Source: an uncultured Bacteroidales bacterium
Lineage (GTDB): Bacteria; Bacteroidota; Bacteroidia; Bacteroidales; F082
Length of the DNA: 64,000 nt
Direction: 5' to 3'
Assembly (NCBI GenBank): GCA_947303335.1
Contig: CAMYYB010000004.1
Location: 11,618-75,617 of the forward strand
Shown here: positions 1 through 64,000 of the stretch, one piece after another
Position numbering within the stretch: position 1 is the first letter of the stretch
Layout: every line of letters starts with the position of its first letter
Translations under genes and position numbers: made by a program
The notes under the pieces: model-generated
What the model saw: the letters and a program-made list of their open reading frames with translations, nothing else
What the model was told of the DNA's origin: nothing
Databases searched by the model: none

Positions 1-2029
1 TGAAATACATGCCCTGCGGCAGGTCGGTGACATCAATCTGCTGGGTTTCCTCATGGATGCTGCCTGTCATCAGGGTCTGGCCCATCAGGTTGCTGATGCG
101 GTATGTTTCGGCCTGTAGAGACGCACGGCCGTGCGTCTCTACGACGAGGATGCCGTTGGTGGGATTGGGATAGACAGTTAATGATCCTGAGCCTGTCGAA
201 GGACCGTCTTCCTCAATGCCTTCATGATATTGCTCATAAATCTCGTCGCAATCCCTATCGCCCAATTTGAAAACCAAGACTTGGCTTTGCCAGTAGCAAC
301 GAATACCATTCACCCCATAGTTTCCACTTCTTTGCATGAGCCTTTCAGGGAAGAAACTGGTCAGATGGCCAACGCCACAAACGATGGTACCGCTAAACAG
401 ATTGTCCTCGTCGCTCACTCTCAAGGACCTGAATGGAACATCGTAATAGACATACTCACTCACCTCATCGACATGCAAAGTGATTCGCTCCGTACCCACA
501 GTAATCTCCCATTCGTCGCCTTCTTCAGCGTTATAATTGTAAAGCATGGTGAATTCCTGCAAATCCTTGTTCCACCAATACAACACGCCGTTTTCCTCGT
601 ACACATATTCGCGTGTCACTTCAATATGCTCGGCCTTATCATATAAGGTGTTCGTGCGGATAATGATCGTCACATCTTTGTGGTTGACAGTAGTGTCGGC
701 AACACATTCCAGATGTTGGTAGGTAATGGTTCCATTCTCATTTTCGATTTCGTAGTACCATTCGGAATGTAAAGCAGGGCCTTCCGTCATCTCAATGAAA
801 TTGGTGAAATCTTCCCAATAGTAAGCAAAGGTATAGTTTTCAAGACTTCCACTTGGAATGTATACAGGGATGTCTCTGCTGACACCTTGGAAAGATGTGG
901 CATCCAACGTAGGAGGAATATTATTATAGCAGGTGATGCTTTGGAGTTCATCACATCCGTCGAAGGCTCTTTCGCCTATGCTCACTACAGTGGTCGGTAT
1001 AGACACAGTCGTGATATGGCTATTATTAAAAGTTTTGTAGGCAATAGTGTCGATACCTTCCGGGATGGACACGCCTCCATCAATGAACCAACAATCAGCG
1101 AAAGCTGTTTCACCAATATGGGTTAGCGTTTGGGGAAGATTAGACTGGACTATTGTATTTCCTGGAAGTCCATGATTGCCAATATAAACCAATGAATCGG
1201 GCAACGAGATGGATTGCAGACTGGCATAATGGAAAGCTCCATCATTGATTATCTTGACCGAGTTTGGAATGACAAGAGGTTGAGACTCTTGCGCCCAAGC
1301 TGCAAAACAGAAAGCATGAGCTCCAATTTCCACCACATCATCTGGAATAATTGTGTTTTTCGTGCCGAGAAGCAAGATTTTCGAATCGCGTTCAATCAAG
1401 GCATTGCCCTCAACATAATAATTGGGATTGTCCTCATCGACGTATATAGATTCCAACCTAAAGCCACTGCCTAAGCCTCGTTGAGCAATATAAGTCACCG
1501 AAGCCGGTATGGTATAGCTTGTGATGCGGCGGTTAGCGAAAAAAGTAAGGTCTTCAATTCTTGTAACACCCTGGGGAATCGTGATGGGTCCTGTCAAATA
1601 TTCAAGCCACCAGAATGCGCCCACCCCCAGCGTTTCAAGGTTTTGAGGAAGCGTCAGACTACCCGTAACGCCTGAGCAGCCATAGAAAGCCATCCTACCG
1701 ATGGTATGGATATTGTCGGGCAGGACCAAGCTGCCAGTAATGCCTCTGCAATTATAAAAAGCACTGTCAGCAATGGCTACGATGTTGTAGACCTCATTGT
1801 CGTGTTCAACTGTTTCGGGAAAAACGACATCTCCCTGGGGACTGGGATAATTCCCCCAGCCGCCATGTGTTGGAGGCACCAATGCCACTTCACGGGCATC
1901 GGCATCGGTAATCTGGTAGTAGAGTGTCTGTCCCGACGCACAAACTGCCGAGAAGTCGAAATTGGTTTGTGCAAAGGCTCTGAAATGGATGGCAGCCAAG
2001 GCCATGATGATTAAAGATAACTTTTTCAT
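1..2029 (-). CDS. BspA-type leucine-rich-repeat surface protein with T9SS C-terminal sorting domain (3' end runs off the window)
   Basis: Absent from the ORF track because no stop lies in the window. My translation from the ATG at 2029 gives MKKLSLIIMALAAIHFRAFAQ (signal peptide), then LRR-like IPxSVxxIGxxAF repeats. It ends ...TVYPNPTNGILVVETHGRASLQAETYRISNLMGQTLMTGSIHEETQQIDVTDLPQGMYF, colinear with the neighbour at 2194-5247. Only short + strand ORFs cross this region. Confidence 0.75.
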   Translation of the reverse strand, partial: MKKLSLIIMALAAIHFRAFAQTNFDFSAVCASGQTLYYQITDADAREVALVPPTHGGWGNYPSPQGDVVFPETVEHDNEVYNIVAIADSAFYNCRGITGSLVLPDNIHTIGRMAFYGCSGVTGSLTLPQNLETLGVGAFWWLEYLTGPITIPQGVTRIEDLTFFANRRITSYTIPASVTYIAQRGLGSGFRLESIYVDEDNPNYYVEGNALIERDSKILLLGTKNTIIPDDVVEIGAHAFCFAAWAQESQPLVIPNSVKIINDGAFHYASLQSISLPDSLVYIGNHGLPGNTIVQSNLPQTLTHIGETAFADCWFIDGGVSIPEGIDTIAYKTFNNSHITTVSIPTTVVSIGERAFDGCDELQSITCYNNIPPTLDATSFQGVSRDIPVYIPSGSLENYTFAYYWEDFTNFIEMTEGPALHSEWYYEIENENGTITYQHLECVADTTVNHKDVTIIIRTNTLYDKAEHIEVTREYVYEENGVLYWWNKDLQEFTMLYNYNAEEGDEWEITVGTERITLHVDEVSEYVYYDVPFRSLRVSDEDNLFSGTIVCGVGHLTSFFPERLMQRSGNYGVNGIRCYWQSQVLVFKLGDRDCDEIYEQYHEGIEEDGPSTGSGSLTVYPNPTNGILVVETHGRASLQAETYRISNLMGQTLMTGSIHEETQQIDVTDLPQGMYF
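115..142. repeat. Perfect 28-bp palindrome GTAGAGACGCACGG/CCGTGCGTCTCTAC inside the T9SS CTD coding region
   Basis: Read directly from the sequence. It encodes VETHGRASLQ. Confidence 0.9.
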
Positions 2030-2133
2030 TGTTCTAATTATTTGATTGTTATTTATCTATTCGTTTAGGTTTGTACGTCTGTCGTACCTCGGCAGCCGCT
2101 GTGCCGTTTCAGCGTGGGTTTGCCATTTGTAGA

Positions 2134-2185
2134 GACGCATCGCATGCGTCCGTCGGTTGCGTTGGCGGACACACGCGGTGTGTCC
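2134..2185. repeat. Two degenerate copies of the GACGCA-type palindrome in the intergenic spacer
   Basis: GACGCAT-cgc-ATGCGTC (2134-2150) and GGACACAC-gcg-GTGTGTCC (2167-2185). They lie just 3' of the stop of gene 2194-5247 and could act as its terminator hairpins. Confidence 0.8.
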
Positions 2186-2193
2186 CTACAGGG

Positions 2194-5100
2194 TTATCGC
2201 ACCACAAATTTCTGTGTCATATCGCCTATGGTGATGAAATACATTCCCTGCGGCAGATTGGTCACGTCTATCTGCTGGGTTTCCTCATTGATATTGCCCG
2301 TCATCAGGGTTTGACCCATGAGGTTGGTGATGCGGTATTCCTCGTAGGGACGCACCGCGTGCGTCCGAACAAACAAAACGCCGTTGACCGGGTTGGGATA
2401 GACCGTCAAAGGTTCTGAGCCTGCCGAAGGGTCGTCTTCCTCAATGCCGAAATGGTATTCCTCATAAATTTCGTCGCAGTCCCTGTCGCCATATTTGAAC
2501 ACCAGATTACCCTCACGCCAGTAGCAGCGGATGCCTTCCACGCGGAAATTCTTGCCGCGCGTCATCAGCCTTTCGGGGAAGAAACTGGTGAGATGGCCAA
2601 TGCCGCTCATAATCTCTCCACTGAACAGGTTGTTTGCATCGCTCACGTGCAACAATCTATAGGTCGTTCCTTCATATTCATATTGTTCCACTGTGTCGAC
2701 ATGCATAATAATGCTTTCCGTACCCACTTTGATTTCCCATTCGTCACCGGTTTGGGCGCCAAGGTCGTAGAGCAAGGTGAAATCCTGAAGGGTCTCGTTC
2801 CACCAATACACCTTGCCGAAGTCTTCGTAGATGTATTCACGGGTCACCTCATTGTGTTGGCCTTTGTCATAAAGCGTGTTGGTGCGGATGATGATTTTCA
2901 CGTCCTTGTGGTTGACGGTCGTGTCGGCAGCATACAACAGATGCTGGTAAGTGATGCCTCCGTCTTCCCTTTGGATTTCATAGTACCATTCCGAACCCAG
3001 CGAAGACATGTTTCCGACATGGAAATACACATAATCCGGACTGTTAGGATTCTCGCTTCTCTTGGCAGGCACCGACTCACGGCCATCGGTATAGGAAGCG
3101 GTCAGTTGGTAATAATAGTCGCCGAAAGGCTGCTCCAAGTTGTCGAAATATTCCTCCTCGTCTCTACCCACCTCGGCAACTTTCTCCATTTCCTCCAAAG
3201 AGCTGCCGCGATAGATGTTGTAATGGTCGAGCTCTTCATTGTAGCCAGCCTCCTGATACCCCATGTCATTAGTAAAATAACCGCGAATCATCCAGTCGCC
3301 ACCACTGCCTTGCACGGAAGAATAATCATACCAATAGCCTCCATCACTTGCCCAACGGCCATCTGAGTTGCCAGAAGTCTGACAATAAGTAGCGTTGTTA
3401 ACTTCGACATTTGGGGCAGTAAGGACAATCCAAAGACTCTTTCCCACTTCACAGTCAATTGGATGACGAAGTTTCACCATCACCCATTCGTCGGGACCAG
3501 GTTCGATTTGAACATTATTTCCGGGAAGAAACTCCAAATTGTCAGGTTCCGTGTCACCTCCAACACCGAAAGCAAAGGCATAGTGAGCCTGATGATCTTG
3601 GAAACCAGCCTTATAGAATGCCACATGCGTCAGCACATCACCCGCTTGGATTTCCTCAGCCGGAATCCTTATTCCCCACAAATTACACCAGACAGATCCT
3701 GCATAAGGTTCCTCATCATAATGGAACCAATGGCTGGCAAAAGGTTTGTTCCACCAAAGTTGCGCACCGTAAATGCCTTGGTCGGTGGTCGGGCTGCCGC
3801 CAAAGTTGAAAGGTGCCTCGCAATACTCATAAAGGTCGCCGCAGTCTTCCTCAATAGCAACTGGCTCGTTGCCCCAATCCGAGTTTTCGTATGCTTCCTT
3901 CGCGCCGCAGGGCACAATCAGGCGGACTGTATCATTGCAATACGCAAAAACGTTTCCTCCGTCCAAGGGTGGGATCGATTGCAATAATGTGACCGTTTGC
4001 AAGGCCGTGCACTCCCCGAAGGCATAGGATCTGATTTCATAAACACGACCTGTTATGACTACGGTTTCCAAATTGCTGCAACCATAGAACGCAGCATCTT
4101 CAATATGAGCCGTCGTGGGTAGGACAATGTGTCTCAAACTCGTACAACCACTAAAGGCAGCACCCCCAATATCATCTATATCGCCTTCAAATGTAATCGA
4201 AACCAATCCTGACTGTTTGAAGGCATTACGAGATATGGCGACTACCGATTCAGGAACAGTGATGCTCTGCAAAGCCGTGCAATCCTGGAAAAGACCTACG
4301 TTGATGGATCCCAAATGACTTGAAAGCGTAATGGAAGACAATCTTGAGCACCCCAAGAAGGCTTCGTCGCCAATACTCTGTACCGCATCGGGAATGACCA
4401 TTTCCGTGACAGCCGTGGTGTAGCAAAACGCGGATGCCCCGATTTCGGTCACTGTAGCAGGAATATCAATCGTTGACAAGGAGACGCAACGCTCGAACAG
4501 CGACTCGGGGATCACCTGAAGCGTTTCGGGCAGATGGACTGACTGGAGTGCCAGACAGTAATAGAACGCACTGGGGCCAATCTCCGTCACCGAATTTGGG
4601 ATGTCTATCGAGGTGAGTCTCGTGCAGGATTTAAACGAGCTCTCGCCGATATAGGTCACCGACTCAGGGATGTCGATAGTAGTAATATATGACATTTCAA
4701 ACGCGCTCTTTTCGATTCGGGTGACCGATGACGGAATCTCAATGTTGGTCAGGCCAGTGCAATCGAAGAACATTCTTTCCGAAATAGTGGTGAAGCCCTC
4801 GGGAAGTCGCAACGAAGTCAGGCCATAGCAGCTGGCAAACGCCCCTGGGCCAAAGCTTTCAATGGAATTGGGCAGAATGACGAGGCTAAGATGCGGACTT
4901 GAAGCAAATGCCGATTCCCCAATGATCGTCACCGTATTGGGTACAATAACAGAATTCAACTGTCCTTCACAACCGCCGAAAGCGATTTCACCAATAGCAG
5001 TAACGGTATAGGTAACACCTTCGTAGGTCACCGTTTCGGGAACGACGATGTCGCCCACGTAGGTGTTGAAATGCCATTGGCCGTAGGTCACTTCCACTGT

Positions 5101-5247
5101 AGTGTCGGTAATGATGTTATAATACAAGGCACTCGCCTCGTCGAAGAATCTCGTTCCGACTCCGCCATCGGCACGGTCATTTTGTTGCGCCACGCCACCA
5201 AGGGCAATGGCAAGCAGGATTGCTGTTGTTAATAATGACTTTTTCAT
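2194..5247 (-). CDS. BspA-type leucine-rich-repeat surface protein with T9SS C-terminal sorting domain
   Basis: 1017-aa ORF with signal peptide MKKSLLTTAILLAIALGGVAQQ. About 20 repeats of the IPxSVxxIGxxAFxxCxxLxS type. C-terminus TVYPNPVNGVLFV...NLMGQTLMTG...GMYFITIGDMTQKFVVR is typical of T9SS CTDs. Confidence 0.85.
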   Translation of the reverse strand: MKKSLLTTAILLAIALGGVAQQNDRADGGVGTRFFDEASALYYNIITDTTVEVTYGQWHFNTYVGDIVVPETVTYEGVTYTVTAIGEIAFGGCEGQLNSVIVPNTVTIIGESAFASSPHLSLVILPNSIESFGPGAFASCYGLTSLRLPEGFTTISERMFFDCTGLTNIEIPSSVTRIEKSAFEMSYITTIDIPESVTYIGESSFKSCTRLTSIDIPNSVTEIGPSAFYYCLALQSVHLPETLQVIPESLFERCVSLSTIDIPATVTEIGASAFCYTTAVTEMVIPDAVQSIGDEAFLGCSRLSSITLSSHLGSINVGLFQDCTALQSITVPESVVAISRNAFKQSGLVSITFEGDIDDIGGAAFSGCTSLRHIVLPTTAHIEDAAFYGCSNLETVVITGRVYEIRSYAFGECTALQTVTLLQSIPPLDGGNVFAYCNDTVRLIVPCGAKEAYENSDWGNEPVAIEEDCGDLYEYCEAPFNFGGSPTTDQGIYGAQLWWNKPFASHWFHYDEEPYAGSVWCNLWGIRIPAEEIQAGDVLTHVAFYKAGFQDHQAHYAFAFGVGGDTEPDNLEFLPGNNVQIEPGPDEWVMVKLRHPIDCEVGKSLWIVLTAPNVEVNNATYCQTSGNSDGRWASDGGYWYDYSSVQGSGGDWMIRGYFTNDMGYQEAGYNEELDHYNIYRGSSLEEMEKVAEVGRDEEEYFDNLEQPFGDYYYQLTASYTDGRESVPAKRSENPNSPDYVYFHVGNMSSLGSEWYYEIQREDGGITYQHLLYAADTTVNHKDVKIIIRTNTLYDKGQHNEVTREYIYEDFGKVYWWNETLQDFTLLYDLGAQTGDEWEIKVGTESIIMHVDTVEQYEYEGTTYRLLHVSDANNLFSGEIMSGIGHLTSFFPERLMTRGKNFRVEGIRCYWREGNLVFKYGDRDCDEIYEEYHFGIEEDDPSAGSEPLTVYPNPVNGVLFVRTHAVRPYEEYRITNLMGQTLMTGNINEETQQIDVTNLPQGMYFITIGDMTQKFVVR
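2348..2366. repeat. GGACGCAC-cgc-GTGCGTCC palindrome inside the CTD coding region of 2194-5247
   Basis: Read directly. It encodes RTHAVRP at the position equivalent to the palindrome in the paralogue. Confidence 0.85.
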
Positions 5248-5289
5248 TGTTCTAATTATTTGATTGTTATTTATTTGATTTCTTGTTTT

Positions 5290-5346
5290 AACTACGGATT
5301 TTACGGATTATACGGAACATCCGTCAAATCCGTGTAATCCGTAGTT
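5290..5346. repeat. 57-bp hairpin element with 11-bp perfect termini AACTACGGATT / AATCCGTAGTT
   Basis: Read directly. The interior consists of ACGGAT/ATCCGT word repeats. Intergenic. Confidence 0.85.
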
Positions 5347-5348
5347 TC

Positions 5349-6833
5349 TCACACTGCGTTGACGATTTCCTCAAATGTCCGAGTGTCTTCCCCGAGGTCC
5401 ATCTTCATTTGTTTGATGCGGGTCTTGCGTTTGTAGTAGGAGTCGGTCTGGGTGTCCAAGAGGATGGAAATCACCTGGTTGGAGAAGCCGTTCTTCGAGA
5501 GGCAGCAGATGCGGACATCCCATTTGCTGAGTCGGGGATAAAGCTCCAAGAGGCGTTGCGAGAAGCCGTCGTACACCAAATCAGTAAGACTGATGAAGTC
5601 GGCCCAGTCAGCATCGCTGAGGGCGAAGCTCATCGTGTCTGCCGTCACCTGGTCACCGAGGCCTTGCGCTGTGGCGTAAATCTTGTTGCGTCCCATGATT
5701 TTGCTCGTCATCAGCAGGTCTTTCTGCGAGAGGGTCTGCCGGTCGCGGCGCAGGTCGTCGTTGGTGCGGATGAGGGTCTCCATATCGCTCACCAATTCGT
5801 GGATACGGTTCTGGTCGCGCTCCACCTGACTCTGGAACTGGGCAACGGCAATCTTATGGTCGCTCACCTTCTTTCTCACCATCATGGTGATGAAGAGTAT
5901 CATGATTACCGCTGCGGCGATGATGAGCCAGAGCTTGAGGCTACGGTTGCGGAGCAGGAGCTCCATCTCGCTCTTCTGGGCTTTCAGCTCATACTCGGCC
6001 TTGAGGCGTTGCATGTTCTCGCTGTCGTGTTCCTTCTCCACCTGCAAGAGGCTCTGCGTGAACTGGTCCTGATAGTCGGTGGCCTGCTGGTAGTTGCCTT
6101 CGTTGTAGGCGATAGCATAGAGGGTCTGATAGACGGACATCCTCACCCCTGCCCTTTCGCTGCGCAGGGCTTCGTTGAGATGGGTTTTGGCCGTCTCGTA
6201 GTCGTCGGTGTAGTAATACAGCACACCGAGGGTCATCTGGGCGATGTCGAGGTCGTTGCCTTCCAGTCCGCCCTCCATGGCGCGGGTGACGCAATCGATG
6301 GCCTTGGGGAAGTTGCCCACGGGCAGGTAGTAGTCGCGCCCCATCTCAAGGTAGAGGTCGTTCTGCATCGCCTCGTCATTAATTAAGGTGGCCATGCTGA
6401 AGGCGGTGTCGTAGTAACGTTTGGCGTCAGTATACTGTTCCATCGACTTAGCCACGCGGCCACAGTTACGCATAGCCGTCATGATTTCAGTCGTGTCGTT
6501 CACCGAGCGGAAACAGGCGATAGCCTCGCGGTGCATCGCGAGGGCGTCCTCAAAGAGGCCGTGCTTGTTGTACATCGCTCCGAGGTTGTCTTTCAGCTGG
6601 CCTTCGAGGAGAAGTGTCCGAGGGTCTGTCTCATCCTTGTCGAGAAGTTCAAGTGCCTGGAGGAACTTTTCGGCAGCCTCTTCCGAGAGGCGCTGGCTGC
6701 GCAGTTCGGTGCCTTCTTCATATAAGGTATGCGCACGCTCATAACGCTTGGCCGACGTGTCGCAAGCGGTCATCATCACGCTTAGAACGAGGGCCGTAAG
6801 AATTAGGGATTTCACTGTTGCATTCATAGGCAA
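5349..6833 (-). CDS. TPR-repeat protein with one internal TM helix and a C-terminal LuxR/GerE-like HTH (putative membrane-anchored regulator)
   Basis: N-terminal lipoprotein-like signal (LVLSVMMTAC), TPR-like helical repeats and a TM segment LWLIIAAAVIMILFITMMV. The C-terminal LSKWDVRICCLSKNGFSNQVISILLDTQTDSYYKRKTRIKQ resembles a GerE-type HTH. Confidence 0.5.
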   Translation of the reverse strand: MPMNATVKSLILTALVLSVMMTACDTSAKRYERAHTLYEEGTELRSQRLSEEAAEKFLQALELLDKDETDPRTLLLEGQLKDNLGAMYNKHGLFEDALAMHREAIACFRSVNDTTEIMTAMRNCGRVAKSMEQYTDAKRYYDTAFSMATLINDEAMQNDLYLEMGRDYYLPVGNFPKAIDCVTRAMEGGLEGNDLDIAQMTLGVLYYYTDDYETAKTHLNEALRSERAGVRMSVYQTLYAIAYNEGNYQQATDYQDQFTQSLLQVEKEHDSENMQRLKAEYELKAQKSEMELLLRNRSLKLWLIIAAAVIMILFITMMVRKKVSDHKIAVAQFQSQVERDQNRIHELVSDMETLIRTNDDLRRDRQTLSQKDLLMTSKIMGRNKIYATAQGLGDQVTADTMSFALSDADWADFISLTDLVYDGFSQRLLELYPRLSKWDVRICCLSKNGFSNQVISILLDTQTDSYYKRKTRIKQMKMDLGEDTRTFEEIVNAV

Positions 6834-6847
6834 GTATTTTTCTGTCG

Positions 6848-6855
6848 CAAAAATA
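6848..6855 (-). promoter_or_regulatory. -7 box TATTTTTG upstream of the TPR/HTH gene
   Basis: The reverse complement of caaaaata, 15 nt upstream of the ATG at 6833. Confidence 0.45.
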
Positions 6856-6962
6856 TACAGAAAAAACGCTTGTCAAGAGGTTTTCGGAGAGCCTCCGGAT
6901 TTTGTCCCTATGATTTTTGGTTGATTTTTTATAACGTATTGGTTTTCAGAAACGATAAAACT

Positions 6963-6986
6963 ATAGGGACAAAATTTTGTCCCTAT
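6963..6986. terminator. Perfect 24-bp palindrome ATAGGGACAAAA/TTTTGTCCCTAT, 5 nt 3' of the SAH stop
   Basis: Read directly. On the minus strand it is followed by a T-rich stretch (agttttatcgttt). Its right arm plus flank (ATTTTGTCCCTATGATTTTT, 6974-6993) is repeated exactly at 6899-6918. Confidence 0.55.
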
Positions 6987-6991
6987 GATTT

Positions 6992-7558
6992 TTATGCTCC
7001 GAAGGTCTTTTCCAACAAAATAACGAACTCTTGGTAGGCCAAAGAATCCGAAAGTTCGGCCAAAGCCTCTGCCAACGAGCGGTAATACCATTCAATGTCC
7101 GGCTTCCCGTTGGGCGCATGAAAGCGGCTCCACACCGCCTCGCCCACCTGCCGGTAGTCCCAGGCGATGCCCCTCATGTTGGAGAGCTTGTCGCCCAAGG
7201 CCACCACCTTGCTGTCGAATGGGGCTGAAGTCAGCTTGTCCAACTGGGCTTTCTTTTTTTCGCGCCAGGTGAGGTTGCCAGACAAGGGGGCCGTCTCGTG
7301 TTGGACGAGGGTCGCCACCCTTTCGCCAAACCGCTCGCGGATTTCCTCAAAAGTCACGTCGGTGTCCTCGATGGTATCGTGCAGCATTGCGGCTGCCAAC
7401 ATCTCAGGGTCATTGGTGAGGGTGGCCACGATGCTGGCGGCCTCCATGGGGTGAAGGATATAAGGATAGCCCTTGCCGCGACGCTCGGTGCCGCTGTGGG
7501 CTTCGGTGGCAAACTTTACCGCTTGGTCGAAAAAGTGGGTGTCCAATGGATTGTTCAT
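6992..7558 (-). CDS. HD-domain (p)ppGpp/alarmone hydrolase, small alarmone hydrolase (SAH) type
   Basis: Motifs AHSGTERRGKGYPYILHPMEAA and MLHDTIEDT are the RelA/SpoT-homologue hydrolase (HD) signatures. The protein is 188 aa with a single domain. Confidence 0.75.
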   Translation of the reverse strand: MNNPLDTHFFDQAVKFATEAHSGTERRGKGYPYILHPMEAASIVATLTNDPEMLAAAMLHDTIEDTDVTFEEIRERFGERVATLVQHETAPLSGNLTWREKKKAQLDKLTSAPFDSKVVALGDKLSNMRGIAWDYRQVGEAVWSRFHAPNGKPDIEWYYRSLAEALAELSDSLAYQEFVILLEKTFGA

Positions 7559-7560
7559 GG

Positions 7561-8640
7561 TCAGATGAGATTGATTTTTTTCGCCTGTTCGTAGATGATT
7601 TTGGCATGTTTCACGTTGTGTTCGCCCTCACCGTAAAGGCTGGCCAACAGACGTATGACACCAGCCTCGCCGAATCCTTGCTTGAGAATGGCGACGATAC
7701 AGATGTTCTGCAAGACCATTGAATAGGCCATACTGTCGGAGCCGGTACCCGCCATCTGAATGAGTGCCAACTGAAATGCACCATCGCTGTAGGTGTTGCG
7801 CAACCGCTCCAGGTCGCCAATGGTTTTCATGCCCATGCGGCGCAGCACAGGATAATAGGGCGCGATGCTGTCTTCGTACAGCTTGGCTTGGTTGACCCCG
7901 ACAATTTTCTCAGCCAGACTGAGATAAGGCTTCAGCTTCATGTAGGTGTGGAAGGTATCGCCGTTCAGCGGCACTTCGTTGAAGTTGCCCGTAGCCACAA
8001 GGGATTGCACGTTGCGCCGATAGTCGTTGATTTCCTTGCGGATGCGGGTGAACTGCGCGTCGGCCAGTTCAAGCATTCCCGCCAAGAGATTCATGTCGCG
8101 CTGATACTCTATAGGAATTTCCACGTCGTTCTTATATCCCATGTCGTGATACAGATTGGCCCATGCGTGTTGCAACAGACTGCGTATCTGCAATTCAAAG
8201 CGTATTTGGTTGAGTTCGGGCATATCGGGGTCCTTGCACACCGACTCGGGAATACGGCAGATGTAGTGCATCGACATATAACCTAAGCGGTCGGTCTCCA
8301 GCATCTTGCGCTTGTCGACGGAGTTTTCCCAGTCGATGTCGAACAGGCGCTCCACATGAGCCGAGATGAGGTCCACTTCGTTACTATAATAGGTGACGAC
8401 GCGAACGCCAAAGATATCGGTGATGTCGGCAAGGGTATGGTATTTATAGCCTTTCAGATCCAATTTGCCCGTCAGGCTTTTCTCCGTCTTGATGCGACCT
8501 TCCATGCCGGCAATCAGGATATGGTTTTCGTCCAAGCAGGTCCGAATTCTTTCGAGGACGAGGCCTCTCATCCGCTCGAAAAGGGGTTGCTTCTCGCGGT
8601 ACTCGTCGAGTATCATTTCATAGTGCAAGTCTTGTTTCAT
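7561..8640 (-). CDS. RelA/SpoT-domain small alarmone synthetase (SAS) with a roughly 170-aa C-terminal extension of unknown function
   Basis: Motifs RIKTEKSLTGKL, DIFGVRVVTYY, LGYMSMHY and ELQIRSLLQHAWANLYHDMGYK form the nucleotidyl/pyrophosphotransferase core of the RelA_SpoT synthetase family. The stop lies 2 nt before the SAH start. Confidence 0.8.
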   Translation of the reverse strand: MKQDLHYEMILDEYREKQPLFERMRGLVLERIRTCLDENHILIAGMEGRIKTEKSLTGKLDLKGYKYHTLADITDIFGVRVVTYYSNEVDLISAHVERLFDIDWENSVDKRKMLETDRLGYMSMHYICRIPESVCKDPDMPELNQIRFELQIRSLLQHAWANLYHDMGYKNDVEIPIEYQRDMNLLAGMLELADAQFTRIRKEINDYRRNVQSLVATGNFNEVPLNGDTFHTYMKLKPYLSLAEKIVGVNQAKLYEDSIAPYYPVLRRMGMKTIGDLERLRNTYSDGAFQLALIQMAGTGSDSMAYSMVLQNICIVAILKQGFGEAGVIRLLASLYGEGEHNVKHAKIIYEQAKKINLI

Positions 8641-8678
8641 ACGATGACAATGAGGTTAGCATATCCGAAAAAGTTATG

Positions 8679-8686
8679 CAAATGTA
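8679..8686 (-). promoter_or_regulatory. -7 box TACATTTG for the SAS-SAH operon
   Basis: The reverse complement of caaatgta matches TAnnTTTG, about 39 nt upstream of the ATG at 8640. Confidence 0.45.
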
Positions 8687-8725
8687 CGAAAACTTACAGA
8701 AAATGAACTGTTTCTTGCTTTTTTT

Positions 8726-8733
8726 TACCTTTG
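8726..8733 (+). promoter_or_regulatory. Bacteroidetes -7 box TACCTTTG
   Basis: Matches the TAnnTTTG consensus, 21 nt upstream of the ATG at 8754. Confidence 0.5.
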
Positions 8734-8753
8734 TCACCGAAAACACAGTAACT

Positions 8754-9584
8754 ATGGAAGCCATTAAAATCAATTTGGACGATTACATCCTCAGTGGCGG
8801 AGGCTTCAACGGCGAGAGCTACGACCACAAAACCGACCCCAACGTGATGCTCAAACTCTATTTTCCAGGGAAGATACAGCAGCCTTTGGACGAGATGCTA
8901 ATGACCCGCAAGGTTTATAAGTTGGGCATCCCCACGCCTGAGCCTGGCGAGTACGTGGTGACGGAAGACGGGCGTTACGGCATCCTGTTCCGACGCATCA
9001 CCGGAAAGATTTCCTATTCACGCGCCTCGGGCGAGCATCCCGAAAAGGTGCCGCAATATGCTGAGGAGTTCGCTCAAATGTGCCTCCAGCTGAATGCTAC
9101 TCAGGTCGATACCACCCAATTTGAGCATGTGAAAGACCGATACTACCGCCTGTTGGAGGAAAACCCCTTCTTCACCACAGCTGAAAAGAACCGGCTTGGC
9201 AAATTCATCGCCGACGTACCCGATTGCAATACCGCCCTGCACGGCGACCTCCAGTTCTCCAATGCCATCTTCACCGGCAGCCAGCGTTATTTTATCGACT
9301 TGGGTGATTTCTGCTACGGCTATCCCCTCTTCGATGTCGGCATGATGTATCTCTGCTGCATCCTCGACGACGAGGCTTATATCCGCGAGTATTTCCACAT
9401 GGACAAGTCAACAGCGATGCATTTCTGGGAATGCTTTGCACATGCTTACTTTGGCAAGGACCGTTCCCTCAAGGACATAGAAGAGGAAATCAGACCTTTT
9501 GCAGGACTCAAGACGCTCATCGTCGAACGCGACACCCGTTGCCCGATGCCTCTGCTCCGAACTGCCTTGGAGGGGATTCTCTGA
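8754..9584 (+). CDS. Phosphotransferase enzyme family protein (APH/choline-kinase fold)
   Basis: LHGDLQFSNAIF is a Brenner-type HxDxxxxN motif and YFIDLGDF is the metal-binding D motif. Start moved to the ATG at 8754 (MEAIKINL), 21 nt after a TACCTTTG box. Confidence 0.65.
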   Translation: MEAIKINLDDYILSGGGFNGESYDHKTDPNVMLKLYFPGKIQQPLDEMLMTRKVYKLGIPTPEPGEYVVTEDGRYGILFRRITGKISYSRASGEHPEKVPQYAEEFAQMCLQLNATQVDTTQFEHVKDRYYRLLEENPFFTTAEKNRLGKFIADVPDCNTALHGDLQFSNAIFTGSQRYFIDLGDFCYGYPLFDVGMMYLCCILDDEAYIREYFHMDKSTAMHFWECFAHAYFGKDRSLKDIEEEIRPFAGLKTLIVERDTRCPMPLLRTALEGIL

Positions 9585-9696
9585 TATGGAAAACCCGAGC
9601 AAGGCAATAGAGCTTTGCTCGGGAAACTAACTCAAAAATTCATTCTCTAACAGTATGACAAAAATCTGACTGCAAAATTACGGCGGTCTTATAAAA

Positions 9697-9728
9697 CGCA
9701 AAATCCCCAATACTGGGGATTTTTTGCG
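9697..9728. terminator. Bidirectional rho-independent terminator between convergent genes
   Basis: cgcaaaATCCCCAatacTGGGGATtttttgcg, with A and T runs on both sides. Confidence 0.7.
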
Positions 9729-9749
9729 TCATAGTCATTAGTTATAGTA

Positions 9750-10967
9750 CTACCACTTCAGAATCTTACGGAAGTCGTACTCTTCAGGGTTGGGCAGATA
9801 GGCTTTTGCATCTTCGTAGTCGGCAGGCATGATGTACTGCAAGCCATCATTGAAGATAAGCTCAGCCTTCGGGCCGTTCAGGTTGACCAAGCGCGGCTTA
9901 ATCTTGCCGTTCTCGTCTTCCACATCCTTCAGGTAGAGCGGCACAATCTCGCCCTTCGGGTTAGCTGTCACCATAGCACCACTCACGCCCTGGTCGAAGA
10001 GCTTCTTCACACCGTAACCCAACAGCGAGCAGTAGGTCAGGTCGTAGCCGTTAGGCTCGACGCAACGGATACCGTAGCCAATCTCGACGGGACGGCTCTT
10101 CACGTTGATACCCAAAGCCTTCAGACGCTGCTGCAGCAGGAGATTGAAGATATGGGCCTTGCTGACGTTGCCCAATTCGGGGTGACCATGTTCGTCGTAG
10201 GTGAAAGCCACACCTGATTTCTCAATCTCATCATCGCTCATGAAGTGGAACACACCCTCGCTGATGATGACCACACCATAGTTGACACCCAAGAGCTTGC
10301 GCTTCACGATAGAGCTAATCACCAGCTTGATGATGGCATCGAAGGTAACCTCGGTCTTGTTGAACATCTCGGGAATGACCACCATAGGGCAATGGCAGGC
10401 AGAAGTCATACCGAAAGCCAAGTGACCGGCCTCACGACCCATAGCGGAAACCACAAACCAGTTGCCGCTGGTGCGGGCATCTTCGTAGATGGTCTGCACC
10501 AAATGCACAGCGGCATCCTTGGCGGAGTAGTAACCGAAGGTCGGGCTGCCCTCAGGCAACGGAAGGTCGTTGTCGATTGTCTTGGGCACGTGTATGTTCT
10601 GGATGTGAACGCCACAGGTAGCCAGAAACTTGGAGATGCGGTTGGCTGTAGAAGCGGTGTCGTCGCCACCGATGGTGACCAACAGCTTGATGTTGTTCTT
10701 CACAAAGAACTCGGTGTTGAACTCCTCGTTCTTGGGTTTGTAGCGGCTCATCTTCAGGGCCGAACCGCCTTGTTTCAGGATGGCATCGGCATAGAGGAAG
10801 TCCATCTCGACCACGTTAGGATTGGGCTTGAAGAGGTTCTTGTAGCCTTCGTTGAGACCGAGGACGCGATAACCGCTCTTGAGGAAAGTTTTGGCAACGG
10901 TGCTGATGACCGTGTTGATGCCAGGTGCCGGGCCGCCGCCGGCGAGGATTACGATACTATCTTTCAT
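9750..10967 (-). CDS. 6-phosphofructokinase, predicted pyrophosphate-dependent type
   Basis: Contains ILAGGGPAPGIN, TIGGDDT (Asp where ATP-PFKs have GGDGS), PKTIDNDL (Lys where ATP-PFKs have PGTIDND) and MGREAGHLA. Confidence 0.85.
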   Translation of the reverse strand: MKDSIVILAGGGPAPGINTVISTVAKTFLKSGYRVLGLNEGYKNLFKPNPNVVEMDFLYADAILKQGGSALKMSRYKPKNEEFNTEFFVKNNIKLLVTIGGDDTASTANRISKFLATCGVHIQNIHVPKTIDNDLPLPEGSPTFGYYSAKDAAVHLVQTIYEDARTSGNWFVVSAMGREAGHLAFGMTSACHCPMVVIPEMFNKTEVTFDAIIKLVISSIVKRKLLGVNYGVVIISEGVFHFMSDDEIEKSGVAFTYDEHGHPELGNVSKAHIFNLLLQQRLKALGINVKSRPVEIGYGIRCVEPNGYDLTYCSLLGYGVKKLFDQGVSGAMVTANPKGEIVPLYLKDVEDENGKIKPRLVNLNGPKAELIFNDGLQYIMPADYEDAKAYLPNPEEYDFRKILKW

Positions 10968-11069
10968 ATTTTGTTATTTAGAGATTTGTTGTTTTTTTCT
11001 CCCCGAAACTACGCTACGCTTGTATCGGGTTATGATAGATTCGCCCTTTCAGGGCTTTGCATCTGATTT

Positions 11070-11124
11070 AACTACGAATTTCACGAATTATTATGAATTC
11101 GTTTCATTCGTATAATTCGTAGTT
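11070..11124. repeat. 55-bp hairpin element with termini AACTACGAATT / AATTCGTAGTT
   Basis: Same architecture as 5290-5346, with CGAAT words. Intergenic, between pfk and GH92. Confidence 0.85.
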
Positions 11125-11140
11125 CCATTTCAATTCAATA

Positions 11141-14110
11141 TCACTCTATTACCAGCTCATCACAGAAAATCCACGCCTTTTGCCCGGCACCCACGTGCCA
11201 GTCGGGGCAGGTGCCCATGCTCTTGGCCACCATCTTCACATAGCGGGCGTTGGTACGCGGACGCACCTCCATCTCTTGGATGACATTATCCTCCTCATCA
11301 TCGATTTCGTTCTTCACCTTACCCACGCTGCGGAAGTTCTTGCCGTCGTTGCTGACGAAGAATTCCACCTGACGCGGCATCCAAATCCAAGAATAGGCTT
11401 CCTGCAGGAAGCTGCCTGCCAATCGGTTGATGCGTTTGGAAGTACCCAGATCGACAGTGGCAATGAGGTCGACACCATAATAGCCCTGCCAGGCTCCCGT
11501 GCGGAAATTGTTGGTGCCACGTATGTGGTCGATAAGAGCCTTGAGGCCGCCAGCGGAATATTGCTCGTTGTACATGTTTTCAACCTTCACACTGCGGCTG
11601 GCGTCAATCAGATAATACTGTGCGTCAATCACCTGGCTCCATGATGAGCCGTTCTTCGCAGCAGCACGCACCATAGTATTCTCTTTTATGATAAGGGGCT
11701 TTTCATAGCGTTGTCCGTTCTCCCTCGGGTCGCAGCTGTCCATAGTGTAGTAAATCTCCACGTCCTTGTAGGGGTGGTTCATCTTAATCTCGAGGCTATC
11801 AAAGAAGGTGTCTGAATTAGCATTGATAGTGGGGACGATGACGATGGGGTCACCATAGATGTGAACCTCGGGGCAGTTTTCAGGCTGGGTGGCCCATTCC
11901 GAGTCCGCCTTGTCAGTCATCGTGAATTCAAGCACACCACCGTTGTAGACTTCTTCAAAGGTGATAAAGCTACGCTTCAAAGACTGTCCGTTCAGATTCA
12001 CCGACTTCACGTAGCAGTTCTTCTCGTTCAGGTTCTTGGCGATGATTTCAAACTGTTTGCCGTTCTCGAAGGTCAGGCGAGTACGCTCGAAGCGAGGCAG
12101 ACCCAGCACGTAGTAGCCCGCAGCAGGCGTTGCGGGATAGAAGCCCATAGCTGAAAACACACCCCAGGCCGACATCTGTCCGCAGTCCTCGTTGCCGGCA
12201 TAGCCGTCGCGACGGTCTGTGTAGAAGTCGTCCATCACCTTCTTCACATAGTATTGTGTCTTGGCGGGTTTGCCCACGAAGTTGTACATATACGCGGTGT
12301 TGTGGCTCGGCTCGTTGCCGTGGGCATATTGTCCGATGAGACCCGTGATGTCAGGCTGCTGCCGACCTGTCAAATTGGAGGGCGCATTGAAAAGCCCGTC
12401 GAGTTTGGCTTCGTAGACAATCGGTCCACCCATCAGGTCAATGTGTCCGTTGACATCCTGTGGCACGAAGAAGCCGTACTGGTAGGAGTTAGCTTCCGTC
12501 AGCGTGAAGTTGACCTGAGCGGCATCGAAGGGTTGCATCCAGCCACCGTTGCGGCGACCTTGGAAGAACTGGTTCTTGGGGTTGTAGATGTTCTTGTAGC
12601 TTTGGGCGCGGGTGTAAAACTCCTTGGCGATGTCCAACTTGCCCATATCCTCAGCCATGCGGGCCACGCACCAGTCATCGTAGGCATATTCAAGGGTCTT
12701 GGAGACCGCTTCGCCTTCCGCCTCAATCGGGATATAGCCGTATTGCATATAGGCACCCATCCCTCGGAAGTCCATCCTGGATGAATTGACCATAGCCTCC
12801 AAAGCCTTCTCGGTATCGAAGTCGCGTATGCCTGCAAAGTAGGCATCAGCAATGACGGGGATAGCGTGATTGCCAATCATGCAGTAGGTCTCGTTGGCAG
12901 CCAGCTCCCAGATGGGCAACAAGTGGTGTGGGTTGGTCTCGTACTTATTAATAAAGGTGTTGATGAAATCGAGGGTGCGTTCGCGCTGCATCAGGCTGAA
13001 CAGCGGGTGCAGGCTGCGGAAGGTGTCCCACAGCGAAAAGACCGTATAGACAGGACGCTTGGACTTATAGACCTGCAAGTCGTGGGCGCGATAGCGTCCG
13101 TCGGCATCGCTGTAGAGGTTGGGCGCAATCATGCAGTGGTAGAGGGCTGAATAGAACACCGTCTTGTTCGATTCATTCGGGTCGCTTACCTCATAGCGTT
13201 TCAGCTCCTTGTTCCATTTGTCGTAGGCTTTTTGGCGCTGGACATCAAAATCGAAGTCATTTTCTGCCAATTCAGCTTTCAGGTTGTTCTTCGCACCTTC
13301 CACGTCGACAGCAGAAATAGCAACGCGCATAACAATTTGTTCGCCTTCTTCGGTATTGAAGTCAAAAGCAGCCTTCAGTTTGTTGCTTTCAAGGTATTCC
13401 TCTTCCACACGATTACCTTCATTAAATAAGGCGCAGCTCTTGAAAGGCTTCGAGAACTCGGCATAGAAATAGAGGTATTGCTCGTTGGCCCAGTCACGGG
13501 TCTTGCGGAAACCGCTGATGGCCGTCTTACTCTCCACCTTGAGGTTAGCCTCATACACAAACTCATCGTTCACGCCTTCCACCATATCAAGAAAGATATG
13601 GGCATTGTCACTCTGTGGGAAAGTGCAGCGCATCATACCCACACGGTCGCCCGTGGTGAGTTCCACCTTAGTATCATAATCGTCCAACAGCACTGCATAA
13701 TAGCCCGCCTTTGCATCTTCGTTCTCGTGATGGAAAGCCGAGCGGTAGCCCGTAGAGGTGGTATCTTCCGAGCCTTTGTCAAGCAACACTTCTCCTACGA
13801 TAGGCATAAACCTGAAATCACCATAATCGGAGCAGCCCGTGCCGCTGAGATGGGTTGTGCTGAAGCCGAGGATGGTGTTGTCAGAGGTATGGTAGCCCGA
13901 GCAGCCGTCCCAGTCGTTCATGCGGGTATCGGGACTGAACTGCATCATACCGAAGGGTACCGTAGCGCCCGGGAAGGTATGGCCGTGACCGCCTGTCCCG
14001 ATAAAGGGGTCAACGTATTGGGCCGCGTCAGTGACGTAATCGGCCTTGGGTTGTGTGTTACAAGCCGCAAGGGCCAACAGCATAATAAGAGGTAAGAACA
14101 ATCTTTTCAT
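11141..14110 (-). CDS. GH92 family alpha-mannosidase lipoprotein with C-terminal chitobiase-like and discoidin-like domains
   Basis: Lipobox LLALAACN. FIGTGGHGHTFPGATVPFGMMQFSPDT is the GH92 hallmark. The C-terminal IYYTMD...MVRAAA motif is CHB_HEX_C-like. Confidence 0.9.
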   Translation of the reverse strand: MKRLFLPLIMLLALAACNTQPKADYVTDAAQYVDPFIGTGGHGHTFPGATVPFGMMQFSPDTRMNDWDGCSGYHTSDNTILGFSTTHLSGTGCSDYGDFRFMPIVGEVLLDKGSEDTTSTGYRSAFHHENEDAKAGYYAVLLDDYDTKVELTTGDRVGMMRCTFPQSDNAHIFLDMVEGVNDEFVYEANLKVESKTAISGFRKTRDWANEQYLYFYAEFSKPFKSCALFNEGNRVEEEYLESNKLKAAFDFNTEEGEQIVMRVAISAVDVEGAKNNLKAELAENDFDFDVQRQKAYDKWNKELKRYEVSDPNESNKTVFYSALYHCMIAPNLYSDADGRYRAHDLQVYKSKRPVYTVFSLWDTFRSLHPLFSLMQRERTLDFINTFINKYETNPHHLLPIWELAANETYCMIGNHAIPVIADAYFAGIRDFDTEKALEAMVNSSRMDFRGMGAYMQYGYIPIEAEGEAVSKTLEYAYDDWCVARMAEDMGKLDIAKEFYTRAQSYKNIYNPKNQFFQGRRNGGWMQPFDAAQVNFTLTEANSYQYGFFVPQDVNGHIDLMGGPIVYEAKLDGLFNAPSNLTGRQQPDITGLIGQYAHGNEPSHNTAYMYNFVGKPAKTQYYVKKVMDDFYTDRRDGYAGNEDCGQMSAWGVFSAMGFYPATPAAGYYVLGLPRFERTRLTFENGKQFEIIAKNLNEKNCYVKSVNLNGQSLKRSFITFEEVYNGGVLEFTMTDKADSEWATQPENCPEVHIYGDPIVIVPTINANSDTFFDSLEIKMNHPYKDVEIYYTMDSCDPRENGQRYEKPLIIKENTMVRAAAKNGSSWSQVIDAQYYLIDASRSVKVENMYNEQYSAGGLKALIDHIRGTNNFRTGAWQGYYGVDLIATVDLGTSKRINRLAGSFLQEAYSWIWMPRQVEFFVSNDGKNFRSVGKVKNEIDDEEDNVIQEMEVRPRTNARYVKMVAKSMGTCPDWHVGAGQKAWIFCDELVIE

Positions 14111-14150
14111 TATAGTATCTGTTTAATTGTTGTTGTCTTCATTGTCAACT

Positions 14151-14465
14151 TCAGGAATAAGGCTCAGCTTGGGGTGAAGGAATGGATTGGATAATACGGA
14201 AAAGTTGCTCTGTATCAGCAATATCTGTCATTCTCATCTTGCCGTCTGCAGCACGAAACTTGAAACCGTGACAGTTTGTCACGGTTTGGTTTCCTTCCTC
14301 TTTTAGACGCTGTTTCAATTTACGCCAATATGCTGAGGCGTCCTTACTGTCAGTCAACACCGCAACCACATCCACAATAGAGAAATACCATTTCTCGGTG
14401 TCTGTGTCCCAAACCGTGCGGACTTTCTTCTCCTCAAATATCTGCAATGCCTGTTGTTGTGTCAT
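14151..14465 (-). CDS. Bro-N / DinD-like DNA-binding domain protein, probably a truncated remnant
   Basis: VRTVWDTDTEKWYFSIVDVVAVLTDSKDASAYWRKLKQRLKEEG...IIQSIPSPQAEPYS matches the N-terminal Bro-N/DinD-type module. The ORF stops where full-length relatives continue (..AEPFK.WL..). Confidence 0.5.
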   Translation of the reverse strand: MTQQQALQIFEEKKVRTVWDTDTEKWYFSIVDVVAVLTDSKDASAYWRKLKQRLKEEGNQTVTNCHGFKFRAADGKMRMTDIADTEQLFRIIQSIPSPQAEPYS

Positions 14466-14767
14466 AATGCTACCTTATTTATATCCCTCTGTTTTGAGGC
14501 GGTAAAATTAGAAATAATCCTTTTTTGTTTGACATCAAGTCGCTTTTTTCTGGTTGCATATACCTATTTTTTTACTATGATGCTGATTCCCAAACCTATT
14601 CCTGCTATTGTCATGCTGTTTGCTTCTGATTTCAGCACCAATTCAGCACGGATTCAGCAAGGGGGCAGCAAGGGGAAATGTCGGTTTTTCTTTGGCACGA
14701 CTTTTGTAAAACATACAATTTGTTCAAAAAAAAATGCCATAAATTGACTTCTATTCTAAAAAATAAC

Positions 14768-14775
14768 TATTTTTG
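14768..14775 (+). promoter_or_regulatory. -7 box TATTTTTG
   Basis: Upstream of the ATG at 14832. Confidence 0.5.
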
Positions 14776-14831
14776 CAGGCTGAAAATACAGTAGACATCA
14801 TAATAATTAACCAACTTAAAAACACACGAAA

Positions 14832-16820
14832 ATGAAAAAGGTACTTTTACTTTCATTAAGCCTTGCTTTAGGCTTCGGTGCTTTTGCACAAGACCGTGTT
14901 GCAAAGAGTGACATTCAGTCATTCAAAGTCAATTCAAAGAAGGTAGCTGTGGGTAATGAGACCATCAACCCTTCAGCAGCCAATTTTGCTCCCCAAACCG
15001 CCAAGAGCGTAGTCATCAACAGATGGCAAGACATGGAGTATGCCGAGTCGATGTACACCACTTATGACCTTCAGTCGAACAGCTGGTGCTCCAATCGTAT
15101 GTATCAACTGCCCGACGGCAATGTGGGTATTGTTGCCACTTTCTCACACGAACCCAACCAGTCGGCTTCTGACCGTGGTACCGGTTACAACTTCTACAAT
15201 GCCGCTGAACAAGCATGGGGTGAAGAACCAGAAGCGCGCGTCGAAAGCATGAGAACAGGTTGGCCTACCATCGCTCAATGGGGCGAACGCGGTGAAATCA
15301 TGATTTCTCACTCACCCTGCCGCTGCTGGACCAGAGAAATAGCTGGTGAAGGCGAATGGCAGTACATGGGCGAACTTCCCTATGCTCCGGAAGGCTATCC
15401 TTACCCGGGCGAGAACATCTCCTGGCCCAGAGTAACCACTTCTGGTGACAACCACAACATCATCCACGTGATTGGCGACATCCAACACAGCGTTAGCGAC
15501 AGTGAGGTTCACCACCACCAAGCTTATCTCCGTTCGGAAGATGCTGTGAACTGGACGATTTCCTACTCACCTCTGGCCCAAGACGGCGAAGAGGCTGACA
15601 ACTATTCAGCTGATGCCTATAACATCGCCTCCAACGGTCACACTGTGGCTATGATTTACTCCGATGACCTCCAGAGCCACGTTGTCATGTACAAATCCAC
15701 CGACGACGGTCTGACCTGGAACAGAACGGTCATCTGGGAGAACCCCTACTACGGCTGCGACTGGGTAACCGATGAATGCTCCGTCTTCACCGACACTCTG
15801 TATGGTCCCTCAAACGTGGCTATTGCCGTCGACAACAACGGTATCGCCCACGTGGTCATGAACACCTATGAGTACATCCACGACGAAATCGGTGACACCT
15901 ACACCACTTACAGTGGCAGAGCCGTTGACGGTATCTACTATTGGAACGACACTCAAGAAGCTCCTATCAAATCAGAAGACGGCAACCCGCACCACGCTCT
16001 GAGACTGTGGTGGCCTACCGGCGACGGTTATGTCCAAATGCATGCTGACTCCACCAAATGGGCAGGTTTCCTTCCCATGTTCGAGGATGAAAACGGTAAC
16101 ATGATTGAGTACGATAATGACAAGTTCTACAACGAAAAAGACTACTTCTACAAATTCCGTAGCGGTCAGTCCGGTATGCCTGCCCTGTCCATCGACCCCT
16201 ATGGCAACATCGCTTTGGCTTACTCATGCCCCAACACCAAACGTGGTGAAAACGAGTTGAACAAGTACTACAGAAGCATCTTTGTCAGCTATTACAATGC
16301 TGACGAGGGTTACTGGCACCAAGTGGTCGACGAACTCATCGACGATTTCATGTATCAGTATTCAGAGTTCATCTTCACCGTGTCGGTGAACAACACGGTC
16401 AACCCGGGTGAATTCTGGTTTGGCTTCCAGGAAGATATGACGCAAGGTTTGTACTGGGGCAGCAACGCCACCCAGTCTGACGCTACTGAGAACCACATCA
16501 TGGCTGTCAAGATTATTGCCGATCCCGAGTTTGTGAGCGTCCCCGAGAACCACGATGCCATCAACCCGATGACTGCCGTTCGCGTGTATCCTAACCCCGC
16601 CACTGACGTGCTCAACATTGAGGTGAATGCCTCTCAGAGCAGCGACATGAGCATCAACGTGTTCAACATCATGGGTCAGAAGGTTCAGGAGCAGAACGTC
16701 AACATCAATGCCGGCATCAACACGCGCAGCATCAACACGGCTGAGCTCGCCAGCGGCATCTACTTCGTGACCGTCAAGGCCAACGGCTTTGAGAACACTA
16801 TGAAGTTCATCGTCAAATAA
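14832..16820 (+). CDS. Secreted Asp-box (BNR) repeat protein with T9SS C-terminal sorting domain
   Basis: Signal peptide MKKVLLLSLSLALGFGAFAQ and Asp-box STDDGLTWN. CTD is VYPNPATDVLNIEV...NIMGQKV...GIYFVTVKANGFENTMKFIVK. Confidence 0.65.
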   Translation: MKKVLLLSLSLALGFGAFAQDRVAKSDIQSFKVNSKKVAVGNETINPSAANFAPQTAKSVVINRWQDMEYAESMYTTYDLQSNSWCSNRMYQLPDGNVGIVATFSHEPNQSASDRGTGYNFYNAAEQAWGEEPEARVESMRTGWPTIAQWGERGEIMISHSPCRCWTREIAGEGEWQYMGELPYAPEGYPYPGENISWPRVTTSGDNHNIIHVIGDIQHSVSDSEVHHHQAYLRSEDAVNWTISYSPLAQDGEEADNYSADAYNIASNGHTVAMIYSDDLQSHVVMYKSTDDGLTWNRTVIWENPYYGCDWVTDECSVFTDTLYGPSNVAIAVDNNGIAHVVMNTYEYIHDEIGDTYTTYSGRAVDGIYYWNDTQEAPIKSEDGNPHHALRLWWPTGDGYVQMHADSTKWAGFLPMFEDENGNMIEYDNDKFYNEKDYFYKFRSGQSGMPALSIDPYGNIALAYSCPNTKRGENELNKYYRSIFVSYYNADEGYWHQVVDELIDDFMYQYSEFIFTVSVNNTVNPGEFWFGFQEDMTQGLYWGSNATQSDATENHIMAVKIIADPEFVSVPENHDAINPMTAVRVYPNPATDVLNIEVNASQSSDMSINVFNIMGQKVQEQNVNINAGINTRSINTAELASGIYFVTVKANGFENTMKFIVK

Positions 16821-16860
16821 GGATCTTTTTTATAAAAGCCAATAGCAGTTCGCTGCGAAA

Positions 16861-16888
16861 AGGGGACCTTCGGGTCTCCTTTTTTTTG
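16861..16888 (+). terminator. Rho-independent terminator after 14832-16820
   Basis: AGGGGACC-ttcg-GGTCTCCT followed by TTTTTTTT. Confidence 0.75.
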
Positions 16889-16929
16889 TACTTTTTTTCC
16901 GAAAATGTCTCAATTTAACGAAAAAGTAC

Positions 16930-16937
16930 TATCTTTG
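16930..16937 (+). promoter_or_regulatory. -7 box TATCTTTG
   Basis: Upstream of the ATG at 17001. Confidence 0.5.
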
Positions 16938-17000
16938 CCCCAATTTCTCTTAAATTACAATCTCAAACAAACCACTAATTATTAACCAAACTCATTCAAA

Positions 17001-18926
17001 ATGAAAAAGTTATTTACTTTAGCACTAGTCTTGTTGGTGACCTTCGCTGGTTACTCGCAAGTGAAGAGTACAATGAACAGAGACGCTATGCGCAAAGTTG
17101 CCACCATGCAAAAGGCAAGCAGAATGGACAACATGAACGTGAACGCCAACGTTCAAAGCCAACCCAACATGAACCGTGTGGATTACAGAGATGGCGAATT
17201 GGATTACACCTATTACGACTGGCAATCGAACCAAGGTCCTCGTACCTGGACCATCAATTGGCCCGATGGCAAGGTGAGCTTCGGCTATACCTATGCCAGT
17301 GATGAAAACTACAGCGACCGTGGTACTGGCATCGGCACCTACGATCCTATCACTGACGAATGGTACAGCAGCGCAGGCCGAATCGAGGCTGAAAGAACTG
17401 GGTTTGGCTCCATCGCCCGCTACAAGGATAACGGCATCGTCATTGCTGCCCACACCAGCAACAACCTTGGTGTCTACATCGTTGAAGACAAGGACAACAT
17501 CGTGCCGAACAGCACCTCAGCTGCCCTTTACACCAACAACAGTTCCTATACGCACCCTGCCGTGATGACCTCCGGTGTCAACCGCGACATCATCCATGTC
17601 TTCTGCGGCAACTTCGATGATAGCACCCTTCCTGCCTTGTATTGGCGTTCGTCTGACGGCCAGACCTGGGACAAGACAGAAGTAATCCTTCCCTATATCG
17701 AAGAGTACGGTGCCGACTGGGGTACCAATGATTATTATTGGATGGAGACCACCGACGACAACTGCCTCGCCCTAGTCATCAACAGCGCTTGGAGCGACGG
17801 CATGGTGCTCTACAGCTACGACAATGGTGAGACCTGGGAAAGAAAGGTGTTCTACCATCATCCTGGTGTTCATAACACCTACACCACTGAACATGTTGCT
17901 TTCCTCTATCCTCGTTGGACATCATGCGTATGGGGTGTCAACGGCGAACTCTGCATGGCCTACGAATTCAATGGCACCAATGACCAAGCAGGTTCAGGCG
18001 GCTACTATGCTGGCATCGGTGGCGTAGCTTTCTGGAGTGAGACTATGCCTTATCGTGGCACCCAACCTCTCTACGGCGTTGACCCCAGCAACCCCTTGCC
18101 TCCCACTCCTGGCCAACCCTTCATCATGGACTCGGCCTACATCATGGAAGATATTTATATGAGCTGGCCGATTTGGCAAGAGCAAACCCACGACATGTTT
18201 GAGGAATACATCGGTTTCCTTCCTGCCTTGGATGACAACCAGCAACCTATTATAAACTTCGACGACATCACTGAGTTTAACATCGAAGACTTAACTGCAC
18301 ACGGTGCATACAACTGCGGTCCCGTGGCTATGCCGGTCCTTTGCAAACTTCCTGGAAGTGATTACGATATGGTGGCCGTTTGGAGTGCTATGGACGAGCA
18401 TAATCAAGATGGCGACAACTCAAACCATTACTTTAAGCTCTTTGCTTCCTATTCAGGCGATGGTGGCAGGAACTGGGAGGACCAAATCCAAATCACCACC
18501 GACTTCATGCACACTTACAGTGAATTTGTATACACTCAAGCCACTGTGATTGGCCAAACCCTTGTCCTTGCCGTACAGACTGACGGTGGATCTGGCACCT
18601 TCGTTATGGAGGACGATACCGATGGCTCTGACAACTACTATCAAGGAATGACCTTAGAACTGCGTGACCTCTTCCCGACAGCTAACGTCGGCTTGCCAGA
18701 AGTGGAGAGCAACAACCACATCAGCGTGTATCCTAACCCTGCTGTTGGTCAACTCAATGTGAACCTGAACAAGAACGCTGAAGTGACTGTCTACAACATC
18801 ATGGGTCAAACCGTGATGACCGTCGAAGGCCACGTTGGTGCCAACACCCTTGACATCAGCAACCTGAACAGCGGCATCTACTTCGTCAGCGCCGGTAACG
18901 ATACTCAGAAGTTCATTGTCAAATAA
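17001..18926 (+). CDS. Secreted Asp-box (BNR) repeat protein with T9SS C-terminal sorting domain (paralogue of 14832-16820)
   Basis: Signal peptide plus Asp-boxes SSDGQTWDK, SYDNGETWER and SGDGGRNWED. CTD is VYPNPAVGQLNVNL...NIMGQTV...GIYFVSAGNDTQKFIVK. Shares DRGTGxxxY and other N-terminal blocks with the upstream gene. Confidence 0.65.
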   Translation: MKKLFTLALVLLVTFAGYSQVKSTMNRDAMRKVATMQKASRMDNMNVNANVQSQPNMNRVDYRDGELDYTYYDWQSNQGPRTWTINWPDGKVSFGYTYASDENYSDRGTGIGTYDPITDEWYSSAGRIEAERTGFGSIARYKDNGIVIAAHTSNNLGVYIVEDKDNIVPNSTSAALYTNNSSYTHPAVMTSGVNRDIIHVFCGNFDDSTLPALYWRSSDGQTWDKTEVILPYIEEYGADWGTNDYYWMETTDDNCLALVINSAWSDGMVLYSYDNGETWERKVFYHHPGVHNTYTTEHVAFLYPRWTSCVWGVNGELCMAYEFNGTNDQAGSGGYYAGIGGVAFWSETMPYRGTQPLYGVDPSNPLPPTPGQPFIMDSAYIMEDIYMSWPIWQEQTHDMFEEYIGFLPALDDNQQPIINFDDITEFNIEDLTAHGAYNCGPVAMPVLCKLPGSDYDMVAVWSAMDEHNQDGDNSNHYFKLFASYSGDGGRNWEDQIQITTDFMHTYSEFVYTQATVIGQTLVLAVQTDGGSGTFVMEDDTDGSDNYYQGMTLELRDLFPTANVGLPEVESNNHISVYPNPAVGQLNVNLNKNAEVTVYNIMGQTVMTVEGHVGANTLDISNLNSGIYFVSAGNDTQKFIVK

Positions 18927-18943
18927 ATAGTACTACTTATCAC

Positions 18944-18976
18944 AAAAAAAGGAGGCTCAAATGCCTCCTTTTTTTT
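18944..18976. terminator. Bidirectional terminator overlapping the pdxA stop
   Basis: aaaaaaaGGAGGCtcaaatGCCTCCtttttttt. Confidence 0.7.
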
Positions 18977-19952
18977 GTTTCACTATATCCATTGCAAGAT
19001 ATATCGCCTTGCGTAGCGCATCGGGCGAAGCCTGATTGGCATTGGCGATATCGAATCCAGGACCGTGCATCGGAGCGGTGCAGACGGCAGGCAGTCCCGC
19101 CCAATAGTACGCCCCTCCATTGACCGAAATCAGCTTGAAGGGCATCACACCCTGTTCGTAAGTCATCGCCAATATGGCATCGTACTTCAACCAAGCCCCT
19201 TTGACAAAGAGCCTTGCAGGCGAGAAAGGCCCGAAGACAAGCATCCTTCGGTTTTGTGCCTCAGTGATAGCCGGCACTACAATATCGTTCTCGTCCGTAT
19301 TGCACGTCTCACCCGCATGGGGATTGAACCCCATCACAGCAATCTTAGGCGCGTTGATGCCGAAATCCGTCTTCAGGGACTTCGACAGCACCTCCAACTT
19401 ACGCACCACCATAGCAACATCAATTTTCGCTAAAGCCTCACGCAAAGGGATATCATCGGTTACCAGACCTATACGCATGAAGTCGCTCACCAAGACTCGT
19501 AGTGTCTCAGGGTTGTTGAAAAAGGCAGCCATTAACCCGCCCAGCTTTTGATTAATCTTCTGGCTCGATGGAGTCAGAACCAAGGCATCAAGATACTCGC
19601 TCTGCAAATCCTCGACGGCTTTCTTCATCGAAACTCCCGACATCTCGTCAGAGAGCGCTGAAGGCTGACCCGGCTCAATCTTCAACTCGTAATCCACGAT
19701 GTTGATGATATTGAATTTATACGCCCAAGCCTGCCGGGCATCGCGGGTCAGTGAATAGGTGAAATCTTCGATGCCAAAGTTCTTCTTATAATACGACAAC
19801 ACCTTCGACTGACCATAAAGAATAGGGGTCAGCAAGGTCATAATACGCGCATCAGCGAAAGCTTTGAGGATAATCTCATACGAGATTCCGTTAATGTCGC
19901 CGTGAGTGATTCCCACACGCGGCATCAGTATTTGTTGGGGGTTATCTTGCAT
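18957..19952 (-). CDS. pdxA: 4-hydroxythreonine-4-phosphate dehydrogenase
   Basis: GITHGDINGISYEIILKAF and GFNPHAGE motifs; length 331 aa. Confidence 0.85.
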   Translation of the reverse strand: MQDNPQQILMPRVGITHGDINGISYEIILKAFADARIMTLLTPILYGQSKVLSYYKKNFGIEDFTYSLTRDARQAWAYKFNIINIVDYELKIEPGQPSALSDEMSGVSMKKAVEDLQSEYLDALVLTPSSQKINQKLGGLMAAFFNNPETLRVLVSDFMRIGLVTDDIPLREALAKIDVAMVVRKLEVLSKSLKTDFGINAPKIAVMGFNPHAGETCNTDENDIVVPAITEAQNRRMLVFGPFSPARLFVKGAWLKYDAILAMTYEQGVMPFKLISVNGGAYYWAGLPAVCTAPMHGPGFDIANANQASPDALRKAIYLAMDIVKQKKGGI

Positions 19953-19995
19953 AGGCTCCTTTTATTGGACTGAAATTCAACACAAAATCAGCCCT

Positions 19996-20003
19996 CAAAG
20001 ATA
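19996..20003 (-). promoter_or_regulatory. -7 box TATCTTTG upstream of pdxA
   Basis: The reverse complement of caaagata, 44 nt upstream of the ATG at 19952. Confidence 0.45.
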
Positions 20004-20030
20004 GACAATAAAATTATATAAACAATAATT

Positions 20031-21299
20031 TCAGCCTATTTTTTGTGAAAAAAGCATATTTTTGAAGCCTTCCATGATTTTTTCGGTGGCTCCTACCTGC
20101 TGTTGGAGATAGTTTCTGCAAGTTTCTGAAGCCTTACTATAAAACACCTCATCGTTCATCAGACGGGTGAAAATCTCCTCAAGTTGCGCCGCATTTTTGA
20201 CAGAGAAGGCCCCTTGCCGTCCCACCAGGTCGACGGCTTCCTTAAAGTCAGTGTATTTCGGTCCGAACACCACGGGGCATCCAAAGGTGACGGGTTCCTG
20301 GATGTTGTGGATGTTCACCCCAAAGCCTCCGCCGATGTAGACAAAACGGGCATACTGATAAAGCTGCGAGAGAATGCCTATGGTGTTTACCACCAAGATA
20401 TTGGAGCGGCACTCTTCCTTCAGTTCGGAATACAACACCGCCTTGGGAAACTGGGCCTGAATCTGAGCAATATGACTCGCCGAAATGTCGTGGGGCGCGA
20501 TGATGAGGCAATACGACTCAGGAAGCTGGGGATAGAATGCCTCCAACAGCTTCTCGTCAGGCGGCCATGTGCTACCGGCGATGATACACTGCAGTCCTCC
20601 AATAAACCTTTCAATTTCGGGGAACGACTTAGCCTGCTTTGCGATGGCTGCCACACGGTCGAAACGGGTATCGCCACAAATCGTGTAATTGTCAAACCCA
20701 TATTTATGCAACAGTTCAGCCGTCTTCTTATCCTGCACGAAGAAATGGGTCACGTTGTGCAGCTGCTGGCGAAACCACCTGCCGAAAGACCTAAAGAAGA
20801 AAGACTTCTCATTGAAAATCAGGGAGACGTAATACAAAGGCACATCGGCTTCCTTCAAGGCATTCATATAATGGAACCAAAACTCGTACTTGATGAAGAA
20901 AGCAGCAATAAAATGATGACGCCGCAACCATTGCTTCGCGTGATGGGATGTATCAGTGGGCAGATACAGTACCTCGTCGGCCAAAGGGTAGTCCTTGCGC
21001 ACTTCATAGCCCGAGGGCGAGAAGAAAGAAAGCAGGATTTTATACTGCGGATAATCCTTCTTGAGGGCTTCGATGATGGGTCTCCCCTGCTCAAACTCGC
21101 CCAACGAGGCAGCATGAATCCAAATCCAGTCGCCGTCACCTGTAGGCTGAGGCAACTTGGCCCGACTCTTCATCCTGAACTCCTTCATCTGCCTCAGACG
21201 GCCCTTAACCCAATGTCTGGCCTTCTCATTGCCGAACAATGCCGCTATGCATACACCTATGGTATAGAGCGTGACACCTATGGTAAACAGAATCAGCAT
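20031..21299 (-). CDS. waaA: 3-deoxy-D-manno-octulosonic acid (Kdo) transferase
   Basis: N-terminal TM helix, WIHAASLGEFEQGRPIIEALKKDYPQYKILLSFFSPSGYE and a C-terminal GT-B fold pattern GGGFG.NIHNIQEP. Confidence 0.85.
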   Translation of the reverse strand: MLILFTIGVTLYTIGVCIAALFGNEKARHWVKGRLRQMKEFRMKSRAKLPQPTGDGDWIWIHAASLGEFEQGRPIIEALKKDYPQYKILLSFFSPSGYEVRKDYPLADEVLYLPTDTSHHAKQWLRRHHFIAAFFIKYEFWFHYMNALKEADVPLYYVSLIFNEKSFFFRSFGRWFRQQLHNVTHFFVQDKKTAELLHKYGFDNYTICGDTRFDRVAAIAKQAKSFPEIERFIGGLQCIIAGSTWPPDEKLLEAFYPQLPESYCLIIAPHDISASHIAQIQAQFPKAVLYSELKEECRSNILVVNTIGILSQLYQYARFVYIGGGFGVNIHNIQEPVTFGCPVVFGPKYTDFKEAVDLVGRQGAFSVKNAAQLEEIFTRLMNDEVFYSKASETCRNYLQQQVGATEKIMEGFKNMLFSQKIG

Positions 21300-21301
21300 A
21301 A

Positions 21302-22099
21302 TCAGTTATAGTAATACTCTTCGGGTTGGCGTTGATAAGTAGGGATGTTCCAACAGACGCGGAAGCCATAATACAGGTAGTTGTAACGTTTGGCGGGGTC
21401 AGTATAGCCTACCGGGACACCGTCAAACACGCGGAAGTCGTATTTACGATAGTCGCGGGTGCGGGCGTAGGTAGCCTCAAACGACACCGAAACGTTGGTG
21501 ACGCGGCTGTCGCCAAGATAAAGATAACCCGCCTCAAGATGCAACGCCGGGCCACCGCGCATCCGGTCGTAACCATAGGCATACTCCTTGTATACGGGAT
21601 AGGGAGTGTTGTTGGTATTGATGTCGTAGTCAATCTTGATACGGTTGCGCAGATAACCCACACCAGCCTGAACGAAGATGCCGCTGTTGGGATTAGGCCA
21701 AACAGGGAACAGTTTGCCGACCTCAAGCTGGAAGTGCATCCCGCGTTGATAGATGGCGAAGGTGGTATAAAGCCCAGCCGAACCTGTCATCTCGCCTTCG
21801 TCAGTAGTGAGACTCTCGCCAAAGATGTCGATACGGTCGCCCTTCAACCGATTGCCGAAAATGTAATTGCCGTTGGCAGTCAAAAGCCAGTTCGATGCCG
21901 TCTTGAAGACAAAACTGCCTCCGATGGTGTTGCTCACGCCATAGTCTGTCTTCAAGTCAAAAGCAGGAAAATGAAAGGCGTAAGTAGCCTGAAACATGGC
22001 CACGGGGATAGGCTCCTTCATGATGTCTTTCGGCATCTGGGCTTGCAGCGCCAAGCCCGAGAGCAGCAGCAAAGAGATAAAGAGTTTACGCATAGTCAT
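21302..22099 (-). CDS. Predicted outer-membrane beta-barrel protein, family unknown
   Basis: Signal peptide MRKLFISLLLLSGLALQAQ, alternating aromatic/hydrophobic strand pattern and an aromatic-rich C-terminus. Start trimmed from 22150 to the Met preceding the signal peptide. Confidence 0.4.
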   Translation of the reverse strand: MTMRKLFISLLLLSGLALQAQMPKDIMKEPIPVAMFQATYAFHFPAFDLKTDYGVSNTIGGSFVFKTASNWLLTANGNYIFGNRLKGDRIDIFGESLTTDEGEMTGSAGLYTTFAIYQRGMHFQLEVGKLFPVWPNPNSGIFVQAGVGYLRNRIKIDYDINTNNTPYPVYKEYAYGYDRMRGGPALHLEAGYLYLGDSRVTNVSVSFEATYARTRDYRKYDFRVFDGVPVGYTDPAKRYNYLYYGFRVCWNIPTYQRQPEEYYYN

Positions 22100-22147
22100 C
22101 CGGTTTTCTATTTCAACGGGAAAAGCTCCATTTTCGTATAAGGAGTG

Positions 22148-22155
22148 CAAAAATA
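22148..22155 (-). promoter_or_regulatory. -7 box TATTTTTG upstream of the OM beta-barrel gene
   Basis: The reverse complement of caaaaata, 49 nt upstream of the ATG at 22099. Confidence 0.45.
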
Positions 22156-22188
22156 CAAAAAAAGGTCGCCTCTGGCTGAAGCGACCTT
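22154..22188 (-). terminator. Rho-independent terminator after the S8 peptidase gene
   Basis: The minus strand reads AAGGTCGC-ttcagccagag-GCGACCTT followed by TTTTTTT. Confidence 0.65.
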
Positions 22189-22209
22189 GAAAAATATGAA
22201 ATCAATTCT

Positions 22210-25200
22210 TTATTGCTTGACTATTTTGCGGATGAGTTTCGCCTCACCTTTATAGATGCAAAGCATATAGACACCGCTTTCGAGACCGTCAAGCTGAACG
22301 GCATCATCTTCCACCTTCAGACTGTGGATGAGTTTACCTTCAACAGTATAAATGTCGATTTGGCTCATGCCGACGCATTCGATAGTCACTTTATCGGAGG
22401 TCGGGTTGGGATAGATGGAGAGTTTGCCGTCGTTCTCGTCCACACCCGTGAAATAGTTGGCGCAAGCCTCTTCCGACAAAGCAGAAATACCCTTCTCAAA
22501 AATGGCCTGCACAGCGTAGCAATGCACCGCATCTATAGCCATTTCAGTGTCGTTGTAGAAACCTGCATTGAAATGCTCCACAATCAGTTCACCATCGCGA
22601 TAGAGATTGTAACCCATAGTGCCATACAACACATCCCAAGCCGTTGACATCAAGCCTTCGCGGACGTCCGTAATACGAATCATAGGAGCAGTGCCATTCA
22701 CCTCAAAGGTATAGATAGCCGACAAAGCCACACATTCCTCGGTGACCGGGGTGATGACGATTTGATGCGTACCATCCTCGATGGCAGTAGTATAAGTGAC
22801 ACCTGTCACCTCAATGGCTTCTTCTTCATCAATACGAACGAGATAGTCCTCAACCGAACCTTCCCAAGAGAAAGTCACCTCATTGCCGACAAAGGCATAG
22901 TCGAAACCATCCACGATACTACAAACATTTACCGTGAGGCAAACCTCTTCAGAATCACATCCATTGGGAGAATGTGCCTTCACGCAGATTTGATTGTCGC
23001 CAATTTCGCCCTCGAATGAAACAGTGGTTCCTTCGACTTGAGCCGTTGCGCCGTTCTTGGTCACCATATAATAGGAGGCATTGTCAACGGCATCCCATGC
23101 GAAATACAACATCCCTTCCTCGTCAATAGTGACGAAACGCAGGTTTTCAACTGCATTAATCAGGCACAAATTGATGCTTGCGCCCAAGGCATAACAATTT
23201 TCTACAACAGGCTTCACCATAACGGTCGGTGCGTCTGTCTCAATGTCGAGTGCACAAGATGTTTCCTCGACAGTAGCCGCCCATGCTCCATCGACATACA
23301 CCTCGTATTGGCTCACACCCTCAAGGGCATCCCATGAAAGGTTGACAGCATGACCTATATTGGTATAGGTCAGATTGTTAACAGCCTCAGTCATGCATAC
23401 CTCCACGTGGACATCTTTCTCGCATTCCTCAAAGATGGTTCTCACATACACATCATGAACACCTGGTGTAATCCAGAAAACACAATTTGTTTGATTGAAA
23501 GCACCCAACAACTCTCCATCCATATAAACCTGATATTCCACCAGTCCCGTCGGGTCTTCAGGGGCTTCCCAAGTAAGGGTGAGCATCATCTCATCATTCA
23601 AAGTGTAATCCAGATTCTGCACGGAACCGCAGGACGATATCTCCACCTCGGCACAAATATATTCGCTCTGGCAGTCGTCGTAGGCGGCATAAACGCAATA
23701 GAGATAGGTGTCGTCTTCAAGGTTGGTGTCCGTGTAGGTAAAGTCCTCAACGAGGTCAAGCAACTCGGTGCCACGATAGATTTCGTACCAAATCGGAGTG
23801 CCGCTTTCAGGGGCATCCCAAGTGAGGAGCACATCGTGGTCAATCACCTCGTAAGCGAGATTGCGGATGGGGTCGCAGAACTGGGGTGCACCGGTGCCGC
23901 CTGTGCAGTCGATGGTGAAGGTCTGCGTACCGCTGAAGCCGCCACTGTTCTGATAGATGACTGTGCCGTCGTCATAGGTAATGACGAAGCTGCATTCCTG
24001 TGTCCACGAGCCATTGTGCCAAGTGAGTGAGATGGTGGAATTGGAAGCCACCTCGCGCACATAGGTAGCCGAGCTACCCGATGCAACCTCCATATTCTCA
24101 GTAGGCGTACCGTCAGAGTATTCCACCGTGAGATAGTTTCCCTGCCAGCCGTCACCATAGGAGTCGGTGAGCGAGAAAGTGATATTGCAGCTGTTCCTAT
24201 AGTTGAACGTATGCGTTGTGACCTTGCCATTGGCATCGGTGAAGGTCAGCGTGAAGGGAATGATGAAATCGGCTGGTGCATTGGCGTCGAGGGTGACATT
24301 AAAGTCGGCAAAACCCATCATCTCTGCACCGATGGTGCCGTATGACTTCTCCGTTTCATTCAATGTAATCAGTTCATACTCCGTTGAGAGCACACCCACA
24401 ATAGACTGGGCCAGCTCGTTACCCATGTTTTCGACAATGATACGGAGATTGGCTGTCTCTCCGGGATTGAGAAGCCCGTTGCCGTTGTCGTCGTTCAGTA
24501 CGGCAGTGGCGGCATACTGCAACCGATAGTCATAGACCAGGATATTGAAAAAATAGGTGGCGGTATACTCGCCGTCGATGTGAATATCGATGCTGAATCT
24601 GACGTTAGTGTTGCCTATCGCCTCGTCGTCGAGGGTGAAAGCGAAAGCATCGTTGACGGTGAGGGTCTGGTTGGGGGCGAAATCAGGGAACTGCACCGTG
24701 TTCTCGGTGATGGTGACATACTGGTCTTCCGTACTGAGCACCACCGAAACATTGCCCACCGTCTCGTCGGTGACATTGTCCAAAGTCAGCGACAGGCTGA
24801 CCGACTCACCCGGGTTCAGCTTATGGTTGTCGTTGCCCAAGGGGTCATCGAGTTCGAAAGCGTTGTACTTGATGGCACCCAGTTGTACCGTCTCGACAGC
24901 AGCCAGCACATTGATGCGGCCAAAGCCATAGGTGTTGCTTTTGCCTTCGGCAAGCGGCACAGCGGTTTCCTCAAGGATGCGGCACACCTCCGAAGGCATC
25001 AGGTTGATGTCCTTGCTCAACATAAGCGCCATGCACCCTGCGGCACAAGGCGTAGCCATCGACGTACCACTCATGTTGGTATAGCCCGAATTGCTCTGGT
25101 AGTTGGCCGATTTAATCTCAACACCGGGGGCGCACAGATCGGGACGAATGAGTCCGATGCCCGGTTCGTAGGGATAGTCGCCAAACTCGGTATTGGTCCA

Positions 25201-26349
25201 GGTGAGAGGTCCACGTGAGGTAAAGCTGGCTGCATTGTCGTTATAATCGACGGCACCGATGCACACCGAGCAGGTCTGTCCTCCGGGATTCTCACCCTGC
25301 ACCTCATCCATATAAGGCGGAGGGCAGCTGCCCGGCACACGCACGTTGTTCGGAATGGGATACATATATTGTTGACCGCCCTCGTTGCCGGCAGCGATAG
25401 CTGCCACTATGCCTGCATCCAAAGTTGCCTCGCAAGTATAGCGCAACAAAGTACGATCGGGGATGGTCGAATTGGGAAGACCCAACGACATACTGAACAT
25501 ATCGCAGCCATGCTCCACAGCCCATTGGATACCGTTGGAAATCTCCGTGGCACCACCGTTGCCATCACCATTCAAGCACTTGACGCACATCAAGGTGGCT
25601 TGGGGAGCCATACCTGTCTGCGAGCCAGCCGTACCATCGCCACACACCGTACCCGAGCAGTGTGTCCCGTGTCCGTGGTCGTCCATAGGGTCGTTGTCGT
25701 TGTTATAGACATCGTAGCCGTGATGGGGGAACTCCGAGCCTCCATCCCAAAGGTGGCCGGCCAAGTCCAAGTGGTTGTAGTTGACTCCCGTGTCGATGAC
25801 AGCCACCACCACGCCTTCGCCCGTGTAGCCCAAAGCCCATACTTGGTCGGCATTCACTTGAGTCACGTTAGGTGTAATCTCGCGAGTAGCGGATGCTGGG
25901 CGGGCTTCTTCCCCGTCGGGAATACAGTTGCGCTCGATGGCGTAGCCTATGATTTCTATGTCGTTGCGTTGAGCCAAGTCCTGAATGGCGGCTTGGGTCG
26001 CTTCAAAGCTCAAGGCATTGGCCATCCAGAGGATAGTCGGCTCGGTAGTCAGGCCGTTGCGCTGCATTTCTGACAGCGAATGCCGCAAGTCGTATTGCGT
26101 TGCTGTGGCAAACTCCTTCAGCTCGCTGACCACAAACTCGCGCCTTTGGGCACGGGTGACGTAGTAATCGGCACGACGGTTCAGCTCGGTGCGGTCGTAG
26201 TGCGATTTCATGATGACGACGACCTTGATTTTCTCGTCGTCGCTGCGGCGACCCATCTCCTCAGTGAGCAGCGGGTCGATAATATTCTGGGCAAAGCCGC
26301 TCAAGCAGAGGGCTGCCTCCATTAAGATTAGGAATAATAGTTTTTTCAT
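22210..26349 (-). CDS. S8 subtilisin-family serine peptidase with long Ig/FN3-like region and T9SS C-terminal sorting domain
   Basis: Catalytic triad motifs VAVIDTGV (D), HGTHCSGT (H) and SGTSMATPCAAG (S). CTD is IYPNPTSDKVTIE...GVYMLCIYKGEAKLIRKIVKQ. Confidence 0.9.
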   Translation of the reverse strand: MKKLLFLILMEAALCLSGFAQNIIDPLLTEEMGRRSDDEKIKVVVIMKSHYDRTELNRRADYYVTRAQRREFVVSELKEFATATQYDLRHSLSEMQRNGLTTEPTILWMANALSFEATQAAIQDLAQRNDIEIIGYAIERNCIPDGEEARPASATREITPNVTQVNADQVWALGYTGEGVVVAVIDTGVNYNHLDLAGHLWDGGSEFPHHGYDVYNNDNDPMDDHGHGTHCSGTVCGDGTAGSQTGMAPQATLMCVKCLNGDGNGGATEISNGIQWAVEHGCDMFSMSLGLPNSTIPDRTLLRYTCEATLDAGIVAAIAAGNEGGQQYMYPIPNNVRVPGSCPPPYMDEVQGENPGGQTCSVCIGAVDYNDNAASFTSRGPLTWTNTEFGDYPYEPGIGLIRPDLCAPGVEIKSANYQSNSGYTNMSGTSMATPCAAGCMALMLSKDINLMPSEVCRILEETAVPLAEGKSNTYGFGRINVLAAVETVQLGAIKYNAFELDDPLGNDNHKLNPGESVSLSLTLDNVTDETVGNVSVVLSTEDQYVTITENTVQFPDFAPNQTLTVNDAFAFTLDDEAIGNTNVRFSIDIHIDGEYTATYFFNILVYDYRLQYAATAVLNDDNGNGLLNPGETANLRIIVENMGNELAQSIVGVLSTEYELITLNETEKSYGTIGAEMMGFADFNVTLDANAPADFIIPFTLTFTDANGKVTTHTFNYRNSCNITFSLTDSYGDGWQGNYLTVEYSDGTPTENMEVASGSSATYVREVASNSTISLTWHNGSWTQECSFVITYDDGTVIYQNSGGFSGTQTFTIDCTGGTGAPQFCDPIRNLAYEVIDHDVLLTWDAPESGTPIWYEIYRGTELLDLVEDFTYTDTNLEDDTYLYCVYAAYDDCQSEYICAEVEISSCGSVQNLDYTLNDEMMLTLTWEAPEDPTGLVEYQVYMDGELLGAFNQTNCVFWITPGVHDVYVRTIFEECEKDVHVEVCMTEAVNNLTYTNIGHAVNLSWDALEGVSQYEVYVDGAWAATVEETSCALDIETDAPTVMVKPVVENCYALGASINLCLINAVENLRFVTIDEEGMLYFAWDAVDNASYYMVTKNGATAQVEGTTVSFEGEIGDNQICVKAHSPNGCDSEEVCLTVNVCSIVDGFDYAFVGNEVTFSWEGSVEDYLVRIDEEEAIEVTGVTYTTAIEDGTHQIVITPVTEECVALSAIYTFEVNGTAPMIRITDVREGLMSTAWDVLYGTMGYNLYRDGELIVEHFNAGFYNDTEMAIDAVHCYAVQAIFEKGISALSEEACANYFTGVDENDGKLSIYPNPTSDKVTIECVGMSQIDIYTVEGKLIHSLKVEDDAVQLDGLESGVYMLCIYKGEAKLIRKIVKQ

Positions 26350-26354
26350 GCAAA

Positions 26355-27698
26355 CTAATTTTGATTATTAATGATTTTTTCCAAAGTAGTATCCGTAAAA
26401 GTATCCCAAATCTTAAGTCGGATAGGCTTATAATCATCAAATAATTGCTTGATGAATTCTACTTCAAACACCAGCCGCAAATCATTTTCATCAGCATCAG
26501 GATGCACTTCATGTTTGGAACCTACTCGAGCTATTTTGATGAGATATAAATCCCTAATTCCTTGCTTTTTGATATATGGCATAAAATAATACAACTTATT
26601 GAGTGCCACAGTAGAAGGAAACTTTTTCCCTGTATAATAAACCTTTGCCGAACCGTCAAGGAACAAATCAACATTATCACTCTTCACAAGACTGACTAGG
26701 ACATTTTTCCCATTATCTAAATTAGAATCAACAACTTCTGATCCATGATTGACAATCTCTGCTGGAAACTCTTTCTTAATATCCACAACATTTATTGGGT
26801 TGTCAACTCCCAAATATGCCATTATGGAATCACCAACAAACTTGGCTAAATTGACAGGAACTGCGTTACCAATCATTTGTTCCATATCAGTCTTGGTACC
26901 AATGAACTTAAAATCTTTCGGAAAAGTCTGAATCATGCTACGTTCTCGTGTTGTCAACGGGCGAATGCCCTCCAATGTAGTTACTGGATCCGTTGGATGT
27001 AACTGATAACCAGATGGCATAGGACGATTCACTCCACGAATAGTGGGACTAGGTTCGTTAACGCTAAAAATACCTCTACGGGCATAACTGCGAGGGTGCC
27101 TGTAATAATACTTAATGTCTATCTGGTTTCCAAAATAATCTGCAATGGTCATTTCTTTTGAAGCTTGACGCTTCTCCAACACATCAGCCATAAAGCCGTC
27201 ATTTTCACCGAGATGACCTATCATAATAAAACGTTTACGCCGTTGTGGAACGCCACAAAAACTTGCATTTAGCACAGTCTCTGTTAGACCATAGCCACAA
27301 TCCTTGAAGATTTCCCTCGCCTCAACCAACTTGCCCGTCTTTAAGATTCGGTCAACATTCTCCATTACAAACCATTCTGGTTTAATGGCAGCAACAATCT
27401 TTGCATAACTCACAGTCAAATCACCCCTCCCATTATTCTCGTTGCGTTTCCCCGCAGATGAAAAATCTTGACAAGGGGGACCTCCTATTATCATGTCAGG
27501 CCTATACTTTTCAATCTCCACAACCGTTGATTCAACATCCGATAAATCTTGTTTTATTACAGGATGGTCGAAATTGTTATGATAAACGGTAACTGCTTCT
27601 TCCCAATTATCAAACGCGGCAAGGATTTCATATCCAGCCTTTTGAAAGCCTAAGCTCAAGCCTCCACAACCACAAAACAAATCAACTACTTTCATCAC
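26355..27698 (-). CDS. DNA (cytosine-5)-methyltransferase with a roughly 150-aa C-terminal extension
   Basis: Motif I DLFCGCGGLSLGF, motif IV GGPPCQDFS, motif VI ENV, motif VIII QRRKRF and motif X GNAVPV (near aa 285). About 150 further residues match no motif I recognise. The gene is AT-rich. Confidence 0.9.
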   Translation of the reverse strand: MMKVVDLFCGCGGLSLGFQKAGYEILAAFDNWEEAVTVYHNNFDHPVIKQDLSDVESTVVEIEKYRPDMIIGGPPCQDFSSAGKRNENNGRGDLTVSYAKIVAAIKPEWFVMENVDRILKTGKLVEAREIFKDCGYGLTETVLNASFCGVPQRRKRFIMIGHLGENDGFMADVLEKRQASKEMTIADYFGNQIDIKYYYRHPRSYARRGIFSVNEPSPTIRGVNRPMPSGYQLHPTDPVTTLEGIRPLTTRERSMIQTFPKDFKFIGTKTDMEQMIGNAVPVNLAKFVGDSIMAYLGVDNPINVVDIKKEFPAEIVNHGSEVVDSNLDNGKNVLVSLVKSDNVDLFLDGSAKVYYTGKKFPSTVALNKLYYFMPYIKKQGIRDLYLIKIARVGSKHEVHPDADENDLRLVFEVEFIKQLFDDYKPIRLKIWDTFTDTTLEKIINNQN

Positions 27699-28768
27699 AC
27701 AAATAGTTCAGGATGACTAACTAAATAAGCATCGAATCTTCTTTCCGGACGAAGAAACTTTTGCCCATTACCTAGAATAATATTCTTTATCTCATGCTTT
27801 GAGACTCTTGGCTTGGATAATTCATTACACCTCATCAACGGATTCGTTAATTTGCCACTGATTGCAAAAGCTTTGTCTGTTTTATACTTGTATGACAAGT
27901 CATTGACAATGCTAGTATAGTTGAACCTATTAAATTGTGTAAAATCCCACAACATTTTGTATAACCAAATGATTGTCCGTTGGTTGCGGGAAATGTCATC
28001 CACAGGATTTGTTTCCCTCAAACACATTTGTATTACTGACAGATTCGACCATACAAAAACATCAAGACATTCTGTTGCCAAATCTCTTAGATTTTGGCTT
28101 GTTTTCCAAATAGGCTGTATTATTAAGGGGACTTGCTTTCGTGAAATATCAGAAGAAACATTTAATACAGCTTTTTTTATCTCATCATAATGAGGTAACA
28201 CTTGCCTGATTTCTCCCCAATTCTTTATTTCCTCACCTATTGTGTTCAGTAAAATGTGTAGTTTGTTTTTCCCTTTTGGATTGTCGTAACAAGCACAAAT
28301 GCTACAAGCAAGAAATAGAATTGTAGGAGACCTTACTACAATTTCGCTTCCATAATCTATCTCATTTGCATCCTTTGTAGTGTTATCAGGAAGCGTAGTC
28401 AATTTGACTTCCAAACCACTCATTGGTGCGTTCGTTGTGCGATTTATCATCACTAAATCTATCTTCTCCTTTTTGGAAGCTACATAATACTGTTCGTATG
28501 GGTAATATCCTGACTCATAATCATAATACGCTTCATCACTTAATGGGTCTATTTTCAATAGATCAGACGCAGTAATGTACTTATGAACAATTTCATTATT
28601 ATTCTTCGTACAAATATATACAGGATCCATACCTATACTTCCCATATAAGCCACCAACGAAGCAGGAAAAGAACTATTAAACTGGTTCTTACCCCAACTA
28701 TCTTCTTTGGTGTAGTCTCTACTGGAATGCTTTTGTCCAAAAAGACCAGGTGTTATTTCTTTTTCCAT
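27695..28768 (-). CDS. Type II restriction endonuclease candidate (PD-(D/E)XK)
   Basis: ATGA stop/start overlap with the methyltransferase. KIDLVM...GLEVKLT fits a D...ExK catalytic core. Same AT-rich composition. The track start at 28777 is GTG, so I prefer the ATG at 28768 (MEKEITPGLFG). Confidence 0.6.
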   Translation of the reverse strand: MEKEITPGLFGQKHSSRDYTKEDSWGKNQFNSSFPASLVAYMGSIGMDPVYICTKNNNEIVHKYITASDLLKIDPLSDEAYYDYESGYYPYEQYYVASKKEKIDLVMINRTTNAPMSGLEVKLTTLPDNTTKDANEIDYGSEIVVRSPTILFLACSICACYDNPKGKNKLHILLNTIGEEIKNWGEIRQVLPHYDEIKKAVLNVSSDISRKQVPLIIQPIWKTSQNLRDLATECLDVFVWSNLSVIQMCLRETNPVDDISRNQRTIIWLYKMLWDFTQFNRFNYTSIVNDLSYKYKTDKAFAISGKLTNPLMRCNELSKPRVSKHEIKNIILGNGQKFLRPERRFDAYLVSHPELFV

Positions 28769-28798
28769 AGTTATCACTCATTGGGAATTAGCATTTTG

Positions 28799-28806
28799 CA
28801 AAAGTA
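28799..28806 (-). promoter_or_regulatory. -7 box TACTTTTG for the R-M cassette
   Basis: The reverse complement of caaaagta, about 30 nt upstream of the ATG at 28768. Confidence 0.5.
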
Positions 28807-28911
28807 GTAATTTTCATGATACAAGGGCTCGCATTGAAGTATATTTGAAAAAAACTTTGATTCAAAGCACATAATATCCAATATGTCATCTAAAGAAAAC
28901 TTTGATTATCG

Positions 28912-28919
28912 TATCTTTG
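28912..28919 (+). promoter_or_regulatory. -7 box TATCTTTG
   Basis: 19 nt upstream of the ATG at 28938. Confidence 0.5.
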
Positions 28920-28937
28920 CAGCCCATTTTTATAGCT

Positions 28938-30179
28938 ATGTTGGAAAACAAATACACCGAATCCGTCCTTCCCAACGGCATCAGGCTGCTCCATAAGGAG
29001 AAAAAGGGAGAGATAGCCCACCTCGTTCTGATAGTGGAAACCGGCACCCGTGACGAAGAGGCATACGAGAACGGGCTGGCCCACTTCGTGGAACATACCA
29101 TCTTCAAAGGCACCCAGCGACGCAAGGCTTATCATATCCTCAGCTGCTTGGACAACGTGGGTGGCGACCTCAACGCCTTCACCACCAAGGAAGAGACCTG
29201 CATCCAAGCCACCTTCCTCAAGCAGCACTACCAGCGCACCCTCGACCTCTTTGCCGACATCGCTTTTCACTCCACCTTCCCTGAGAACGAACTGGCCAAG
29301 GAGAAGGAAGTCATCCTCGACGAGATTAACTCCTACTTGGACTCACCCTTCGACGAAATTTATGACCTGTTTGAAGAGATGGTCTTCGAAGGTCACCCAC
29401 TGTCGCGCAATATCCTGGGCACTACCGAGCTGGTAAAAGGATTCCGTCAGCAGGATATCCTCGACTTTATGAGCCACAACTACAGCACAGACCAAATGGT
29501 GCTGGCCTCGGTAGGAGACATCTCATCCAAGGACTTCGAGCGGTTGGCTATGCGCTACTTCGGAGAACAACCTGCACATCTTATTAATAAGAAACGCGAG
29601 CCTTTCAAGGGATATGCTCCCAAGCATCGCGAGATGGAGCGCAAGAACCACCTGAGCCATTGCATGATCGGCAGCATAGCCCCTGAGTTCTGTAGTCCCC
29701 TGCGGATGCCCATCGTGATGCTCAACAACGTGTTGGGCGGTCCCGCCATGAGTTCACGCCTCGGACTCAACATCCGCGAGAAATACGGCTTCGCCTACAG
29801 CATCGAGTCGCAATATTCAGCCTATTCCGACACCGGCCTCATCAGTATCTACATGGGGGTCGACCCCGATTCGTTGGAAAAGGCCATCGGTCTGGTCTAT
29901 AAGGAATTGGACAAACTCTGCCAGCAGCCTCTCGGCACCATGCAGCTGCAACATGCCAAGCAGCAGCTCATCGGACAGGTCGCCTTGAGCTACGAGAGCG
30001 GGATGACTGAATTGCTTAGTGCCGCCCGTTCCCTCTTGATGGGCGATACCATTGAATATATGGACGACATCATCCGCAAGGTCAATGCCGTCACCGCCAA
30101 AGACATCATCGATATCGCCAACCAGGTGTTTGACAAACAACAGCTGAGCCAGATTTTGTTTCGGGGAGTTGAGAATTGA
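28938..30179 (+). CDS. M16 (pitrilysin) family zinc peptidase
   Basis: Inverted zinc motif HFVEH in GLAHFVEHTIFKGT. Start set at MLENKYTE (ATG 28938), 19 nt after a TATCTTTG box. Confidence 0.85.
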   Translation: MLENKYTESVLPNGIRLLHKEKKGEIAHLVLIVETGTRDEEAYENGLAHFVEHTIFKGTQRRKAYHILSCLDNVGGDLNAFTTKEETCIQATFLKQHYQRTLDLFADIAFHSTFPENELAKEKEVILDEINSYLDSPFDEIYDLFEEMVFEGHPLSRNILGTTELVKGFRQQDILDFMSHNYSTDQMVLASVGDISSKDFERLAMRYFGEQPAHLINKKREPFKGYAPKHREMERKNHLSHCMIGSIAPEFCSPLRMPIVMLNNVLGGPAMSSRLGLNIREKYGFAYSIESQYSAYSDTGLISIYMGVDPDSLEKAIGLVYKELDKLCQQPLGTMQLQHAKQQLIGQVALSYESGMTELLSAARSLLMGDTIEYMDDIIRKVNAVTAKDIIDIANQVFDKQQLSQILFRGVEN

Positions 30180-30219
30180 GAGTTGAGAGTTGATAGTTGA
30201 TAGTTGAGAGTTGGGAGTT
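30167..30219. repeat. GTTGAGAGTTGA-type word repeat
   Basis: The sequence is agttgagaattgagagttgagagttgatagttgatagttgagagttgggagtt. It spans the stop codon of the M16 peptidase gene. Confidence 0.85.
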
Positions 30220-30224
30220 TTTTG

Positions 30225-30232
30225 TAACTTTG
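30225..30232 (+). promoter_or_regulatory. -7 box TAACTTTG
   Basis: 20 nt upstream of the ATG at 30252. Confidence 0.5.
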
Positions 30233-30251
30233 CACCGAAATACGATTTAGC

Positions 30252-30914
30252 ATGACCTCTTTTGACTTTTGGAATATCGTCCGCTCTATCCCGAAGACCT
30301 TGCGCTTCAATCTGCACTATTTTCCGCTGAAGACAGCCTTGAAACTGCCTGTCGTGGTGTCGCACCGCACGTTTTTGCGCGAGCTGAACGGCAAGGTGGT
30401 ATTGCCTGAAAAAGTGGAAACGGCAATGATAAAGATAGGTTTTGGCGACGTGGGGCATTACGACCGCAAGCGTTCCCGCAGCATCTGGCAGGTGAGCGGA
30501 ATGGTAACCTTCAGAGGCAAGGCGAGCATCGGACACGGGTCAAAACTCTCGGTTCGCGGTGACTTGAAACTCGGTGCCGACTTCAATATGACGGCAGAAA
30601 GCACCATCGTCTGCGCCAAGGAAATCTGCTTCGGCGACGACTGTCTGCTGAGTTGGGACATCCTCGTGATGGATACCGACGAACATCCTTTATACAACAA
30701 GGAGCATAAACGCATCAATCCAGACAAGCCCATCTTGGTGGGTAATCATGTCTGGATTGGTTGTAAATGCGTGTTGCTGAAGGGTGCTGTAATCCCTGAC
30801 GACACCGTTGTGGCGGCAGGCACGCTGCTGACCTCAGCCATTTCGGGCGAACAGCAGGTGATTGGCGGCAACCCGCCGTCTGTCCTCAAGCGCGATGTCC
30901 GTTGGGAACACTGA
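30252..30914 (+). CDS. Hexapeptide-repeat (left-handed beta-helix) acyl/acetyltransferase
   Basis: Hexapeptide repeats, for example VGNHVWIGCKCVLLKGAVIPDDTVVAAGTLL. Confidence 0.7.
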   Translation: MTSFDFWNIVRSIPKTLRFNLHYFPLKTALKLPVVVSHRTFLRELNGKVVLPEKVETAMIKIGFGDVGHYDRKRSRSIWQVSGMVTFRGKASIGHGSKLSVRGDLKLGADFNMTAESTIVCAKEICFGDDCLLSWDILVMDTDEHPLYNKEHKRINPDKPILVGNHVWIGCKCVLLKGAVIPDDTVVAAGTLLTSAISGEQQVIGGNPPSVLKRDVRWEH

Positions 30915-30920
30915 TTGTCT

Positions 30921-31005
30921 CACGCAGAATACGCAGAATTATATGAAGCGCGGCGACGCAAATATTACGTCCGGTAGGTTCTGCGATTTCTGCGGATTCT
31001 GCGTG
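30921..31005. repeat. 85-bp hairpin element with termini CACGCAGAAT(ACGCAGAAT) / ATTCTGCGTG
   Basis: Same design as the AACTACGAATT family but with a different word. Intergenic, between two convergent genes. Confidence 0.8.
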
Positions 31006-31013
31006 CAATAATT

Positions 31014-31583
31014 TCAAATCGATTCAATCACCGAGCAGAGGTTAGCGAAGATTTGCGGGATTTCACCTACGCCGTTCACCGCGTGCAAGTTGCCCTTGGC
31101 CTCATAGAAGCCCATGACCGGCTGCGTCTTCTCGTTGTATTCCACAAAACGGTGCTTGATGGAATCAATGTTGTCGTCGGCACGACCGCTGACCTTGCCG
31201 CGTTCCAGCATACGCTCGATGAGCATTTCCTCCGGCACTTCGAGACTGAGGACGCCTGAAAGCGTCATGTTGTATTTTTGCAGCAAGTCGTCCAGAATAT
31301 CAGCCTGCGGCACCGTGCGAGGATAGCCGTCGAAGAGGAAACCGGGGGAATTCACATTCTCGGAGAGTTTCTTCTCGATGATTCTCGCCACGATTTCGTC
31401 AGAGACGAGTCCACCCTTGCCGATGATTTCCTTCACCTGCAAGCCCAGTTCGCTTTCTGCGGCGATTTCTTCACGAAGGATTTCGCCTGTTGAAATATAA
31501 GTCAGATGATATTTCTCGCGCAGGAACTGCGACTGCGTTCCCTTGCCTGCCCCTGGAGGGCCAAATAGAATGATGTTAAGCAT
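31014..31583 (-). CDS. adk: Adenylate kinase
   Basis: MLNIILFGPPGAGKGTQS P-loop, ISTGEILR and GFLFDGYPRT motifs. Confidence 0.95.
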   Translation of the reverse strand: MLNIILFGPPGAGKGTQSQFLREKYHLTYISTGEILREEIAAESELGLQVKEIIGKGGLVSDEIVARIIEKKLSENVNSPGFLFDGYPRTVPQADILDDLLQKYNMTLSGVLSLEVPEEMLIERMLERGKVSGRADDNIDSIKHRFVEYNEKTQPVMGFYEAKGNLHAVNGVGEIPQIFANLCSVIESI

Positions 31584-31587
31584 GGTA

Positions 31588-31642
31588 TGTTGTTGAATTG
31601 TTGATTGTTGAATTGTTGATTGTTGAATTGTTGAACTGTTGA
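31588..31642. repeat. TTGTTGAATTGTTGA tandem word repeat filling the hpt-adk spacer
   Basis: About 3.5 copies of a 15-16-nt unit occupy nearly the whole 61-nt intergenic region. Confidence 0.85.
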
Positions 31643-31644
31643 CG

Positions 31645-32199
31645 CTATGCGGGGCATGATTCTATAATCTTGTAGATATCTGGAAGGTTTCTCCCCTGTT
31701 GGTTGTAGTCGAGGCCGTAGCCCACGATGAACTCGTTGCCGATTTCCATACCTTTGTAGTTGATGGGGTAAGTGTATTGGAAAGACTTGGGCTTGAAGAA
31801 CAAGGAGGCAATACGCACGTCGGAAGCCTTCAGGTCGTGAAGCTTCTGTATGGTGTAGCGCATCGTGTGGCCCGTATCCACAATGTCTTCCACGATGACC
31901 ACATGCCGTCCGTCCAGAGGATGGTCCAAGCCTATCAGCTCGCGCACCACACTGGTGCTTTCGGTTCCGGCGTAGGACGACAGTTTCACGAAACTGATTT
32001 CGCAAGGGATGGTCAGCCGCTTGAACAGTTCGGAGGCAAACATGAAAGCGCCGTTAAGCACGACGAGAAACAGCGGATTCATACCGTCAAGGTCGCGGTT
32101 GATCTGGTCGGCCACCTTTTGAATCTCGGATTCTATTTTCTCTTGGGTGATGTAGAGTCCAAACTCCTTGTCTAACACTTTTACTGTTTTCATTTCCAA
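31645..32199 (-). CDS. hpt: Hypoxanthine phosphoribosyltransferase
   Basis: PRPP-binding motif VVIVEDIVDTGHTM; length about 180 aa. The start could instead be the Met at 32193. Confidence 0.9.
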   Translation of the reverse strand: MEMKTVKVLDKEFGLYITQEKIESEIQKVADQINRDLDGMNPLFLVVLNGAFMFASELFKRLTIPCEISFVKLSSYAGTESTSVVRELIGLDHPLDGRHVVIVEDIVDTGHTMRYTIQKLHDLKASDVRIASLFFKPKSFQYTYPINYKGMEIGNEFIVGYGLDYNQQGRNLPDIYKIIESCPA

Positions 32200-32237
32200 A
32201 GGATTAATGATTATCTATCCGTATCACATAGGCGACA

Positions 32238-32245
32238 CAAAGATA
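32238..32245 (-). promoter_or_regulatory. -7 box TATCTTTG upstream of hpt-adk
   Basis: The reverse complement of caaagata, about 40 nt upstream of the hpt start. Confidence 0.45.
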
Positions 32246-32285
32246 CAAAATGCATTCATTAGGTCAACCGCATGAGAAAAAAAAC

Positions 32286-32293
32286 TACTTTTG
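32286..32293 (+). promoter_or_regulatory. -7 box TACTTTTG upstream of purE
   Basis: Implies a leader of about 90 nt that contains the hairpin at 32311-32365. Confidence 0.45.
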
Positions 32294-32310
32294 CCCCATA
32301 AACTTAGGCC

Positions 32311-32365
32311 CCTGAGCTTGTCGAAGGGCCGACCGATAACATGACGGTACTTCGACAGGCTCAGC
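32311..32365 (+). promoter_or_regulatory. Imperfect hairpin in the purE 5' leader
   Basis: CCTGAGCTTGTCGAAG ... CTTCGACAGGCTCAGC (14/16 complementary). It lies between a TACTTTTG box (32286-32293) and the purE ATG (32391). Confidence 0.5.
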
Positions 32366-32390
32366 AACCTTTTCTAACAGAATAACAGCT

Positions 32391-32897
32391 ATGACACCAA
32401 TAGTAAGCATCATCATGGGAAGCACTTCCGACCTTCCCGTACTTGAAAAAGCCGCCCAGTTCTTTGACGAGATGGCTATCCCCTTTGAAATGAATGCCCT
32501 GAGTGCCCACCGCACGCCACAAGAGGTGGAGACCTTTGCCCACGAGGCCCAAGGGCGCGGCATCAAGGTCATCATCGCCGCCGCAGGCATGGCTGCCGCC
32601 CTGCCCGGCGTGATTGCCGCCAACACCACCTTGCCCGTCATCGGCGTACCCGTAAAGGGAATGCTCGACGGTTTGGATGCAATGCTGTCCATCATCCAGA
32701 TGCCCCCAGGCATTCCCGTAGCCACAGTAGGCGTGAACGGAGCCTTGAATGCTGCTATCCTCGCCGCTGAGATGCTGGCTTTAGGTGATGCCGAAATGGC
32801 CAAGAAGGTCGCCAACTACAAGGAGAACCTAAAGAACAAAATCACCAAGGCCAACGCCGAACTGAAAGAGGTAAAGTACCAGTATAAGACGAACTAA
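32391..32897 (+). CDS. purE: 5-(carboxyamino)imidazole ribonucleotide mutase
   Basis: VSIIMGSTSDLPVLEKA, AHRTP and IIAAAGMAAALPGVIA are PurE signatures. Confidence 0.95.
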   Translation: MTPIVSIIMGSTSDLPVLEKAAQFFDEMAIPFEMNALSAHRTPQEVETFAHEAQGRGIKVIIAAAGMAAALPGVIAANTTLPVIGVPVKGMLDGLDAMLSIIQMPPGIPVATVGVNGALNAAILAAEMLALGDAEMAKKVANYKENLKNKITKANAELKEVKYQYKTN

Positions 32898-32925
32898 GGG
32901 CACTGATTGCTTGGCGCAAGCAGTT

Positions 32926-33318
32926 TTACGGAGGTTTCTTTTTCTTCTTTTCCACATTGATGGGCGTGCTGTTAGGGAAGACGATGCTGTAGGCAGCGTC
33001 TAACGCCTTGACGTTCACTTGATGGAGACCTATGCCTTGCTTCACTTCGACGAAGGCGATGAGGAACTCGCGGCTCATGCGGGGACTCAGCGCGGGCGGG
33101 GGCAAAATGTCCATCCCGTAGACCTGCTCGTCGTCGACAACGGTGTTGAGGCACACCTCCCAGATGAAGTCGTCGGTGGCTTCAGGTCCCATCCACGACT
33201 GGAGGACGCGACGGATGCAGAACCGCTTGTACTGCATCCCGAGGAGTTGCCTCGTGCGCTCCAGCTTGCGCCAGAGCTGCACGAAGCCTTCCTGTGTGTT
33301 GGTGATTTCTGTTTTCAT
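32926..33318 (-). CDS. Hypothetical protein (130 aa)
   Basis: ORF with a lysine-rich tail (KKKKKPP). Start trimmed to the ATG at 33318 because the upstream codons lie in the TTGACAC repeat. No recognisable motif. Confidence 0.4.
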   Translation of the reverse strand: MKTEITNTQEGFVQLWRKLERTRQLLGMQYKRFCIRRVLQSWMGPEATDDFIWEVCLNTVVDDEQVYGMDILPPPALSPRMSREFLIAFVEVKQGIGLHQVNVKALDAAYSIVFPNSTPINVEKKKKKPP

Positions 33319-33324
33319 TTCATA

Positions 33325-33362
33325 TTGACTTTGACACTTTGACACCTTGACACTTTGACACC
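33325..33362 (+). repeat. TTGACAC iteron-like array (4-5 copies, 8-nt period)
   Basis: The sequence is ttgactttgacactttgacaccttgacactttgacacc. It lies between the primase-like stop and the next ORF. Confidence 0.85.
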
Positions 33363-35828
33363 TTATTGCTTTCGGTACATCCTCTCCCCTGTCGCCACAA
33401 TCAGCTTCTGTATACGCCAGTTCTTCAGCATCTGCTTCACGCTGTTGCGCGTCACGCTGGCTCCCTTCACGGCAACCGCATGTTGCACGGCTTGTTCAAA
33501 GGTGAACTGAGGATCTAAGCGTTCAAAGATGGAGTCGTTTCTGCCTCGGAAGACGCGCTCGCCCAAAGGGCCACCCGCATAATCCCTGCTGGTGAAGGCA
33601 TTCTCGATGCGCTCGCGGAAAAAGTGGAGCGCATTCTCTATCAACGAATTGGCAATTTCATCATAGATGTCCAACAGCTGCGGGGTCTGCACTTTCAGCA
33701 GCATCTCCTTCCAGAGGTTGGGCTGTTGCTTCAGTCGGTTTTCCGCTCCGTTCATGCCGTGCTTCTGGATAAGGGTCTCGGCCACCTTGCAGAGCATCAG
33801 GCAGCAGGTCATACGCTGGGCGGTCACGCAGACGCGCATCCTTTGTCTGGCCATCGTGCGGTCGTCGTTCTTCATCGTCTCCAAGCGGACGTTCTCCACC
33901 CATTGGCGGCCTTTCTCCTCCAACTTGGGCAGTACCACCTCCCCTTGCATCAAGGGCAGCAGGTGGGCAATCTGACGGATACGCTCGGCCTGCTTCTCGG
34001 TCAGGACGAAAGGCTTGTCCTCCAAGGGCGCGAAGGTGTTGTCGGGCGTTCTTGCGACTGCAATACGGCTTTGGAAGCCGTCCGTGTAGTTGTTGACGAC
34101 TCTGTAGAGGGCATCAGGTGTGCCGCACATCGTCACATTCCACAGCAGTTTTTCAATGTGGACGTTGACGGCATCCGCGCTTCTGGCTTCTCTTTCGTAC
34201 TTGGTGCCGTCGTAGCTCTGACGGAGCATGATGGAGAAGTCGCTAAGAGAGGACTTCCATTTCTGTGCCACCGTGTCCGCTTCGGGCGTGAAGGAAAAGG
34301 CATGTTTGCCCTCCGTGTTCGCGAGACGCTCCGCAAGGTTGGCGACCGTATTATTCAAGGTGAGGCACCGGACTGGGAGTTTCGGTTCCTCAGGCTGGTC
34401 TTTCTTATTCTTGGCAGCGCGTTTCTTTGCCCGCCATTCATCCTCCTGCATCTGGTACATCTTGTCCAAAGTCACCACTTCGCTCATCCAGGCTTCCACC
34501 ACAGGGTCGATTTGTCCCTTGCCGCTGGCGAAGTCGCCGGCGATATAGGCAATGAGATTGAGGCCTCTTTTCTGACCATGAACATCAAGCCGCACGCCTG
34601 TGGCCAAAGCTCCGATGCAGGGACAGATAGCCGTCACCACGGGCATCGCCAAACTCGGCCCCACCGCCTCGATGGATTCCCTGACCCCTTGCGGAAGTTT
34701 TTTAGTTGACAGTTGGGAGTTGAGAGTTGTCAGTTCGTCCTCCTCCTCGTCGTTGCGAGGAACGAAGCAATCTAGACAGCCACTCCTGTCAGAACTTGAA
34801 CCCTGGTTTGCTTCACTACGTTCGCAATGACGCGAAGCGACGCTGACCTCACCATAGAGTCTTTGGCTCTGCGTAAAGAGTTCCTCCTGGTACTTATAGA
34901 GCTTCTGCGAAGGGTTGGTATAGTTGGCATAGAAGTCATTCACCAGTTGCTGGATGTTCTCATCGTTCCAGTGTTCGGGCATGAGTTCCGCAAGTATGCC
35001 GTTGGTCTCGGCTTGGGTCAGCAGCTGGGTCACGCCACCCAAGAAAATCTTCACGGTAGTATGCCTGCCGCCCTCGTTCAGGAAGTCGCTTGGCTTCAGG
35101 TTCTTCTCCTTCATCACGCCCTTGGCGATGAAGCGGGTTCTCTGGTTTGCTTCACTGCGTTCGCAATGACGCGAAGCGGCAGCATCTGAACGGGTTGCCT
35201 CAGTGCCAGAAACACTTCCCTCGCGCTCAGGGTGAGGCTGGTCATCGTCATGGTCACAAGTCATAGTCTCATTAACAAACAGCTCATCACTCAAATACAG
35301 CAGATCCTCCTCGCTCGCGGTGGTGGTGAAGAACACCCGCGTGATGTCCTTCGCGCCTTCATCGTACTTCATGCCCAGCAGAAGGCTCGCCCAGCGGAGG
35401 TTCCCTTCCTGTGTGAGGTCGGGCTTGCGCTTGAAGACGAGGTGGTAGCCCTTGGTGGCCGAGCGTTCCAGCATGAGCAGTCCCAGCTCATCCTTCTTGG
35501 CCAGCACCAGTTCCGGCACAGCCGCCATCTTCTCCTGCAGCCAGGCTTGCTTTTCCTCAGCCGAAAGGTCTTCGGGAGCCACAAAGTCGACGTCCATCCC
35601 CACCGTGTTGGAAGGTATCTTGCTGCCTTTCAGCGAACCATCCTTGTTGGGCAGGCAGCTGTAGTTCATCTGGAGCAGGTTCTTCTTCAGTTCCACCTCG
35701 CCCTCGCGGATTCTTTTGACCGTCTTTTTCTGGAAGACGCTGTCGCGCAGCTTGCGGTATTCGGCGGCATCTTGGACAGGGCGCATTTGTTTCGCCCTGC
35801 CCTTATAACTGATGACGTATGCACTCAT
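33363..35828 (-). CDS. Putative primase-helicase-like protein (BT4734/VirE-N-like N-terminus plus DUF3987-like C-terminus)
   Basis: The N-terminal block ...NYSCLPNKDGSLKG...VGMDVDF...KGYHLVFKRKP resembles VirE-N/primase-like modules of Bacteroidales islands. The C-terminal half has a degenerate P-loop GDFASGKG as in DUF3987. The central linker is built of repeat elements. Confidence 0.5.
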   Translation of the reverse strand: MSAYVISYKGRAKQMRPVQDAAEYRKLRDSVFQKKTVKRIREGEVELKKNLLQMNYSCLPNKDGSLKGSKIPSNTVGMDVDFVAPEDLSAEEKQAWLQEKMAAVPELVLAKKDELGLLMLERSATKGYHLVFKRKPDLTQEGNLRWASLLLGMKYDEGAKDITRVFFTTTASEEDLLYLSDELFVNETMTCDHDDDQPHPEREGSVSGTEATRSDAAASRHCERSEANQRTRFIAKGVMKEKNLKPSDFLNEGGRHTTVKIFLGGVTQLLTQAETNGILAELMPEHWNDENIQQLVNDFYANYTNPSQKLYKYQEELFTQSQRLYGEVSVASRHCERSEANQGSSSDRSGCLDCFVPRNDEEEDELTTLNSQLSTKKLPQGVRESIEAVGPSLAMPVVTAICPCIGALATGVRLDVHGQKRGLNLIAYIAGDFASGKGQIDPVVEAWMSEVVTLDKMYQMQEDEWRAKKRAAKNKKDQPEEPKLPVRCLTLNNTVANLAERLANTEGKHAFSFTPEADTVAQKWKSSLSDFSIMLRQSYDGTKYEREARSADAVNVHIEKLLWNVTMCGTPDALYRVVNNYTDGFQSRIAVARTPDNTFAPLEDKPFVLTEKQAERIRQIAHLLPLMQGEVVLPKLEEKGRQWVENVRLETMKNDDRTMARQRMRVCVTAQRMTCCLMLCKVAETLIQKHGMNGAENRLKQQPNLWKEMLLKVQTPQLLDIYDEIANSLIENALHFFRERIENAFTSRDYAGGPLGERVFRGRNDSIFERLDPQFTFEQAVQHAVAVKGASVTRNSVKQMLKNWRIQKLIVATGERMYRKQ
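34704..34735. repeat. GTTGAGAGTTG-type word repeat in frame inside the primase-like CDS
   Basis: The sequence is agttgacagttgggagttgagagttgtcagtt. It encodes LTTLNSQLST on the minus strand. Confidence 0.85.
34747..34771. repeat. REP-like arm CGTCGTTGCGAGGAACGAAGCAATC inside the CDS
   Basis: It encodes LDCFVPRNDE. It is an imperfect inverted partner of the arm at 34811-34835. Confidence 0.7.
34803..34839. repeat. 37-nt repeat CTGGTTTGCTTCACTACGTTCGCAATGACGCGAAGCG, copy A, inside the CDS
   Basis: 36/37 identical to 35142-35178 and 339 nt (113 codons) away. It encodes SRHCERSEANQ. Confidence 0.9.
35142..35178. repeat. 37-nt repeat, copy B, inside the CDS
   Basis: See copy A. Same reading frame and same peptide, SRHCERSEANQ. 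Confidence 0.9.
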
Positions 35829-36223
35829 TTCACTTCCTCCGCTGCTTCAGTGTAAAGAATCTCGTTGACTACTTTCTCGGCTATGGCGAGTGCCTGACGA
35901 ACCAATTCATCCGGCAGCACCTCCACCCTTTCAGCGGGTAATGAGAAGAAGAAGTAATACCTTCCGTCTTTGCCCAATGATAGCGAGCTGTTGTCTTCCC
36001 TGAAGATGGGGCTGTTTCTCACCCTTTTCTTCAGTTCGGTGATGTACATGTTGCCGTCTCTCATGCGCTGCACCTTGCACTTTGCCGTGTAAGGAGTAAG
36101 ATTCACGTCCTCGCAGCATTCGAAGTCCGCGATGTTCAGTCCGTTGCTTGTGGTGCCGAACACCATCATTCCGTTCAGTGTCACTTGATCCACTATGGGA
36201 TTCTGATTTTTAATTTTATTCAT
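35825..36223 (-). CDS. Hypothetical protein (132 aa), translationally coupled to the primase-like gene
   Basis: ATGA stop/start overlap at 35825-35828. No recognisable motif. Confidence 0.4.
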   Translation of the reverse strand: MNKIKNQNPIVDQVTLNGMMVFGTTSNGLNIADFECCEDVNLTPYTAKCKVQRMRDGNMYITELKKRVRNSPIFREDNSSLSLGKDGRYYFFFSLPAERVEVLPDELVRQALAIAEKVVNEILYTEAAEEVK

Positions 36224-36323
36224 GATAGAGTTGTCTTGTGAGAAGAAGGTTGGATTCTATGGCCATTTACTCGAGAACATCCTCCTCACTTCAACTCGGG
36301 GTTCTGTGTCACTATTGACGCTG

Positions 36324-36331
36324 CAAAAATA
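36324..36331 (-). promoter_or_regulatory. -7 box TATTTTTG upstream of the 132-aa / primase-like operon
   Basis: The reverse complement of caaaaata, about 100 nt upstream of the ATG at 36223. Confidence 0.4.
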
Positions 36332-36461
36332 TAGCGACTATTTTAGAGCGAAATGCGCTAAAACACAGTATTTTACTCAATATCCAATGAATCCAACGCT
36401 TTTGCGGGATTCTGTCCAACGAATCCAATTGTTTGTCCAAAATACAACTTAAAAAAGGCAT

Positions 36462-36487
36462 AAAAAAAGCCTCAATCGAGGCTTTTT
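36462..36487 (-). terminator. Terminator closing the five-gene operon
   Basis: aaaaaaaGCCTCaatcGAGGCttttt. On the minus strand the stem is followed by a T run. It lies 64 nt after the stop at 36551. Confidence 0.65.
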
Positions 36488-36550
36488 CCAAAAACGTTGC
36501 ACTATTTTCTCTTTATGATTTCTTATCCTCTATGATAGCGAATGATGAGG

Positions 36551-37597
36551 TTAGATATCAAGACTATTTTCTCGCTCTATGTCTTGTTTCAGTGCCAATA
36601 AATGCGTAAGCAATCCTTTATTGGCTATTTGATTCACTCGTTCTGCCTTAGCTGCACCCAAAACCTTCACCATGCCCTTTGACCATATTTCTTTAAGCGG
36701 AACCTCTTGTTTCATACTTCCTTTTCTCCAAAGATGCCTTTCTTCTGAAATGGATTTGGATAGTTTTCTTTTAAAATCCTTGAATGTTTCTGGTGTCTCA
36801 TCAGGGAAAAGCATTGGGAACCATTCCACCATCTGTTCAACAAAATTGGTGTTTGAAATTTTAGTTCTTGCCACACCTGACTCACATATTGCCTTTACAA
36901 TATAATACCATTCATTTTTAGAGGCTGGATTGATGCGTACCTCCTGTGGCTTACCATACATGATAGTGGCTTCCCCCATATCTATTGCGGCAGCAATCGT
37001 GTCCCGAAGTTTTGCCAATCTTGAATTTGAGTCAAAAAGGCTTACATTGAAAATAAAGTTCTTTAAGGGTTCTTCTTCAACAGGCGCATCTTTTTGCTTT
37101 CCCTTTGTCTTTGTACCAAAATGAATCTCGCCACCATCGTTATAGAAGAAGTTAATGATTGTACCCTTCTGCGAAAGCCGTTGTTCATTTATTTGACCCA
37201 ATAGGGCATCAATAGTCTTTGTCAAACAATACCACGAGAAAAACGCATCAAAATCAGAACGATCAATTTGACCGTCAAATACCATCTCTAGCACTTTAAT
37301 AAACTTTGCCTCGTCGTGTTGTTTGGTAGCACCATCGAAACAATCCTTCCAATATTGAAAAAACCTCCCATTGTGATAATTTTCCAATATAGCTTCACGT
37401 TTATTTCTTAGAAAACGCGACAATTCTTCAACATCATCTGGTGAGACATGTAGTTTCATCTCCTGCCAAAACGAATCCAAAATCTTTTTCCAAATAGGCC
37501 CATTCATGAAATCAATTCGTGCCTTATTGAAAAAACCTCTATAATCTTCGGCTTGAATGGCGGGTAAGTTGTATTTGTTTTCACTTATTGTAATCAT
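36551..37597 (-). CDS. Orphan protein, last gene of the NurA-HerA-GHKL-rSAM operon
   Basis: 348 aa from the ATG at 37597 (MITISENKY); the track start at 37621 is TTG. Overlaps the radical SAM gene by 17 nt. Mostly helical-looking with a K/E-rich linker (TKTKGKQKDAPVEEEP). No motif I can name. Confidence 0.5.
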   Translation of the reverse strand: MITISENKYNLPAIQAEDYRGFFNKARIDFMNGPIWKKILDSFWQEMKLHVSPDDVEELSRFLRNKREAILENYHNGRFFQYWKDCFDGATKQHDEAKFIKVLEMVFDGQIDRSDFDAFFSWYCLTKTIDALLGQINEQRLSQKGTIINFFYNDGGEIHFGTKTKGKQKDAPVEEEPLKNFIFNVSLFDSNSRLAKLRDTIAAAIDMGEATIMYGKPQEVRINPASKNEWYYIVKAICESGVARTKISNTNFVEQMVEWFPMLFPDETPETFKDFKRKLSKSISEERHLWRKGSMKQEVPLKEIWSKGMVKVLGAAKAERVNQIANKGLLTHLLALKQDIERENSLDI

Positions 37598-39524
37598 TTC
37601 TCTGGTTCTGTCGTGCTTCAAATTCCTTTTTCAATTTATATAGATCCGAGTGACAATCGGCAATATCCTTACGATAGTCTTTATAAAAAGACAAAACATA
37701 CTTATACTTCTCGTTATCAGTTAATTCTTCAATGTGATTGAAGTCATTCTTATAAATAATGGGCAGGAGTTCGTTTCGTTCCTCATCGGTCAACTCCGCC
37801 ATCGCTTTCTTCCATTGTTGCGTGTATCCTAAATCCTCAAAGAAAAATCGGAAAAGAAGAAATGTCTCTGGCATCAACAGCAACTCCATATACTCATCTT
37901 CGTCTCGTCCAAATGCCTTTTCAAAAAACGATACTCCCCGACCAATTTTTCCTTTCGTGGCATTAAGAATGGCCTGTACAGCCCGAATGTATTTTTTATT
38001 CCAATGCTCACCAATATAATCACGGTCATGGCTATGCTCTCCTCGTATTGGATGATACTTCATCGGGAAAGAATAAATGCTCACATTCATGGTCTCGCAC
38101 ATTTTAACATTCACACTTAGACGATGATACAAGTCAACAGGTTTGTCATCAAAATTATAGAGTAAATAATTCGAAAAATCACGCATACCGTGAGCCTTAC
38201 TAAGCTTTATGGCCTTTCTATATTTTGGTTCGGTTTTTATATTATCGAAAGCGATTCTAAGAGGACGCACGGGTATTTCCTCTAATAAAGACACGATTTC
38301 TTCAGTAAACAATCGGGCATCAACTCCTTGATTGAAGTCTACAAATCTTAATCGCCCCTTCAATCGCTTATATTTTTCATCAAAGTATGGAGCAAAGTCC
38401 TTATATGTTGCTATCAGTTCATCTCGCTTACACGTTTCTGGATGAAGGAAACCATGTTTCTCTCGCAAAGCAAAAACCTCCGTACGCATTTTTTCATTTA
38501 GACCCTTATATCCATTGAGAGCCTGTAACAGCTTATAACATTTTCGAATGTAGGCGCGATCATTCACGTGTAGCCGTAGGTTTCGAATGGCGATGTTATA
38601 TAGATTCGGCTCAACATACTTTGCTCCCTTAGAAAAGCCACACGATTTTATATCCTCAACAATGTCCTTTAATCTTGGTGAAGCTAACACATTGTTATCC
38701 ATAAGTAACAAGTTCTGCTGTTCACCATATAGACGTCGGGTACGATCAATTCGGTCGTGAAGAGGAATGTATTCCTTATAGTGTGGCTCTAACGTCCAAA
38801 CTGCACAGAACTTGCATTTGCGAATACATCCACGAGTACTGTAACTATAGTAGGAACCGCCATCAGGATATTCGTAATCTATCTCGTCAAGAATAGAATA
38901 GTCAAGTGGCAATTCATCAATGATGTACGGATTGTCTTCATCAATATCACCACCCTTGCCGTCTACAGCTTTTGTGTGTAAAGTACCACAATGAGGTTTT
39001 ATACCGGTAGCTTCTTCTATTTCCCTGGGCTGAATAGAAGCCAGCACGCCACCCACCATCAGATTCTTAAGGTCTTTTACCATCGTTTTTGCAAATTCAA
39101 TCGTTTCGATGGTAATGTCCCAATAAAACGTAAAGAGAGTGGTTACACCTACCCAATCCCAACGTGGATGTTTTTTATATTCTCCAGTGTGATAGAATGA
39201 TTTATAATGGTCTATCCATAATTGAATAAAAATGCTATCCTCAGAATCCTCTATTCCGATACTTTCAAAATCACTTTTCCGGCGATTGCGCAAATATGCC
39301 GCAATTCGGTCTGAACGAAGTTTCCAATCGATAGTATCGTCAACTTTCGATAATTGTTCAACACATTCTTCTGTGATTTGGCGAACAACAAATTCTGTAA
39401 GGTCTCCCTTATAGAACACAACATCATCTCCTCGCAATCTAAAATATGTGGCCAGTTTCATAAGGCCGATTGGAGGAAATTTATTTTTGTAGTTAGGTTC
39501 TAAAAGCAAGACCCTACGGCTCAT
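37581..39524 (-). CDS. Radical SAM enzyme with N-terminal B12-binding-like (Rossmann) domain
   Basis: CX3CX2C cluster motif in YSTRGCIRKCKFCAVW. It is preceded by RVLLLEPNYKNKFPPIGLMKLATYFRLRGDDVVFY, typical of the B12-binding-type N-domain of class B-like rSAM proteins. Confidence 0.85.
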   Translation of the reverse strand: MSRRVLLLEPNYKNKFPPIGLMKLATYFRLRGDDVVFYKGDLTEFVVRQITEECVEQLSKVDDTIDWKLRSDRIAAYLRNRRKSDFESIGIEDSEDSIFIQLWIDHYKSFYHTGEYKKHPRWDWVGVTTLFTFYWDITIETIEFAKTMVKDLKNLMVGGVLASIQPREIEEATGIKPHCGTLHTKAVDGKGGDIDEDNPYIIDELPLDYSILDEIDYEYPDGGSYYSYSTRGCIRKCKFCAVWTLEPHYKEYIPLHDRIDRTRRLYGEQQNLLLMDNNVLASPRLKDIVEDIKSCGFSKGAKYVEPNLYNIAIRNLRLHVNDRAYIRKCYKLLQALNGYKGLNEKMRTEVFALREKHGFLHPETCKRDELIATYKDFAPYFDEKYKRLKGRLRFVDFNQGVDARLFTEEIVSLLEEIPVRPLRIAFDNIKTEPKYRKAIKLSKAHGMRDFSNYLLYNFDDKPVDLYHRLSVNVKMCETMNVSIYSFPMKYHPIRGEHSHDRDYIGEHWNKKYIRAVQAILNATKGKIGRGVSFFEKAFGRDEDEYMELLLMPETFLLFRFFFEDLGYTQQWKKAMAELTDEERNELLPIIYKNDFNHIEELTDNEKYKYVLSFYKDYRKDIADCHSDLYKLKKEFEARQNQRNDYNK

Positions 39525-41122
39525 TTTGTCAGCTCCTTTTCAATCTTCTTGATAAGCCCTTCACGCATAGCCTCGTCTGCAATGGCGTTATATATCGCTT
39601 CAAATACAGTGTTGATGACATCTTTTTCCTTATCACCAAACTTATCATAAATAGCATTATCTGTTCTTAATTTCGGTTGGTCTATAGTTGATTCAGCAAC
39701 AACAGAAGCGCCTTGGAACAAATCGTTCATTTTTCTCCCGCTGACGCAGTTTTTTTCTTGCGGAGCAGGCTCAATAGGAGGTAATGTGCCATAAATAAAG
39801 CCAAGAGGAGAGCCGTTCTGCTCTGTTTCCTGTTTCTTCTTCTCAAATTGTTGGAGAGCTTTTTCTTTATTCTTCTTGAAACGCTCAAATTTTACATCAT
39901 CATCCTCAATTTCTTTTTGGGACAAGAATGAACTCGATTCTCGTTTCTTCTCTATAATTTTTTGCCCCTCTTCTGCCTTAGTAATATTCCTAATGATTCC
40001 TCTAATATTAGATGCTTCGTTACATAGTTCTTTTAGTGTAATAAAATCGTTCCTTACCATTCTCTCGAATGTGCTTCTATATTCGCATTCGCGAAGATAG
40101 TCACGTCTAGCATCTGGCATTAATAGTGAGGTCTCCACATGCAATTCTCCAAAGAAATACTGAGAAAACCGTTTGTCCCCTTCTGCCGTGAAAAAGTTAC
40201 GGCATGTGCGTTCATCGCCAACTTGTATGTTCTTGCAGCGTAGTCTTATCCCGTAAGCGATATTGTTGACTGGGATTTGTCCTCGCAGTTCAGATATTGA
40301 ATACCAACCCCAATAAATAAGATTACCATCTGTATCACGTCTGTCGAATAGTTTTATATCTCTGATGTCGTAATCTCCATTTCTTGCATCTTTAATCTTT
40401 GTTGTATAACCTTTGTAAATCTGCTCCTCGCCGTTTTCATCACCGACATATATGTTGTACACATCCAAGGTAATTCTATTGGTCTGTACATAACGTTTAA
40501 TTTGTGAGGAAAAAACATTAAATTGGGTCGGGTAATCAACAGGGGCAACCATTGATAAATAATCACGGATATTGTTTACATCAAGCAGTTGATCATCGGA
40601 AACATTCTCCATGATAACTTTGAAATAGTGCTTTTCCAATGCTTCTGGCTTTTCTTCAAAAGATGTGCAATCGTCAATTACATTTCCCGCCTCACTTTCA
40701 TCCATTTCATCATCTACAATACGATTCATCTTTTCAGCATCCCAATGCATCAAGGTTTTTACGCTTTCACCTTTATAAGTCGTTTCGAAAGTCAATGTAG
40801 TACAATAACCCAAACCTCCGAGACGGCCAATCCCACGAAATCCTTTCCGTTCCCCACGCCTCTTTTGTGAAGTTGCAACGTCTTTCAAGGTGTCACGATT
40901 ATTCGAGCTTACACCGGTAGCAGTATCCTCTATCTCGATTCTCCTTTGACCACGAAAGATTCTAACATGTATCTCGTAATAATCATTGTCTTCTAAATGC
41001 TGCTCGCGAGCTATGTCTATCTGGTCAGCCGCGTTTTGGATGTATTCGCGATAAATACAACGACTATCCTCATACATACTTCGCGTGAGGGAATCAATAA
41101 CGTATTTTCCAATTTTTGCCAT
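39521..41122 (-). CDS. GHKL (Bergerat-fold, HSP90/MORC-like) ATPase
   Basis: N-box YREYIQNAADQ, G1-like IEIEDTATGV and G2 box GFRGIGRLGGLGY. Start moved to the ATG at 41122 (MAKIGKY), because the 41320 start would overlap the HerA gene by 190 nt. Confidence 0.8.
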   Translation of the reverse strand: MAKIGKYVIDSLTRSMYEDSRCIYREYIQNAADQIDIAREQHLEDNDYYEIHVRIFRGQRRIEIEDTATGVSSNNRDTLKDVATSQKRRGERKGFRGIGRLGGLGYCTTLTFETTYKGESVKTLMHWDAEKMNRIVDDEMDESEAGNVIDDCTSFEEKPEALEKHYFKVIMENVSDDQLLDVNNIRDYLSMVAPVDYPTQFNVFSSQIKRYVQTNRITLDVYNIYVGDENGEEQIYKGYTTKIKDARNGDYDIRDIKLFDRRDTDGNLIYWGWYSISELRGQIPVNNIAYGIRLRCKNIQVGDERTCRNFFTAEGDKRFSQYFFGELHVETSLLMPDARRDYLRECEYRSTFERMVRNDFITLKELCNEASNIRGIIRNITKAEEGQKIIEKKRESSSFLSQKEIEDDDVKFERFKKNKEKALQQFEKKKQETEQNGSPLGFIYGTLPPIEPAPQEKNCVSGRKMNDLFQGASVVAESTIDQPKLRTDNAIYDKFGDKEKDVINTVFEAIYNAIADEAMREGLIKKIEKELTK

Positions 41123-41129
41123 ACCTAAA

Positions 41130-42800
41130 TTAATCGTTATAGTATTTGTAAATGGGTAGCGGGAAGTTGATGTGTAGCATTGAACGGAACACAGGATTCT
41201 GAATAATGTATTCACCTTGACGCATCCGAGTAAGCATTGTCTTATATACGCTTGGAACAAAACGGAAGTCCTCACGAGTAATCTCAATTGCATTAGTACG
41301 TCCAAATGCCTGTGTAGCACAATTTCCCTTGACTCGACGATGAATGTCGCTCACAAACTGCTCTGCTCCGAACAGAACGATGCCAAGTGAACGTCCACGT
41401 TCTGTAATATCAAGCAACTGGTGGAGTATTGGCGAAGACTTTGGAACATCACTTGATGCGTATTTGTTTAGCTCATCAATGAAGATGATAATACGATCTG
41501 GTATTTCTTCATCTGGTCGCTTTGAGGCACCAAGTTTCAGATTGTAAACAGCTCGCATCACATCACCAAACACAAAGCCTTGTGATTCTTCATCAAGTTT
41601 TGCCACGTCAATCACCATAACGTCATTCTTGTTGATGTTAGCAATTTCATCACGGAGTCGTACACCATCATCACCAAGTTTATTCGTAAACATCTGCTTG
41701 CACTTCTGGTAGCTCTTGTTAAACAGGCGATAGAACTTGCGCCAGCTCATGACAGATATTTCCTTTGTAGTATTCTTCTTATCCGACTGAGTATAACTCT
41801 TCACTACCTGCAAGAAGTCTTCCCAAGTCTCAACACCATAAAAGTCGCCACTATTGGCCATAATAAAATTCACGATACTTTCAATGGTTTCATTCGGGTC
41901 ATCTACATTGGCAAAAAGCAAATCCAAACACTCTTTATCTTCATCAGTCTCAAACAGATATTTGAATTGAGCTGCCGTTTTATTGGCAAGTCGCTCTTTC
42001 AATACACTCTCTTTTTCGTATGTGTAAGTCGTGTATTCCTTTGCAAATGGATAGTAATACTTCACTTGCTCAAATGGTTTCATTTCCATATTAAGCAAAT
42101 CGTACACAGGCTTGATAAGGTCGAGTTCCTTCTTGCGTTCATTCTTCTGGTCTATTTTCAAAAGGTCAGTACCTTTGACATTCATCATGATAAAAGCAAC
42201 CGATTCATTCCCCTTAATGGCATAATCTTGTATAGCTTTCATCAGGAACATAGCGTATGAAGTCTTTGAAGCCAAGCCTGAAATACCAGAGATATTCAGG
42301 TGAGCCCCCTCTGGTCCAATCAAAAAATGAGAGTTGAAGAATACTGGGAGTGTTTCCTTGTTCTCTCCATCATACATTTCAATGTAGCCTGCCGGCAAAG
42401 GATTCTTTACGTCCTTCAGGCCTAACGCCTCCATGATTTGTTTTTTCTCTGCTAAATGTACCTTCCTGCCTTCTTGGACGGGAATATAGATGCCTTTGTC
42501 ATTCCCCACCACCTTGCACTTTACATAATTCATGCCGATACGTTCAGTATATGATTTGGCATCAACATCGCCAAAGTCGCTGGAAATATAACCTGCCAAA
42601 GCACTTGGAGAATCTGTCATGTGGGATATTTCTTCTACCACACCAAAGGTTTTTGAATCTTCACCGCCCGCATCTTTTACATGATCAACTACTACGACAT
42701 CGAAAGGTTTCAATTTCAAATCCTTCCTTGTCCAAAAGGTGAACTCCTCAATAGTAGAGGGTTGTTTTTCTGTCGCAATGATACGTCCTATTGTTTCCAT
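41130..42800 (-). CDS. HerA-like (DUF87/FtsK-HerA superfamily) ATPase
   Basis: N-terminal barrel-like segment GRIIATEKQP...FDVVVVDHV, P-loop region LNISGISGLASKTSYAMF, Walker B RIIIFIDELNKY, and downstream GRSLGIVLFGAEQ. Confidence 0.75.
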   Translation of the reverse strand: METIGRIIATEKQPSTIEEFTFWTRKDLKLKPFDVVVVDHVKDAGGEDSKTFGVVEEISHMTDSPSALAGYISSDFGDVDAKSYTERIGMNYVKCKVVGNDKGIYIPVQEGRKVHLAEKKQIMEALGLKDVKNPLPAGYIEMYDGENKETLPVFFNSHFLIGPEGAHLNISGISGLASKTSYAMFLMKAIQDYAIKGNESVAFIMMNVKGTDLLKIDQKNERKKELDLIKPVYDLLNMEMKPFEQVKYYYPFAKEYTTYTYEKESVLKERLANKTAAQFKYLFETDEDKECLDLLFANVDDPNETIESIVNFIMANSGDFYGVETWEDFLQVVKSYTQSDKKNTTKEISVMSWRKFYRLFNKSYQKCKQMFTNKLGDDGVRLRDEIANINKNDVMVIDVAKLDEESQGFVFGDVMRAVYNLKLGASKRPDEEIPDRIIIFIDELNKYASSDVPKSSPILHQLLDITERGRSLGIVLFGAEQFVSDIHRRVKGNCATQAFGRTNAIEITREDFRFVPSVYKTMLTRMRQGEYIIQNPVFRSMLHINFPLPIYKYYND

Positions 42801-42807
42801 ATACTTT

Positions 42808-43980
42808 TCAGAACAGATTTATAAACTGAATATCACTCGTAAATCGACTTTTACAATAACTCTCAGCCATATACACAGGATAAAGATGATTTGCCCAACG
42901 GGCATCATTCCCGTAGCAAACAGGATTGCGTTCATTGATGATGTTTGCCGTTATGGTGTCTATTTCATCGGTCATCAGTCCGTTGTCATTCTCACTACCA
43001 GTCATTAGCATCTTCTCAATCTTCAGCACACCAGAATAAGGTGTTGTGGTATGTTTAATGTCTCGAATACGAACATACCAAATGGCAAAGTTTACATTAC
43101 CCCATTCATTTCCAGGACTCCAAAGAAAAGCCGGAGTGCGGTGGAACAGTGGTAGATTTGCAATTGCGCCGGCACTACTTTGGCCTTTGTTGTCTTTCAT
43201 TAAATTGGGATTGAAACGCTTAGAAACGCCGACAACGTGGCGATAATTATTGCGAATACGAGCCAATTCTTTATAGTCGCCTGATTTCATCGGTTTATAC
43301 TGAATGGAGCCGTCCTTTATCAGATAACTTTCATGAGTCAACATATGCTTACTCATCATTCTTGCTACAATACGTTTTTCGCAATCTACCATCTCATCTT
43401 GAATACGTGCAACACCTTTATTCTCCAAAGTTTCACGTCCCTCAAGACGAGTAAGGTACCAAAGCACCTTGCCAATCTCAATACCAGACTTCAATAATAA
43501 AGGCTGCTCATTCAACTTGTTCCTCAAATTGCCAAAGAATACACTATTGTCTACACCATCACCATTAGCTACTACCGGCAGACATACCACAGAGTACGCT
43601 TCTTCGTCTACATGTTGGAAGGAGCGGAACGTATAATCATCATTCATATCTCGTCCACAACATGCGACAGAGACTTGGCCACTAACAACGGGAAAGACTT
43701 TCTTGTCGTATTGAATATCATCCACCTTGTAAACACGACGTGAACCATCAAGGAAATACTTAAAAAGTGGAGGGCCTTGCCTACACAGTTCTGCCCTCAA
43801 AGTCATATCGCGCATCTTAGGATCGTGGTTACTCTCTGCATATTCCTTCATGTTGATGTAATGATCTTCATCGGTATCATATTCGATATTCGGGCCAGCC
43901 GAGTCATCATAGCAATACTTGAATGACGCAAAGCGTTTACCTTGAGTCTCACTTGCTATATAGTCCAAAATTTTACCCAT
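42808..43980 (-). CDS. NurA-like nuclease
   Basis: DGS motifs FLDGSRR and LIKDGSIQY as in NurA-domain proteins. Lies immediately upstream (7-nt gap) of the HerA-like gene, as in nurA-herA pairs. Start set at the ATG at 43980; the track start at 43986 is TTG. Confidence 0.55.
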   Translation of the reverse strand: MGKILDYIASETQGKRFASFKYCYDDSAGPNIEYDTDEDHYINMKEYAESNHDPKMRDMTLRAELCRQGPPLFKYFLDGSRRVYKVDDIQYDKKVFPVVSGQVSVACCGRDMNDDYTFRSFQHVDEEAYSVVCLPVVANGDGVDNSVFFGNLRNKLNEQPLLLKSGIEIGKVLWYLTRLEGRETLENKGVARIQDEMVDCEKRIVARMMSKHMLTHESYLIKDGSIQYKPMKSGDYKELARIRNNYRHVVGVSKRFNPNLMKDNKGQSSAGAIANLPLFHRTPAFLWSPGNEWGNVNFAIWYVRIRDIKHTTTPYSGVLKIEKMLMTGSENDNGLMTDEIDTITANIINERNPVCYGNDARWANHLYPVYMAESYCKSRFTSDIQFINLF

Positions 43981-44051
43981 CAACAAAACACTTTTTTACA
44001 CAGAATAAAAACATGTCTTACTTGCCCATAGGTCAGCATCGCGAATGCCAA

Positions 44052-44936
44052 TCATAGTGTCCTAATGACTTCTATGGTAAGCCCTGTGACATCGGCAATA
44101 TCCTCTTCAGAAAAGCCTTTGGCTTTCATCTTACGGGCATTTTCCATATTAGCTTCTGCTTTTCCCTCTGCTCTTCCCTCTGCTCTTCCTTCCTCTTTCG
44201 CCTCCATCTTTGCCGTATTGATGGCGTTGTTGATGTCGCGGTAGGCCTTTACGCTGTCTTCGTAGCCTCGGCGTTCCTCTGGTGAGAAACGGGCTATCTC
44301 GGCCTGCTCAAAGAGCTTCGTGAACACCTTCTCCTGCAAGGCCTTCGGACGCTCGAACAAGCGGGAAAGATTGCGTAGCACAAAGAGCCACTTGTCGAAC
44401 ATGTCCACCAGCTGGTCCTCCGTCTTGTTGAACTTCGGCATCTCAAGGTAGATGTACGTCAGCTTGTCGTAGAACACCTTCTTGGTCTGCGTGTCCATCA
44501 GCTTCACCTCATGATGCCAGCAGTTCTTGGAATACTCATCGCCGCGGAACTCAAAGTTCAGTATGCCCACCGTATAGACTTCCTTCAAGTTGAAATCCCA
44601 ATCGGCGCCGACTTTTGCCTGCTCCTGGATGGGGAAGGTGGAATAGAACACGCTGCGGTCCTTGAAGAACTGCTGGTAGACGTTCTGCATCTCAACGATG
44701 AATTTGCCACCATTCTCGTTTTCGCAATACACGTCGAAGATGGCGCGACGGCTGTCGCCATACGCCCCGAAATGCTCCGTGGGGAGGTATTTCACATCCC
44801 TGATTTTCTGATGTCCCATAAACAGGGCATTGAGAAAACTGATGAGCAAGTCCTTGTTCATCTCCGTACCAAACAGTTTCTTGAAGCCGAAGTCGGTGTA
44901 GGGGTTGATGTATTTCTCTTTGATTTCTTCTGACAT
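44052..44936 (-). CDS. Rpn-family recombination-promoting nuclease / PD-(D/E)XK putative transposase
   Basis: N-terminus YINPYTDFGFKKLFG and FDVYCE...FIVEMQ (D...ExQ/K core) are typical of the PDDEXK_2/Rpn family. The C-terminus has EGRAEGRAEGKAE repeats. Confidence 0.8.
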   Translation of the reverse strand: MSEEIKEKYINPYTDFGFKKLFGTEMNKDLLISFLNALFMGHQKIRDVKYLPTEHFGAYGDSRRAIFDVYCENENGGKFIVEMQNVYQQFFKDRSVFYSTFPIQEQAKVGADWDFNLKEVYTVGILNFEFRGDEYSKNCWHHEVKLMDTQTKKVFYDKLTYIYLEMPKFNKTEDQLVDMFDKWLFVLRNLSRLFERPKALQEKVFTKLFEQAEIARFSPEERRGYEDSVKAYRDINNAINTAKMEAKEEGRAEGRAEGKAEANMENARKMKAKGFSEEDIADVTGLTIEVIRTL

Positions 44937-44958
44937 GATGACCTTTGGTTTTATGCGG

Positions 44959-44966
44959 CAAATATA
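44959..44966 (-). promoter_or_regulatory. -7 box TATATTTG upstream of the Rpn nuclease gene (possibly also driving the five-gene operon)
   Basis: The reverse complement of caaatata, 23 nt upstream of the ATG at 44936. I found no TAnnTTTG match in the 71-nt spacer before the NurA-like gene. Confidence 0.45.
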
Positions 44967-45183
44967 GGAATAATTTCTTGTTTAATAATAAGCGCTACGG
45001 TTTTTACCGAAATTTTCACTCAGTCCTCTCCTTAGTGCAGCTGCATAGGACAAAGACCAGCATCACCGCCATAAGGGCAGACACAACACGGGATTCTGAT
45101 ATGTTGATGCGCTTAGTCATCATCAACTCATGCTTTCAAGGGGCAAAGATAGCAATAAATCTCGAAATCCTCTCATTTTTTTG

Positions 45184-45285
45184 CAACATCAATTCTATCA
45201 CCTCTACGATCTATCCTACGACGAAGTGCTTGTCATTGACATGATGTCGCCGTTTACGAGGGAGGAGTATGAGAACAAGACATAA
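45184..45285 (+). pseudogene. Orphan 3' end of a type IIG R-M / Eco57I-like DNA methyltransferase gene
   Basis: This frame reads QHQFYHLYDLSYDEVLVIDMMSPFTREEYENKT*. That matches the conserved C-terminal tail (..VYxLYGLTxEEI/DEVxIV..) of such enzymes. The same frame upstream has no methylase-like sequence. Confidence 0.45.
45196..45219 (+). repeat. 24-nt direct repeat, left copy (tatcacctctacgatctatcctac)
   Basis: 22/24 identical to 46205-46228. The pair flanks the HigB/HigA-like cassette. Confidence 0.85.
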
Positions 45286-45361
45286 ATATGAAAAAAACGA
45301 GCATAATTAGCATAAAAGTTGATTTTTTGCCAAAATACTTTCCAGAATCAACTTTTATGTT

Positions 45362-45369
45362 TATTTTTG
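45362..45369 (+). promoter_or_regulatory. -7 box TATTTTTG
   Basis: 21 nt upstream of the ATG at 45390. Confidence 0.5.
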
Positions 45370-45389
45370 CAGCAGAATTTAGAAAAGAT

Positions 45390-45872
45390 ATGGAAAGAAA
45401 TCTGCTGATAGAACTGCTTGAAGACGGAGAGAAAGTTAGTCTGTACTCTCCTCACTTTGAAGGCGAGGAATACTCTGAGTTTGAGAAGTTCTTGCTGACC
45501 TACAAGGACACATATCCTGACGATGTGCGTCAATTGGTGTACAGACTTGACATTATTAAGCGCGATGGTGCACGAGATATGCATTTCCGTTATGAGGGAA
45601 CACGACGCGACAGGGTAATGGCTTTGCCTTCGCATTTGGAAACAACTTCGTTGAGACTATATCTTCTGAACATACAGGCTAAGATTCTTATTTTGGGAAA
45701 TGGTGGACTAAAAAATACGGCCACATACGAAGAGGATGAGAATCTGCATCGGCAAGTAAAGGTACTTCAAAAGATTGATATTGAACTGAAACAAAGGGAA
45801 AAGAATAAGGTGATAGTGGTAACAGGCACAGAATTACTGGGCGAACTGTCTTTCACTATTGATGATGAATAA
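45390..45872 (+). CDS. Gp49/HigB-like (RelE superfamily) putative toxin
   Basis: FEKFLLTY...VRQLVYRLDIIKRDGA...FRYEG...LRLYLLNIQAKILILGNGGLKNT fits the Gp49/HigB pattern. Followed 17 nt later by an XRE HTH gene. Start at the ATG at 45390, 21 nt after a TATTTTTG box. Confidence 0.45.
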   Translation: MERNLLIELLEDGEKVSLYSPHFEGEEYSEFEKFLLTYKDTYPDDVRQLVYRLDIIKRDGARDMHFRYEGTRRDRVMALPSHLETTSLRLYLLNIQAKILILGNGGLKNTATYEEDENLHRQVKVLQKIDIELKQREKNKVIVVTGTELLGELSFTIDDE

Positions 45873-45889
45873 GAAAAGGAGGAACCGTT

Positions 45890-46180
45890 ATGAAGACGAA
45901 CAAAATTATGGATGATATTCGCAGCACCATTTCACCTGAAATGAAGTTGCAGATGGAGCTTTCTGTGGCAATAGCCAACCGCATCTATGAAATCCTCGAA
46001 GCCAGAGGGCTGTCGCAGAAAGACTTTGCCAAGTTGATGGGAAAGACAGAGACGGAGGTGAGCCGCTGGCTGTCAGGCACTCACAACATGACATTATCTA
46101 CGCTTTGTAAAATCGCTGCTGCCCTAGATGCAGAAGTCGTGAAAGTGGCAGACTATGAATTGGAGCCATCTATTGCATAG
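45890..46180 (+). CDS. XRE-family helix-turn-helix protein (HigA-like putative antitoxin)
   Basis: RGLSQKDFAKLMGKTETEVSRWLSGTHNMTLSTLCKIAAAL is a classic Cro/C1 HTH. Confidence 0.8.
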   Translation: MKTNKIMDDIRSTISPEMKLQMELSVAIANRIYEILEARGLSQKDFAKLMGKTETEVSRWLSGTHNMTLSTLCKIAAALDAEVVKVADYELEPSIA

Positions 46181-46186
46181 GAATCC

Positions 46187-46258
46187 GAAATCCACCGCCT
46201 CGTCTATCACCTCTACGGTCTAACCTACAATGGATACTTATATCGCTTTGATCTCTAA
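46187..46258 (+). pseudogene. Second orphan fragment of a type IIG methyltransferase 3' end
   Basis: Reads EIHRLVYHLYGLTY and then unrelated residues up to a stop. Shares a 24-nt core (22/24 identical) with 45196-45219. Confidence 0.4.
46205..46228 (+). repeat. 24-nt direct repeat, right copy (tatcacctctacggtctaacctac)
   Basis: See the left copy. Confidence 0.85.
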
Positions 46259-46284
46259 ATCCATCGTGAAGCCTTGTTCCGTAA

Positions 46285-46321
46285 GGTGTCAAGGTGTCGA
46301 AGTGTCAAAGTGTCAAAGTGG
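46285..46321 (-). repeat. TTGACAC iteron-like array in inverted orientation (GTGTCAA on the + strand)
   Basis: The sequence is ggtgtcaaggtgtcgaagtgtcaaagtgtcaaagtgg. Confidence 0.85.
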
Positions 46322-46342
46322 TTTTCACAGCCGAAAAACGTC

Positions 46343-46378
46343 CACTATATATAAATAATTAATTATTTATATATAGTG
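46343..46378. repeat. Perfect 36-bp, almost pure A/T palindrome CACTATATATAAATAATT/AATTATTTATATATAGTG
   Basis: Read directly. It is flanked by oppositely oriented TTGACAC/GTGACAC arrays. Confidence 0.9.
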
Positions 46379-46382
46379 ACCA

Positions 46383-46446
46383 CCTTGACACCTCAGAAAT
46401 GAGTTTGACACCGTGACACCGTGACACCGTGACACCCATGACACCC
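46383..46446 (+). repeat. TTGACACC / GTGACACC array (5-6 copies)
   Basis: ccttgacacc ... tttgacaccgtgacaccgtgacaccgtgacacccatgacaccc. Confidence 0.85.
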
Positions 46447-46526
46447 TGGAGCTCGTGCAGAAACCTTTTTTTCAAAAAACTGAAAAAAAGTTGCCCCAAA
46501 ATTCGAAAACCGCAAAATCGCCGCCG

Positions 46527-46534
46527 TACCTTTG
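46527..46534 (+). promoter_or_regulatory. -7 box TACCTTTG
   Basis: Implies a leader of about 230 nt before the ATG at 46763. Confidence 0.4.
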
Positions 46535-46552
46535 CAGCGTCATTCGAACGAC

Positions 46553-46752
46553 AACCAAAACCGAACCAAAAACCAAAATTTCTAACTCCTATGTAACTCC
46601 TACCTAACTCCTACTTTTCGCTAACCCATTTTTGACCTGAAAACAATGCGTGTCGACAGCGTTATTATAACCAAAAACCAAAACCAACGGCCAACAGCTA
46701 ACAGCTAATAGCTAACAGCCATCAGCCAAAACCAATTACTAACCAACCAAAA
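46553..46752 (+). repeat. Word-repeat-rich untranslated leader (ACCAAAA runs, 3x TAACTCCTA, CAGCTAA runs)
   Basis: aaccaaaaccgaaccaaaaaccaaaa; taactcctatgtaactcctacctaactcctac (46583-46614); caacagctaacagctaatagctaacagccatcagcc. Confidence 0.8.
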
Positions 46753-46762
46753 TTTCAAAACT

Positions 46763-47845
46763 ATGGCAAGAATTGTTTCAATCTTCCAGTTCACCGGACG
46801 CGCCGGCTCTGCCGTCGGTTCGAAGGGCAAAGGCGGCAAGATCCTCCTGCGCCAGTACCAGCCCACTGTGGCCAACCCCCGCACCGCTGCTCAGATGAGC
46901 AACCGCGCTAAGCTGAAACTCGCCGCCCAAGTGGCAGGTATGCTGGGCGAAGTGGGGCGCACCGCCCTCATCGCCAACGGTCAGCGCAAGACCGAACGCG
47001 GCATCCTCATCAAGAGCCTGCTGCAACACGTCAAAGTCAGCGCTGACGGCACACAAGCTGCGCTGGGCTACGACCTCAACCTGGTCAGCAACCCCTCTTA
47101 CGCCGAAGCCATCGGCCTGGTCATCACCAGCGAGAGCAACGCTTTCGTGGCCACCTATTCGGGTGCCGCACAAGGCGAAGTCATCGCCAAGGCCATCCTC
47201 GTCCACGACATCGCCACAGGCCTGTGGAGACATGCCAGCGCAATGGACACCAACACGACCCTGAGCATCGGCAAGAGTGCCAGCGAGGCCGGTGACGCGC
47301 TTGAGGTCTTTGCCTACGGCATCGTCCTGCAGCCCAAGACCAGCGAGGGCTTCAACAACATCGGCCAGACGGGAGCCAACCCAACGGGCTATGTGATTGA
47401 CCTCAACAAGGTCTCGACCACCAACTACGCCTTCTCGCCTTGCGTGAGTGCAGCCCTCAACGTCGAAGGCGACGGCTCCACCACGGGTGGCAGCGGCAAC
47501 GCCAGCGGCGGATCGGGCAACGGCGGCAACGGTAACGAGACCCCCGGCGGCGGCTCTTCGACAGGCTCAGACACCGTCCAAGCCCCCACCATCAGCGGCA
47601 CCACGCCTTTCGCTGAGACGACCCAAGTGACCATCAGCGGTCCTGACGACGCCCGCGTCTACTACACCACCGACGGCAGCACGCCCACCAGCGGGAGCAC
47701 GCTCTACACAGCGGCCTTCACCCTGAGCGACACCACCACCGTCAAGGCCATCGCCATCAAGGACGGCACGAGCAGCTCGGTAACGACCAAGACCTTCACC
47801 AAGGCCTCCGGCGGCAACGGCGGGGACGACCCCTTCGCAGGATGA
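46763..47845 (+). CDS. Hypothetical protein with G/S-rich linker and C-terminal chitobiase/hexosaminidase-C-like (CHB_HEX_C) domain
   Basis: No signal peptide. The linker is GGSGNASGGSGNGGNGNETPGGGSSTG. The C-terminal VYYTTDGSTPTSGSTLYTAAFTLSDTTTVKAIAIKDG is the CHB_HEX_C pattern. The gene is visibly GC-rich compared with its neighbours. Confidence 0.55.
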   Translation: MARIVSIFQFTGRAGSAVGSKGKGGKILLRQYQPTVANPRTAAQMSNRAKLKLAAQVAGMLGEVGRTALIANGQRKTERGILIKSLLQHVKVSADGTQAALGYDLNLVSNPSYAEAIGLVITSESNAFVATYSGAAQGEVIAKAILVHDIATGLWRHASAMDTNTTLSIGKSASEAGDALEVFAYGIVLQPKTSEGFNNIGQTGANPTGYVIDLNKVSTTNYAFSPCVSAALNVEGDGSTTGGSGNASGGSGNGGNGNETPGGGSSTGSDTVQAPTISGTTPFAETTQVTISGPDDARVYYTTDGSTPTSGSTLYTAAFTLSDTTTVKAIAIKDGTSSSVTTKTFTKASGGNGGDDPFAG

Positions 47846-47869
47846 TCAACCTTCTAAACCCATAGCACT

Positions 47870-47986
47870 ATGAACAAGAAGCGCATCATCGAGATTGTGG
47901 TGAAGATGTTAGTAGCCGCACTCACAGCTTTCGTGACAGCCATCACAACGACGAGCTGTATGGGACGAGGACCCATCTTCCTCTAA
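47870..47986 (+). CDS. 38-aa hydrophobic micro-ORF ('smalltalk'-like small membrane protein)
   Basis: My own translation is MNKKRIIEIVVKMLVAALTAFVTAITTTSCMGRGPIFL*. It is below the ORF-track size cutoff. It resembles the tiny Bacteroidales proteins that end a TM helix with ..TSC.. and is followed by a hairpin terminator. Confidence 0.35.
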   Translation: MNKKRIIEIVVKMLVAALTAFVTAITTTSCMGRGPIFL

Positions 47987-47999
47987 ACCTTTCACCCTG

Positions 48000-48033
48000 G
48001 GGCTGGCGGCCTTGCCGCTGGCCCTTTTCTTTT
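48000..48033 (+). terminator. Terminator after the micro-ORF, at the right edge of the island
   Basis: GGGCTGGCGG-ccttg-CCGCTGGCCC (two G-U wobbles) followed by TTTTCTTTT. Confidence 0.5.
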
Positions 48034-48196
48034 GGATTGCCTTCGGCAAGAAATCCCTGGAAAACCTCAGATACAAGCAACATTTTCTTGCCGATAACGG
48101 CAAAAACCGCTATCTTTGCAGTGCTTTTTTGAACTAATCTTGCCGATAGATGGAGTATATTTCAGTCAGTCAAAATCTGACAATTTGAAATTTTCC

Positions 48197-48204
48197 TATT
48201 TTTG
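48197..48204 (+). promoter_or_regulatory. -7 box TATTTTTG upstream of malQ
   Basis: 36 nt upstream of the GTG at 48240. A second match, TATCTTTG, lies at 48111-48118. Confidence 0.45.
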
Positions 48205-48239
48205 CCCTTGATAACAACAGCCACAACATCAAACAGAAA

Positions 48240-50141
48240 GTGAACATCTTATTCAGACTACGCTACGACAGCCATTGGGGTGAAGAGCTCTTCCTCACGG
48301 GAAACACCCTAAAATTAGGCCATTGGGACACGAACAAAGCCATCCCTATGGAATATACGGGAACAGGCATCTGGTCGGCCTCTGTAGAGACGCACGACCT
48401 TGCGTCTCTACCACAACCCATCGAATACAAATATTTCGTCCGCGAGAATGGACAAATCCGCTGGGAAGACGGCTCCAACCGCATCCTGCCCGAAGGCAAG
48501 GAGCGCACCTGGGACTGGTTTGGCCTTACCCAAAGGCAGACTCTGAAAGGCGTAGCCGTACCCCTGTTCAGCCTGCGGACTGAAGACGATTTCGGCATCG
48601 GCGAATATGCCGACCTGCCCGTATTAGGCGACTGGTGTGTGCAGAACGGTATGGGCATCATCCAAATCCTGCCCATCAACGACACCACAGCCCACTACGA
48701 CTGGCGCGACTCATACCCCTACAACGCCATCTCGGCCTTTGCCCTGAACCCGGTTTACCTGAACCTGCAACTGCTGGGCATCAAGGAAGACAGCACGCTT
48801 AGAATCAAGCAATACAAACTTAACTCGAATGCCTTTGTCGATTATCCCAAAGTGTTGAAAGCCAAATGGGTCTATTTCAGGAGGGCTTTCTCAGCCCAAT
48901 GGGACTCCATAAAAGAAACCCCTGATTTCCAACAATTCATAAACGACAACGCCGACTGGCTGCCCGACTATGCCCAATATTGCGCCGAACGCGACGGCAA
49001 CGGTACAGAGATTCACCTCTTCCTGCAATACCATTGCGACAAGCAACTGCGCAAGGCCGTCAAAGCCCTGCACGACAAAGGCATCCTGCTGAAGGGCGAC
49101 ATCCCCATCGGGGTGAACCCCTCAGGAGTGGATGTGAAAAGCCATCCCGACTTGTTCAACTTAGACGTGCAAGTGGGTGCCCCACCCGATGACTTCGCTG
49201 CCGAGGGACAAAACTGGGGCTTCCCGTCCTACAACTGGAAGACGATGGCGAAGGACGGCTATGCCTGGTGGCAACGCCGCCTGCAAGTGATGGCCCGCTA
49301 CTTTGATGCTTACCGCATCGACCATATCCTGGGCTTCTTCCGTATCTGGGAGATTCCCAAGACGGCCAAGTCGGGCTTGCTGGGACATTTCTCCCCCTCC
49401 CTTCCTTTGTCTGTTGAAGAAATGGAAAAACAAGGCTTCCATTTCATCAAAAACAAGCATCTGAAAAAAGGCATCGACACCCTCTTCATCCCCGACCCGA
49501 AAGAGCCAGCCAAATACATCCCCCGCATCGAACTGCAAAAAACAAAGGCTTACCTGTCGTTAGACGAGGAACAGAAGCAAGCCATAGACCGCATCTACGA
49601 GGACTTCTACTACCACCGCCACAATGACTACTGGAAGCAGAAAGCCTTGGAGAAACTGCCCGCTCTGCTCAACGCCACGAAGATGATGGCCTGCGGCGAA
49701 GACCTCGGCATGATTCCCGCCTGCGTACCTGAAGTGATGAAGGAATTGGGTATCATGAGTCTTGAAGTGCAGCGTATGCCCAAGGTGTTCGGCCACCCAT
49801 TTGTGCAGACCGAAGACCTTCCCGAAAACTGCGTCTACACCACCGGCACCCACGATATGCCCACCCTGAGAGGCTGGTTAGCGGAAGACCGCGTGCGTAC
49901 CCGTCAGTTCTTGGACAGTCTGGATATGGACGACAGGAGAGTCACCGCCAAGACCCTCAAAACCATCATGGACAAGCATCAGGACAGTCCCTCGAAATGG
50001 AACATCTATCCCCTTCAAGACCTCTTGGACCAGGAACAAAAGAATTGGTCGCCCAACCCCGTGGACGACCAAATCAATGTTCCATCCAATGCCAAAAACC
50101 AATGGAAATGGCGGATGGGAATGTCTTTGGAAGACTTATAG
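48240..50141 (+). CDS. malQ: 4-alpha-glucanotransferase (GH77 amylomaltase) with N-terminal CBM20 starch-binding domain
   Basis: CBM20-like WGEELFLTGNTLKLGHWD. GH77 blocks YNAISAFALNPVYL, DIPIGV, YRIDHILGFFRIWEIP and GEDLGMIP. GTG start. Confidence 0.9.
   Translation: MNILFRLRYDSHWGEELFLTGNTLKLGHWDTNKAIPMEYTGTGIWSASVETHDLASLPQPIEYKYFVRENGQIRWEDGSNRILPEGKERTWDWFGLTQRQTLKGVAVPLFSLRTEDDFGIGEYADLPVLGDWCVQNGMGIIQILPINDTTAHYDWRDSYPYNAISAFALNPVYLNLQLLGIKEDSTLRIKQYKLNSNAFVDYPKVLKAKWVYFRRAFSAQWDSIKETPDFQQFINDNADWLPDYAQYCAERDGNGTEIHLFLQYHCDKQLRKAVKALHDKGILLKGDIPIGVNPSGVDVKSHPDLFNLDVQVGAPPDDFAAEGQNWGFPSYNWKTMAKDGYAWWQRRLQVMARYFDAYRIDHILGFFRIWEIPKTAKSGLLGHFSPSLPLSVEEMEKQGFHFIKNKHLKKGIDTLFIPDPKEPAKYIPRIELQKTKAYLSLDEEQKQAIDRIYEDFYYHRHNDYWKQKALEKLPALLNATKMMACGEDLGMIPACVPEVMKELGIMSLEVQRMPKVFGHPFVQTEDLPENCVYTTGTHDMPTLRGWLAEDRVRTRQFLDSLDMDDRRVTAKTLKTIMDKHQDSPSKWNIYPLQDLLDQEQKNWSPNPVDDQINVPSNAKNQWKWRMGMSLEDL
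48384..48411. repeat. GTAGAGACGCA-n6-TGCGTCTCTAC palindrome inside the malQ CBM20 coding region
   Basis: 11-bp perfect arms with a 6-nt loop. It encodes VETHDLASLP. Confidence 0.9.
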
Positions 50142-50142
50142 C

Positions 50143-50997
50143 TTACGGATTCACCTCGTGGATAATCTCCGAACCGCCAGAAGTGCTGCTGTCACCCGTG
50201 AAAGCAGTACCCGTAAAGTGCAAGTCACTGGCACCCGAAAGGTTGACGATGATGTTGCCGTCGCAATGGATATAGGCGGAACTGGCACCAGACATCGAGC
50301 CTTCGCATTGTTCGCAAACGAGGCCATATCTGCCTTCAACCACCTGCCTGACGATGTTGCTGGCCCCTGTCAGATTAATTTTCAACTTGGCCACTTGACC
50401 CAAAAGTTTGGCATCCGAAGCACCATCGAGGCCGAGGTCAAACTCGGGGACGTCTACCGTGCCTTCAATGTCGGAACTGCCTGACAAATCCACATCAGCT
50501 TCGTTAGCCAGAATGTCTCCGTAGAAATTGGAGGCACCTGAGAGGTCAACGTCCACTTTATGGGCATTAATGTCGCAATAGAAATCAGAAGCACCTGACA
50601 GTTCGACTTCAACCATCTCGCCAACAAGGCCGTATTCTGAACGGAATTCTGAGGCACCCGACAAGTCAACGCTTGTCAAGTCAGCATTGTAAGGCAGAAG
50701 CACTTTCAACTCCAAATTCGTCCCAATGTTGATTGAAAGAGGTTTGAGATGAATTTTCAGTTTGTCACCGTCTTTTTCCACCAAGACCTTGGGCATAACG
50801 TTCTCGTCGGTGGTGATAGTGATTTGATCCACCGCATCGGTTACGGTGACTTCAAAGGCATTCTCCACGCAAAGTTCAGTGTAAGAACCCTCAATGATGA
50901 ATTCTTCGGTGATGTTGTTGCCTGAAAGGATAATCTTGTTGCAACTGGTAAAGGCAAACAAGACAATGGCTGATAGGATGAACAAGTACTTTTTCAT
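50143..50997 (-). CDS. DUF2807 / head GIN domain lipoprotein
   Basis: Lipobox LFAFTSC. Periodic DLSGASxF / LSGASD repeats are typical of GIN/DUF2807 beta-helix proteins. Confidence 0.6.
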   Translation of the reverse strand: MKKYLFILSAIVLFAFTSCNKIILSGNNITEEFIIEGSYTELCVENAFEVTVTDAVDQITITTDENVMPKVLVEKDGDKLKIHLKPLSINIGTNLELKVLLPYNADLTSVDLSGASEFRSEYGLVGEMVEVELSGASDFYCDINAHKVDVDLSGASNFYGDILANEADVDLSGSSDIEGTVDVPEFDLGLDGASDAKLLGQVAKLKINLTGASNIVRQVVEGRYGLVCEQCEGSMSGASSAYIHCDGNIIVNLSGASDLHFTGTAFTGDSSTSGGSEIIHEVNP

Positions 50998-51081
50998 TGT
51001 TGTAACAAACCGCTGTTATATACCATCGGGGCGTCGGTTTTTAGGTTATTGAACGATGTTTGTATTTGTGTCTTTCAACGG

Positions 51082-51089
51082 CAAAAGTA
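51082..51089 (-). promoter_or_regulatory. -7 box TACTTTTG upstream of the GIN-domain gene
   Basis: The reverse complement of caaaagta, 85 nt upstream of the ATG at 50997. Confidence 0.4.
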
Positions 51090-51121
51090 CAGCTTTTATT
51101 GAGACCCACCGTTTTTTTCAC

Positions 51122-51129
51122 TATTTTTG
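51122..51129 (+). promoter_or_regulatory. -7 box TATTTTTG upstream of deoC
   Basis: 22 nt upstream of the ATG at 51151. Confidence 0.5.
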
Positions 51130-51150
51130 CAGCATCCAAACAAAATCATC

Positions 51151-51999
51151 ATGAAATTCAAACCCTACAACCATAGCGAAGAAGCACTGAATGAACGCAT
51201 TAAGCTCATAGTCAGTGAAGAGAAGAAAAAAGGCAAAGAAAAGGAAGCCCTGAAAACCATCTTCCAAAGTATCGACTTCACCACCTTGGAAGCCTTCGAC
51301 AATGAGGCGAAAATCAAGGACTTTTGCGCAAAGGCACTGGCTTTCCCGAAACAGAAGCCTTACCTCAGCGTTCCCGCCATCTGCATTTATAGCCCCTTTG
51401 TCCGTCAGGCCAAGCAACTGCTTGAGGGCAGCGGCATCCGCGTGGCTACTGTAGCTTGCTGCTTCCCCTCAGGGCAAATGCCCTTCGACTTAAAAGTCAA
51501 GGAGGTGGAATATTGCGTCAACGAGGGTGCCGATGAGGTGGATATGGTCATCTCACGCGGCACGTTCCTCGCTGGCAACTACGATGAGGTCTTCAACGAA
51601 ATCAAGACCATCAAGGCGACTTGCGGCAACAAGGCCCAATTAAAAGTCATCCTTGAAACGGGCGAGCTAAAGACGGTGGAGAACATCCGCAAAGCTTCAG
51701 AACTGGCCATCCTCGCCGGGGCCGACTTCATCAAGACCTCAACGGGCAAGGTGCCGGTGGCTGCTACGCCCCTCGCCGCCATCATCATGATAGACACCAT
51801 CAAGGAGTACTATGAGGCCACTGGCAAGAAGGTAGGCTTCAAACCTGCTGGTGGCATGAAGACTCCAGAAGATGCCCTCACCTACTATTATTTAGTGAAG
51901 AACATCCTCGGCGAACAATGGCTCAACCCGAACCTCTTCCGCGTGGGCACCAGCCGCCTCGCCGGACTGATACTTGAACATATTAATGGTATCGGCTAA
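51151..51999 (+). CDS. deoC: Deoxyribose-phosphate aldolase
   Basis: GADEVDMVI and GADFIKTSTGK (Schiff-base lysine). Start at the ATG at 51151, 22 nt after a TATTTTTG box. Confidence 0.9.
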   Translation: MKFKPYNHSEEALNERIKLIVSEEKKKGKEKEALKTIFQSIDFTTLEAFDNEAKIKDFCAKALAFPKQKPYLSVPAICIYSPFVRQAKQLLEGSGIRVATVACCFPSGQMPFDLKVKEVEYCVNEGADEVDMVISRGTFLAGNYDEVFNEIKTIKATCGNKAQLKVILETGELKTVENIRKASELAILAGADFIKTSTGKVPVAATPLAAIIMIDTIKEYYEATGKKVGFKPAGGMKTPEDALTYYYLVKNILGEQWLNPNLFRVGTSRLAGLILEHINGIG

Positions 52000-52131
52000 T
52001 GCCGAGAAATACGAAGTATTCGACAAAGTCAAATCACTCAAAAATCTGAAGGAGATTTCTAATTATCAAGAATTTGAGAATTTAAGAATTTTATAATTTG
52101 TTGATTATATGAATTTTATTGAATTTGAGAT

Positions 52132-52151
52132 AAAAATTGCAGGCAATTTTT
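52132..52151 (+). terminator. Hairpin AAAAATTGC-ag-GCAATTTTT downstream of deoC
   Basis: Perfect 9-bp stem ending in a T run. Confidence 0.4.
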
Positions 52152-52235
52152 AGAAATGCCCTGAATAAAAAATCAGCCTAAAATCCATAATATTGATTTT
52201 GAAAGATTTTAAAATAGATTTTCTCAAGATTTCTT

Positions 52236-52282
52236 GCAAAGCAATCCCATAAACAATATTGCGAAGCAATCCCATAAGCAAT
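52236..52282 (+). promoter_or_regulatory. Two 22-nt direct repeats (GCRAAGCAATCCCATAARCAAT, 25-nt period) just upstream of the OsmC-like gene
   Basis: 52236-52257 and 52261-52282 are 20/22 identical and end 20 nt before the ATG. This is a candidate operator. Confidence 0.45.
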
Positions 52283-52301
52283 CCAAATAACAACAAACAA
52301 T

Positions 52302-52712
52302 ATGGCAACAATAAAAGGAACTTACAAAGGCAATCTCCGTAACGAGATGACCCATGTGCAGTCGGGCAACACCATCCTCACCGACGCACCCACCGACAAC
52401 CACGGCAAAGGCGAAGCCTTCTCGCCCACCGACCTCGCCTGTGCAGCCTTAGCCGGTTGCATGATGACCATCATGGGCATCAGCGCACAAGGCCACAAAT
52501 TCGACATCGACGGCACCACCTACACGGTGAAAAAGACCATGAACGCCGACCCGCGCCGCATCGGGCAGATCGACATCGTGTTCAACTTCCCCGCCAAGGA
52601 ATACACCGAGAAACAGAAAGCCCTGCTGTGGGCCGCCGCCGAAAGCTGCCCCGTGGGTCGCTCGCTGCATCCCGATGTCATCGTCAACATCACCATGAAT
52701 TTCCAAGCCTGA
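52302..52712 (+). CDS. OsmC-family peroxiredoxin-like protein
   Basis: SPTDLACAALAGCMM and ESCPVGRSL carry the two conserved Cys contexts of OsmC/Ohr. Confidence 0.85.
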   Translation: MATIKGTYKGNLRNEMTHVQSGNTILTDAPTDNHGKGEAFSPTDLACAALAGCMMTIMGISAQGHKFDIDGTTYTVKKTMNADPRRIGQIDIVFNFPAKEYTEKQKALLWAAAESCPVGRSLHPDVIVNITMNFQA

Positions 52713-53092
52713 TGGACTACGACATGCTGAAAGGACTCTGCCACAGCGAGACCCTCGTGGTGGAGCATAAGGATACCGCCGCTGTCTACGGCTCAGGGGC
52801 TTTGGAGGTGTTTGCCACACCTGCGATGATTGCCCTCATGGAAAAGACCTGTCTGGAAGCCGTTGCCGACAAAATCGGCGAGGGCAACACCACCGTAGGC
52901 ATAGCCGTCAACATTAAGCACCTGAAAGCCTCTCCTGTGGGAGCCGCCATCCGCTGCGAGGCCCAAATCATCGAGGTGGACCGTCGCCGTCTGGTCTTTG
53001 AGGTAAAATGCTTCGAAGGCGAGACATTGGTAGGCGAAGGCTTTCATGAAAGATTTGTCGTGGATAGCGCAAAGTTTATGAGTAAGTTTTAG
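52712..53092 (+). CDS. Hotdog-fold thioesterase
   Basis: Start at MDYDML with a TGATG overlap on the osmC-like stop. ...ATPAMIALMEKTC...GIAVNIKHLKASPVG...IEVDRRRLVFEV is a hotdog-fold pattern. Confidence 0.6.
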   Translation: MDYDMLKGLCHSETLVVEHKDTAAVYGSGALEVFATPAMIALMEKTCLEAVADKIGEGNTTVGIAVNIKHLKASPVGAAIRCEAQIIEVDRRRLVFEVKCFEGETLVGEGFHERFVVDSAKFMSKF

Positions 53093-53105
53093 TCCTATGA
53101 AAACA

Positions 53106-53267
53106 AACTACGAATTACACGAATTTGACGAATATAGAGATATGAATTTTGCAGCCAAGGCTGCGAATTACACGAAATAGCCTCATGAGTAGCAATTCGT
53201 ACTAATCTGCAACGAAGTTGCAAAATTGAATCAATGAAAATTCGTATCATTCGTGAAATTCGTAGTT
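53106..53267. repeat. 162-bp MITE-like element with termini AACTACGAATTACACGAAT / ATTCGTGAAATTCGTAGTT
   Basis: Long version of the AACTACGAATT family with internal small hairpins (gcagccaaggctgc; ctgcaacgaagttgca). Intergenic. Confidence 0.8.
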
Positions 53268-53280
53268 AAATAATCAAATT

Positions 53281-53535
53281 ATGAGATACACCTACCGAAC
53301 CCAAGGCACCTGCAGCCAGGCCATAGAGTTTGAAATCGAGAACGGCATCGTGAAAAACGTGCAGTTCTATGGAGGCTGCAACGGAAATACCCAAGGCGTC
53401 GCCACCTTAGTGGAAGGCATGAAAGCGGAAGACGTCATCGCCAAACTGGAAGGCATACGCTGTGGCTTTAAAGGCACCTCCTGCCCTGACCAATTGGCCA
53501 AAGCCATTCAGCAAGCGCTGGCAACCAATCGTTGA
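53281..53535 (+). CDS. TSCPD-domain small protein
   Basis: GGCNGNTQG and KGTSCPDQLA motifs; 84 aa. Confidence 0.7.
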   Translation: MRYTYRTQGTCSQAIEFEIENGIVKNVQFYGGCNGNTQGVATLVEGMKAEDVIAKLEGIRCGFKGTSCPDQLAKAIQQALATNR

Positions 53536-53547
53536 CAGTTTTTTGAC

Positions 53548-53555
53548 TACTTTTG
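53548..53555 (+). promoter_or_regulatory. -7 box TACTTTTG
   Basis: Upstream of the ATG at 53614. Confidence 0.45.
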
Positions 53556-53613
53556 CAATTTAATTGATGATTCATCGTTATAACCATTTGAAAACAACTA
53601 AAACAAAACGAAT

Positions 53614-54717
53614 ATGAAGAAGCACATCATCATCGTGGCGGTCCTTACGCTCTCCGTCATGCTCACCGCCTTCAGCAGCTGCAAGAAACACGAACCCACA
53701 CCTACCAAGCCAGCTGAAGGGCTTTATCTGGGTATCGTTGGCTTTAACAGCAATCTTTACACCAAGGATCTCGGCCTTCTGAACCAAAGCACCAAGGCCA
53801 GTTTCGAAAACTTTGTCGATGGCCTGTCGATGCAAAACGGCACCATCCTGTATCATGCCGTCAACACGGGCCTCAACAATCTCTCCAAAGCCGGGATTCC
53901 AGAGAACCTCATCAACGTCTCCGTGGTGACCTTCACCGATGGCTTGGACCAAGGCTCCTACGTCTTGGGAGGCTATAACTCGGGGGCTGACTACCTTGAC
54001 GACGTCAACGTCCGCATCACGACTTCGCTCGTCGGCGGACAAAACATCTCGGCCTACTCCATCGGCATACGCGGCAATGACGTCAGCGACATCGAGGGCT
54101 TCCGCAACAACCTCAACAAGCTGTCGAGTGACCCCGTGCATAATGTCTTCGAGGTGAACGACATGAGTGAAGCCTCCGAGAAATTCGCGCAGATTGCACA
54201 ACAGCTTTACAACCAAAGCACCTTCTACAACGTCACCCTGAAGCTGCCGGCCCAGGAGCCCAACACCAGAATCCGTTTCACCTTCGACAATGTGAACGAC
54301 GATGCCAACAACTCGCATCGCTACATCGAAGGCACTTATATCCGCAACAACGGGAAAGGCCAGCTGACCGACATCCACTATGAAGGTTTGGAATGCATGT
54401 CGGGCTATACGGTCACAGCCTCATCGGAAGGCATTTTCGATGTGTTCGCTTTCAAGAACCTGACCGATGCCGAAGGCCATCAAGCCAGCACCGACTATGT
54501 GAAACAATGGAACTTGCTGGAGCCTTCCTTACAGTGGCAATACAACAGCGAGTTCACGCCTTCGGGCAACACCGAGGTCGTTAACGAATACAAGAGTGCC
54601 ATGATTATGCTGGTTCTCGACTGCTCCAGCTCGCTCGGCTCCGACTTCGTCAACATGAAGACTGCCGCCAACTCGTTTATCGAGACCCTCAGCGGCAACT
54701 ACAACGGACAACGCTAA
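53614..54717 (+). CDS. Lipoprotein with vWA-like domain (possibly circularly permuted)
   Basis: Lipobox LTAFSSC. vWA-like blocks GTILYHAVNTGL and VSVVTFTDGLDQGS lie near the N-terminus. A MIDAS-type MLVLDCSSSLGS (DxSxS) lies at the extreme C-terminus. Confidence 0.5.
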   Translation: MKKHIIIVAVLTLSVMLTAFSSCKKHEPTPTKPAEGLYLGIVGFNSNLYTKDLGLLNQSTKASFENFVDGLSMQNGTILYHAVNTGLNNLSKAGIPENLINVSVVTFTDGLDQGSYVLGGYNSGADYLDDVNVRITTSLVGGQNISAYSIGIRGNDVSDIEGFRNNLNKLSSDPVHNVFEVNDMSEASEKFAQIAQQLYNQSTFYNVTLKLPAQEPNTRIRFTFDNVNDDANNSHRYIEGTYIRNNGKGQLTDIHYEGLECMSGYTVTASSEGIFDVFAFKNLTDAEGHQASTDYVKQWNLLEPSLQWQYNSEFTPSGNTEVVNEYKSAMIMLVLDCSSSLGSDFVNMKTAANSFIETLSGNYNGQR

Positions 54718-54743
54718 CCCCTCATCGCCATAACCCTAAGCCC

Positions 54744-55949
54744 ATGCAAACGAAACCCCTCTATCCCGTCATCCGGCTCGGAAAAGACAAAGACGATGCC
54801 CTGCGCCGTTTCCACCCCTGGGTGTTCTCAGGTGCCATCCATGAAGCCGACGAAGGCCTTCAGGCTGGCGACACTGTCACCGTCACCGACTATAAAGGTG
54901 AAATCCTCGGCACAGGTTTCTGTGAGTCGGATAGCATCGCCGTGAAGATGCTCAGCTTCGACAACCGCAGAATTGACGAGTGGTTCTTTTTGGAGAAATT
55001 CAACCAGGCCCTTCAGGTGCGTAAGCGCATGGGACTGGTCGGCAATCCCCACACCAACTGCTACCGCCTCGTCCATTCGGAAGGCGACGGCTTGGCGGGT
55101 CTCATCGTTGACATCTACGGGCATACCGCTGTGGTGCAGGCCCAAACCGAAGGAATGGCCCTGCATCTGAAAGAGATTGTGCGTGCCCTCAAATTAGTGA
55201 ACGAACTGGAGTTGCAGGCCATCTACAACAAAAGCGCAGAGGCTATGCAGCGCATGGGCAAGGAAGACGAAGCCTTAGAGGACGGCTATCTCTTCGGTAC
55301 TCCAATTGACGAGAAGATTATCGAGAACGACAGCCTTTATCTCCCCAATTGGGAAGAGGGGCAGAAGACCGGATTCTTCCTCGACCAGCGTGAAAACCGC
55401 GAACTGGTGCGTCAGCTGTCTCAAGGCAAAACGGTGCTGAATGCCTTCGGCTACACGGGAGGCTTCTCCATAGCAGCACTCAAAGGCGGAGCCACACGCG
55501 CCGTTACCGTCGACACCTCAAAGAGAGCTCTGACGATGGCTGAGACTAACCTCGAACTCAACGGTTACTCGAAAGAAGAGAATCCCTGCGTGGTAGCAGA
55601 CATGAAAGACTACGTGAAAGACCTGCACGAAGGTGCTTTCGACCTCATCATCCTCGACCCGCCGGCGTTTGCCAAACGACATCAGGACCGGCATCGTGGC
55701 CTAGGAGGCTACAAGTTTATCAACGCCGAAGCCATCAAGCGCGTTTCCAAAGGCGGGCTCATCTTTACCTTCAGCTGTTCGCAAGCCGTCGACAAGGCTA
55801 CTTTCCAAGGCATCGTTACCGCTGCCTCCATCGAAGCCCGTCGCAACGTGCGCATCCTGACACAGCTGTCACAGCCCGCTGACCACCCCATCAACATCTT
55901 CCATCCGGAAGGGGCTTATCTCAAAGGTCTGCTACTTTTGGTAGAATAA
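54744..55949 (+). CDS. rlmI: 23S rRNA m5C methyltransferase RlmI-like (PUA plus class I SAM MTase)
   Basis: GFFLDQRENR, VLNAFGYTGGFS and IILDPPAF motifs. Confidence 0.8.
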   Translation: MQTKPLYPVIRLGKDKDDALRRFHPWVFSGAIHEADEGLQAGDTVTVTDYKGEILGTGFCESDSIAVKMLSFDNRRIDEWFFLEKFNQALQVRKRMGLVGNPHTNCYRLVHSEGDGLAGLIVDIYGHTAVVQAQTEGMALHLKEIVRALKLVNELELQAIYNKSAEAMQRMGKEDEALEDGYLFGTPIDEKIIENDSLYLPNWEEGQKTGFFLDQRENRELVRQLSQGKTVLNAFGYTGGFSIAALKGGATRAVTVDTSKRALTMAETNLELNGYSKEENPCVVADMKDYVKDLHEGAFDLIILDPPAFAKRHQDRHRGLGGYKFINAEAIKRVSKGGLIFTFSCSQAVDKATFQGIVTAASIEARRNVRILTQLSQPADHPINIFHPEGAYLKGLLLLVE

Positions 55950-55954
55950 AAAAA

Positions 55955-55979
55955 GGCGGGTTTCGACCCGCCTTTTTTT
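55955..55979. terminator. Bidirectional terminator between rlmI and the convergent lipoprotein gene
   Basis: aaaaaaGGCGGGTttcgACCCGCCttttttt. Confidence 0.8.
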
Positions 55980-56580
55980 ATTCTTTCTGGCTTAGGAACG
56001 ACCCCAACAGACGCGGGTGGCTCTTGTGCTTTTTAACGCCTTTCGCGTCTGACTTGGCAACATTGTTGCTGATACGCTTCAAATAGGCTGTTTCAAAATA
56101 GTACTTGTTCTCGTCGTCGATGATATAGTTGTTCTCATACACAAAAGAATTGTCACTCAATTCGGAAACAAGCAACATATAGGTATCTGCCGTGTTCTTC
56201 ATACGCATCCAGAGAACGGACTCATTCTCGTCGTAGGAATAAGAGAAGGGGTAGACCAGAGTCGTGTCAGGACAAGCGAGGTATGTGGTGTCACTGCCAT
56301 CAACAACTAACAGCGTATCAATGTCGCTGTCACGCATCTCACCGCTCTTGTCTTCTCTAAAGATGAGTTGGAGGCCATTATTGACATCCTGCGGGTCATA
56401 CTCATACGTATAGGATTCCATCGAACCTTGAATAGGATTGCCGGCATAGTCGATATTGTACTCTTGGTAGATGATTTTTTCCACACCCCAAGTACCGACA
56501 AAGGACTTGTAGTTTTTGCCACACGAGGCAAACAGCACAACGCATAAAGCGCACAACGTTAAAACACTAAGCTTTTTCAT
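55978..56580 (-). CDS. Lipocalin-like lipoprotein, unknown function
   Basis: Lipobox VLFASCGK and an FVGTWGVEK motif near the N-terminus, as in lipocalin-like Bacteroidales lipoproteins. Confidence 0.45.
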   Translation of the reverse strand: MKKLSVLTLCALCVVLFASCGKNYKSFVGTWGVEKIIYQEYNIDYAGNPIQGSMESYTYEYDPQDVNNGLQLIFREDKSGEMRDSDIDTLLVVDGSDTTYLACPDTTLVYPFSYSYDENESVLWMRMKNTADTYMLLVSELSDNSFVYENNYIIDDENKYYFETAYLKRISNNVAKSDAKGVKKHKSHPRLLGSFLSQKE

Positions 56581-56598
56581 TTTTTGATAATTAAATTG

Positions 56599-57081
56599 TT
56601 ATTCGATTCGTTTCATAAAAAACCGTTCAAAGAAGGGTTCTGGCTCTGAGAAATGGTTGGTCCATGAGGACACAATACTATCGGCGGTAAGCAACTCGAC
56701 ATCCATATCAGCGCTGGTGGCATCCGAGAACAACGAGATAATCCACGATGTATTGTAGATGGTAAGGGTTTGGCTTACTGTGTCGTACTCGTAATCGCAA
56801 TTGAATTTCTTGATAAGGGCAGGACTGTCGTTAAGCAACAGCTTTCCCGACCCGTCTTTGTAGAAATAAACTTCGTAGCCCAATCCAGGACCCACCTCAT
56901 ACTGTAGGGTATCCCACTTTTCATAACCCGTGCTGTCGACGCGGCAGCTGACATATTGCTTGCAACCCCAGTGACCCACGATAGGCGAAACAGCGGTTTC
57001 ATCTTGCTTGCAGCACGAAACAAGTGCCGTCATCATAAGGAGCATCACCCCTAAACTTCCAATTTTTACTTCCTTTTTCAT
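56599..57081 (-). CDS. Lipocalin-like lipoprotein, unknown function (distant paralogue of 55978-56580)
   Basis: Lipobox TALVSCCK and an IVGHWGCKQ motif. Confidence 0.45.
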   Translation of the reverse strand: MKKEVKIGSLGVMLLMMTALVSCCKQDETAVSPIVGHWGCKQYVSCRVDSTGYEKWDTLQYEVGPGLGYEVYFYKDGSGKLLLNDSPALIKKFNCDYEYDTVSQTLTIYNTSWIISLFSDATSADMDVELLTADSIVSSWTNHFSEPEPFFERFFMKRIE

Positions 57082-57095
57082 AAGATTAGACGTTG

Positions 57096-57103
57096 CAAAA
57101 ATA
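57096..57103 (-). promoter_or_regulatory. -7 box TATTTTTG upstream of the lipoprotein pair
   Basis: The reverse complement of caaaaata, 15 nt upstream of the ATG at 57081. Confidence 0.45.
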
Positions 57104-57133
57104 GGATTTATTCAAATATCGCGCCAAATTTCT

Positions 57134-57141
57134 TATTTTTG
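57134..57141 (+). promoter_or_regulatory. -7 box TATTTTTG
   Basis: 21 nt upstream of the ATG at 57162. Confidence 0.5.
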
Positions 57142-57161
57142 CTGCACAATTTTTTCTCAAG

Positions 57162-58469
57162 ATGAAAAGAGCGCCACTCCTTATTATTCTATGTATCTTG
57201 GGGTTTGCCCCGTTCGCGCCCGCCCAGGACGTGCTTACGGTGATGCAGTACAACCTTTTATATTACGGCAACCACAACAGCGGTTTTGCCGATTGCTACG
57301 AAACCAATAACAACACACAACGCAAGGACGAGTGCATACGCACCATCATGAATTACGTGAAACCCGACATCCTGACGGTATGCGAGTTTGGTTCCACGCA
57401 GCAGCTTCATACAGACTTCCTCCGTCATAACCTAAATATCAATGGAGTCAACTACTGGAAGTCGGACAATATCATCAACTACGCGAACAGCAACATCATC
57501 AACCACATCTTCTACGACTCGCGCAAGATGGAACTGAAACGGCATGTGGCCCTGAACACCGAGCCACGCGACACCGATGTCTATGAGTTGTATCTGAAGA
57601 CCCATAGCTTGATAGAGGGCGACACTATCCGTCTGGTTTGCATTGTGGCACATCCAAAAGCCGATAAGGGATCAAGCAACGAAGCACGACGCCGCGCCTT
57701 GATGCAAAAGACTATGGACTACGTGAACCAGCACTACCCCACCGACAATGTACTGATTATGGGTGACTTAAATATGTATAGTGCCAACGAGAGCGGCTAT
57801 CGCTTGCTCACCCAGACCTACAGCAATCCTGACATCTGTTTCATGGATCCTCTTGCCTTTCAGGGCGGCGTGGGCGAATGGACCGGCAACAGCCAATACG
57901 CCCACTTCCACACCCAGTCGACCCATAACTATTCCGACGAGTGCTTCGCAAGCGGCGGTTTGGACGACCGCTTCGACATGATTCTGATGGCTGACGAAAT
58001 CGCCATGAATTTCAATCATCTGCACTATCTTTCGGGTTCCTACAAGGCCATAGGCAATGACGGGAACCACTTCAACCAAAGCATTAACCAATACGGCAAC
58101 TCTTCCGTACCCGCTGACGTGCTTGAGGCTTTGTTTGATGCCTCAGACCACCTTCCTGTAACAATGAAAATCAGCGTGGATGCCCATTTGGGTATTACTG
58201 AGACAGAACCGTCCATATTGCAAGCCAGCATAGCCCCAAACCCAGCTTCAAATCTGGTCACTGTCTGCTTCAATAACCCGAAAACAGGTCGTCTGCGTTT
58301 CGTAATCCACACACTACAAGGCCAAGTGATGCTGGCGGAGGAAGCCTATTTTGACGAGGGTGAACAACAGTTTGAGTTGCAACTTGGAGATTTTCCGAAA
58401 GGATTCTATCTGCTACGCTTGGAGAAAGAAAATGGTTGTTGCGAAACACTTAAACTACTACTACAATGA
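57162..58469 (+). CDS. Endonuclease/exonuclease/phosphatase (EEP) family protein with T9SS C-terminal sorting domain
   Basis: Signal peptide, MGDLNM and SDHLPV EEP motifs. CTD is IAPNPASNLVTVCF...GFYLLRLEKENG. Confidence 0.75.
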   Translation: MKRAPLLIILCILGFAPFAPAQDVLTVMQYNLLYYGNHNSGFADCYETNNNTQRKDECIRTIMNYVKPDILTVCEFGSTQQLHTDFLRHNLNINGVNYWKSDNIINYANSNIINHIFYDSRKMELKRHVALNTEPRDTDVYELYLKTHSLIEGDTIRLVCIVAHPKADKGSSNEARRRALMQKTMDYVNQHYPTDNVLIMGDLNMYSANESGYRLLTQTYSNPDICFMDPLAFQGGVGEWTGNSQYAHFHTQSTHNYSDECFASGGLDDRFDMILMADEIAMNFNHLHYLSGSYKAIGNDGNHFNQSINQYGNSSVPADVLEALFDASDHLPVTMKISVDAHLGITETEPSILQASIAPNPASNLVTVCFNNPKTGRLRFVIHTLQGQVMLAEEAYFDEGEQQFELQLGDFPKGFYLLRLEKENGCCETLKLLLQ

Positions 58470-58482
58470 AAACACTGAACCT

Positions 58483-59151
58483 ATGGAAGAAATAACGACC
58501 TTTTTAGAAAACATCCTCCACAACAACAACCGCCCCTGGTTTCAGGAGCATAAGCAAGAATACCAGAAGGCGCAGGCCCACTTCAACGCCCTCGCCGAAC
58601 AAATCATAGAAGGGGTGCAGAAGTTTGACGACAACTGCAAAGGCCTGACCTTGAAAGACTGCACCTACCGTTTCTATCGCGACACGCGATTCTCGCCTGA
58701 CAAGCGACCCTACAAAACCCACTTCGGGGTGTTCGTCTGTCCTCAGGGCAAGAAGTCGATGCTAAGCGGCTATTACTTCCATATCGAAGCGAAGGAGTCG
58801 GAATATCTGGGACATAATATGCTCTGCACAGGAATGTATATGCCCGATAACGTGATGCTGAAGACCATCCGAGACGAAATCCTCTTCAACGGTGAGCCGC
58901 TTGCAGAAAGCATAGCAAAGGCCAAAGGCTTCAGCCTTGATACAAGTCGCGCCATGAAGCGGGTGCCCAACGGCTATCCCAAAGAGCATCCCCAAGCCGA
59001 CCTCTTCAAACAACGCGATTGGCTCCTGATGCAAGACCTTGACGACAAGCACCTCTTCGACCCGCATCTTGTCGAATGGGCGCTGGCTGAGTTCAAGAAG
59101 ACCAAAGATTTCTGCCAATGGCTGAACCGAACCGTCGGCTTTGAACCATGA
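58483..59151 (+). CDS. DUF2461 (TIGR02453) family protein
   Basis: NNNRPWFQEHKQEYQ and FYRDTRFSPDKRPYKTHFG motifs. Start moved to the ATG at 58483, after the upstream gene's stop. Confidence 0.6.
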   Translation: MEEITTFLENILHNNNRPWFQEHKQEYQKAQAHFNALAEQIIEGVQKFDDNCKGLTLKDCTYRFYRDTRFSPDKRPYKTHFGVFVCPQGKKSMLSGYYFHIEAKESEYLGHNMLCTGMYMPDNVMLKTIRDEILFNGEPLAESIAKAKGFSLDTSRAMKRVPNGYPKEHPQADLFKQRDWLLMQDLDDKHLFDPHLVEWALAEFKKTKDFCQWLNRTVGFEP

Positions 59152-59166
59152 TTCACTGAAATTTCG

Positions 59167-59174
59167 TACTTTTG
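59167..59174 (+). promoter_or_regulatory. -7 box TACTTTTG
   Basis: 20 nt upstream of the ATG at 59194. Confidence 0.5.
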
Positions 59175-59193
59175 CGCCCTCAAAACGGCAGAA

Positions 59194-60561
59194 ATGAATC
59201 AGATTGACAGGACTAAGGAGTTAGAGACCAGGAACATAGGCAGCTTGCTATGGATGTTTGCACTGCCTTCCATCATCAGCCACATCATCGCATCGGTCTA
59301 CAATATCGTCGACCGTGTGTTCTTGGGGCAGTATGTGGGAGCTCTCGCCATTGCGGGTCTGGCTATCACTATGCCTGTCATGAATATCATCCATGCTTTC
59401 GGCTCGTTGGTGGGTGCCGGCTCGGCGGCCCGTATGTCGATTATCCTGGGTAAGAAGGACTACAACTGGGCGGAGAAGATTTTGGGCAACAGCCTCTTGC
59501 TGACCTTCTTCTTCGGTTTCCTTTTCGTCACAGGCGGCTACCTCTTCATGGACAAAATCCTGACCCTGTTTGGTGCTTCGGAGGATACCATTTCTTACGC
59601 CCGCGAATATATGGACATCGTACTGCCCGGTATGTTTATGACCACCCTGACCTTCAACCTGACAGGCTTGATGCGCTCCTCGGGCTATCCCCAGAAGTCA
59701 ATGTGGATTATGGTTTCAGGCGCTATCGTCAATATCGGCCTTGATGCGCTGTTTATCTATGTTTTGGACTGGGGTATTGCCGGTGCGGCTTGGGCCACTA
59801 CGCTCTCGATGACGGGTACGGCTATTGCTGCTGTGATTCATTTCATCCAGCCCAAGTCGTTCATCCGTTTCCGCAAACATGCATGGGCTCCCAAGCTCTA
59901 TATCTTCCGCAACATCCTGATGATTGGTATGAGCCCCTTCTTGATGAATGTAGCGGCATCAGCAGTAGTAGCTTTGCTCAACCGCCAACTCATCCGCTAT
60001 GGTGGCGACTTTGCCGTAGGTGCCTACGGTATCGTCAATACCTTCGCCAGCCTGAGTGTAATGCTCATCTTTGGCGTCTGCCAAGGGATGCAGCCTATTG
60101 CTGGCTACAACTACGGGGCCGGACATCCCTTGCGTCTAAAAGCGGTTTATCAATTGGCAATGAAGGTGAATGTGCTGATTGGTTTCGTTGGTGCAGTGTT
60201 GGCATTGACCCTTCCGGGCTTGTTGCTCCGGGCCTTTACCAACGACCCTGAGGTTATCCGGATTGGTATTCCTGCAATGCGTTTCATCATGGTGATGTTC
60301 CCCTTGGTAGGCTTCACCATCACCAACTCCAACTTCTTCCAAAGTATCGACAAGCCCTGGATTGCTATTGTCACCAGCCTCTCACGTCAGGTACTCTTCC
60401 TCGCTCCGATGATTTATATTGTCCCGACTATTTTCATTGATTTGGGCGGCAACGGGCTCACAGGCGTTTGGGCCTCAATGACCATTTCCGATGTCTTGGG
60501 AGCTTTGTTGGCCTTCCTCCTTATGCTGACGCAACGGCACGTGTTCCGTAAAGCAGAATAA
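59194..60561 (+). CDS. MATE family efflux transporter
   Basis: About 12 predicted TM helices. The N-terminal LLWMFALPSIISHIIASVYNIVDRVFLGQ pattern is typical of MatE. Confidence 0.9.
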   Translation: MNQIDRTKELETRNIGSLLWMFALPSIISHIIASVYNIVDRVFLGQYVGALAIAGLAITMPVMNIIHAFGSLVGAGSAARMSIILGKKDYNWAEKILGNSLLLTFFFGFLFVTGGYLFMDKILTLFGASEDTISYAREYMDIVLPGMFMTTLTFNLTGLMRSSGYPQKSMWIMVSGAIVNIGLDALFIYVLDWGIAGAAWATTLSMTGTAIAAVIHFIQPKSFIRFRKHAWAPKLYIFRNILMIGMSPFLMNVAASAVVALLNRQLIRYGGDFAVGAYGIVNTFASLSVMLIFGVCQGMQPIAGYNYGAGHPLRLKAVYQLAMKVNVLIGFVGAVLALTLPGLLLRAFTNDPEVIRIGIPAMRFIMVMFPLVGFTITNSNFFQSIDKPWIAIVTSLSRQVLFLAPMIYIVPTIFIDLGGNGLTGVWASMTISDVLGALLAFLLMLTQRHVFRKAE

Positions 60562-60569
60562 AAGGATGA

Positions 60570-62531
60570 TTACTTTGCAATAACAATGCCCAACTCCTTG
60601 TTGAGCTGCATGCGAATGTCGTCAAGGTCTTTCTTGCGTTTGAGCAGAATGATTTGGTCTTCTAAATTCTCTGTAGTTTTCAATTCCTCTTCAATAGCTT
60701 TGCGCCGTTCCGCAATAATGAGGTCTTTATAGCGGTAAATCGACGATAACACCGTGGCTCTTAACACATCCTCCTCCTGTTTGACGAAGATGCCGTATTT
60801 CTCCCATTGGTCGAGTTTATATTGCGATGAAAGTAGGTCGGCAGCCAATTGGGCAATGGTTTCATCCTCATGCGAAACAAAATACTGGTCATCAGGGATG
60901 CGCCCTTCGTCAATAGCTTGATCGAAAATGTCGAATACCTTACGATGGACAGCGTTAACGAATAGGAATCCGTCCATCTTCAGGTCGTCGATAATCATTT
61001 GGGCTACCGACACCTGCTCATAAACCTTCTGTCCGTCTTCATTGATTCGCTCATCGGTAATCATTTTGTTGCCATACATCAGCAAGAGCTTCACCAGTTC
61101 GCGCTCTTGATAGTAGCCCGCGGGCAGTTGGTCCTCAAGGGTTTCGTCTGGCTGTTGCGGAGTGACGACTGTAGTGGTTTGGGTATCAGGCAGCGACTCG
61201 CCTTCGGGTCCCAACGATTTCTTGAACTTGGCTCGCAGCAGTTTGTTCAGCTCGTTGGTGAGGGTTTGCTCCGGCATATCCAAAAGGCGGCTGCATTCCT
61301 TCACGTAGGTGATGCGGAAGATGCTATCAGGAACCACAGAAATAGTCTCCACAATGTCGCGGACGACTTCTCCGCGTTTGATGGGGTCGTTCTCAGCATC
61401 TTTCAGCAGCAGTTCCGTTTTGAAACGCACAAAGTCTTTGGCGTTATCCTTCAGATAGTTGGTGACATATTCCACCGAGTGGTCTTTGCCGAAAGTGTCA
61501 GGGTCGTGTTCGGGAGGCAGCACCACTACCCGGACATTCATACCTTCCGACAGAATCATATCGGTGCCGCGCAACGCCGCATGGATACCTGCCGAGTCGC
61601 CATCATAGAGCATCGTGATGTTCTTTGTGTAGCGCTTCACAAGGCGAATCTGCTCCATCGTTAGCGAGGTACCGCTGCTGGCTACCACGTTCTCAATGCC
61701 AATCTGGTGCATTCGCAGCACGTCGAAGTAGCCTTCCACAAGGATGCATTCGTTCTGCTTGGAGATGGCACTTTTGGCGAAGTAGATGCCGTAGAGCGTG
61801 TTCTTCTTGTCGTAAATCTCCGACTCGGGCGAGTTTTGATATTTCGGGCTTTTCTTGTCGTTGGTGAGGATACGTCCTCCGAAACCAATCACCTTGCCTG
61901 TGAGGTTATGGATGGGGAACATCACCCTTCCATGATAGCGGTCATACAGGCCTTTGTTGCCTTTCAACGACAGCCCTATCTGCTCCAATAGCTCTTCGGA
62001 ATAGCCGTTACTCTTGGCGTATTGGGTGAAAGCATCCCTTTTTTCAGGACAATAGCCCAAATGGAACTTCTCGATGATGGGGTCGAAATAGCCGCGTTCG
62101 CGAAAGTATTTCAGTCCTATGGTCTTCCCCTCTTCGGTGTTCCACAGCGTATCAACGAAATATTTGTCGGCAAATTCGTTGATGTTGAACATCTTCTCGC
62201 GGACACTCTGCAGCATGAGCTCCTCAGCGGTCTGTTCCCTCTCCTCGATTTTGATGTTGTATTTCTTGGCGAGATAGTGCAGTGCCTCGGGATAGGTGTA
62301 ATGCTCGTGTTCCATAAGGAACTTGGCTGAGTCGCCTGCTTTTCCGCAACCGAAGCACTTGAAGATGTTTCGTGCCGGATTGACGCTAAATGATGGCGTC
62401 TTCTCATTGTGGAAAGGACAGTTTCCCCACATGTTCGACCCGCGTTTCTTCAGCGTGACGAACTCGCCTACCACTTCCTCGATGTGGGCGGCTTGCAGGA
62501 TTTGCTCTACTGTCTCCTTCGGTATCGCCAT
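60570..62531 (-). CDS. dnaG: DNA primase
   Basis: CHC2 zinc finger CPFHNEKTPSFSVNPARNIFKCFGCGKAGD and a Toprim block LVEGYFDV...DGDSAG. Confidence 0.95.
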   Translation of the reverse strand: MAIPKETVEQILQAAHIEEVVGEFVTLKKRGSNMWGNCPFHNEKTPSFSVNPARNIFKCFGCGKAGDSAKFLMEHEHYTYPEALHYLAKKYNIKIEEREQTAEELMLQSVREKMFNINEFADKYFVDTLWNTEEGKTIGLKYFRERGYFDPIIEKFHLGYCPEKRDAFTQYAKSNGYSEELLEQIGLSLKGNKGLYDRYHGRVMFPIHNLTGKVIGFGGRILTNDKKSPKYQNSPESEIYDKKNTLYGIYFAKSAISKQNECILVEGYFDVLRMHQIGIENVVASSGTSLTMEQIRLVKRYTKNITMLYDGDSAGIHAALRGTDMILSEGMNVRVVVLPPEHDPDTFGKDHSVEYVTNYLKDNAKDFVRFKTELLLKDAENDPIKRGEVVRDIVETISVVPDSIFRITYVKECSRLLDMPEQTLTNELNKLLRAKFKKSLGPEGESLPDTQTTTVVTPQQPDETLEDQLPAGYYQERELVKLLLMYGNKMITDERINEDGQKVYEQVSVAQMIIDDLKMDGFLFVNAVHRKVFDIFDQAIDEGRIPDDQYFVSHEDETIAQLAADLLSSQYKLDQWEKYGIFVKQEEDVLRATVLSSIYRYKDLIIAERRKAIEEELKTTENLEDQIILLKRKKDLDDIRMQLNKELGIVIAK

Positions 62532-62549
62532 AATAGCCTCTAACTACGC

Positions 62550-63677
62550 TTACTCCTTCACCTCATAGAATAGCGGTCCGTCTGAATGGATGGGGTGACC
62601 TGCCTCATAGTATTCGAGCGGGGTCAGCACCTTGTCGAAGACATAGTACTGCACCAGCACAAGGTCTTTCCCATCGTTAATCCAGCCATAGATGCGATCG
62701 TGATCGATGGGGTCGAGGGGCTTGCCTTCTTCGTCAACGAGACCTTCAATTTCAAGGATGGTCGTGTTGGTTACGAATTTCTCGAAGGTGGTCATCTGGG
62801 TCGTTTTTCCGTCTTTGGTGGTCAGCGTGACGCGATGCAGGAAGGGCGAATGGGTGACGGAGTCGATACGTTCCTGCGGGATGAGGTTGTTGAGCAAAGC
62901 CTCAAAGCGCAGGTCGCCAAACGAGGAGAGCAGATTAATAACTTTCAGCGTGTCGAAAGCCACAGGACTGCCGTCAGCAAGTCGGGTCACCTTATATTGG
63001 TGCCGGCCTGTATTCTCCACCTTGAAGCTGGACTGAGGCTCGCGGTTGAACTCAACACTGACTGACTGTATATCCGCCAAACTGGCACTGAAGATACCGT
63101 GATCGCGCCAGTCATCCGGGAGGGCTGTAAAACGTGTGGTGATAAAACCACGGAACCCAGGAATATAGACAATATAAGCCTGCTTGGCACCCTCTCGAAT
63201 CATAAAGGTGCCGCTGCTGTCCTTGGTGGCATCGCCCACATAGAACACCTTGGTACGCTTCTCATGCGGGAAGAGCTTGATACGGTTGAACAGGTTAATG
63301 CGCGGAACGATTTGATACACTTCCACCTTGGTGCTGTTCACAGCCAGCTGCTTGACGATGTTATCGTGGCTTGCACGTGAGACAGGCATCTTGATGCGCA
63401 CCTTATACAAAGTGGTCAACAGGGCCTGAATCTGTTTCGTGTGGGCCTTATATTCGCCATTCAGCGTCCAGGTGTTGTCGGGCTGACGTTCCAGCAGCGA
63501 CTCGTTATCGCGGCGGTCTGCCAGATAGAGTTTGGTGACAGAAGCGGTGTCCCACACCTGAAATTCGGCGGCTTCGCCCCGTATGGTAGTAAGGTATCGG
63601 TTGTTCCAAACCAAAACGGCGGCAATGACGATGAGGACAGCCGTTATGATAATCGTTAGTTTATTGTTCTTCTTCAT
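62550..63677 (-). CDS. DUF4340-like membrane-anchored protein
   Basis: N-terminal TM anchor. Lies directly downstream of a GldG-like gene, as is usual for DUF4340 proteins in Bacteroidota. Confidence 0.5.
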   Translation of the reverse strand: MKKNNKLTIIITAVLIVIAAVLVWNNRYLTTIRGEAAEFQVWDTASVTKLYLADRRDNESLLERQPDNTWTLNGEYKAHTKQIQALLTTLYKVRIKMPVSRASHDNIVKQLAVNSTKVEVYQIVPRINLFNRIKLFPHEKRTKVFYVGDATKDSSGTFMIREGAKQAYIVYIPGFRGFITTRFTALPDDWRDHGIFSASLADIQSVSVEFNREPQSSFKVENTGRHQYKVTRLADGSPVAFDTLKVINLLSSFGDLRFEALLNNLIPQERIDSVTHSPFLHRVTLTTKDGKTTQMTTFEKFVTNTTILEIEGLVDEEGKPLDPIDHDRIYGWINDGKDLVLVQYYVFDKVLTPLEYYEAGHPIHSDGPLFYEVKE

Positions 63678-63689
63678 GTTGTGAAACGG

Positions 63690-64000
63690 TTATTTGCTGT
63701 ATTTCTTCTTTCTGATAAAGGCCATCACGAAACCCAAGGCGATAATCAAAGCTATGGGGACAACGGTGTTGATGATTTGCCATTTGGTGCGTTCCTTTGC
63801 AATCTTGGTGGTGTCGAGCAGTCTGATTTTCAGTTCGCGTGAGCGAATGTCAATCAAGCCCTCACCGTCCACGAGATAGCTGATGCAGTTCTCGATGAAC
63901 TCCTTGTTGGCGTAGGTGTTTTCGGTGTATTGGTCGAAGCCCAGGGGCAACGGCATCTTGCGCTTAATGTCAATCTGGTTGCGGATGATGTCGCCGTCAG
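63690..64000 (-). CDS. GldG-like ABC-transporter-associated protein, C-terminal part (5' end outside the window)
   Basis: The frame stays open to the window edge (DGDIIRNQIDIKRKMPLPLGFDQY...). C-terminal TM anchor INTVVPIALIIALGFVMAFIRKKK. Confidence 0.5.
   Translation of the reverse strand, partial: DGDIIRNQIDIKRKMPLPLGFDQYTENTYANKEFIENCISYLVDGEGLIDIRSRELKIRLLDTTKIAKERTKWQIINTVVPIALIIALGFVMAFIRKKKYSK

Follow-up and report, generated by a model that had tools for sequence, protein, structure and literature searches.

A mobile cassette of NurA-HerA, GHKL ATPase and radical SAM genes as a candidate defence system in Bacteroidales and other bacteria

What could a nuclease, a DNA translocase, a GHKL ATPase and a radical SAM enzyme do together when one compact gene block encodes them all? 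The question is raised by an uncultured Bacteroidales bacterium, in a stretch of 64,000 nucleotides that is called the window here. Five open reading frames on its minus strand, A to E, were described in the original prediction as a single operon and a candidate undescribed defence system. Re-reading the sequence reproduced all five frames and all four junctions: 7-nt gaps between A and B and between B and C, an ATGA overlap of C and D, and a 17-nt overlap of D and E. The proposed terminator was also found directly after E: an intrinsic-terminator-like hairpin with a 13-pair stem and a T run (36461..36490, minus strand), the strongest of its region and the longest stem among the 11 terminator-like sites in 36200-44300. 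The block is indeed AT-rich, with a GC content of 0.396 against 0.498 for the remaining window and 0.547 for the adjacent gene, a DUF3987 primase-like gene that adjoins the cassette.

Gene A (42808..43980, minus strand, 390 aa) was taken to start at the ATG at 43980; the ORF list runs to a TTG at 43986. It carries the motifs FLDGSRR at residue 76 and LIKDGS at 220, and searches of Pfam, NCBIfam, PADLOC and PHROGs found nothing for it. Against PDB sequences, its profile had a single match, NurA (7f6d_H, E 0.063). The AlphaFold2 model (pLDDT 83.9, pTM 0.84), compared with the PDB by Foldseek, matched D. radiodurans NurA (7f6d_G, 3.2e-11, TM 0.54/0.62), TM1739 (1zup, 3.9e-9) and a chain of the TdpAB complex (8wfd_G, 7.6e-6). 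Residues D78, E201, D223 and H365 are invariant both in 32 and in 90 homologues. Gene A is thereby predicted to be a NurA-family nuclease with an RNase H-like fold.

Gene B (41130..42800, minus strand, 556 aa) contains GISGLASKTS at 172 and IIIFIDELNKY at 437. Its closest PDB sequence by phmmer is D. radiodurans HerA (7f6d_B, 1.8e-38), and a profile search placed the same chain at 1.1e-59, well ahead of other HerA chains. Matches to Pfam HAS-barrel (E 0.0022, under the cut-off) and to PADLOC mad8 (2e-9, C-terminal part only) are weak. Across 84 sequences, conservation is at least 95% at the P-loop residues K179/T180, the Walker B residues D442/E443 and the arginines R468/R470. By sequence, gene B is assigned to the bacterial-type HerA ATPases/translocases. 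In Deinococcus and archaea, the HerA ATPase ring feeds double-stranded DNA to NurA, which degrades it processively; these complexes act at DNA ends and serve as a repair machine.

Gene C (39521..41122, minus strand, 533 aa) is listed as an ORF extending to a GTG at 41320, but the ATG at 41122 was preferred as its start because homologues span 512-539 aa. It bears YIQNAADQ at 27, IEDTATGV at 64 and GFRGIGRLGGLGY at 94, with E26, N30, D33, D66, G70, G94, G97 and G99 conserved. It matches Pfam HATPase_c_3 (6e-07, 30 bits against a cut-off of 25), the NCBIfam 'HSP90 family protein' in its N-terminal part only and, in a PDB profile search, the N-domains of HtpG (4e-15), TRAP1 and Grp94; about 400 aa at the C-terminus have no domain assignment. 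The GHKL N-domain of C thus has its nearest relatives among Hsp90 chaperones rather than among the DNA-clamping proteins MORC and MutL. C is also the fastest-evolving component of the cassette.

Gene D (37581..39524, minus strand, 647 aa) combines an N-terminal B12-binding-type Rossmann domain with a radical SAM motif, CIRKCKFC at 233 (CX3CX2C), whose three cysteines (C233, C237, C240) do not vary among 112 sequences. The Pfam B12-binding (7e-5) and Radical_SAM (4e-4) matches are both under their cut-offs, and no significant sequence relative was found in the PDB. The AlphaFold2 model (pLDDT 92.2, pTM 0.87) retrieved TsrM (7e-8), MgmA (4e-7), AprD4 (5e-6) and MiaB (9e-5) in Foldseek; for each of them the TM relative to the query is under 0.4. 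D matches phrog_9298 (3e-38), and its family comprises 261 clusters at 50% identity (E <1e-30). D therefore belongs to an uncharacterised radical SAM family, distantly like these four enzymes. Viperin was rejected as an identity for D, being absent from the top Foldseek matches, with no match to a PADLOC pVip model. Altogether, every motif quoted in the original prediction for A to D is present, its key residues are invariant or nearly so across homologues, and the four domain calls withstood the fold and profile tests.

Which of these genes form the unit? The order A-B-C-D is strict in 116 loci, with median gaps of 2, 5 and -4 nt, while the identity of D to the window copy falls from 84% to about 35%. 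The hosts include Bacteroidota, Spirochaetota, Clostridia, Ignavibacteriota, Aminicenantes and Victivallales, among others. Co-occurrence across genomes, which had been proposed as a test, is therefore strong for four genes and restricted for the fifth: of the 146 loci whose sequence extends far enough past D, only 11 have E directly behind it, all of the closest clade. The conserved unit is A-B-C-D, not the five genes originally proposed.

Gene E (36551..37597, minus strand, 348 aa) has no recognisable domain and remains the orphan it was said to be, without a match in Pfam, NCBIfam, PHROGs or PADLOC. A homologue (57% identical) occupies the same position in locus L012, and conservation is concentrated in the C-terminal ~170 aa. 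In another clade (18 of the 146 loci) the fifth slot holds a large DNA-binding protein unrelated to E (hhalign probability 0.2); most of the 146 have no fifth gene at all. E is thus a lineage-restricted, optional accessory gene, perhaps a regulatory or DNA-binding factor of one sublineage.

Seven loci carry an AAA_15/NsnB-like ABC-ATPase with its partner inside the operon, between B and C. The pair splits the operon into A-B and C-D, consistent with a two-module logic. Other architectures keep D and a C-family ATPase in different company: W-C-D, C'-X-D, and DGQHR-D-C beside a PIN-like gene with C. What stays constant across the wider family is hence the radical SAM enzyme and the GHKL ATPase, not NurA-HerA. 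D homologues on four alphaproteobacterial plasmids come immediately downstream of DGQHR (DndB-like) proteins, with genes for ParB-N and a DEAD helicase close by; this association with DndB-like and ParB-like proteins points to DNA as the target and lends indirect support to the R-M-like hypothesis of the original prediction.

The setting of the cassette is mobile and defence-like, not one of housekeeping repair. The flanks vary, with 244 distinct clusters among 298 proteins, and belong in part to a prophage, to plasmids and to integrative elements; the low GC of the block likewise speaks for mobility. Neighbours include relaxases and T4CP, AbiEi/AbiEii, RloB with AAA_21, reverse transcriptases, SLFN with HATPase_c_4, pAgo, SIR2, Gabija GajA and DzbA. 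In the window, the surrounding island had been described as holding an Rpn nuclease, a TA-like pair and methylase gene remnants. The Rpn nuclease (44052-44936) was confirmed and the pair (45288-46180) matches the PADLOC candidate PDC-M64, while the remnants amount to a by-eye likeness of two short peptide stretches to methylase C-terminal tails. A HindVP R-M system lies further from the cassette. The cassette is therefore horizontally mobile and recurs across many phyla in defence-island settings.

That bacterial NurA-HerA performs housekeeping double-strand break repair here, next to two unrelated genes, is suggested by the closeness of A and B to described repair proteins of D. radiodurans, and the same role in Deinococcus and archaea weighs against a defence function. 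The reading is nevertheless already disfavoured and we consider it highly improbable: in 116 loci C and D adjoin A-B with almost no spacing, the distribution is patchy across phyla with variable flanks and foreign GC, and no Mre11/Rad50-type partner occurs among the recurrent neighbours.

Alternatively, the cassette might serve its carrier, be it an integrative element, a plasmid or a prophage, instead of anti-phage immunity, destroying rival elements at conjugative entry or processing the carrier's own DNA. It often lies in or beside mobilisable elements and conjugative plasmids; some copies sit in integrative mobilisable elements with Mob_Pre, a DUF3987 primase and an integrase, the window copy abuts a DUF3987 gene, and in the prophage Marinitoga camini virus 1 a short D homologue neighbours a pair of NurA and HerA genes. 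It has been proposed that HerA/FtsK-type pumps intercept DNA in conjugation or packaging (PMC10853773). We find this quite unlikely as the main explanation: in several loci the four genes stand alone between housekeeping genes (RuvB, MetRS), with no element genes, and the idea overlaps a defence role without excluding it.

Is such a system already known? None emerged from the searches: in PADLOC-DB v2, A, C, D and E had no match, B had only the partial mad8 match and no model fitted the set, and neither there nor in full-text literature searches did we find a named system or a paper describing this gene content. The closest precedent, which the original prediction does not mention, is TdpABC, a published R-M-like system based on phosphorothioate (PT). 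The tdpABC genes are described as a PT-based R-M system whose mark is made by tdpC alone (PMC12914056). Its restriction half, TdpAB, has a chain (8wfd_G) that shares its fold with gene A; a NurA-HerA-type machine with a DNA-marking enzyme is therefore a known kind of system.

By analogy, we tentatively propose, with somewhat less than even confidence, that the cassette acts as an R-M-like defence in which C-D marks self DNA and A-B degrades what is unmarked. The translationally coupled C-D module would choose the DNA for destruction: the GHKL ATPase would position or regulate the radical SAM enzyme on DNA, its presumed substrate, and the latter would put a covalent mark on the host's own genome. 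The A-B module would be the executioner, with the HerA ring translocating on mark-free DNA of an incoming phage, plasmid or ICE and feeding it into NurA.

Several observations speak against marking. Orphan modification modules are common among classical R-M systems, and no C-D pair of the A-B-C-D type was found without A-B in 116+ loci. In a Parabacteroides chinchillae isolate (L021), C is split into two ORFs beside intact A and B, a risky state if self-protection depended on C; the split may be a sequencing error. D homologues are rare in phages, with 3 among 50,697 phage records, so nothing suggests that phages encode a counter-modification. The N-domain of C is nearer to Hsp90 than to the DNA-clamping type. 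Finally, chemistry on nucleotides or signals is hinted at by singleton fifth genes directly after D, namely an HTH-MazG nucleotide pyrophosphohydrolase (L026), a sub-threshold NT5C-like nucleotidase (L114) and, in L044, a patatin phospholipase.

These genes suit another explanation, in which D would on infection turn a nucleotide into a chain-terminating or signalling compound by viperin- or OxsB-like chemistry, with the GHKL protein as sensor or switch and NurA-HerA (elsewhere W, PIN-like or patatin) as an effector, activated or acting in parallel. Patatins are typical signal-activated effectors, the W protein shows class III nucleotidyl cyclase-like motifs by eye, the fast evolution of C fits an invader-facing sensor, and the lack of orphan C-D modules agrees with it too. 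We nonetheless regard it as unlikely, since the top structural matches of D lack viperin and no PADLOC pVip model matched it, the nucleotide-related fifth genes are single loci, the cyclase likeness of W received no support in a PDB profile search, and the DndB-like and ParB-like association points to DNA.

Less probable still, C-D may attack or remodel foreign DNA and leave self DNA unmarked, creating, for example by radical hydrogen abstraction (a nick or break) or ATP-driven clamping, an end on which NurA-HerA loads. The pair would then play the part of the endonuclease beside GHKL ATPases of the MutL, MORC or TopoVI-B type. The dependence of HerA-NurA on ends, the constant company of the four genes and the pairing of C-family proteins with nucleases (PIN-like on plasmids, NurA-HerA here) are in its favour, yet it leaves self/non-self discrimination unexplained, the N-domain of C is not MutL- or MORC-like, and we know of no radical SAM nuclease in immunity. 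GHKL ATPases in R-M contexts have been proposed to act with nucleases (Iyer et al. 2008, PMC2292703), which also suits such licensing.

In the R-M-like reading, the defence function, the roles given to the two modules and DNA as the substrate of D are inferences; what the analysis shows are the genes with their folds and catalytic motifs, a conserved operon, mobility and neighbourhoods of defence type. Recurring in such neighbourhoods and matching no named system among those searched, the cassette is a strong candidate for a novel system directed against phages or plasmids.

The five minus-strand genes of the cassette lie at 42808-43980 (gene A, 390 aa), 41130-42800 (B, 556 aa), 39521-41122 (C, 533 aa), 37581-39524 (D, 647 aa) and 36551-37597 (E, 348 aa), with start codons picked to match the lengths of homologues. 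The ORF listing and the sequence itself agree with the layout of the original prediction: gaps of 7 nt separate A from B and B from C, C and D share an ATGA overlap, and D and E overlap by 17 nt. The expected hairpin and T run close the unit 3' of E (13 pairs, 36490-36461, minus strand), its stem being longer than that of any other terminator-like site in the region. The block is indeed AT-rich, with a GC content of 0.396 against 0.498 in the remaining window and 0.547 in the adjoining DUF3987 gene. Every motif quoted in the prediction was found in the protein to which it had been ascribed.

The cassette represents a conserved mobile operon, in which a NurA-HerA pair (A and B) is joined to a GHKL ATPase (C) and a radical SAM enzyme (D) whose genes are translationally coupled. 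We collected 80 genomic loci with a profile built on full-length D homologues and 80 metagenomic loci with one built on shorter D homologues, and scored their ORFs with family HMMs (L-numbers denote homologous loci throughout). In 116 loci the genes keep strict A-B-C-D order on one strand, with median intergenic distances of 2, 5 and -4 nt for A-B, B-C and C-D; herA/nurA adjacency is thus retained, at 7 nt in the window and a median of 2 nt across these loci. Most of the others are truncated at contig ends. Identity of D to the window protein ranges from 84% down to about 35%. The hosts include members of Bacteroidota (Prevotella, Alistipes, Parabacteroides, Bacteroides, Dysgonomonas, Saprospiraceae, Roseivirga) and beyond (Treponema, Sphaerochaetaceae, Clostridia, Victivallales, Ignavibacteriota, Aminicenantes), mostly in gut, rumen and sediment. 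Searches scored over 7,900 D homologues and returned 3,816 A homologues at E <= 1e-10; individual clusters contain hundreds of sequences from gut and rumen metagenomes.

By sequence, B is a genuine bacterial HerA. D. radiodurans HerA (7f6d_B) was hit in PDB searches both by the single sequence (1.8e-38) and by the profile (1.1e-59), the remaining HerA chains being far weaker against the profile (8ziq, 1e-3; 8wiv, 0.84). Across 84 sequences, conservation reaches 95% or more at the P-loop residues K179/T180, at the Walker B residues D442/E443 and at R468/R470. Together with a sub-threshold Pfam HAS-barrel match (E 0.0022), these residues point to the HerA combination of a HAS barrel and a RecA-like FtsK/HerA ATPase domain with Walker A and B motifs and an arginine finger.

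A is predicted to adopt the NurA fold. Pfam scans, including the NurA model, and NCBIfam, PHROGs and PADLOC scans gave no match, and a profile of 32 homologues found a single PDB entry, D. radiodurans NurA, at E 0.063. In Foldseek searches the AlphaFold2 model (pLDDT 83.9) resembles D. radiodurans NurA 7f6d_G (3.2e-11, TM 0.54/0.62), T. maritima TM1739 (3.9e-9) and chain 8wfd_G of the TdpAB complex (7.6e-6, TM 0.35). Residues D78, E201, D223 and H365 are invariant among homologues, and would furnish the modelled RNase H-like nuclease fold with the conserved acidic and His catalytic residues of NurA. Judging from its conserved residues, the pair should be catalytically intact. The NurA-like and HerA-like assignments of the original prediction are thereby upheld, by fold for the former (7f6d_G) and by profile for the latter (7f6d_B).

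C passes the Pfam cut-off for HATPase_c_3 and conserves the residues of the N-box, G1 and G2, in agreement with its earlier assignment as a GHKL (Bergerat-fold) ATPase. Its N-domain profile is closest to Hsp90/HtpG (4e-15): the best 60 of 183 PDB matches are all Hsp90-family chains (HtpG, TRAP1, Grp94), with no MORC or MutL chain among these 60. C thus carries Bergerat ATP-binding motifs but, with MORC/MutL not its closest relatives, does not look like a MORC/paraMORC member. No PADLOC model matches it, and about 400 C-terminal residues beyond the N-domain match have no assigned domain. C is also the fastest-evolving component; at a mean D identity of 76% to the window, A stands at 80%, B at 86% and C at 58%. 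Residues ~450-480 form a hypervariable, low-complexity linker, in which identity to the window drops to 0.11 against 0.42-0.79 in other 30-residue blocks (26 close relatives).

D is predicted to be a radical SAM enzyme from an uncharacterised family. The cysteines of its CX3CX2C motif, C233, C237 and C240, are invariant in 112 sequences, and in its AlphaFold2 model (pLDDT 92.2) a Rossmann domain precedes a radical SAM barrel, which is followed by a helical C-terminal domain. The nearest structures in Foldseek are TsrM (7e-8), MgmA (4e-7), AprD4 and MiaB/RimO, at 9-12% sequence identity and a TM relative to the query of at most 0.39. These enzymes share the domain order of D: Rossmann, barrel with CX3CX2C, C-terminal domain. 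Pfam recognises B12-binding (7e-5) and Radical_SAM (4e-4), both under the cut-off, and in PDB searches no solved structure proved significantly related in sequence. The predicted radical SAM enzyme with a B12-type Rossmann domain is therefore confirmed at the level of the fold (TsrM) and of the invariant motif. With an N-terminal B12-binding Rossmann domain preceding the barrel, the model has class B architecture. AprD4 has the same architecture and yet is not known to use cobalamin, so architecture alone cannot settle cobalamin use by D. The N-domain has no conserved Cys and hence lacks a MiaB-type auxiliary cluster.

Two library representatives may join D-family parts to other modules: P0218, with a GHKL N-domain and the C-terminal half of a D-family protein, and P0261, with a 2Fe-2S/4Fe-4S ferredoxin module and a D-family C-terminal part. 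They may be real Rosetta-stone fusions or artefacts of assembly or gene calling.

Gene E was rightly described as lacking a recognisable motif: Pfam, NCBIfam, PHROGs and PADLOC scans detect no domain. The gene in the matching position of L012 is 57% identical to it. Among 146 loci with at least 600 nt of sequence after D, E occurs in only 11, all from the closest clade and always directly after D. A tightly coupled gene follows D in 48 of the 146. In 18 it encodes an 800-1000 aa protein unrelated to E, with RNA-polymerase alpha-CTD-like and sigma-70 region 4 domains in the members scanned; singletons include HTH-MazG, patatin, a weak NT5C-like protein and an AAA_15 ATPase. Since E is present in 11 of the 146 loci, and other proteins or none take its place elsewhere, we regard the core as four genes plus a variable accessory slot. 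Thus the predicted five-gene operon does not stand as a unit, E being missing from most loci, while its A-B-C-D order does. Homology of E to the large alternative fifth gene was rejected (hhalign probability 0.2), as was the view of E as a piece of the neighbouring DUF3987 primase element, because in L019, L027 and L028 E follows D and the sequence examined shows no DUF3987 gene. Some of the fifth genes are nucleotide-related or of effector type, a point that counts against the self-marking scheme discussed below and keeps in play viperin/OxsB-like or signalling chemistry by D, as well as radical damage to DNA.

What surrounds the cassette is hardly ever shared: 298 neighbours fall into 244 protein clusters. 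Part of the loci lie in integrative mobilisable elements with an integrase, Mob_Pre and a DUF3987 primase; in others the cassette stands alone with housekeeping genes on either side. Neighbours of mobile elements include relaxases and coupling proteins, and those of defence type AbiEi/AbiEii, RloB with AAA_21, reverse transcriptases, SLFN with HATPase_c_4, pAgo, SIR2, GajA, DzbA and PDC-S01. The conserved neighbours of A-B are the GHKL and radical SAM genes, and no Mre11/Rad50-type partners of NurA-HerA were seen among the recurrent neighbours. A housekeeping-repair context, which would speak against defence, was not found, as flanks vary and partners come from mobile elements.

In seven loci (L059, L090, L092, L136, L138, L155, L156) an AAA_15/AAA_21 ABC-type ATPase and a partner of ~270-295 aa are inserted between B and C or between two C copies. 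Two of these ATPases were scanned and match PADLOC NsnB (4e-64 and 5e-66) as well as HEC-03B; the pair is either a second system or an integral accessory module. A related locus (L093, 7860-11686) is found in Marinitoga camini virus 1 (KP836355), a temperate phage/prophage of a Thermotogota host with resolvase and repressor genes in the region. Here the genes for homologues of NurA (family HMM E 5e-28) and HerA (2e-98) converge on a radical SAM gene of the D family that encodes 360 aa, and a scan of 16.8 kb revealed no GHKL gene of the C family.

The island in the window contains the Rpn-family PD-(D/E)XK nuclease that had been recognised from sequence, encoded directly upstream of A (44052-44936, minus strand; PDDEXK_2 3.9e-77, TIGR01784 1.2e-29). 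The TA-like pair is present as two plus-strand genes (45288-46180) for a 194-aa protein and a 96-aa HTH_3 protein; they match components B and C of the candidate system PDC-M64 in PADLOC (3.9e-40 and 3.9e-29). On the same strand, stretches at 46181-46240 and ~45180-45287 ('EIHRLVYHLYGLTY...' and 'FYHLYDLSYDEVLVID...') recall by eye the C-terminal tails of N6-adenine/type IIG methylases, and are probably the methylase remnants of the original prediction. A second low-GC patch (0.35-0.42; 26355-28777, minus strand) holds an apparently intact Type II R-M pair, with a C5 cytosine methylase (26355-27698; PF00145, 3e-72) and a HindVP-family restriction endonuclease (27695-28777; PF09519, 6e-136), both on the minus strand. 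Within the DUF3987 primase-like gene lie two direct repeats of 37 nt (34803-34839 and 35142-35178, 97% identical) and an array of AGTTGAG-like heptamers with 14-nt spacing (34690-34735), which recurs in an intergenic region at 30153-30226; the repeats in the gene look like insertions read through in frame.

Beyond A-B-C-D, D and a C-family ATPase are the constant pair across architectures. One variant is W-C-D (L107 3217-7291; L110 5717-9629; L113 2059-5953; L095 13317-17383; L099 1130-5125), in which W, of ~265 aa, has no Pfam match. Its conserved motifs AFxDxLG, SDSF, RGAxxxG and GPAxIxAY recall class III nucleotidyl cyclases; the resemblance is by eye only and a PDB profile search was empty, leaving that identity unsupported. 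In the C'-X-D variant, a second GHKL type (C') is followed by X (~330 aa) and D. It stands alone in one Altiarchaeales and one Ignavibacteriota genome, and elsewhere lies behind A-B-C. The C' ATPase domain matches the PADLOC models MzaB, TmtA and REase_II, and the sole PDB match of the X profile, La protein, is spurious. A further architecture combines a helicase, an SMC-like ATPase and D.

DGQHR (ParB-fold) proteins of the DndB/DpdB type are companions of the enzymes that modify DNA in the Dnd and Dpd systems. On four alphaproteobacterial plasmids, three of them typed conjugative and one being pNL1 of Novosphingobium aromaticivorans, a protein annotated as DGQHR (DndB-like) in the source records is directly followed by D (1e-135) and a C-family ATPase (1e-88 to 1e-99), at L175 6800-11041, L176 6838-10978, L177 5791-10068 and L178 5827-10056. 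Three of the four plasmids carry a PIN-like protein and a second C-family ATPase beside the triad, and three of the four a DEAD helicase and a ParB-N protein. The triad looks like a separate, larger candidate system. It belongs to a distant branch, at 32-34% identity to D, and the window cassette has no DGQHR gene. A DGQHR/ParB-like nature of X is unsupported, its HMM missing the plasmid DGQHR proteins.

Among known systems, the HerA-NurA end-resection complex (D. radiodurans 7f6d; archaeal) gives the best sequence and structure match for A and B, and shares with them adjacent genes and conserved ATPase and nuclease catalytic residues. Unlike it, the cassette pair is always tied to GHKL and radical SAM genes, and the cassette is mobile and patchy, with defence-island neighbours and without Mre11/Rad50 partners. 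In TdpABC, the ring ATPase TdpA is reportedly HerA-like and the nuclease TdpB NurA-like. PMC12914056 presents tdpABC as a phosphorothioate (PT)-based R-M-like system, in which TdpC marks self DNA and TdpAB is the restriction half. By analogy, the cassette would follow the same two-module logic of a restriction pair and a marking enzyme. The fold of A resembles chain 8wfd_G of the TdpAB-DNA complex (PDB 8wfd) at the superfamily level only, whereas B has no sequence match to TdpA in PDB searches. A radical SAM enzyme and a GHKL ATPase stand where TdpABC has a TdpC/DndC/PAPS-reductase-type enzyme, no operon protein matches a DNA sulfur-modification enzyme in PADLOC or Pfam, and the hosts are for the most part inhabitants of gut, rumen and sediment instead of extreme thermophiles.

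SIR2-HerA and DUF4297-HerA (Gao_Her) are anti-phage systems that likewise use a HerA-family ATPase as motor or scaffold. However, the cassette has four genes instead of two and a predicted NurA effector instead of SIR2 or Cap4-like DUF4297; neither domain was found in the operon, and the PADLOC Her models gave no match. With MADS (mad1-mad8) the cassette shares only a partial match of B to mad8 (residues 350-551, 2e-9), no MADS component being matched in A, C, D or E by PADLOC. GHKL ATPases are encoded with nucleases in mobile conflict systems, among them the GHKL/MORC R-M-type systems (Iyer et al. 2008) and Mza (MzaB). These have no radical SAM partner, and the C N-domain is Hsp90/HtpG-like. 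Prokaryotic viperins (pVip) are radical SAM enzymes in an immune context; D differs in subfamily and architecture and in its obligatory GHKL and nuclease partners. Neither Foldseek nor PADLOC, including its pVip model, matched D to a viperin, though CX3CX2C is present.

In PADLOC-DB v2.0.0, no family matches A, C, D or E at E <= 0.01 and no model fits the set, in line with the prediction that no named system has this content. Across Pfam, NCBIfam, PHROGs and PADLOC, none of the five proteins was assigned to a named defence system. Nor was the gene set found described in a full-text literature search, which left most subscription literature outside its reach and surfaced, as radical-SAM defence systems, only viperins and the unrelated HXS. 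In the source databases these proteins are called 'radical SAM protein' at best, and otherwise 'hypothetical protein'.

We favour an R-M-like scheme. In it, NurA-HerA would be the DNA-degrading effector, the GHKL-radical SAM pair would supply discrimination and D would mark self DNA. This scheme is preferred because TdpABC uses a structurally related pair as its restriction half, and because D homologues associate with DndB-like and ParB-like proteins. Self-marking is countered by the finding of no orphan C-D pairs among the loci, by L021, in which C is split with A and B intact, and by phages almost never carrying D. The same observations keep alive both the viperin/OxsB-like or signalling model and the radical DNA-damage model. 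Anti-restriction by phage-encoded D was rejected: only three phage records were found, one of them the defence-like NurA-HerA prophage locus, and BFVD returned generic radical SAM folds only.

Since TdpABC already couples HerA/NurA-type restriction to DNA marking, the R-M-like scheme places the cassette near a known kind of system, with a substantial chance that its chemistry is new. A bolder version, which we consider rather unlikely, makes the GHKL-radical SAM pair the core of a large undescribed immune family: the radical SAM enzyme would write a novel covalent self mark on DNA, e.g. by methylation of an unactivated carbon or by another kind of radical chemistry, and interchangeable nucleases (NurA-HerA, PIN-like, W, X) would destroy unmarked DNA. 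If true, this would mean a new DNA modification chemistry and a new principle of epigenetic restriction, abundant in gut and rumen Bacteroidota.

D represents a radical SAM family without a characterised relative, whose partners are ATPases, nucleases and DndB-like proteins; identifying what it acts on might uncover new chemistry of nucleic acids or nucleotides. If the proposed role holds, the cassette and TdpABC together would imply that evolution has turned the NurA-HerA 'repair' machine into a restriction engine more than once. The cassette is common, and its gene set is matched by no defence HMM. Should it prove to be an immune system, it would constitute a major unrecognised layer of the defensome of human-gut and rumen Bacteroidota, with consequences for phage therapy, for the engineering of microbiomes and for the transfer of plasmids.

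What the first reader, a model, noticed from the sequence alone, without database searches (positions are those of the whole stretch)
37581..39524. B12-fold radical SAM enzyme embedded between an ATPase and an orphan gene in a nuclease/translocase operon
The 647-aa protein has the canonical CX3CX2C motif (GCIRKCKFCAV). Its N-terminal Rossmann-like segment (RVLLLEPNYKNKFPPIGLMKLATYFRLRGDDVVFY) is typical of B12-binding-domain rSAM methylases and modifying enzymes. It also has a long C-terminal helical region. It is translationally coupled on both sides, by an ATGA overlap with the GHKL gene and a 17-nt overlap with the orphan gene. Radical SAM chemistry next to DNA-end-processing proteins is unusual. 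It suggests C-methylation or another radical modification of DNA, RNA or a nucleotide rather than metabolism. No cofactor-biosynthesis or peptide-maturation genes (precursor peptide, transporter, protease) lie nearby.
Basis: partly seen in the sequence, partly recalled or inferred. Interest (0 to 1): 0.7.

Follow-up and report, generated by a model that had tools for sequence, protein, structure and literature searches.

The report
Uncharacterised radical-SAM enzyme in defence cassette
A widespread but never-studied iron-sulfur "radical SAM" enzyme is almost always encoded next to a GHKL ATPase and sits here in one operon with a NurA-HerA DNA-degrading machine on a mobile island, which points to an undescribed anti-virus/anti-plasmid system that may use radical chemistry on DNA.

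Summary
Window 37581-39524 (-) encodes a 647-aa protein with an invariant CX3CX2C motif. A confident model (pLDDT 93) shows a B12-binding-like Rossmann domain plus a radical-SAM core; its nearest solved structures are TsrM, MgmA and AprD4. It matches no curated family: Pfam hits are sub-threshold, and NCBIfam, PADLOC and PDB sequence searches find nothing. The upstream genes are a NurA (by fold), a HerA (PDB 7f6d, E=2e-51) and a HATPase_c_3 GHKL ATPase. The operon ends in a strong terminator after the "orphan" gene E. Across about 190 related loci, a same-strand GHKL lies within 1 kb of the rSAM in 110 of 121. NurA-HerA-GHKL-rSAM is collinear in 83 of 110. Gene E is variable and replaced elsewhere by other defence genes. 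Remote relatives keep the rSAM-GHKL pair but swap NurA-HerA for DGQHR (DndB/DpdB-like), ParB-like, helicase or PIN modules, on plasmids and prophages. Nine literature searches found no description. My best reading is a new modular DNA-targeting conflict system whose core is GHKL+rSAM, most likely acting on DNA, possibly as a modification module. The chemistry is untested.

The parts
42808..43980 (-). Gene A: NurA-family nuclease (390 aa from MGKILDY; the longest ORF begins at TTG 43986)
   Evidence: No Pfam, NCBIfam or PDB sequence hit. AF2 model pLDDT 81.7, pTM 0.84. The top three Foldseek hits are all NurA: 7f6d_G (6e-13), 1zup (8e-9) and 2ygk (3e-8); the next hit has E>0.06. The acidic/His positions D78, E201, D223, D359 and H365 in the FLDGSR and KDG motifs are invariant. 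The 390-aa product is a public gene call.
41130..42800 (-). Gene B: HerA-family hexameric translocase/ATPase (556 aa)
   Evidence: A profile of 12 orthologues hits D. radiodurans HerA 7f6d_B at E=2.1e-51. There is a weak HAS-barrel Pfam hit. Walker A (GISGLASKTS) and Walker B (FIDELNKY) residues are invariant. A 7-nt gap separates it from A.
39521..41122 (-). Gene C: GHKL (HATPase_c_3, paraMORC/Hsp90-like) ATPase (533 aa from MAKIGKY)
   Evidence: Pfam HATPase_c_3 at 30 bits, above the cut-off of 25. Its profile hits HtpG/Hsp90 N-domains at 2e-12. The Bergerat motifs E26/N30/D33, D66..G70 and G97-x-G99 are invariant. The 533-aa product is a public gene call. Its stop overlaps D's start (ATGA).
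37581..39524 (-). Gene D (the finding): radical SAM enzyme, 647 aa. It has an N-terminal B12-binding-like Rossmann domain (about residues 1-180, with a helical insert at 42-118), a radical-SAM core (about 220-500, with a basic helical insert at 308-390) and a C-terminal helical domain (about 500-647).
36551..37597 (-). Gene E: accessory protein of unknown fold (348 aa from the ATG at 37597). It is co-transcribed here but is not part of the conserved core.
   Evidence: 17-nt overlap with D. No Pfam, NCBIfam, PADLOC or PDB hit, even as a profile. Detectable in about 20 of 65 genome loci at 32-64% identity. Other genes occupy this position elsewhere.
36461..36490 (-). Intrinsic-terminator-like hairpin (13-bp stem plus T-run) that ends the A-E transcription unit
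   Evidence: It lies about 60 nt after E's stop codon.
33328..33365 (.). Left array of tandem GTGTCAAR octamers; one arm of a 38-nt inverted repeat bracketing the island
   Evidence: Seven matches in the window against 0 expected.
46282..46322 (.). Right array of tandem GTGTCAAR octamers; the inverted partner of the left array, 12.9 kb away

Best explanation
Gene D encodes a catalytically competent radical SAM enzyme with class-B-like architecture: a B12-binding-like Rossmann domain, a [4Fe-4S]/SAM core and no auxiliary cluster. It is a member of a large, uncurated family whose nearly constant partner is a GHKL ATPase. In this window the GHKL-rSAM pair forms one operon with a NurA nuclease, a HerA translocase and a variable fifth gene. 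The operon lies on a low-GC, repeat-bounded island beside other defence and mobile-element genes. I read the cassette as a self-contained, horizontally transferred conflict system directed against phage or plasmid DNA. My proposed mechanism is as follows. The GHKL dimer uses ATP to clamp DNA and present it to the rSAM. The rSAM uses the 5'-deoxyadenosyl radical, possibly with cobalamin as methyl carrier, to make a covalent change on DNA, most likely a self-marking modification. The NurA-HerA machine then threads and degrades DNA that is in the wrong modification state. Shown: the folds, the intact catalytic motifs of all four enzymes, operon structure, strict rSAM-GHKL linkage, modular exchange of the nuclease/motor partners, and location in defence islands, plasmids and prophages. 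Inferred: the defence role (about 0.75), DNA as the substrate (about 0.5), modification rather than damage or sensing (about 0.35), and cobalamin use (unknown).
For: Fold and active site: AF2 pLDDT 93.2. Foldseek hits TsrM, MgmA and AprD4 at E=3e-7 to 2e-5, probability 1.0. Family-wide conserved motifs are C233/C237/C240, D276-N277-N278, D396-F-N-Q-G400, S451-N-Y453 and S485-F-P487. An [ST]-x-L...27 aa...GG pattern matches the classical B12-domain spacing.

Partners: NurA by structure, HerA at E=2e-51 and GHKL, all with invariant catalytic residues.

Operon: ATGA and 17-nt overlaps, 7-nt gaps and a terminator after E.

Linkage: a GHKL lies within 1 kb on the same strand in 110 of 121 loci, and NurA+HerA+GHKL are present in 83 of 110.

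Modularity in remote relatives: AIPR-rSAM-GHKL; DEAD-DUF1998-NERD helicase-rSAM-GHKL; DndB-family DGQHR-rSAM-GHKL on conjugative plasmids, next to a PIN_8+GHKL pair; a DGQHR-rSAM fusion; NurA-HerA-DndB-GHKL-rSAM in a single operon; and an rSAM next to HerA+NurA in Marinitoga camini virus 1.

Why the DGQHR link matters: DGQHR proteins are components of the Dnd and Dpd DNA-modification machineries, and DpdB is an ATPase required for inserting preQ0 into DNA (PMC10164549, PMC10853773). paraMORC-type GHKLs are associated with R-M systems (PMC2292703).

Defence and mobile context: the operon is 39-41% GC against about 50-55% in the flanks. Its neighbours are a DUF3987 gene, PDDEXK_2 and a PADLOC PDC-M64B-like gene. 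In other loci the neighbours are RT, MmeI, Schlafen and HNH genes. Forty-three IMG/VR contigs carry it, within temperate-phage early regions.

Insert 42-118 is present in NurA/HerA-linked proteins (median 77 aa) and absent otherwise (median 5 aa).
Against: There is no experimental evidence of defence. None of the five proteins matches a PADLOC v2 system model apart from a weak mad8 hit for HerA. No radical SAM enzyme with a B12-like domain is known to act on duplex DNA; the structural neighbours act on tryptophan, a protein glutamine, an aminoglycoside, tRNA and a ribosomal protein. TM-scores are modest (0.32-0.54), so the substrate-binding regions are unlike any solved enzyme. HerA-NurA has no known ability to read a DNA modification. 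The window cassette itself contains no DGQHR protein. Cobalamin binding cannot be inferred, and AprD4 shows this fold without bound cobalamin (my own knowledge). Locus sampling is biased towards relatives retrievable by conserved peptide patterns, so the co-occurrence percentages are not population estimates. Ten of 110 loci have no recognisable GHKL.
Confidence: 0.5

Rival explanations
1. The rSAM modifies a protein. It would post-translationally modify or activate a component of its own system, for example by methylating the GHKL ATPase or HerA or installing a radical on them. DNA would be handled only by NurA-HerA and the GHKL.
For: The best structural neighbours include a protein methylase (MgmA) and a protein methylthiotransferase (RimO). 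Near-obligate pairing with one partner, in either gene order and often with overlapping stop/start codons, is what an enzyme-substrate or enzyme-chaperone pair would show. The GHKL is Hsp90-like in sequence.
Against: Fusion and adjacency to DGQHR/ParB-type DNA-associated proteins are more easily explained by action on DNA. A stoichiometric self-modification would not obviously need such strong family-wide conservation of a large basic insert (residues 308-390, net +8).
Confidence: 0.15
2. The rSAM acts on a free nucleotide. It would convert a nucleotide into an antiviral chain terminator or a signalling molecule, as viperins do, with the GHKL as sensor and NurA-HerA as a second effector.
For: Radical SAM enzymes with proven anti-phage roles act on NTPs: prokaryotic viperins, and Ophion's viperin-related OpnA (bioRxiv 10.1101/2025.09.30.679545). 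The family occurs in defence islands and prophages.
Against: No viperin appears among the 50 best Foldseek PDB matches. The protein has a B12-like Rossmann domain that viperins lack. No nucleotide kinase, phosphatase or PRTase genes accompany it. The DGQHR/ParB, helicase and nuclease partners point to polymeric DNA.
Confidence: 0.1
3. The cassette serves the mobile element's own DNA transactions rather than defence. The rSAM would remove or process a DNA lesion or structure, by analogy with spore photoproduct lyase. NurA-HerA would resect ends and the MutL-like GHKL would coordinate.
For: NurA-HerA is classically an end-resection machine (PMC12977600; 7f6d). GHKL ATPases include MutL. The cassette rides on plasmids, prophages and islands next to replication genes.
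Against: Its neighbours across genomes are typical defence genes that vary from locus to locus. Sporadic, HGT-type distribution and low GC fit conflict systems. Defence-type partners such as AIPR, NERD, PIN and DGQHR recur.
Confidence: 0.1
4. It is an ordinary metabolic, cofactor or RiPP-maturing class-B rSAM that merely happens to lie beside DNA-processing genes.
For: There are weak sub-threshold NCBIfam hits from remote relatives to B12-rSAM P-methyltransferase, HpnJ and lipid-ladder families.
Against: Those hits score 19-27 bits against cut-offs of 360-775 and cover only the cluster-binding loop. The gene order NurA-HerA-GHKL-rSAM is conserved down to about 45% identity across phyla. There are no biosynthetic, precursor or transporter genes. 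The genes have overlapping reading frames.
Confidence: 0.02

Closest known systems
Cobalamin-dependent (class B) radical SAM enzymes such as TsrM and MgmA, and the related AprD4
   Same: The architecture is the same two domains: an N-terminal B12-binding-type Rossmann domain followed by a CX3CX2C radical-SAM partial barrel. These are the best Foldseek matches. The [ST]xL...GG spacing of the B12 domain is kept, there is no DxHxxG, and a D-N-N strand replaces the GGE motif.
   Different: Sequence identity is only 10-14% and TM-scores are 0.32-0.54. D has two large helical insertions and a 150-aa C-terminal helical domain not seen in those enzymes. It is below Pfam thresholds and has no NCBIfam model. 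Its genomic context is DNA machinery rather than biosynthesis. Cobalamin use and methyl transfer are untested.
Dnd (phosphorothioate) and Dpd (7-deazaguanine) DNA modification-restriction systems
   Same: All are multi-gene, horizontally mobile systems that combine an unusual modification chemistry with ATPase and nuclease modules. Relatives of D are linked or fused to DGQHR (DndB/DpdB-family) proteins.
   Different: There are no DndA/C/D/E, DpdA or Que genes. The window cassette has no DGQHR gene. No DNA modification has been demonstrated. The candidate 'writer' is a radical SAM enzyme, which neither of those systems uses in this way.
HerA-based anti-phage systems (Sir2-HerA, DUF4297-HerA) and canonical HerA-NurA end-resection complexes
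   Same: A HerA hexameric translocase is paired with an effector nuclease. B matches HerA and A matches NurA from the D. radiodurans complex 7f6d.
   Different: The known defence versions pair HerA with Sir2 or DUF4297, not with NurA plus GHKL plus rSAM (PMC11514289, PMC11291478). Canonical HerA-NurA operons carry Mre11/Rad50 (my own knowledge), not a GHKL-rSAM pair.
paraMORC/MORC GHKL ATPases of restriction-modification-like operons (Iyer et al. 2008, PMC2292703)
   Same: C is a HATPase_c_3-type GHKL in a mobile operon with a nuclease and a motor. AIPR and helicase partners recur in relatives.
   Different: That survey does not describe a radical SAM partner, and no paper in the library holds both 'radical SAM' and 'paraMORC'. 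An S5 domain in C was not established here.
Radical SAM enzymes of known defence systems (prokaryotic viperins; Ophion OpnA)
   Same: They are radical SAM enzymes encoded in defence islands.
   Different: They belong to a different structural class: there is no viperin among the fold hits and viperins lack the Rossmann domain. Their partners differ: Ophion has PHP and PRTase.

Membership tests
Radical SAM superfamily | CX3CX2C motif binding the [4Fe-4S] cluster, with an aromatic residue before the last Cys | tested here: met
   The motif is C233-IRK-C237-KF-C240. C237 and C240 are invariant, C233 is present in 50 of 51 sequences and F239 in 50 of 51.
Radical SAM superfamily | Partial (beta/alpha)6 TIM-barrel core fold | tested here: met
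   An AF2 model with pLDDT 93.2. All Foldseek hits with probability 0.9 or higher are radical SAM enzymes.
Radical SAM superfamily | Pfam PF04055 gathering threshold (29.5 bits) | tested here: not met
   The window protein scores 20.9 bits. One remote relative, P0150, reaches 33 bits. This is a sensitivity failure of the model and does not argue against the fold.
Class B (cobalamin-dependent) radical SAM enzymes | N-terminal B12-binding-type Rossmann domain preceding the rSAM core | tested here: met
   The secondary structure is beta-alpha-beta. The top fold hits are TsrM, MgmA and AprD4. Pfam B12-binding is sub-threshold at 23.1 against 32.1 bits. The [ST]xL-27-GG pattern is conserved.
Class B (cobalamin-dependent) radical SAM enzymes | Bound cobalamin and cobalamin-dependent methyl transfer | not testable with these tools
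   No ligand modelling or biochemistry was available. The same fold is reported without cobalamin in AprD4 (my own knowledge).
SPASM/twitch rSAM (RiPP maturases) | C-terminal Cys-rich auxiliary [4Fe-4S] cluster motif | tested here: not met
   The only other Cys conserved above 90% among close orthologues are C54, C295 and C476. They are dispersed and not conserved family-wide. The C-terminus is all-helical.
Methylthiotransferases (MiaB/RimO) | Three-Cys auxiliary cluster in the N-terminal domain, and a C-terminal TRAM domain | tested here: not met
   There are no conserved Cys in residues 1-180 except C54, which lies in a helical insert. There is no TRAM Pfam hit. The fold hits are weaker, at 1.6e-3 and 9e-3.
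Viperin-like antiviral rSAM | Viperin fold without a Rossmann domain | tested here: not met
   No viperin is among the best 50 PDB fold matches, and no PADLOC viperin model matched.
NurA nuclease (gene A) | NurA RNase-H-like fold with conserved acidic/His catalytic residues | tested here: met
   Foldseek hits 7f6d_G (6e-13), 1zup and 2ygk. D78, E201, D223, D359 and H365 are invariant. Pfam NurA was not hit.
HerA translocase (gene B) | HerA-type RecA-like ATPase with a HAS-barrel | tested here: met
   The profile hits 7f6d_B HerA at 2.1e-51. The HAS-barrel hit is 18.5 bits, sub-threshold. Walker A and B residues are invariant.
GHKL ATPase, HATPase_c_3 / paraMORC-like (gene C) | Bergerat ATP-binding fold motifs (N box, G1, G2) | tested here: met
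   PF13589 scores 30 bits, above the cut-off of 25. The motifs are invariant. The closest PDB sequences are HtpG/Hsp90.
GHKL ATPase, HATPase_c_3 / paraMORC-like (gene C) | S5-fold transducer domain after the GHKL domain (defines MORC/paraMORC) | not tested
Any catalogued anti-phage system (PADLOC-DB v2.0.0) | Component proteins match the system's HMMs | tested here: not met
   A, C, D and E have no hits. B has only a weak mad8 hit at 2e-9.
Dnd / Dpd DNA-modification systems | DGQHR protein together with DndACDE or DpdA/C and the preQ0 pathway | tested here: not met
   A DGQHR partner is found only in relatives. There are no Dnd or Dpd enzymes in the window.

The most novel reading that the evidence does not exclude
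The GHKL-rSAM pair, with DGQHR/ParB-type helpers in some lineages, is a DNA 'writer' that installs a radical-SAM-dependent covalent mark on the host's DNA, for example C- or P-methylation at a chemically unactivated position. NurA-HerA, or the helicase, PIN or NERD modules in other lineages, restricts unmarked DNA. That would be a third family of exotic modification-restriction systems after Dnd and Dpd, and the first radical SAM enzyme shown to modify duplex DNA for self/non-self discrimination.
Probability: 0.3. Interest if true: 0.9.

Novelty: new variant of a known kind. Interest (0 to 1): 0.75.

Why it matters
The family is large: more than 7,900 close homologues, and 1,622 clusters at 50% identity at E<=1e-3. 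It is abundant in gut and rumen Bacteroidales and also occurs on alphaproteobacterial conjugative plasmids and on prophages, yet every member seen is annotated 'hypothetical' or generically 'radical SAM protein'. Its near-obligate coupling to a GHKL ATPase, and its modular coupling to NurA-HerA, DGQHR/ParB, helicase and PIN modules, defines a testable new conflict system. If the rSAM acts on DNA, it would extend radical SAM chemistry to a new substrate class and add a new epigenetic or restriction mark. If it acts on a protein or nucleotide, it would still reveal a new immune mechanism. Either way the GHKL-rSAM partnership is a new functional pairing, relevant to phage therapy and to engineering of Bacteroides.

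Tried and rejected
- Direct family assignment failed. NCBIfam, PADLOC and PDB sequence searches, with the single sequence and with a 43-sequence profile, gave nothing usable for D.
- A second homologue search with a diverse profile returned only the abundant 72-73% identity clade and added no diversity.
It accepted representative-search proteins instead.
- Nine literature searches found no description: rSAM+HerA/NurA, rSAM+GHKL/MORC, rSAM+HATPase+defence island, NurA+HerA+MORC, DGQHR+rSAM, rSAM+DndB/DpdB, rSAM+ParB+GHKL and rSAM+paraMORC.
- Ophion was rejected as a relative because its rSAM is viperin-like and its partners are PHP and PRTase.
- The DndC 'radical SAM' discussion in PMC10853773 is unrelated.
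- I tested whether the conserved upstream partner in GHKL-less loci (it has a 'DGNRR' motif) is a cryptic GHKL or DGQHR protein. The hhalign probability was 0.1 for both, so I make no claim; Pfam also found nothing.
- I tested whether the island's terminal octamer arrays travel with the cassette. They do not: 0 of 198 loci carry them.
- Gene E was rejected as a core component.
- PMC4241021, the ParB/Srx survey, is not held.
- The sigma-70 promoter scan is not informative for Bacteroidales, and I ignored it.

Full report
**1. The observation**

The minus strand of the window carries a tightly packed gene row:
- A, 42808-43980
- B, 41130-42800
- C, 39521-41122
- D, 37581-39524
- E, 36551-37597

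The A/B and B/C gaps are 7 nt. C's stop overlaps D's start as ATGA. D's end overlaps E's ATG (37597) by 17 nt. A 13-bp-stem terminator-like hairpin with a T-run follows E at 36461-36490.

The exact products are public gene calls of 390, 533, 647 and 348 aa for A, C, D and E. All are unnamed.

The operon is 39-41% GC, while the flanks are about 50-55%.

D contains GCIRKCKFCAV. C233/C237/C240 are invariant in 59 orthologues. In a 51-sequence alignment reaching 32% identity, C237 and C240 are invariant and C233 is present in 50 of 51.

**2. What D is**

Curated libraries barely see it:
- Pfam B12-binding scores 23.1 bits (cut-off 32.1) and Radical_SAM 20.9 (cut-off 29.5).
- NCBIfam and PADLOC give no hit.
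- PDB sequence searches give no meaningful hit, even with a 43-sequence profile.

An AlphaFold model built on 51 diverse sequences is confident: pLDDT 93.2, pTM 0.89. Foldseek against the PDB returns, all at probability 1.0:
- TsrM (2.7e-7)
- MgmA (6.3e-7)
- AprD4 (2.4e-5)
- MiaB and RimO

All of these have a Rossmann-type N-domain followed by a radical SAM core. TM-scores are only 0.32-0.54. D carries a helical insert in the Rossmann domain (residues 42-118), a basic helical insert in the core (308-390, net +8) and a 150-aa helical C-terminal domain.

Residues conserved across the family (invariant or nearly so) include:
- E9-P10, K15, P17
- [ST]128-x-L130, then 27 residues, then G158-G159. 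This is the classical SxL-(26-28)-GG spacing of B12-binding domains (my own knowledge). There is no DxHxxG.
- D276-N277-N278
- D396-F-N-Q-G400
- S451-N-Y453
- S485-F-P487

There is no auxiliary-cluster Cys motif. So D is a class-B-like radical SAM enzyme in architecture. Cobalamin use cannot be decided here.

**3. The partners in the window**

- **B is a HerA.** Its profile hits 7f6d_B at E=2.1e-51, and its Walker motifs are invariant.
- **A is a NurA.** It has no sequence-level match. Its model (pLDDT 81.7) hits only NurA structures: 7f6d_G at 6.3e-13, 1zup and 2ygk. The next hit has E>0.06. The acidic/His residues are invariant.
- **C is a HATPase_c_3 GHKL ATPase.** Pfam is above threshold, the closest PDB sequences are HtpG/Hsp90, and the Bergerat motifs are invariant.
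- **E has no detectable relatives of known function**.

**4. Family size and distribution**

More than 7,900 close homologues were scored. An exhaustive search of 1.84 billion representatives found 1,622 clusters at E<=1e-3 and 261 at E<=1e-30.

Carriers include many Bacteroidales genera, plus Treponema, Kapabacteria, Gastranaerophilales and Izimaplasma MAGs. Metagenome sources include gut, rumen, marine, sludge and fermentation samples. Forty-three IMG/VR contigs carry it, as do alphaproteobacterial conjugative plasmids and Marinitoga camini virus 1.

Names given by sources are 'hypothetical protein' or 'radical SAM protein'.

**5. Conserved neighbourhood**

I built HMMs for rSAM, GHKL, HerA, NurA and DGQHR and scanned all ORFs of 198 fetched loci.

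A same-strand GHKL lies within 1 kb of the rSAM in 110 of 121 loci that have at least 1.8 kb on both sides.

Among 110 loci with at least 5.2 kb upstream:

| Partners found | Loci |
|---|---|
| NurA + HerA + GHKL, collinear NurA-HerA-GHKL-rSAM | 83 |
| GHKL only | 10 |
| GHKL + DGQHR | 4 |
| All four partners (L136) | 1 |
| None of these | 10 |
| Partial sets (HerA+GHKL; NurA+HerA only) | 2 |

The four-gene order holds down to about 45% identity for D and about 30% for A and C.

Gene E is detectable in only about 20 of 65 genome loci. The position after D is otherwise occupied by a reverse transcriptase, another GHKL, an MmeI-type enzyme, Schlafen/AlbA_2 proteins or an HNH protein. These are other defence-island genes.

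These percentages come from pattern-retrieved loci and are not unbiased estimates.

**6. Remote relatives keep rSAM-GHKL and swap the rest**

- AIPR-rSAM-GHKL (L067).
- DEAD helicase-DUF1998-NERD helicase-rSAM-GHKL (L069, L072, L186).
- rSAM-283 aa-GHKL (L062, L071).
- ParB-like-small protein-DEAD helicase-ParB-like or DGQHR-rSAM-GHKL. This occurs on Rhizobium and Novosphingobium plasmids and several viral contigs, next to a PIN_8+GHKL pair.
- A DGQHR-rSAM fusion beside an Eco57I-type gene and ThsB-TIR/SLATT.
- NurA-HerA-[170 aa]-DndB-family-GHKL-rSAM in one operon (L136).
- Expanded forms with a second GHKL and an AAA_15/AAA_21 ATPase.
- In Marinitoga camini virus 1, a shortened homologue abuts annotated HerA and NurA-type genes.

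GHKL-less loci share an unidentified upstream partner that I could not link to GHKL or DGQHR. Flanks of the viral contigs are temperate-phage early regions.

Insert 42-118 of D is present in NurA/HerA-linked proteins (median 77 residues) and absent otherwise (median 5). This makes it a candidate docking element (inference).

**7. Interpretation**

All four enzymes keep their catalytic residues. They are translationally coupled, and the cassette moves as a unit among phyla and sits among defence genes, plasmids and prophages.

From the literature:
- DGQHR proteins are ParB-superfamily components of the Dnd and Dpd DNA-modification machineries, and DpdB is an ATPase required for base insertion into DNA (PMC10164549; PMC10853773).
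- paraMORC-type GHKLs are associated with R-M-like operons (PMC2292703).

The most economical reading is a modular DNA-targeting conflict system. GHKL+rSAM is the constant core. An exchangeable nuclease/motor module accompanies it, here NurA-HerA.

I favour DNA as the rSAM substrate (about 0.5) and a self-marking modification as the specific role (about 0.3-0.35). The rivals are:
- modification of a protein partner, which is plausible because the structural neighbours MgmA and RimO modify proteins;
- viperin-like nucleotide chemistry;
- a DNA repair or processing role for the mobile element itself;
- an unrelated metabolic role, which the conserved synteny effectively excludes.

**8. Novelty**

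PADLOC-DB v2 has no model for A, C, D or E. Nine full-text searches found no description of an rSAM-GHKL, rSAM-NurA-HerA or rSAM-DGQHR module. The only recent rSAM defence system found, Ophion, is viperin-like with different partners. The library is incomplete, so prior description elsewhere cannot be excluded.

I rate the finding as a new variant of known kinds: class-B-type rSAM enzymes, and HerA- or GHKL-containing defence systems. There is a realistic chance that the chemistry is categorically new.

**9. Island context**

The cassette lies in a segment of about 13 kb bracketed by inverted arrays of GTGTCAAR octamers at 33328-33365 and 46282-46322. There are 7 matches against 0 expected. 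These arrays are not found in any other locus.

The segment also holds a DUF3987 primase-like gene, a PDDEXK_2 (Rpn-type) gene and a PADLOC PDC-M64B-like gene. The surrounding chromosome is Bacteroidales-like, with a T9SS-tail protease, glycoside hydrolases and adk. A separate HindVP/Dcm R-M pair lies at 26.3-28.8 kb.

Noticed in passing
window 33328-33365, 46282-46322 and 46407-46435: Arrays of 4-5 tandem GTGTCAAR octamers in inverted orientation form a 38-nt inverted repeat (92% complementary). They bracket a 12.9-kb segment that holds the DUF3987 gene, the cassette, PDDEXK_2 and the PDC-M64-like gene. A third array (GTGTCACG repeats) lies just outside. There are 7 matches against 0 expected by shuffling, none of the 198 other loci has them, and no integrase ORF lies inside. 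They may be the ends of a mobile element or protein-binding iterons.
   Followed up: partly
window 34803-34839 and 35142-35178 (inside the DUF3987 gene, 33363-35828): A 37-nt direct repeat (97% identical, 339 nt apart) lies in-frame within the 821-aa DUF3987 protein and gives the repeated peptide SRHCERSEANQ. It looks like a small repeat element inserted twice into the coding sequence.
   Followed up: no
window 26355-28777 (-): A separate low-GC type II restriction-modification pair: a C-5 cytosine DNA methylase (PF00145, 3e-72) and a HindVP-family endonuclease (PF09519, 6e-136).
   Followed up: no
window 45288-45872 (+) and 44052-44936 (-): A 194-aa protein matches the PADLOC candidate system component PDC-M64B (4e-40) and, more weakly, PDC-M64A models. 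Next to it is a PDDEXK_2 (Rpn-family 'transposase') gene (4e-77). Both lie inside the repeat-bounded island, which makes it a small defence island.
   Followed up: partly
L066 6307-7929, L167 7897-9936, L168 8251-9936, L170 8485-9933, L171 8268-9833: In rSAM loci that lack a GHKL, a conserved 480-680-aa protein with an invariant 'DGNRR' motif sits directly upstream of the rSAM. It has no Pfam hit, and hhalign against the GHKL and DGQHR profiles gave probability 0.1. It may be a ParB-like protein, but this is unproven.
   Followed up: partly
L073 (pNL1) 1979-5487 and L074 10062-13578: A PIN_8 (PIN-like) protein and a second HATPase_c_3 GHKL form a two-gene unit next to the DGQHR-rSAM-GHKL triad on two unrelated alphaproteobacterial conjugative plasmids, in different orientations. 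It may be the nuclease module of the same system.
   Followed up: partly
L107, L111, L115, L117, L124 (e.g. L107 1943-12004); L147: These are expanded cassettes. One form is NurA-HerA-GHKL-[AAA_15/AAA_21 ATPase, 460 aa]-[258 aa]-GHKL-rSAM. In L147 the order is NurA-HerA-GHKL-GHKL-[329 aa]-rSAM. They indicate duplication of the GHKL and insertion of an OLD/ABC-like ATPase pair.
   Followed up: partly
L009 (Candidatus Limimorpha, Bacteroidales) and L010 (Candidatus Gastranaerophilales): Cassettes with identical percent identities to the window for all four proteins and the same downstream reverse-transcriptase gene occur in MAGs assigned to different phyla. This means either very recent horizontal transfer or a binning artefact.
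   Followed up: no
L187 11380-12615 and L192 11344-12591: In two viral contigs a short rSAM homologue (467-493 aa) is followed immediately by a second, unrelated radical SAM protein (PF04055, 7e-13, with Radical_SAM_N2).
   Followed up: no
window 46343-46378: A perfect 36-nt AT-rich palindrome (CACTATATATAAATAATT/AATTATTTATATATAGTG) lies immediately outside the right octamer array.
   Followed up: no
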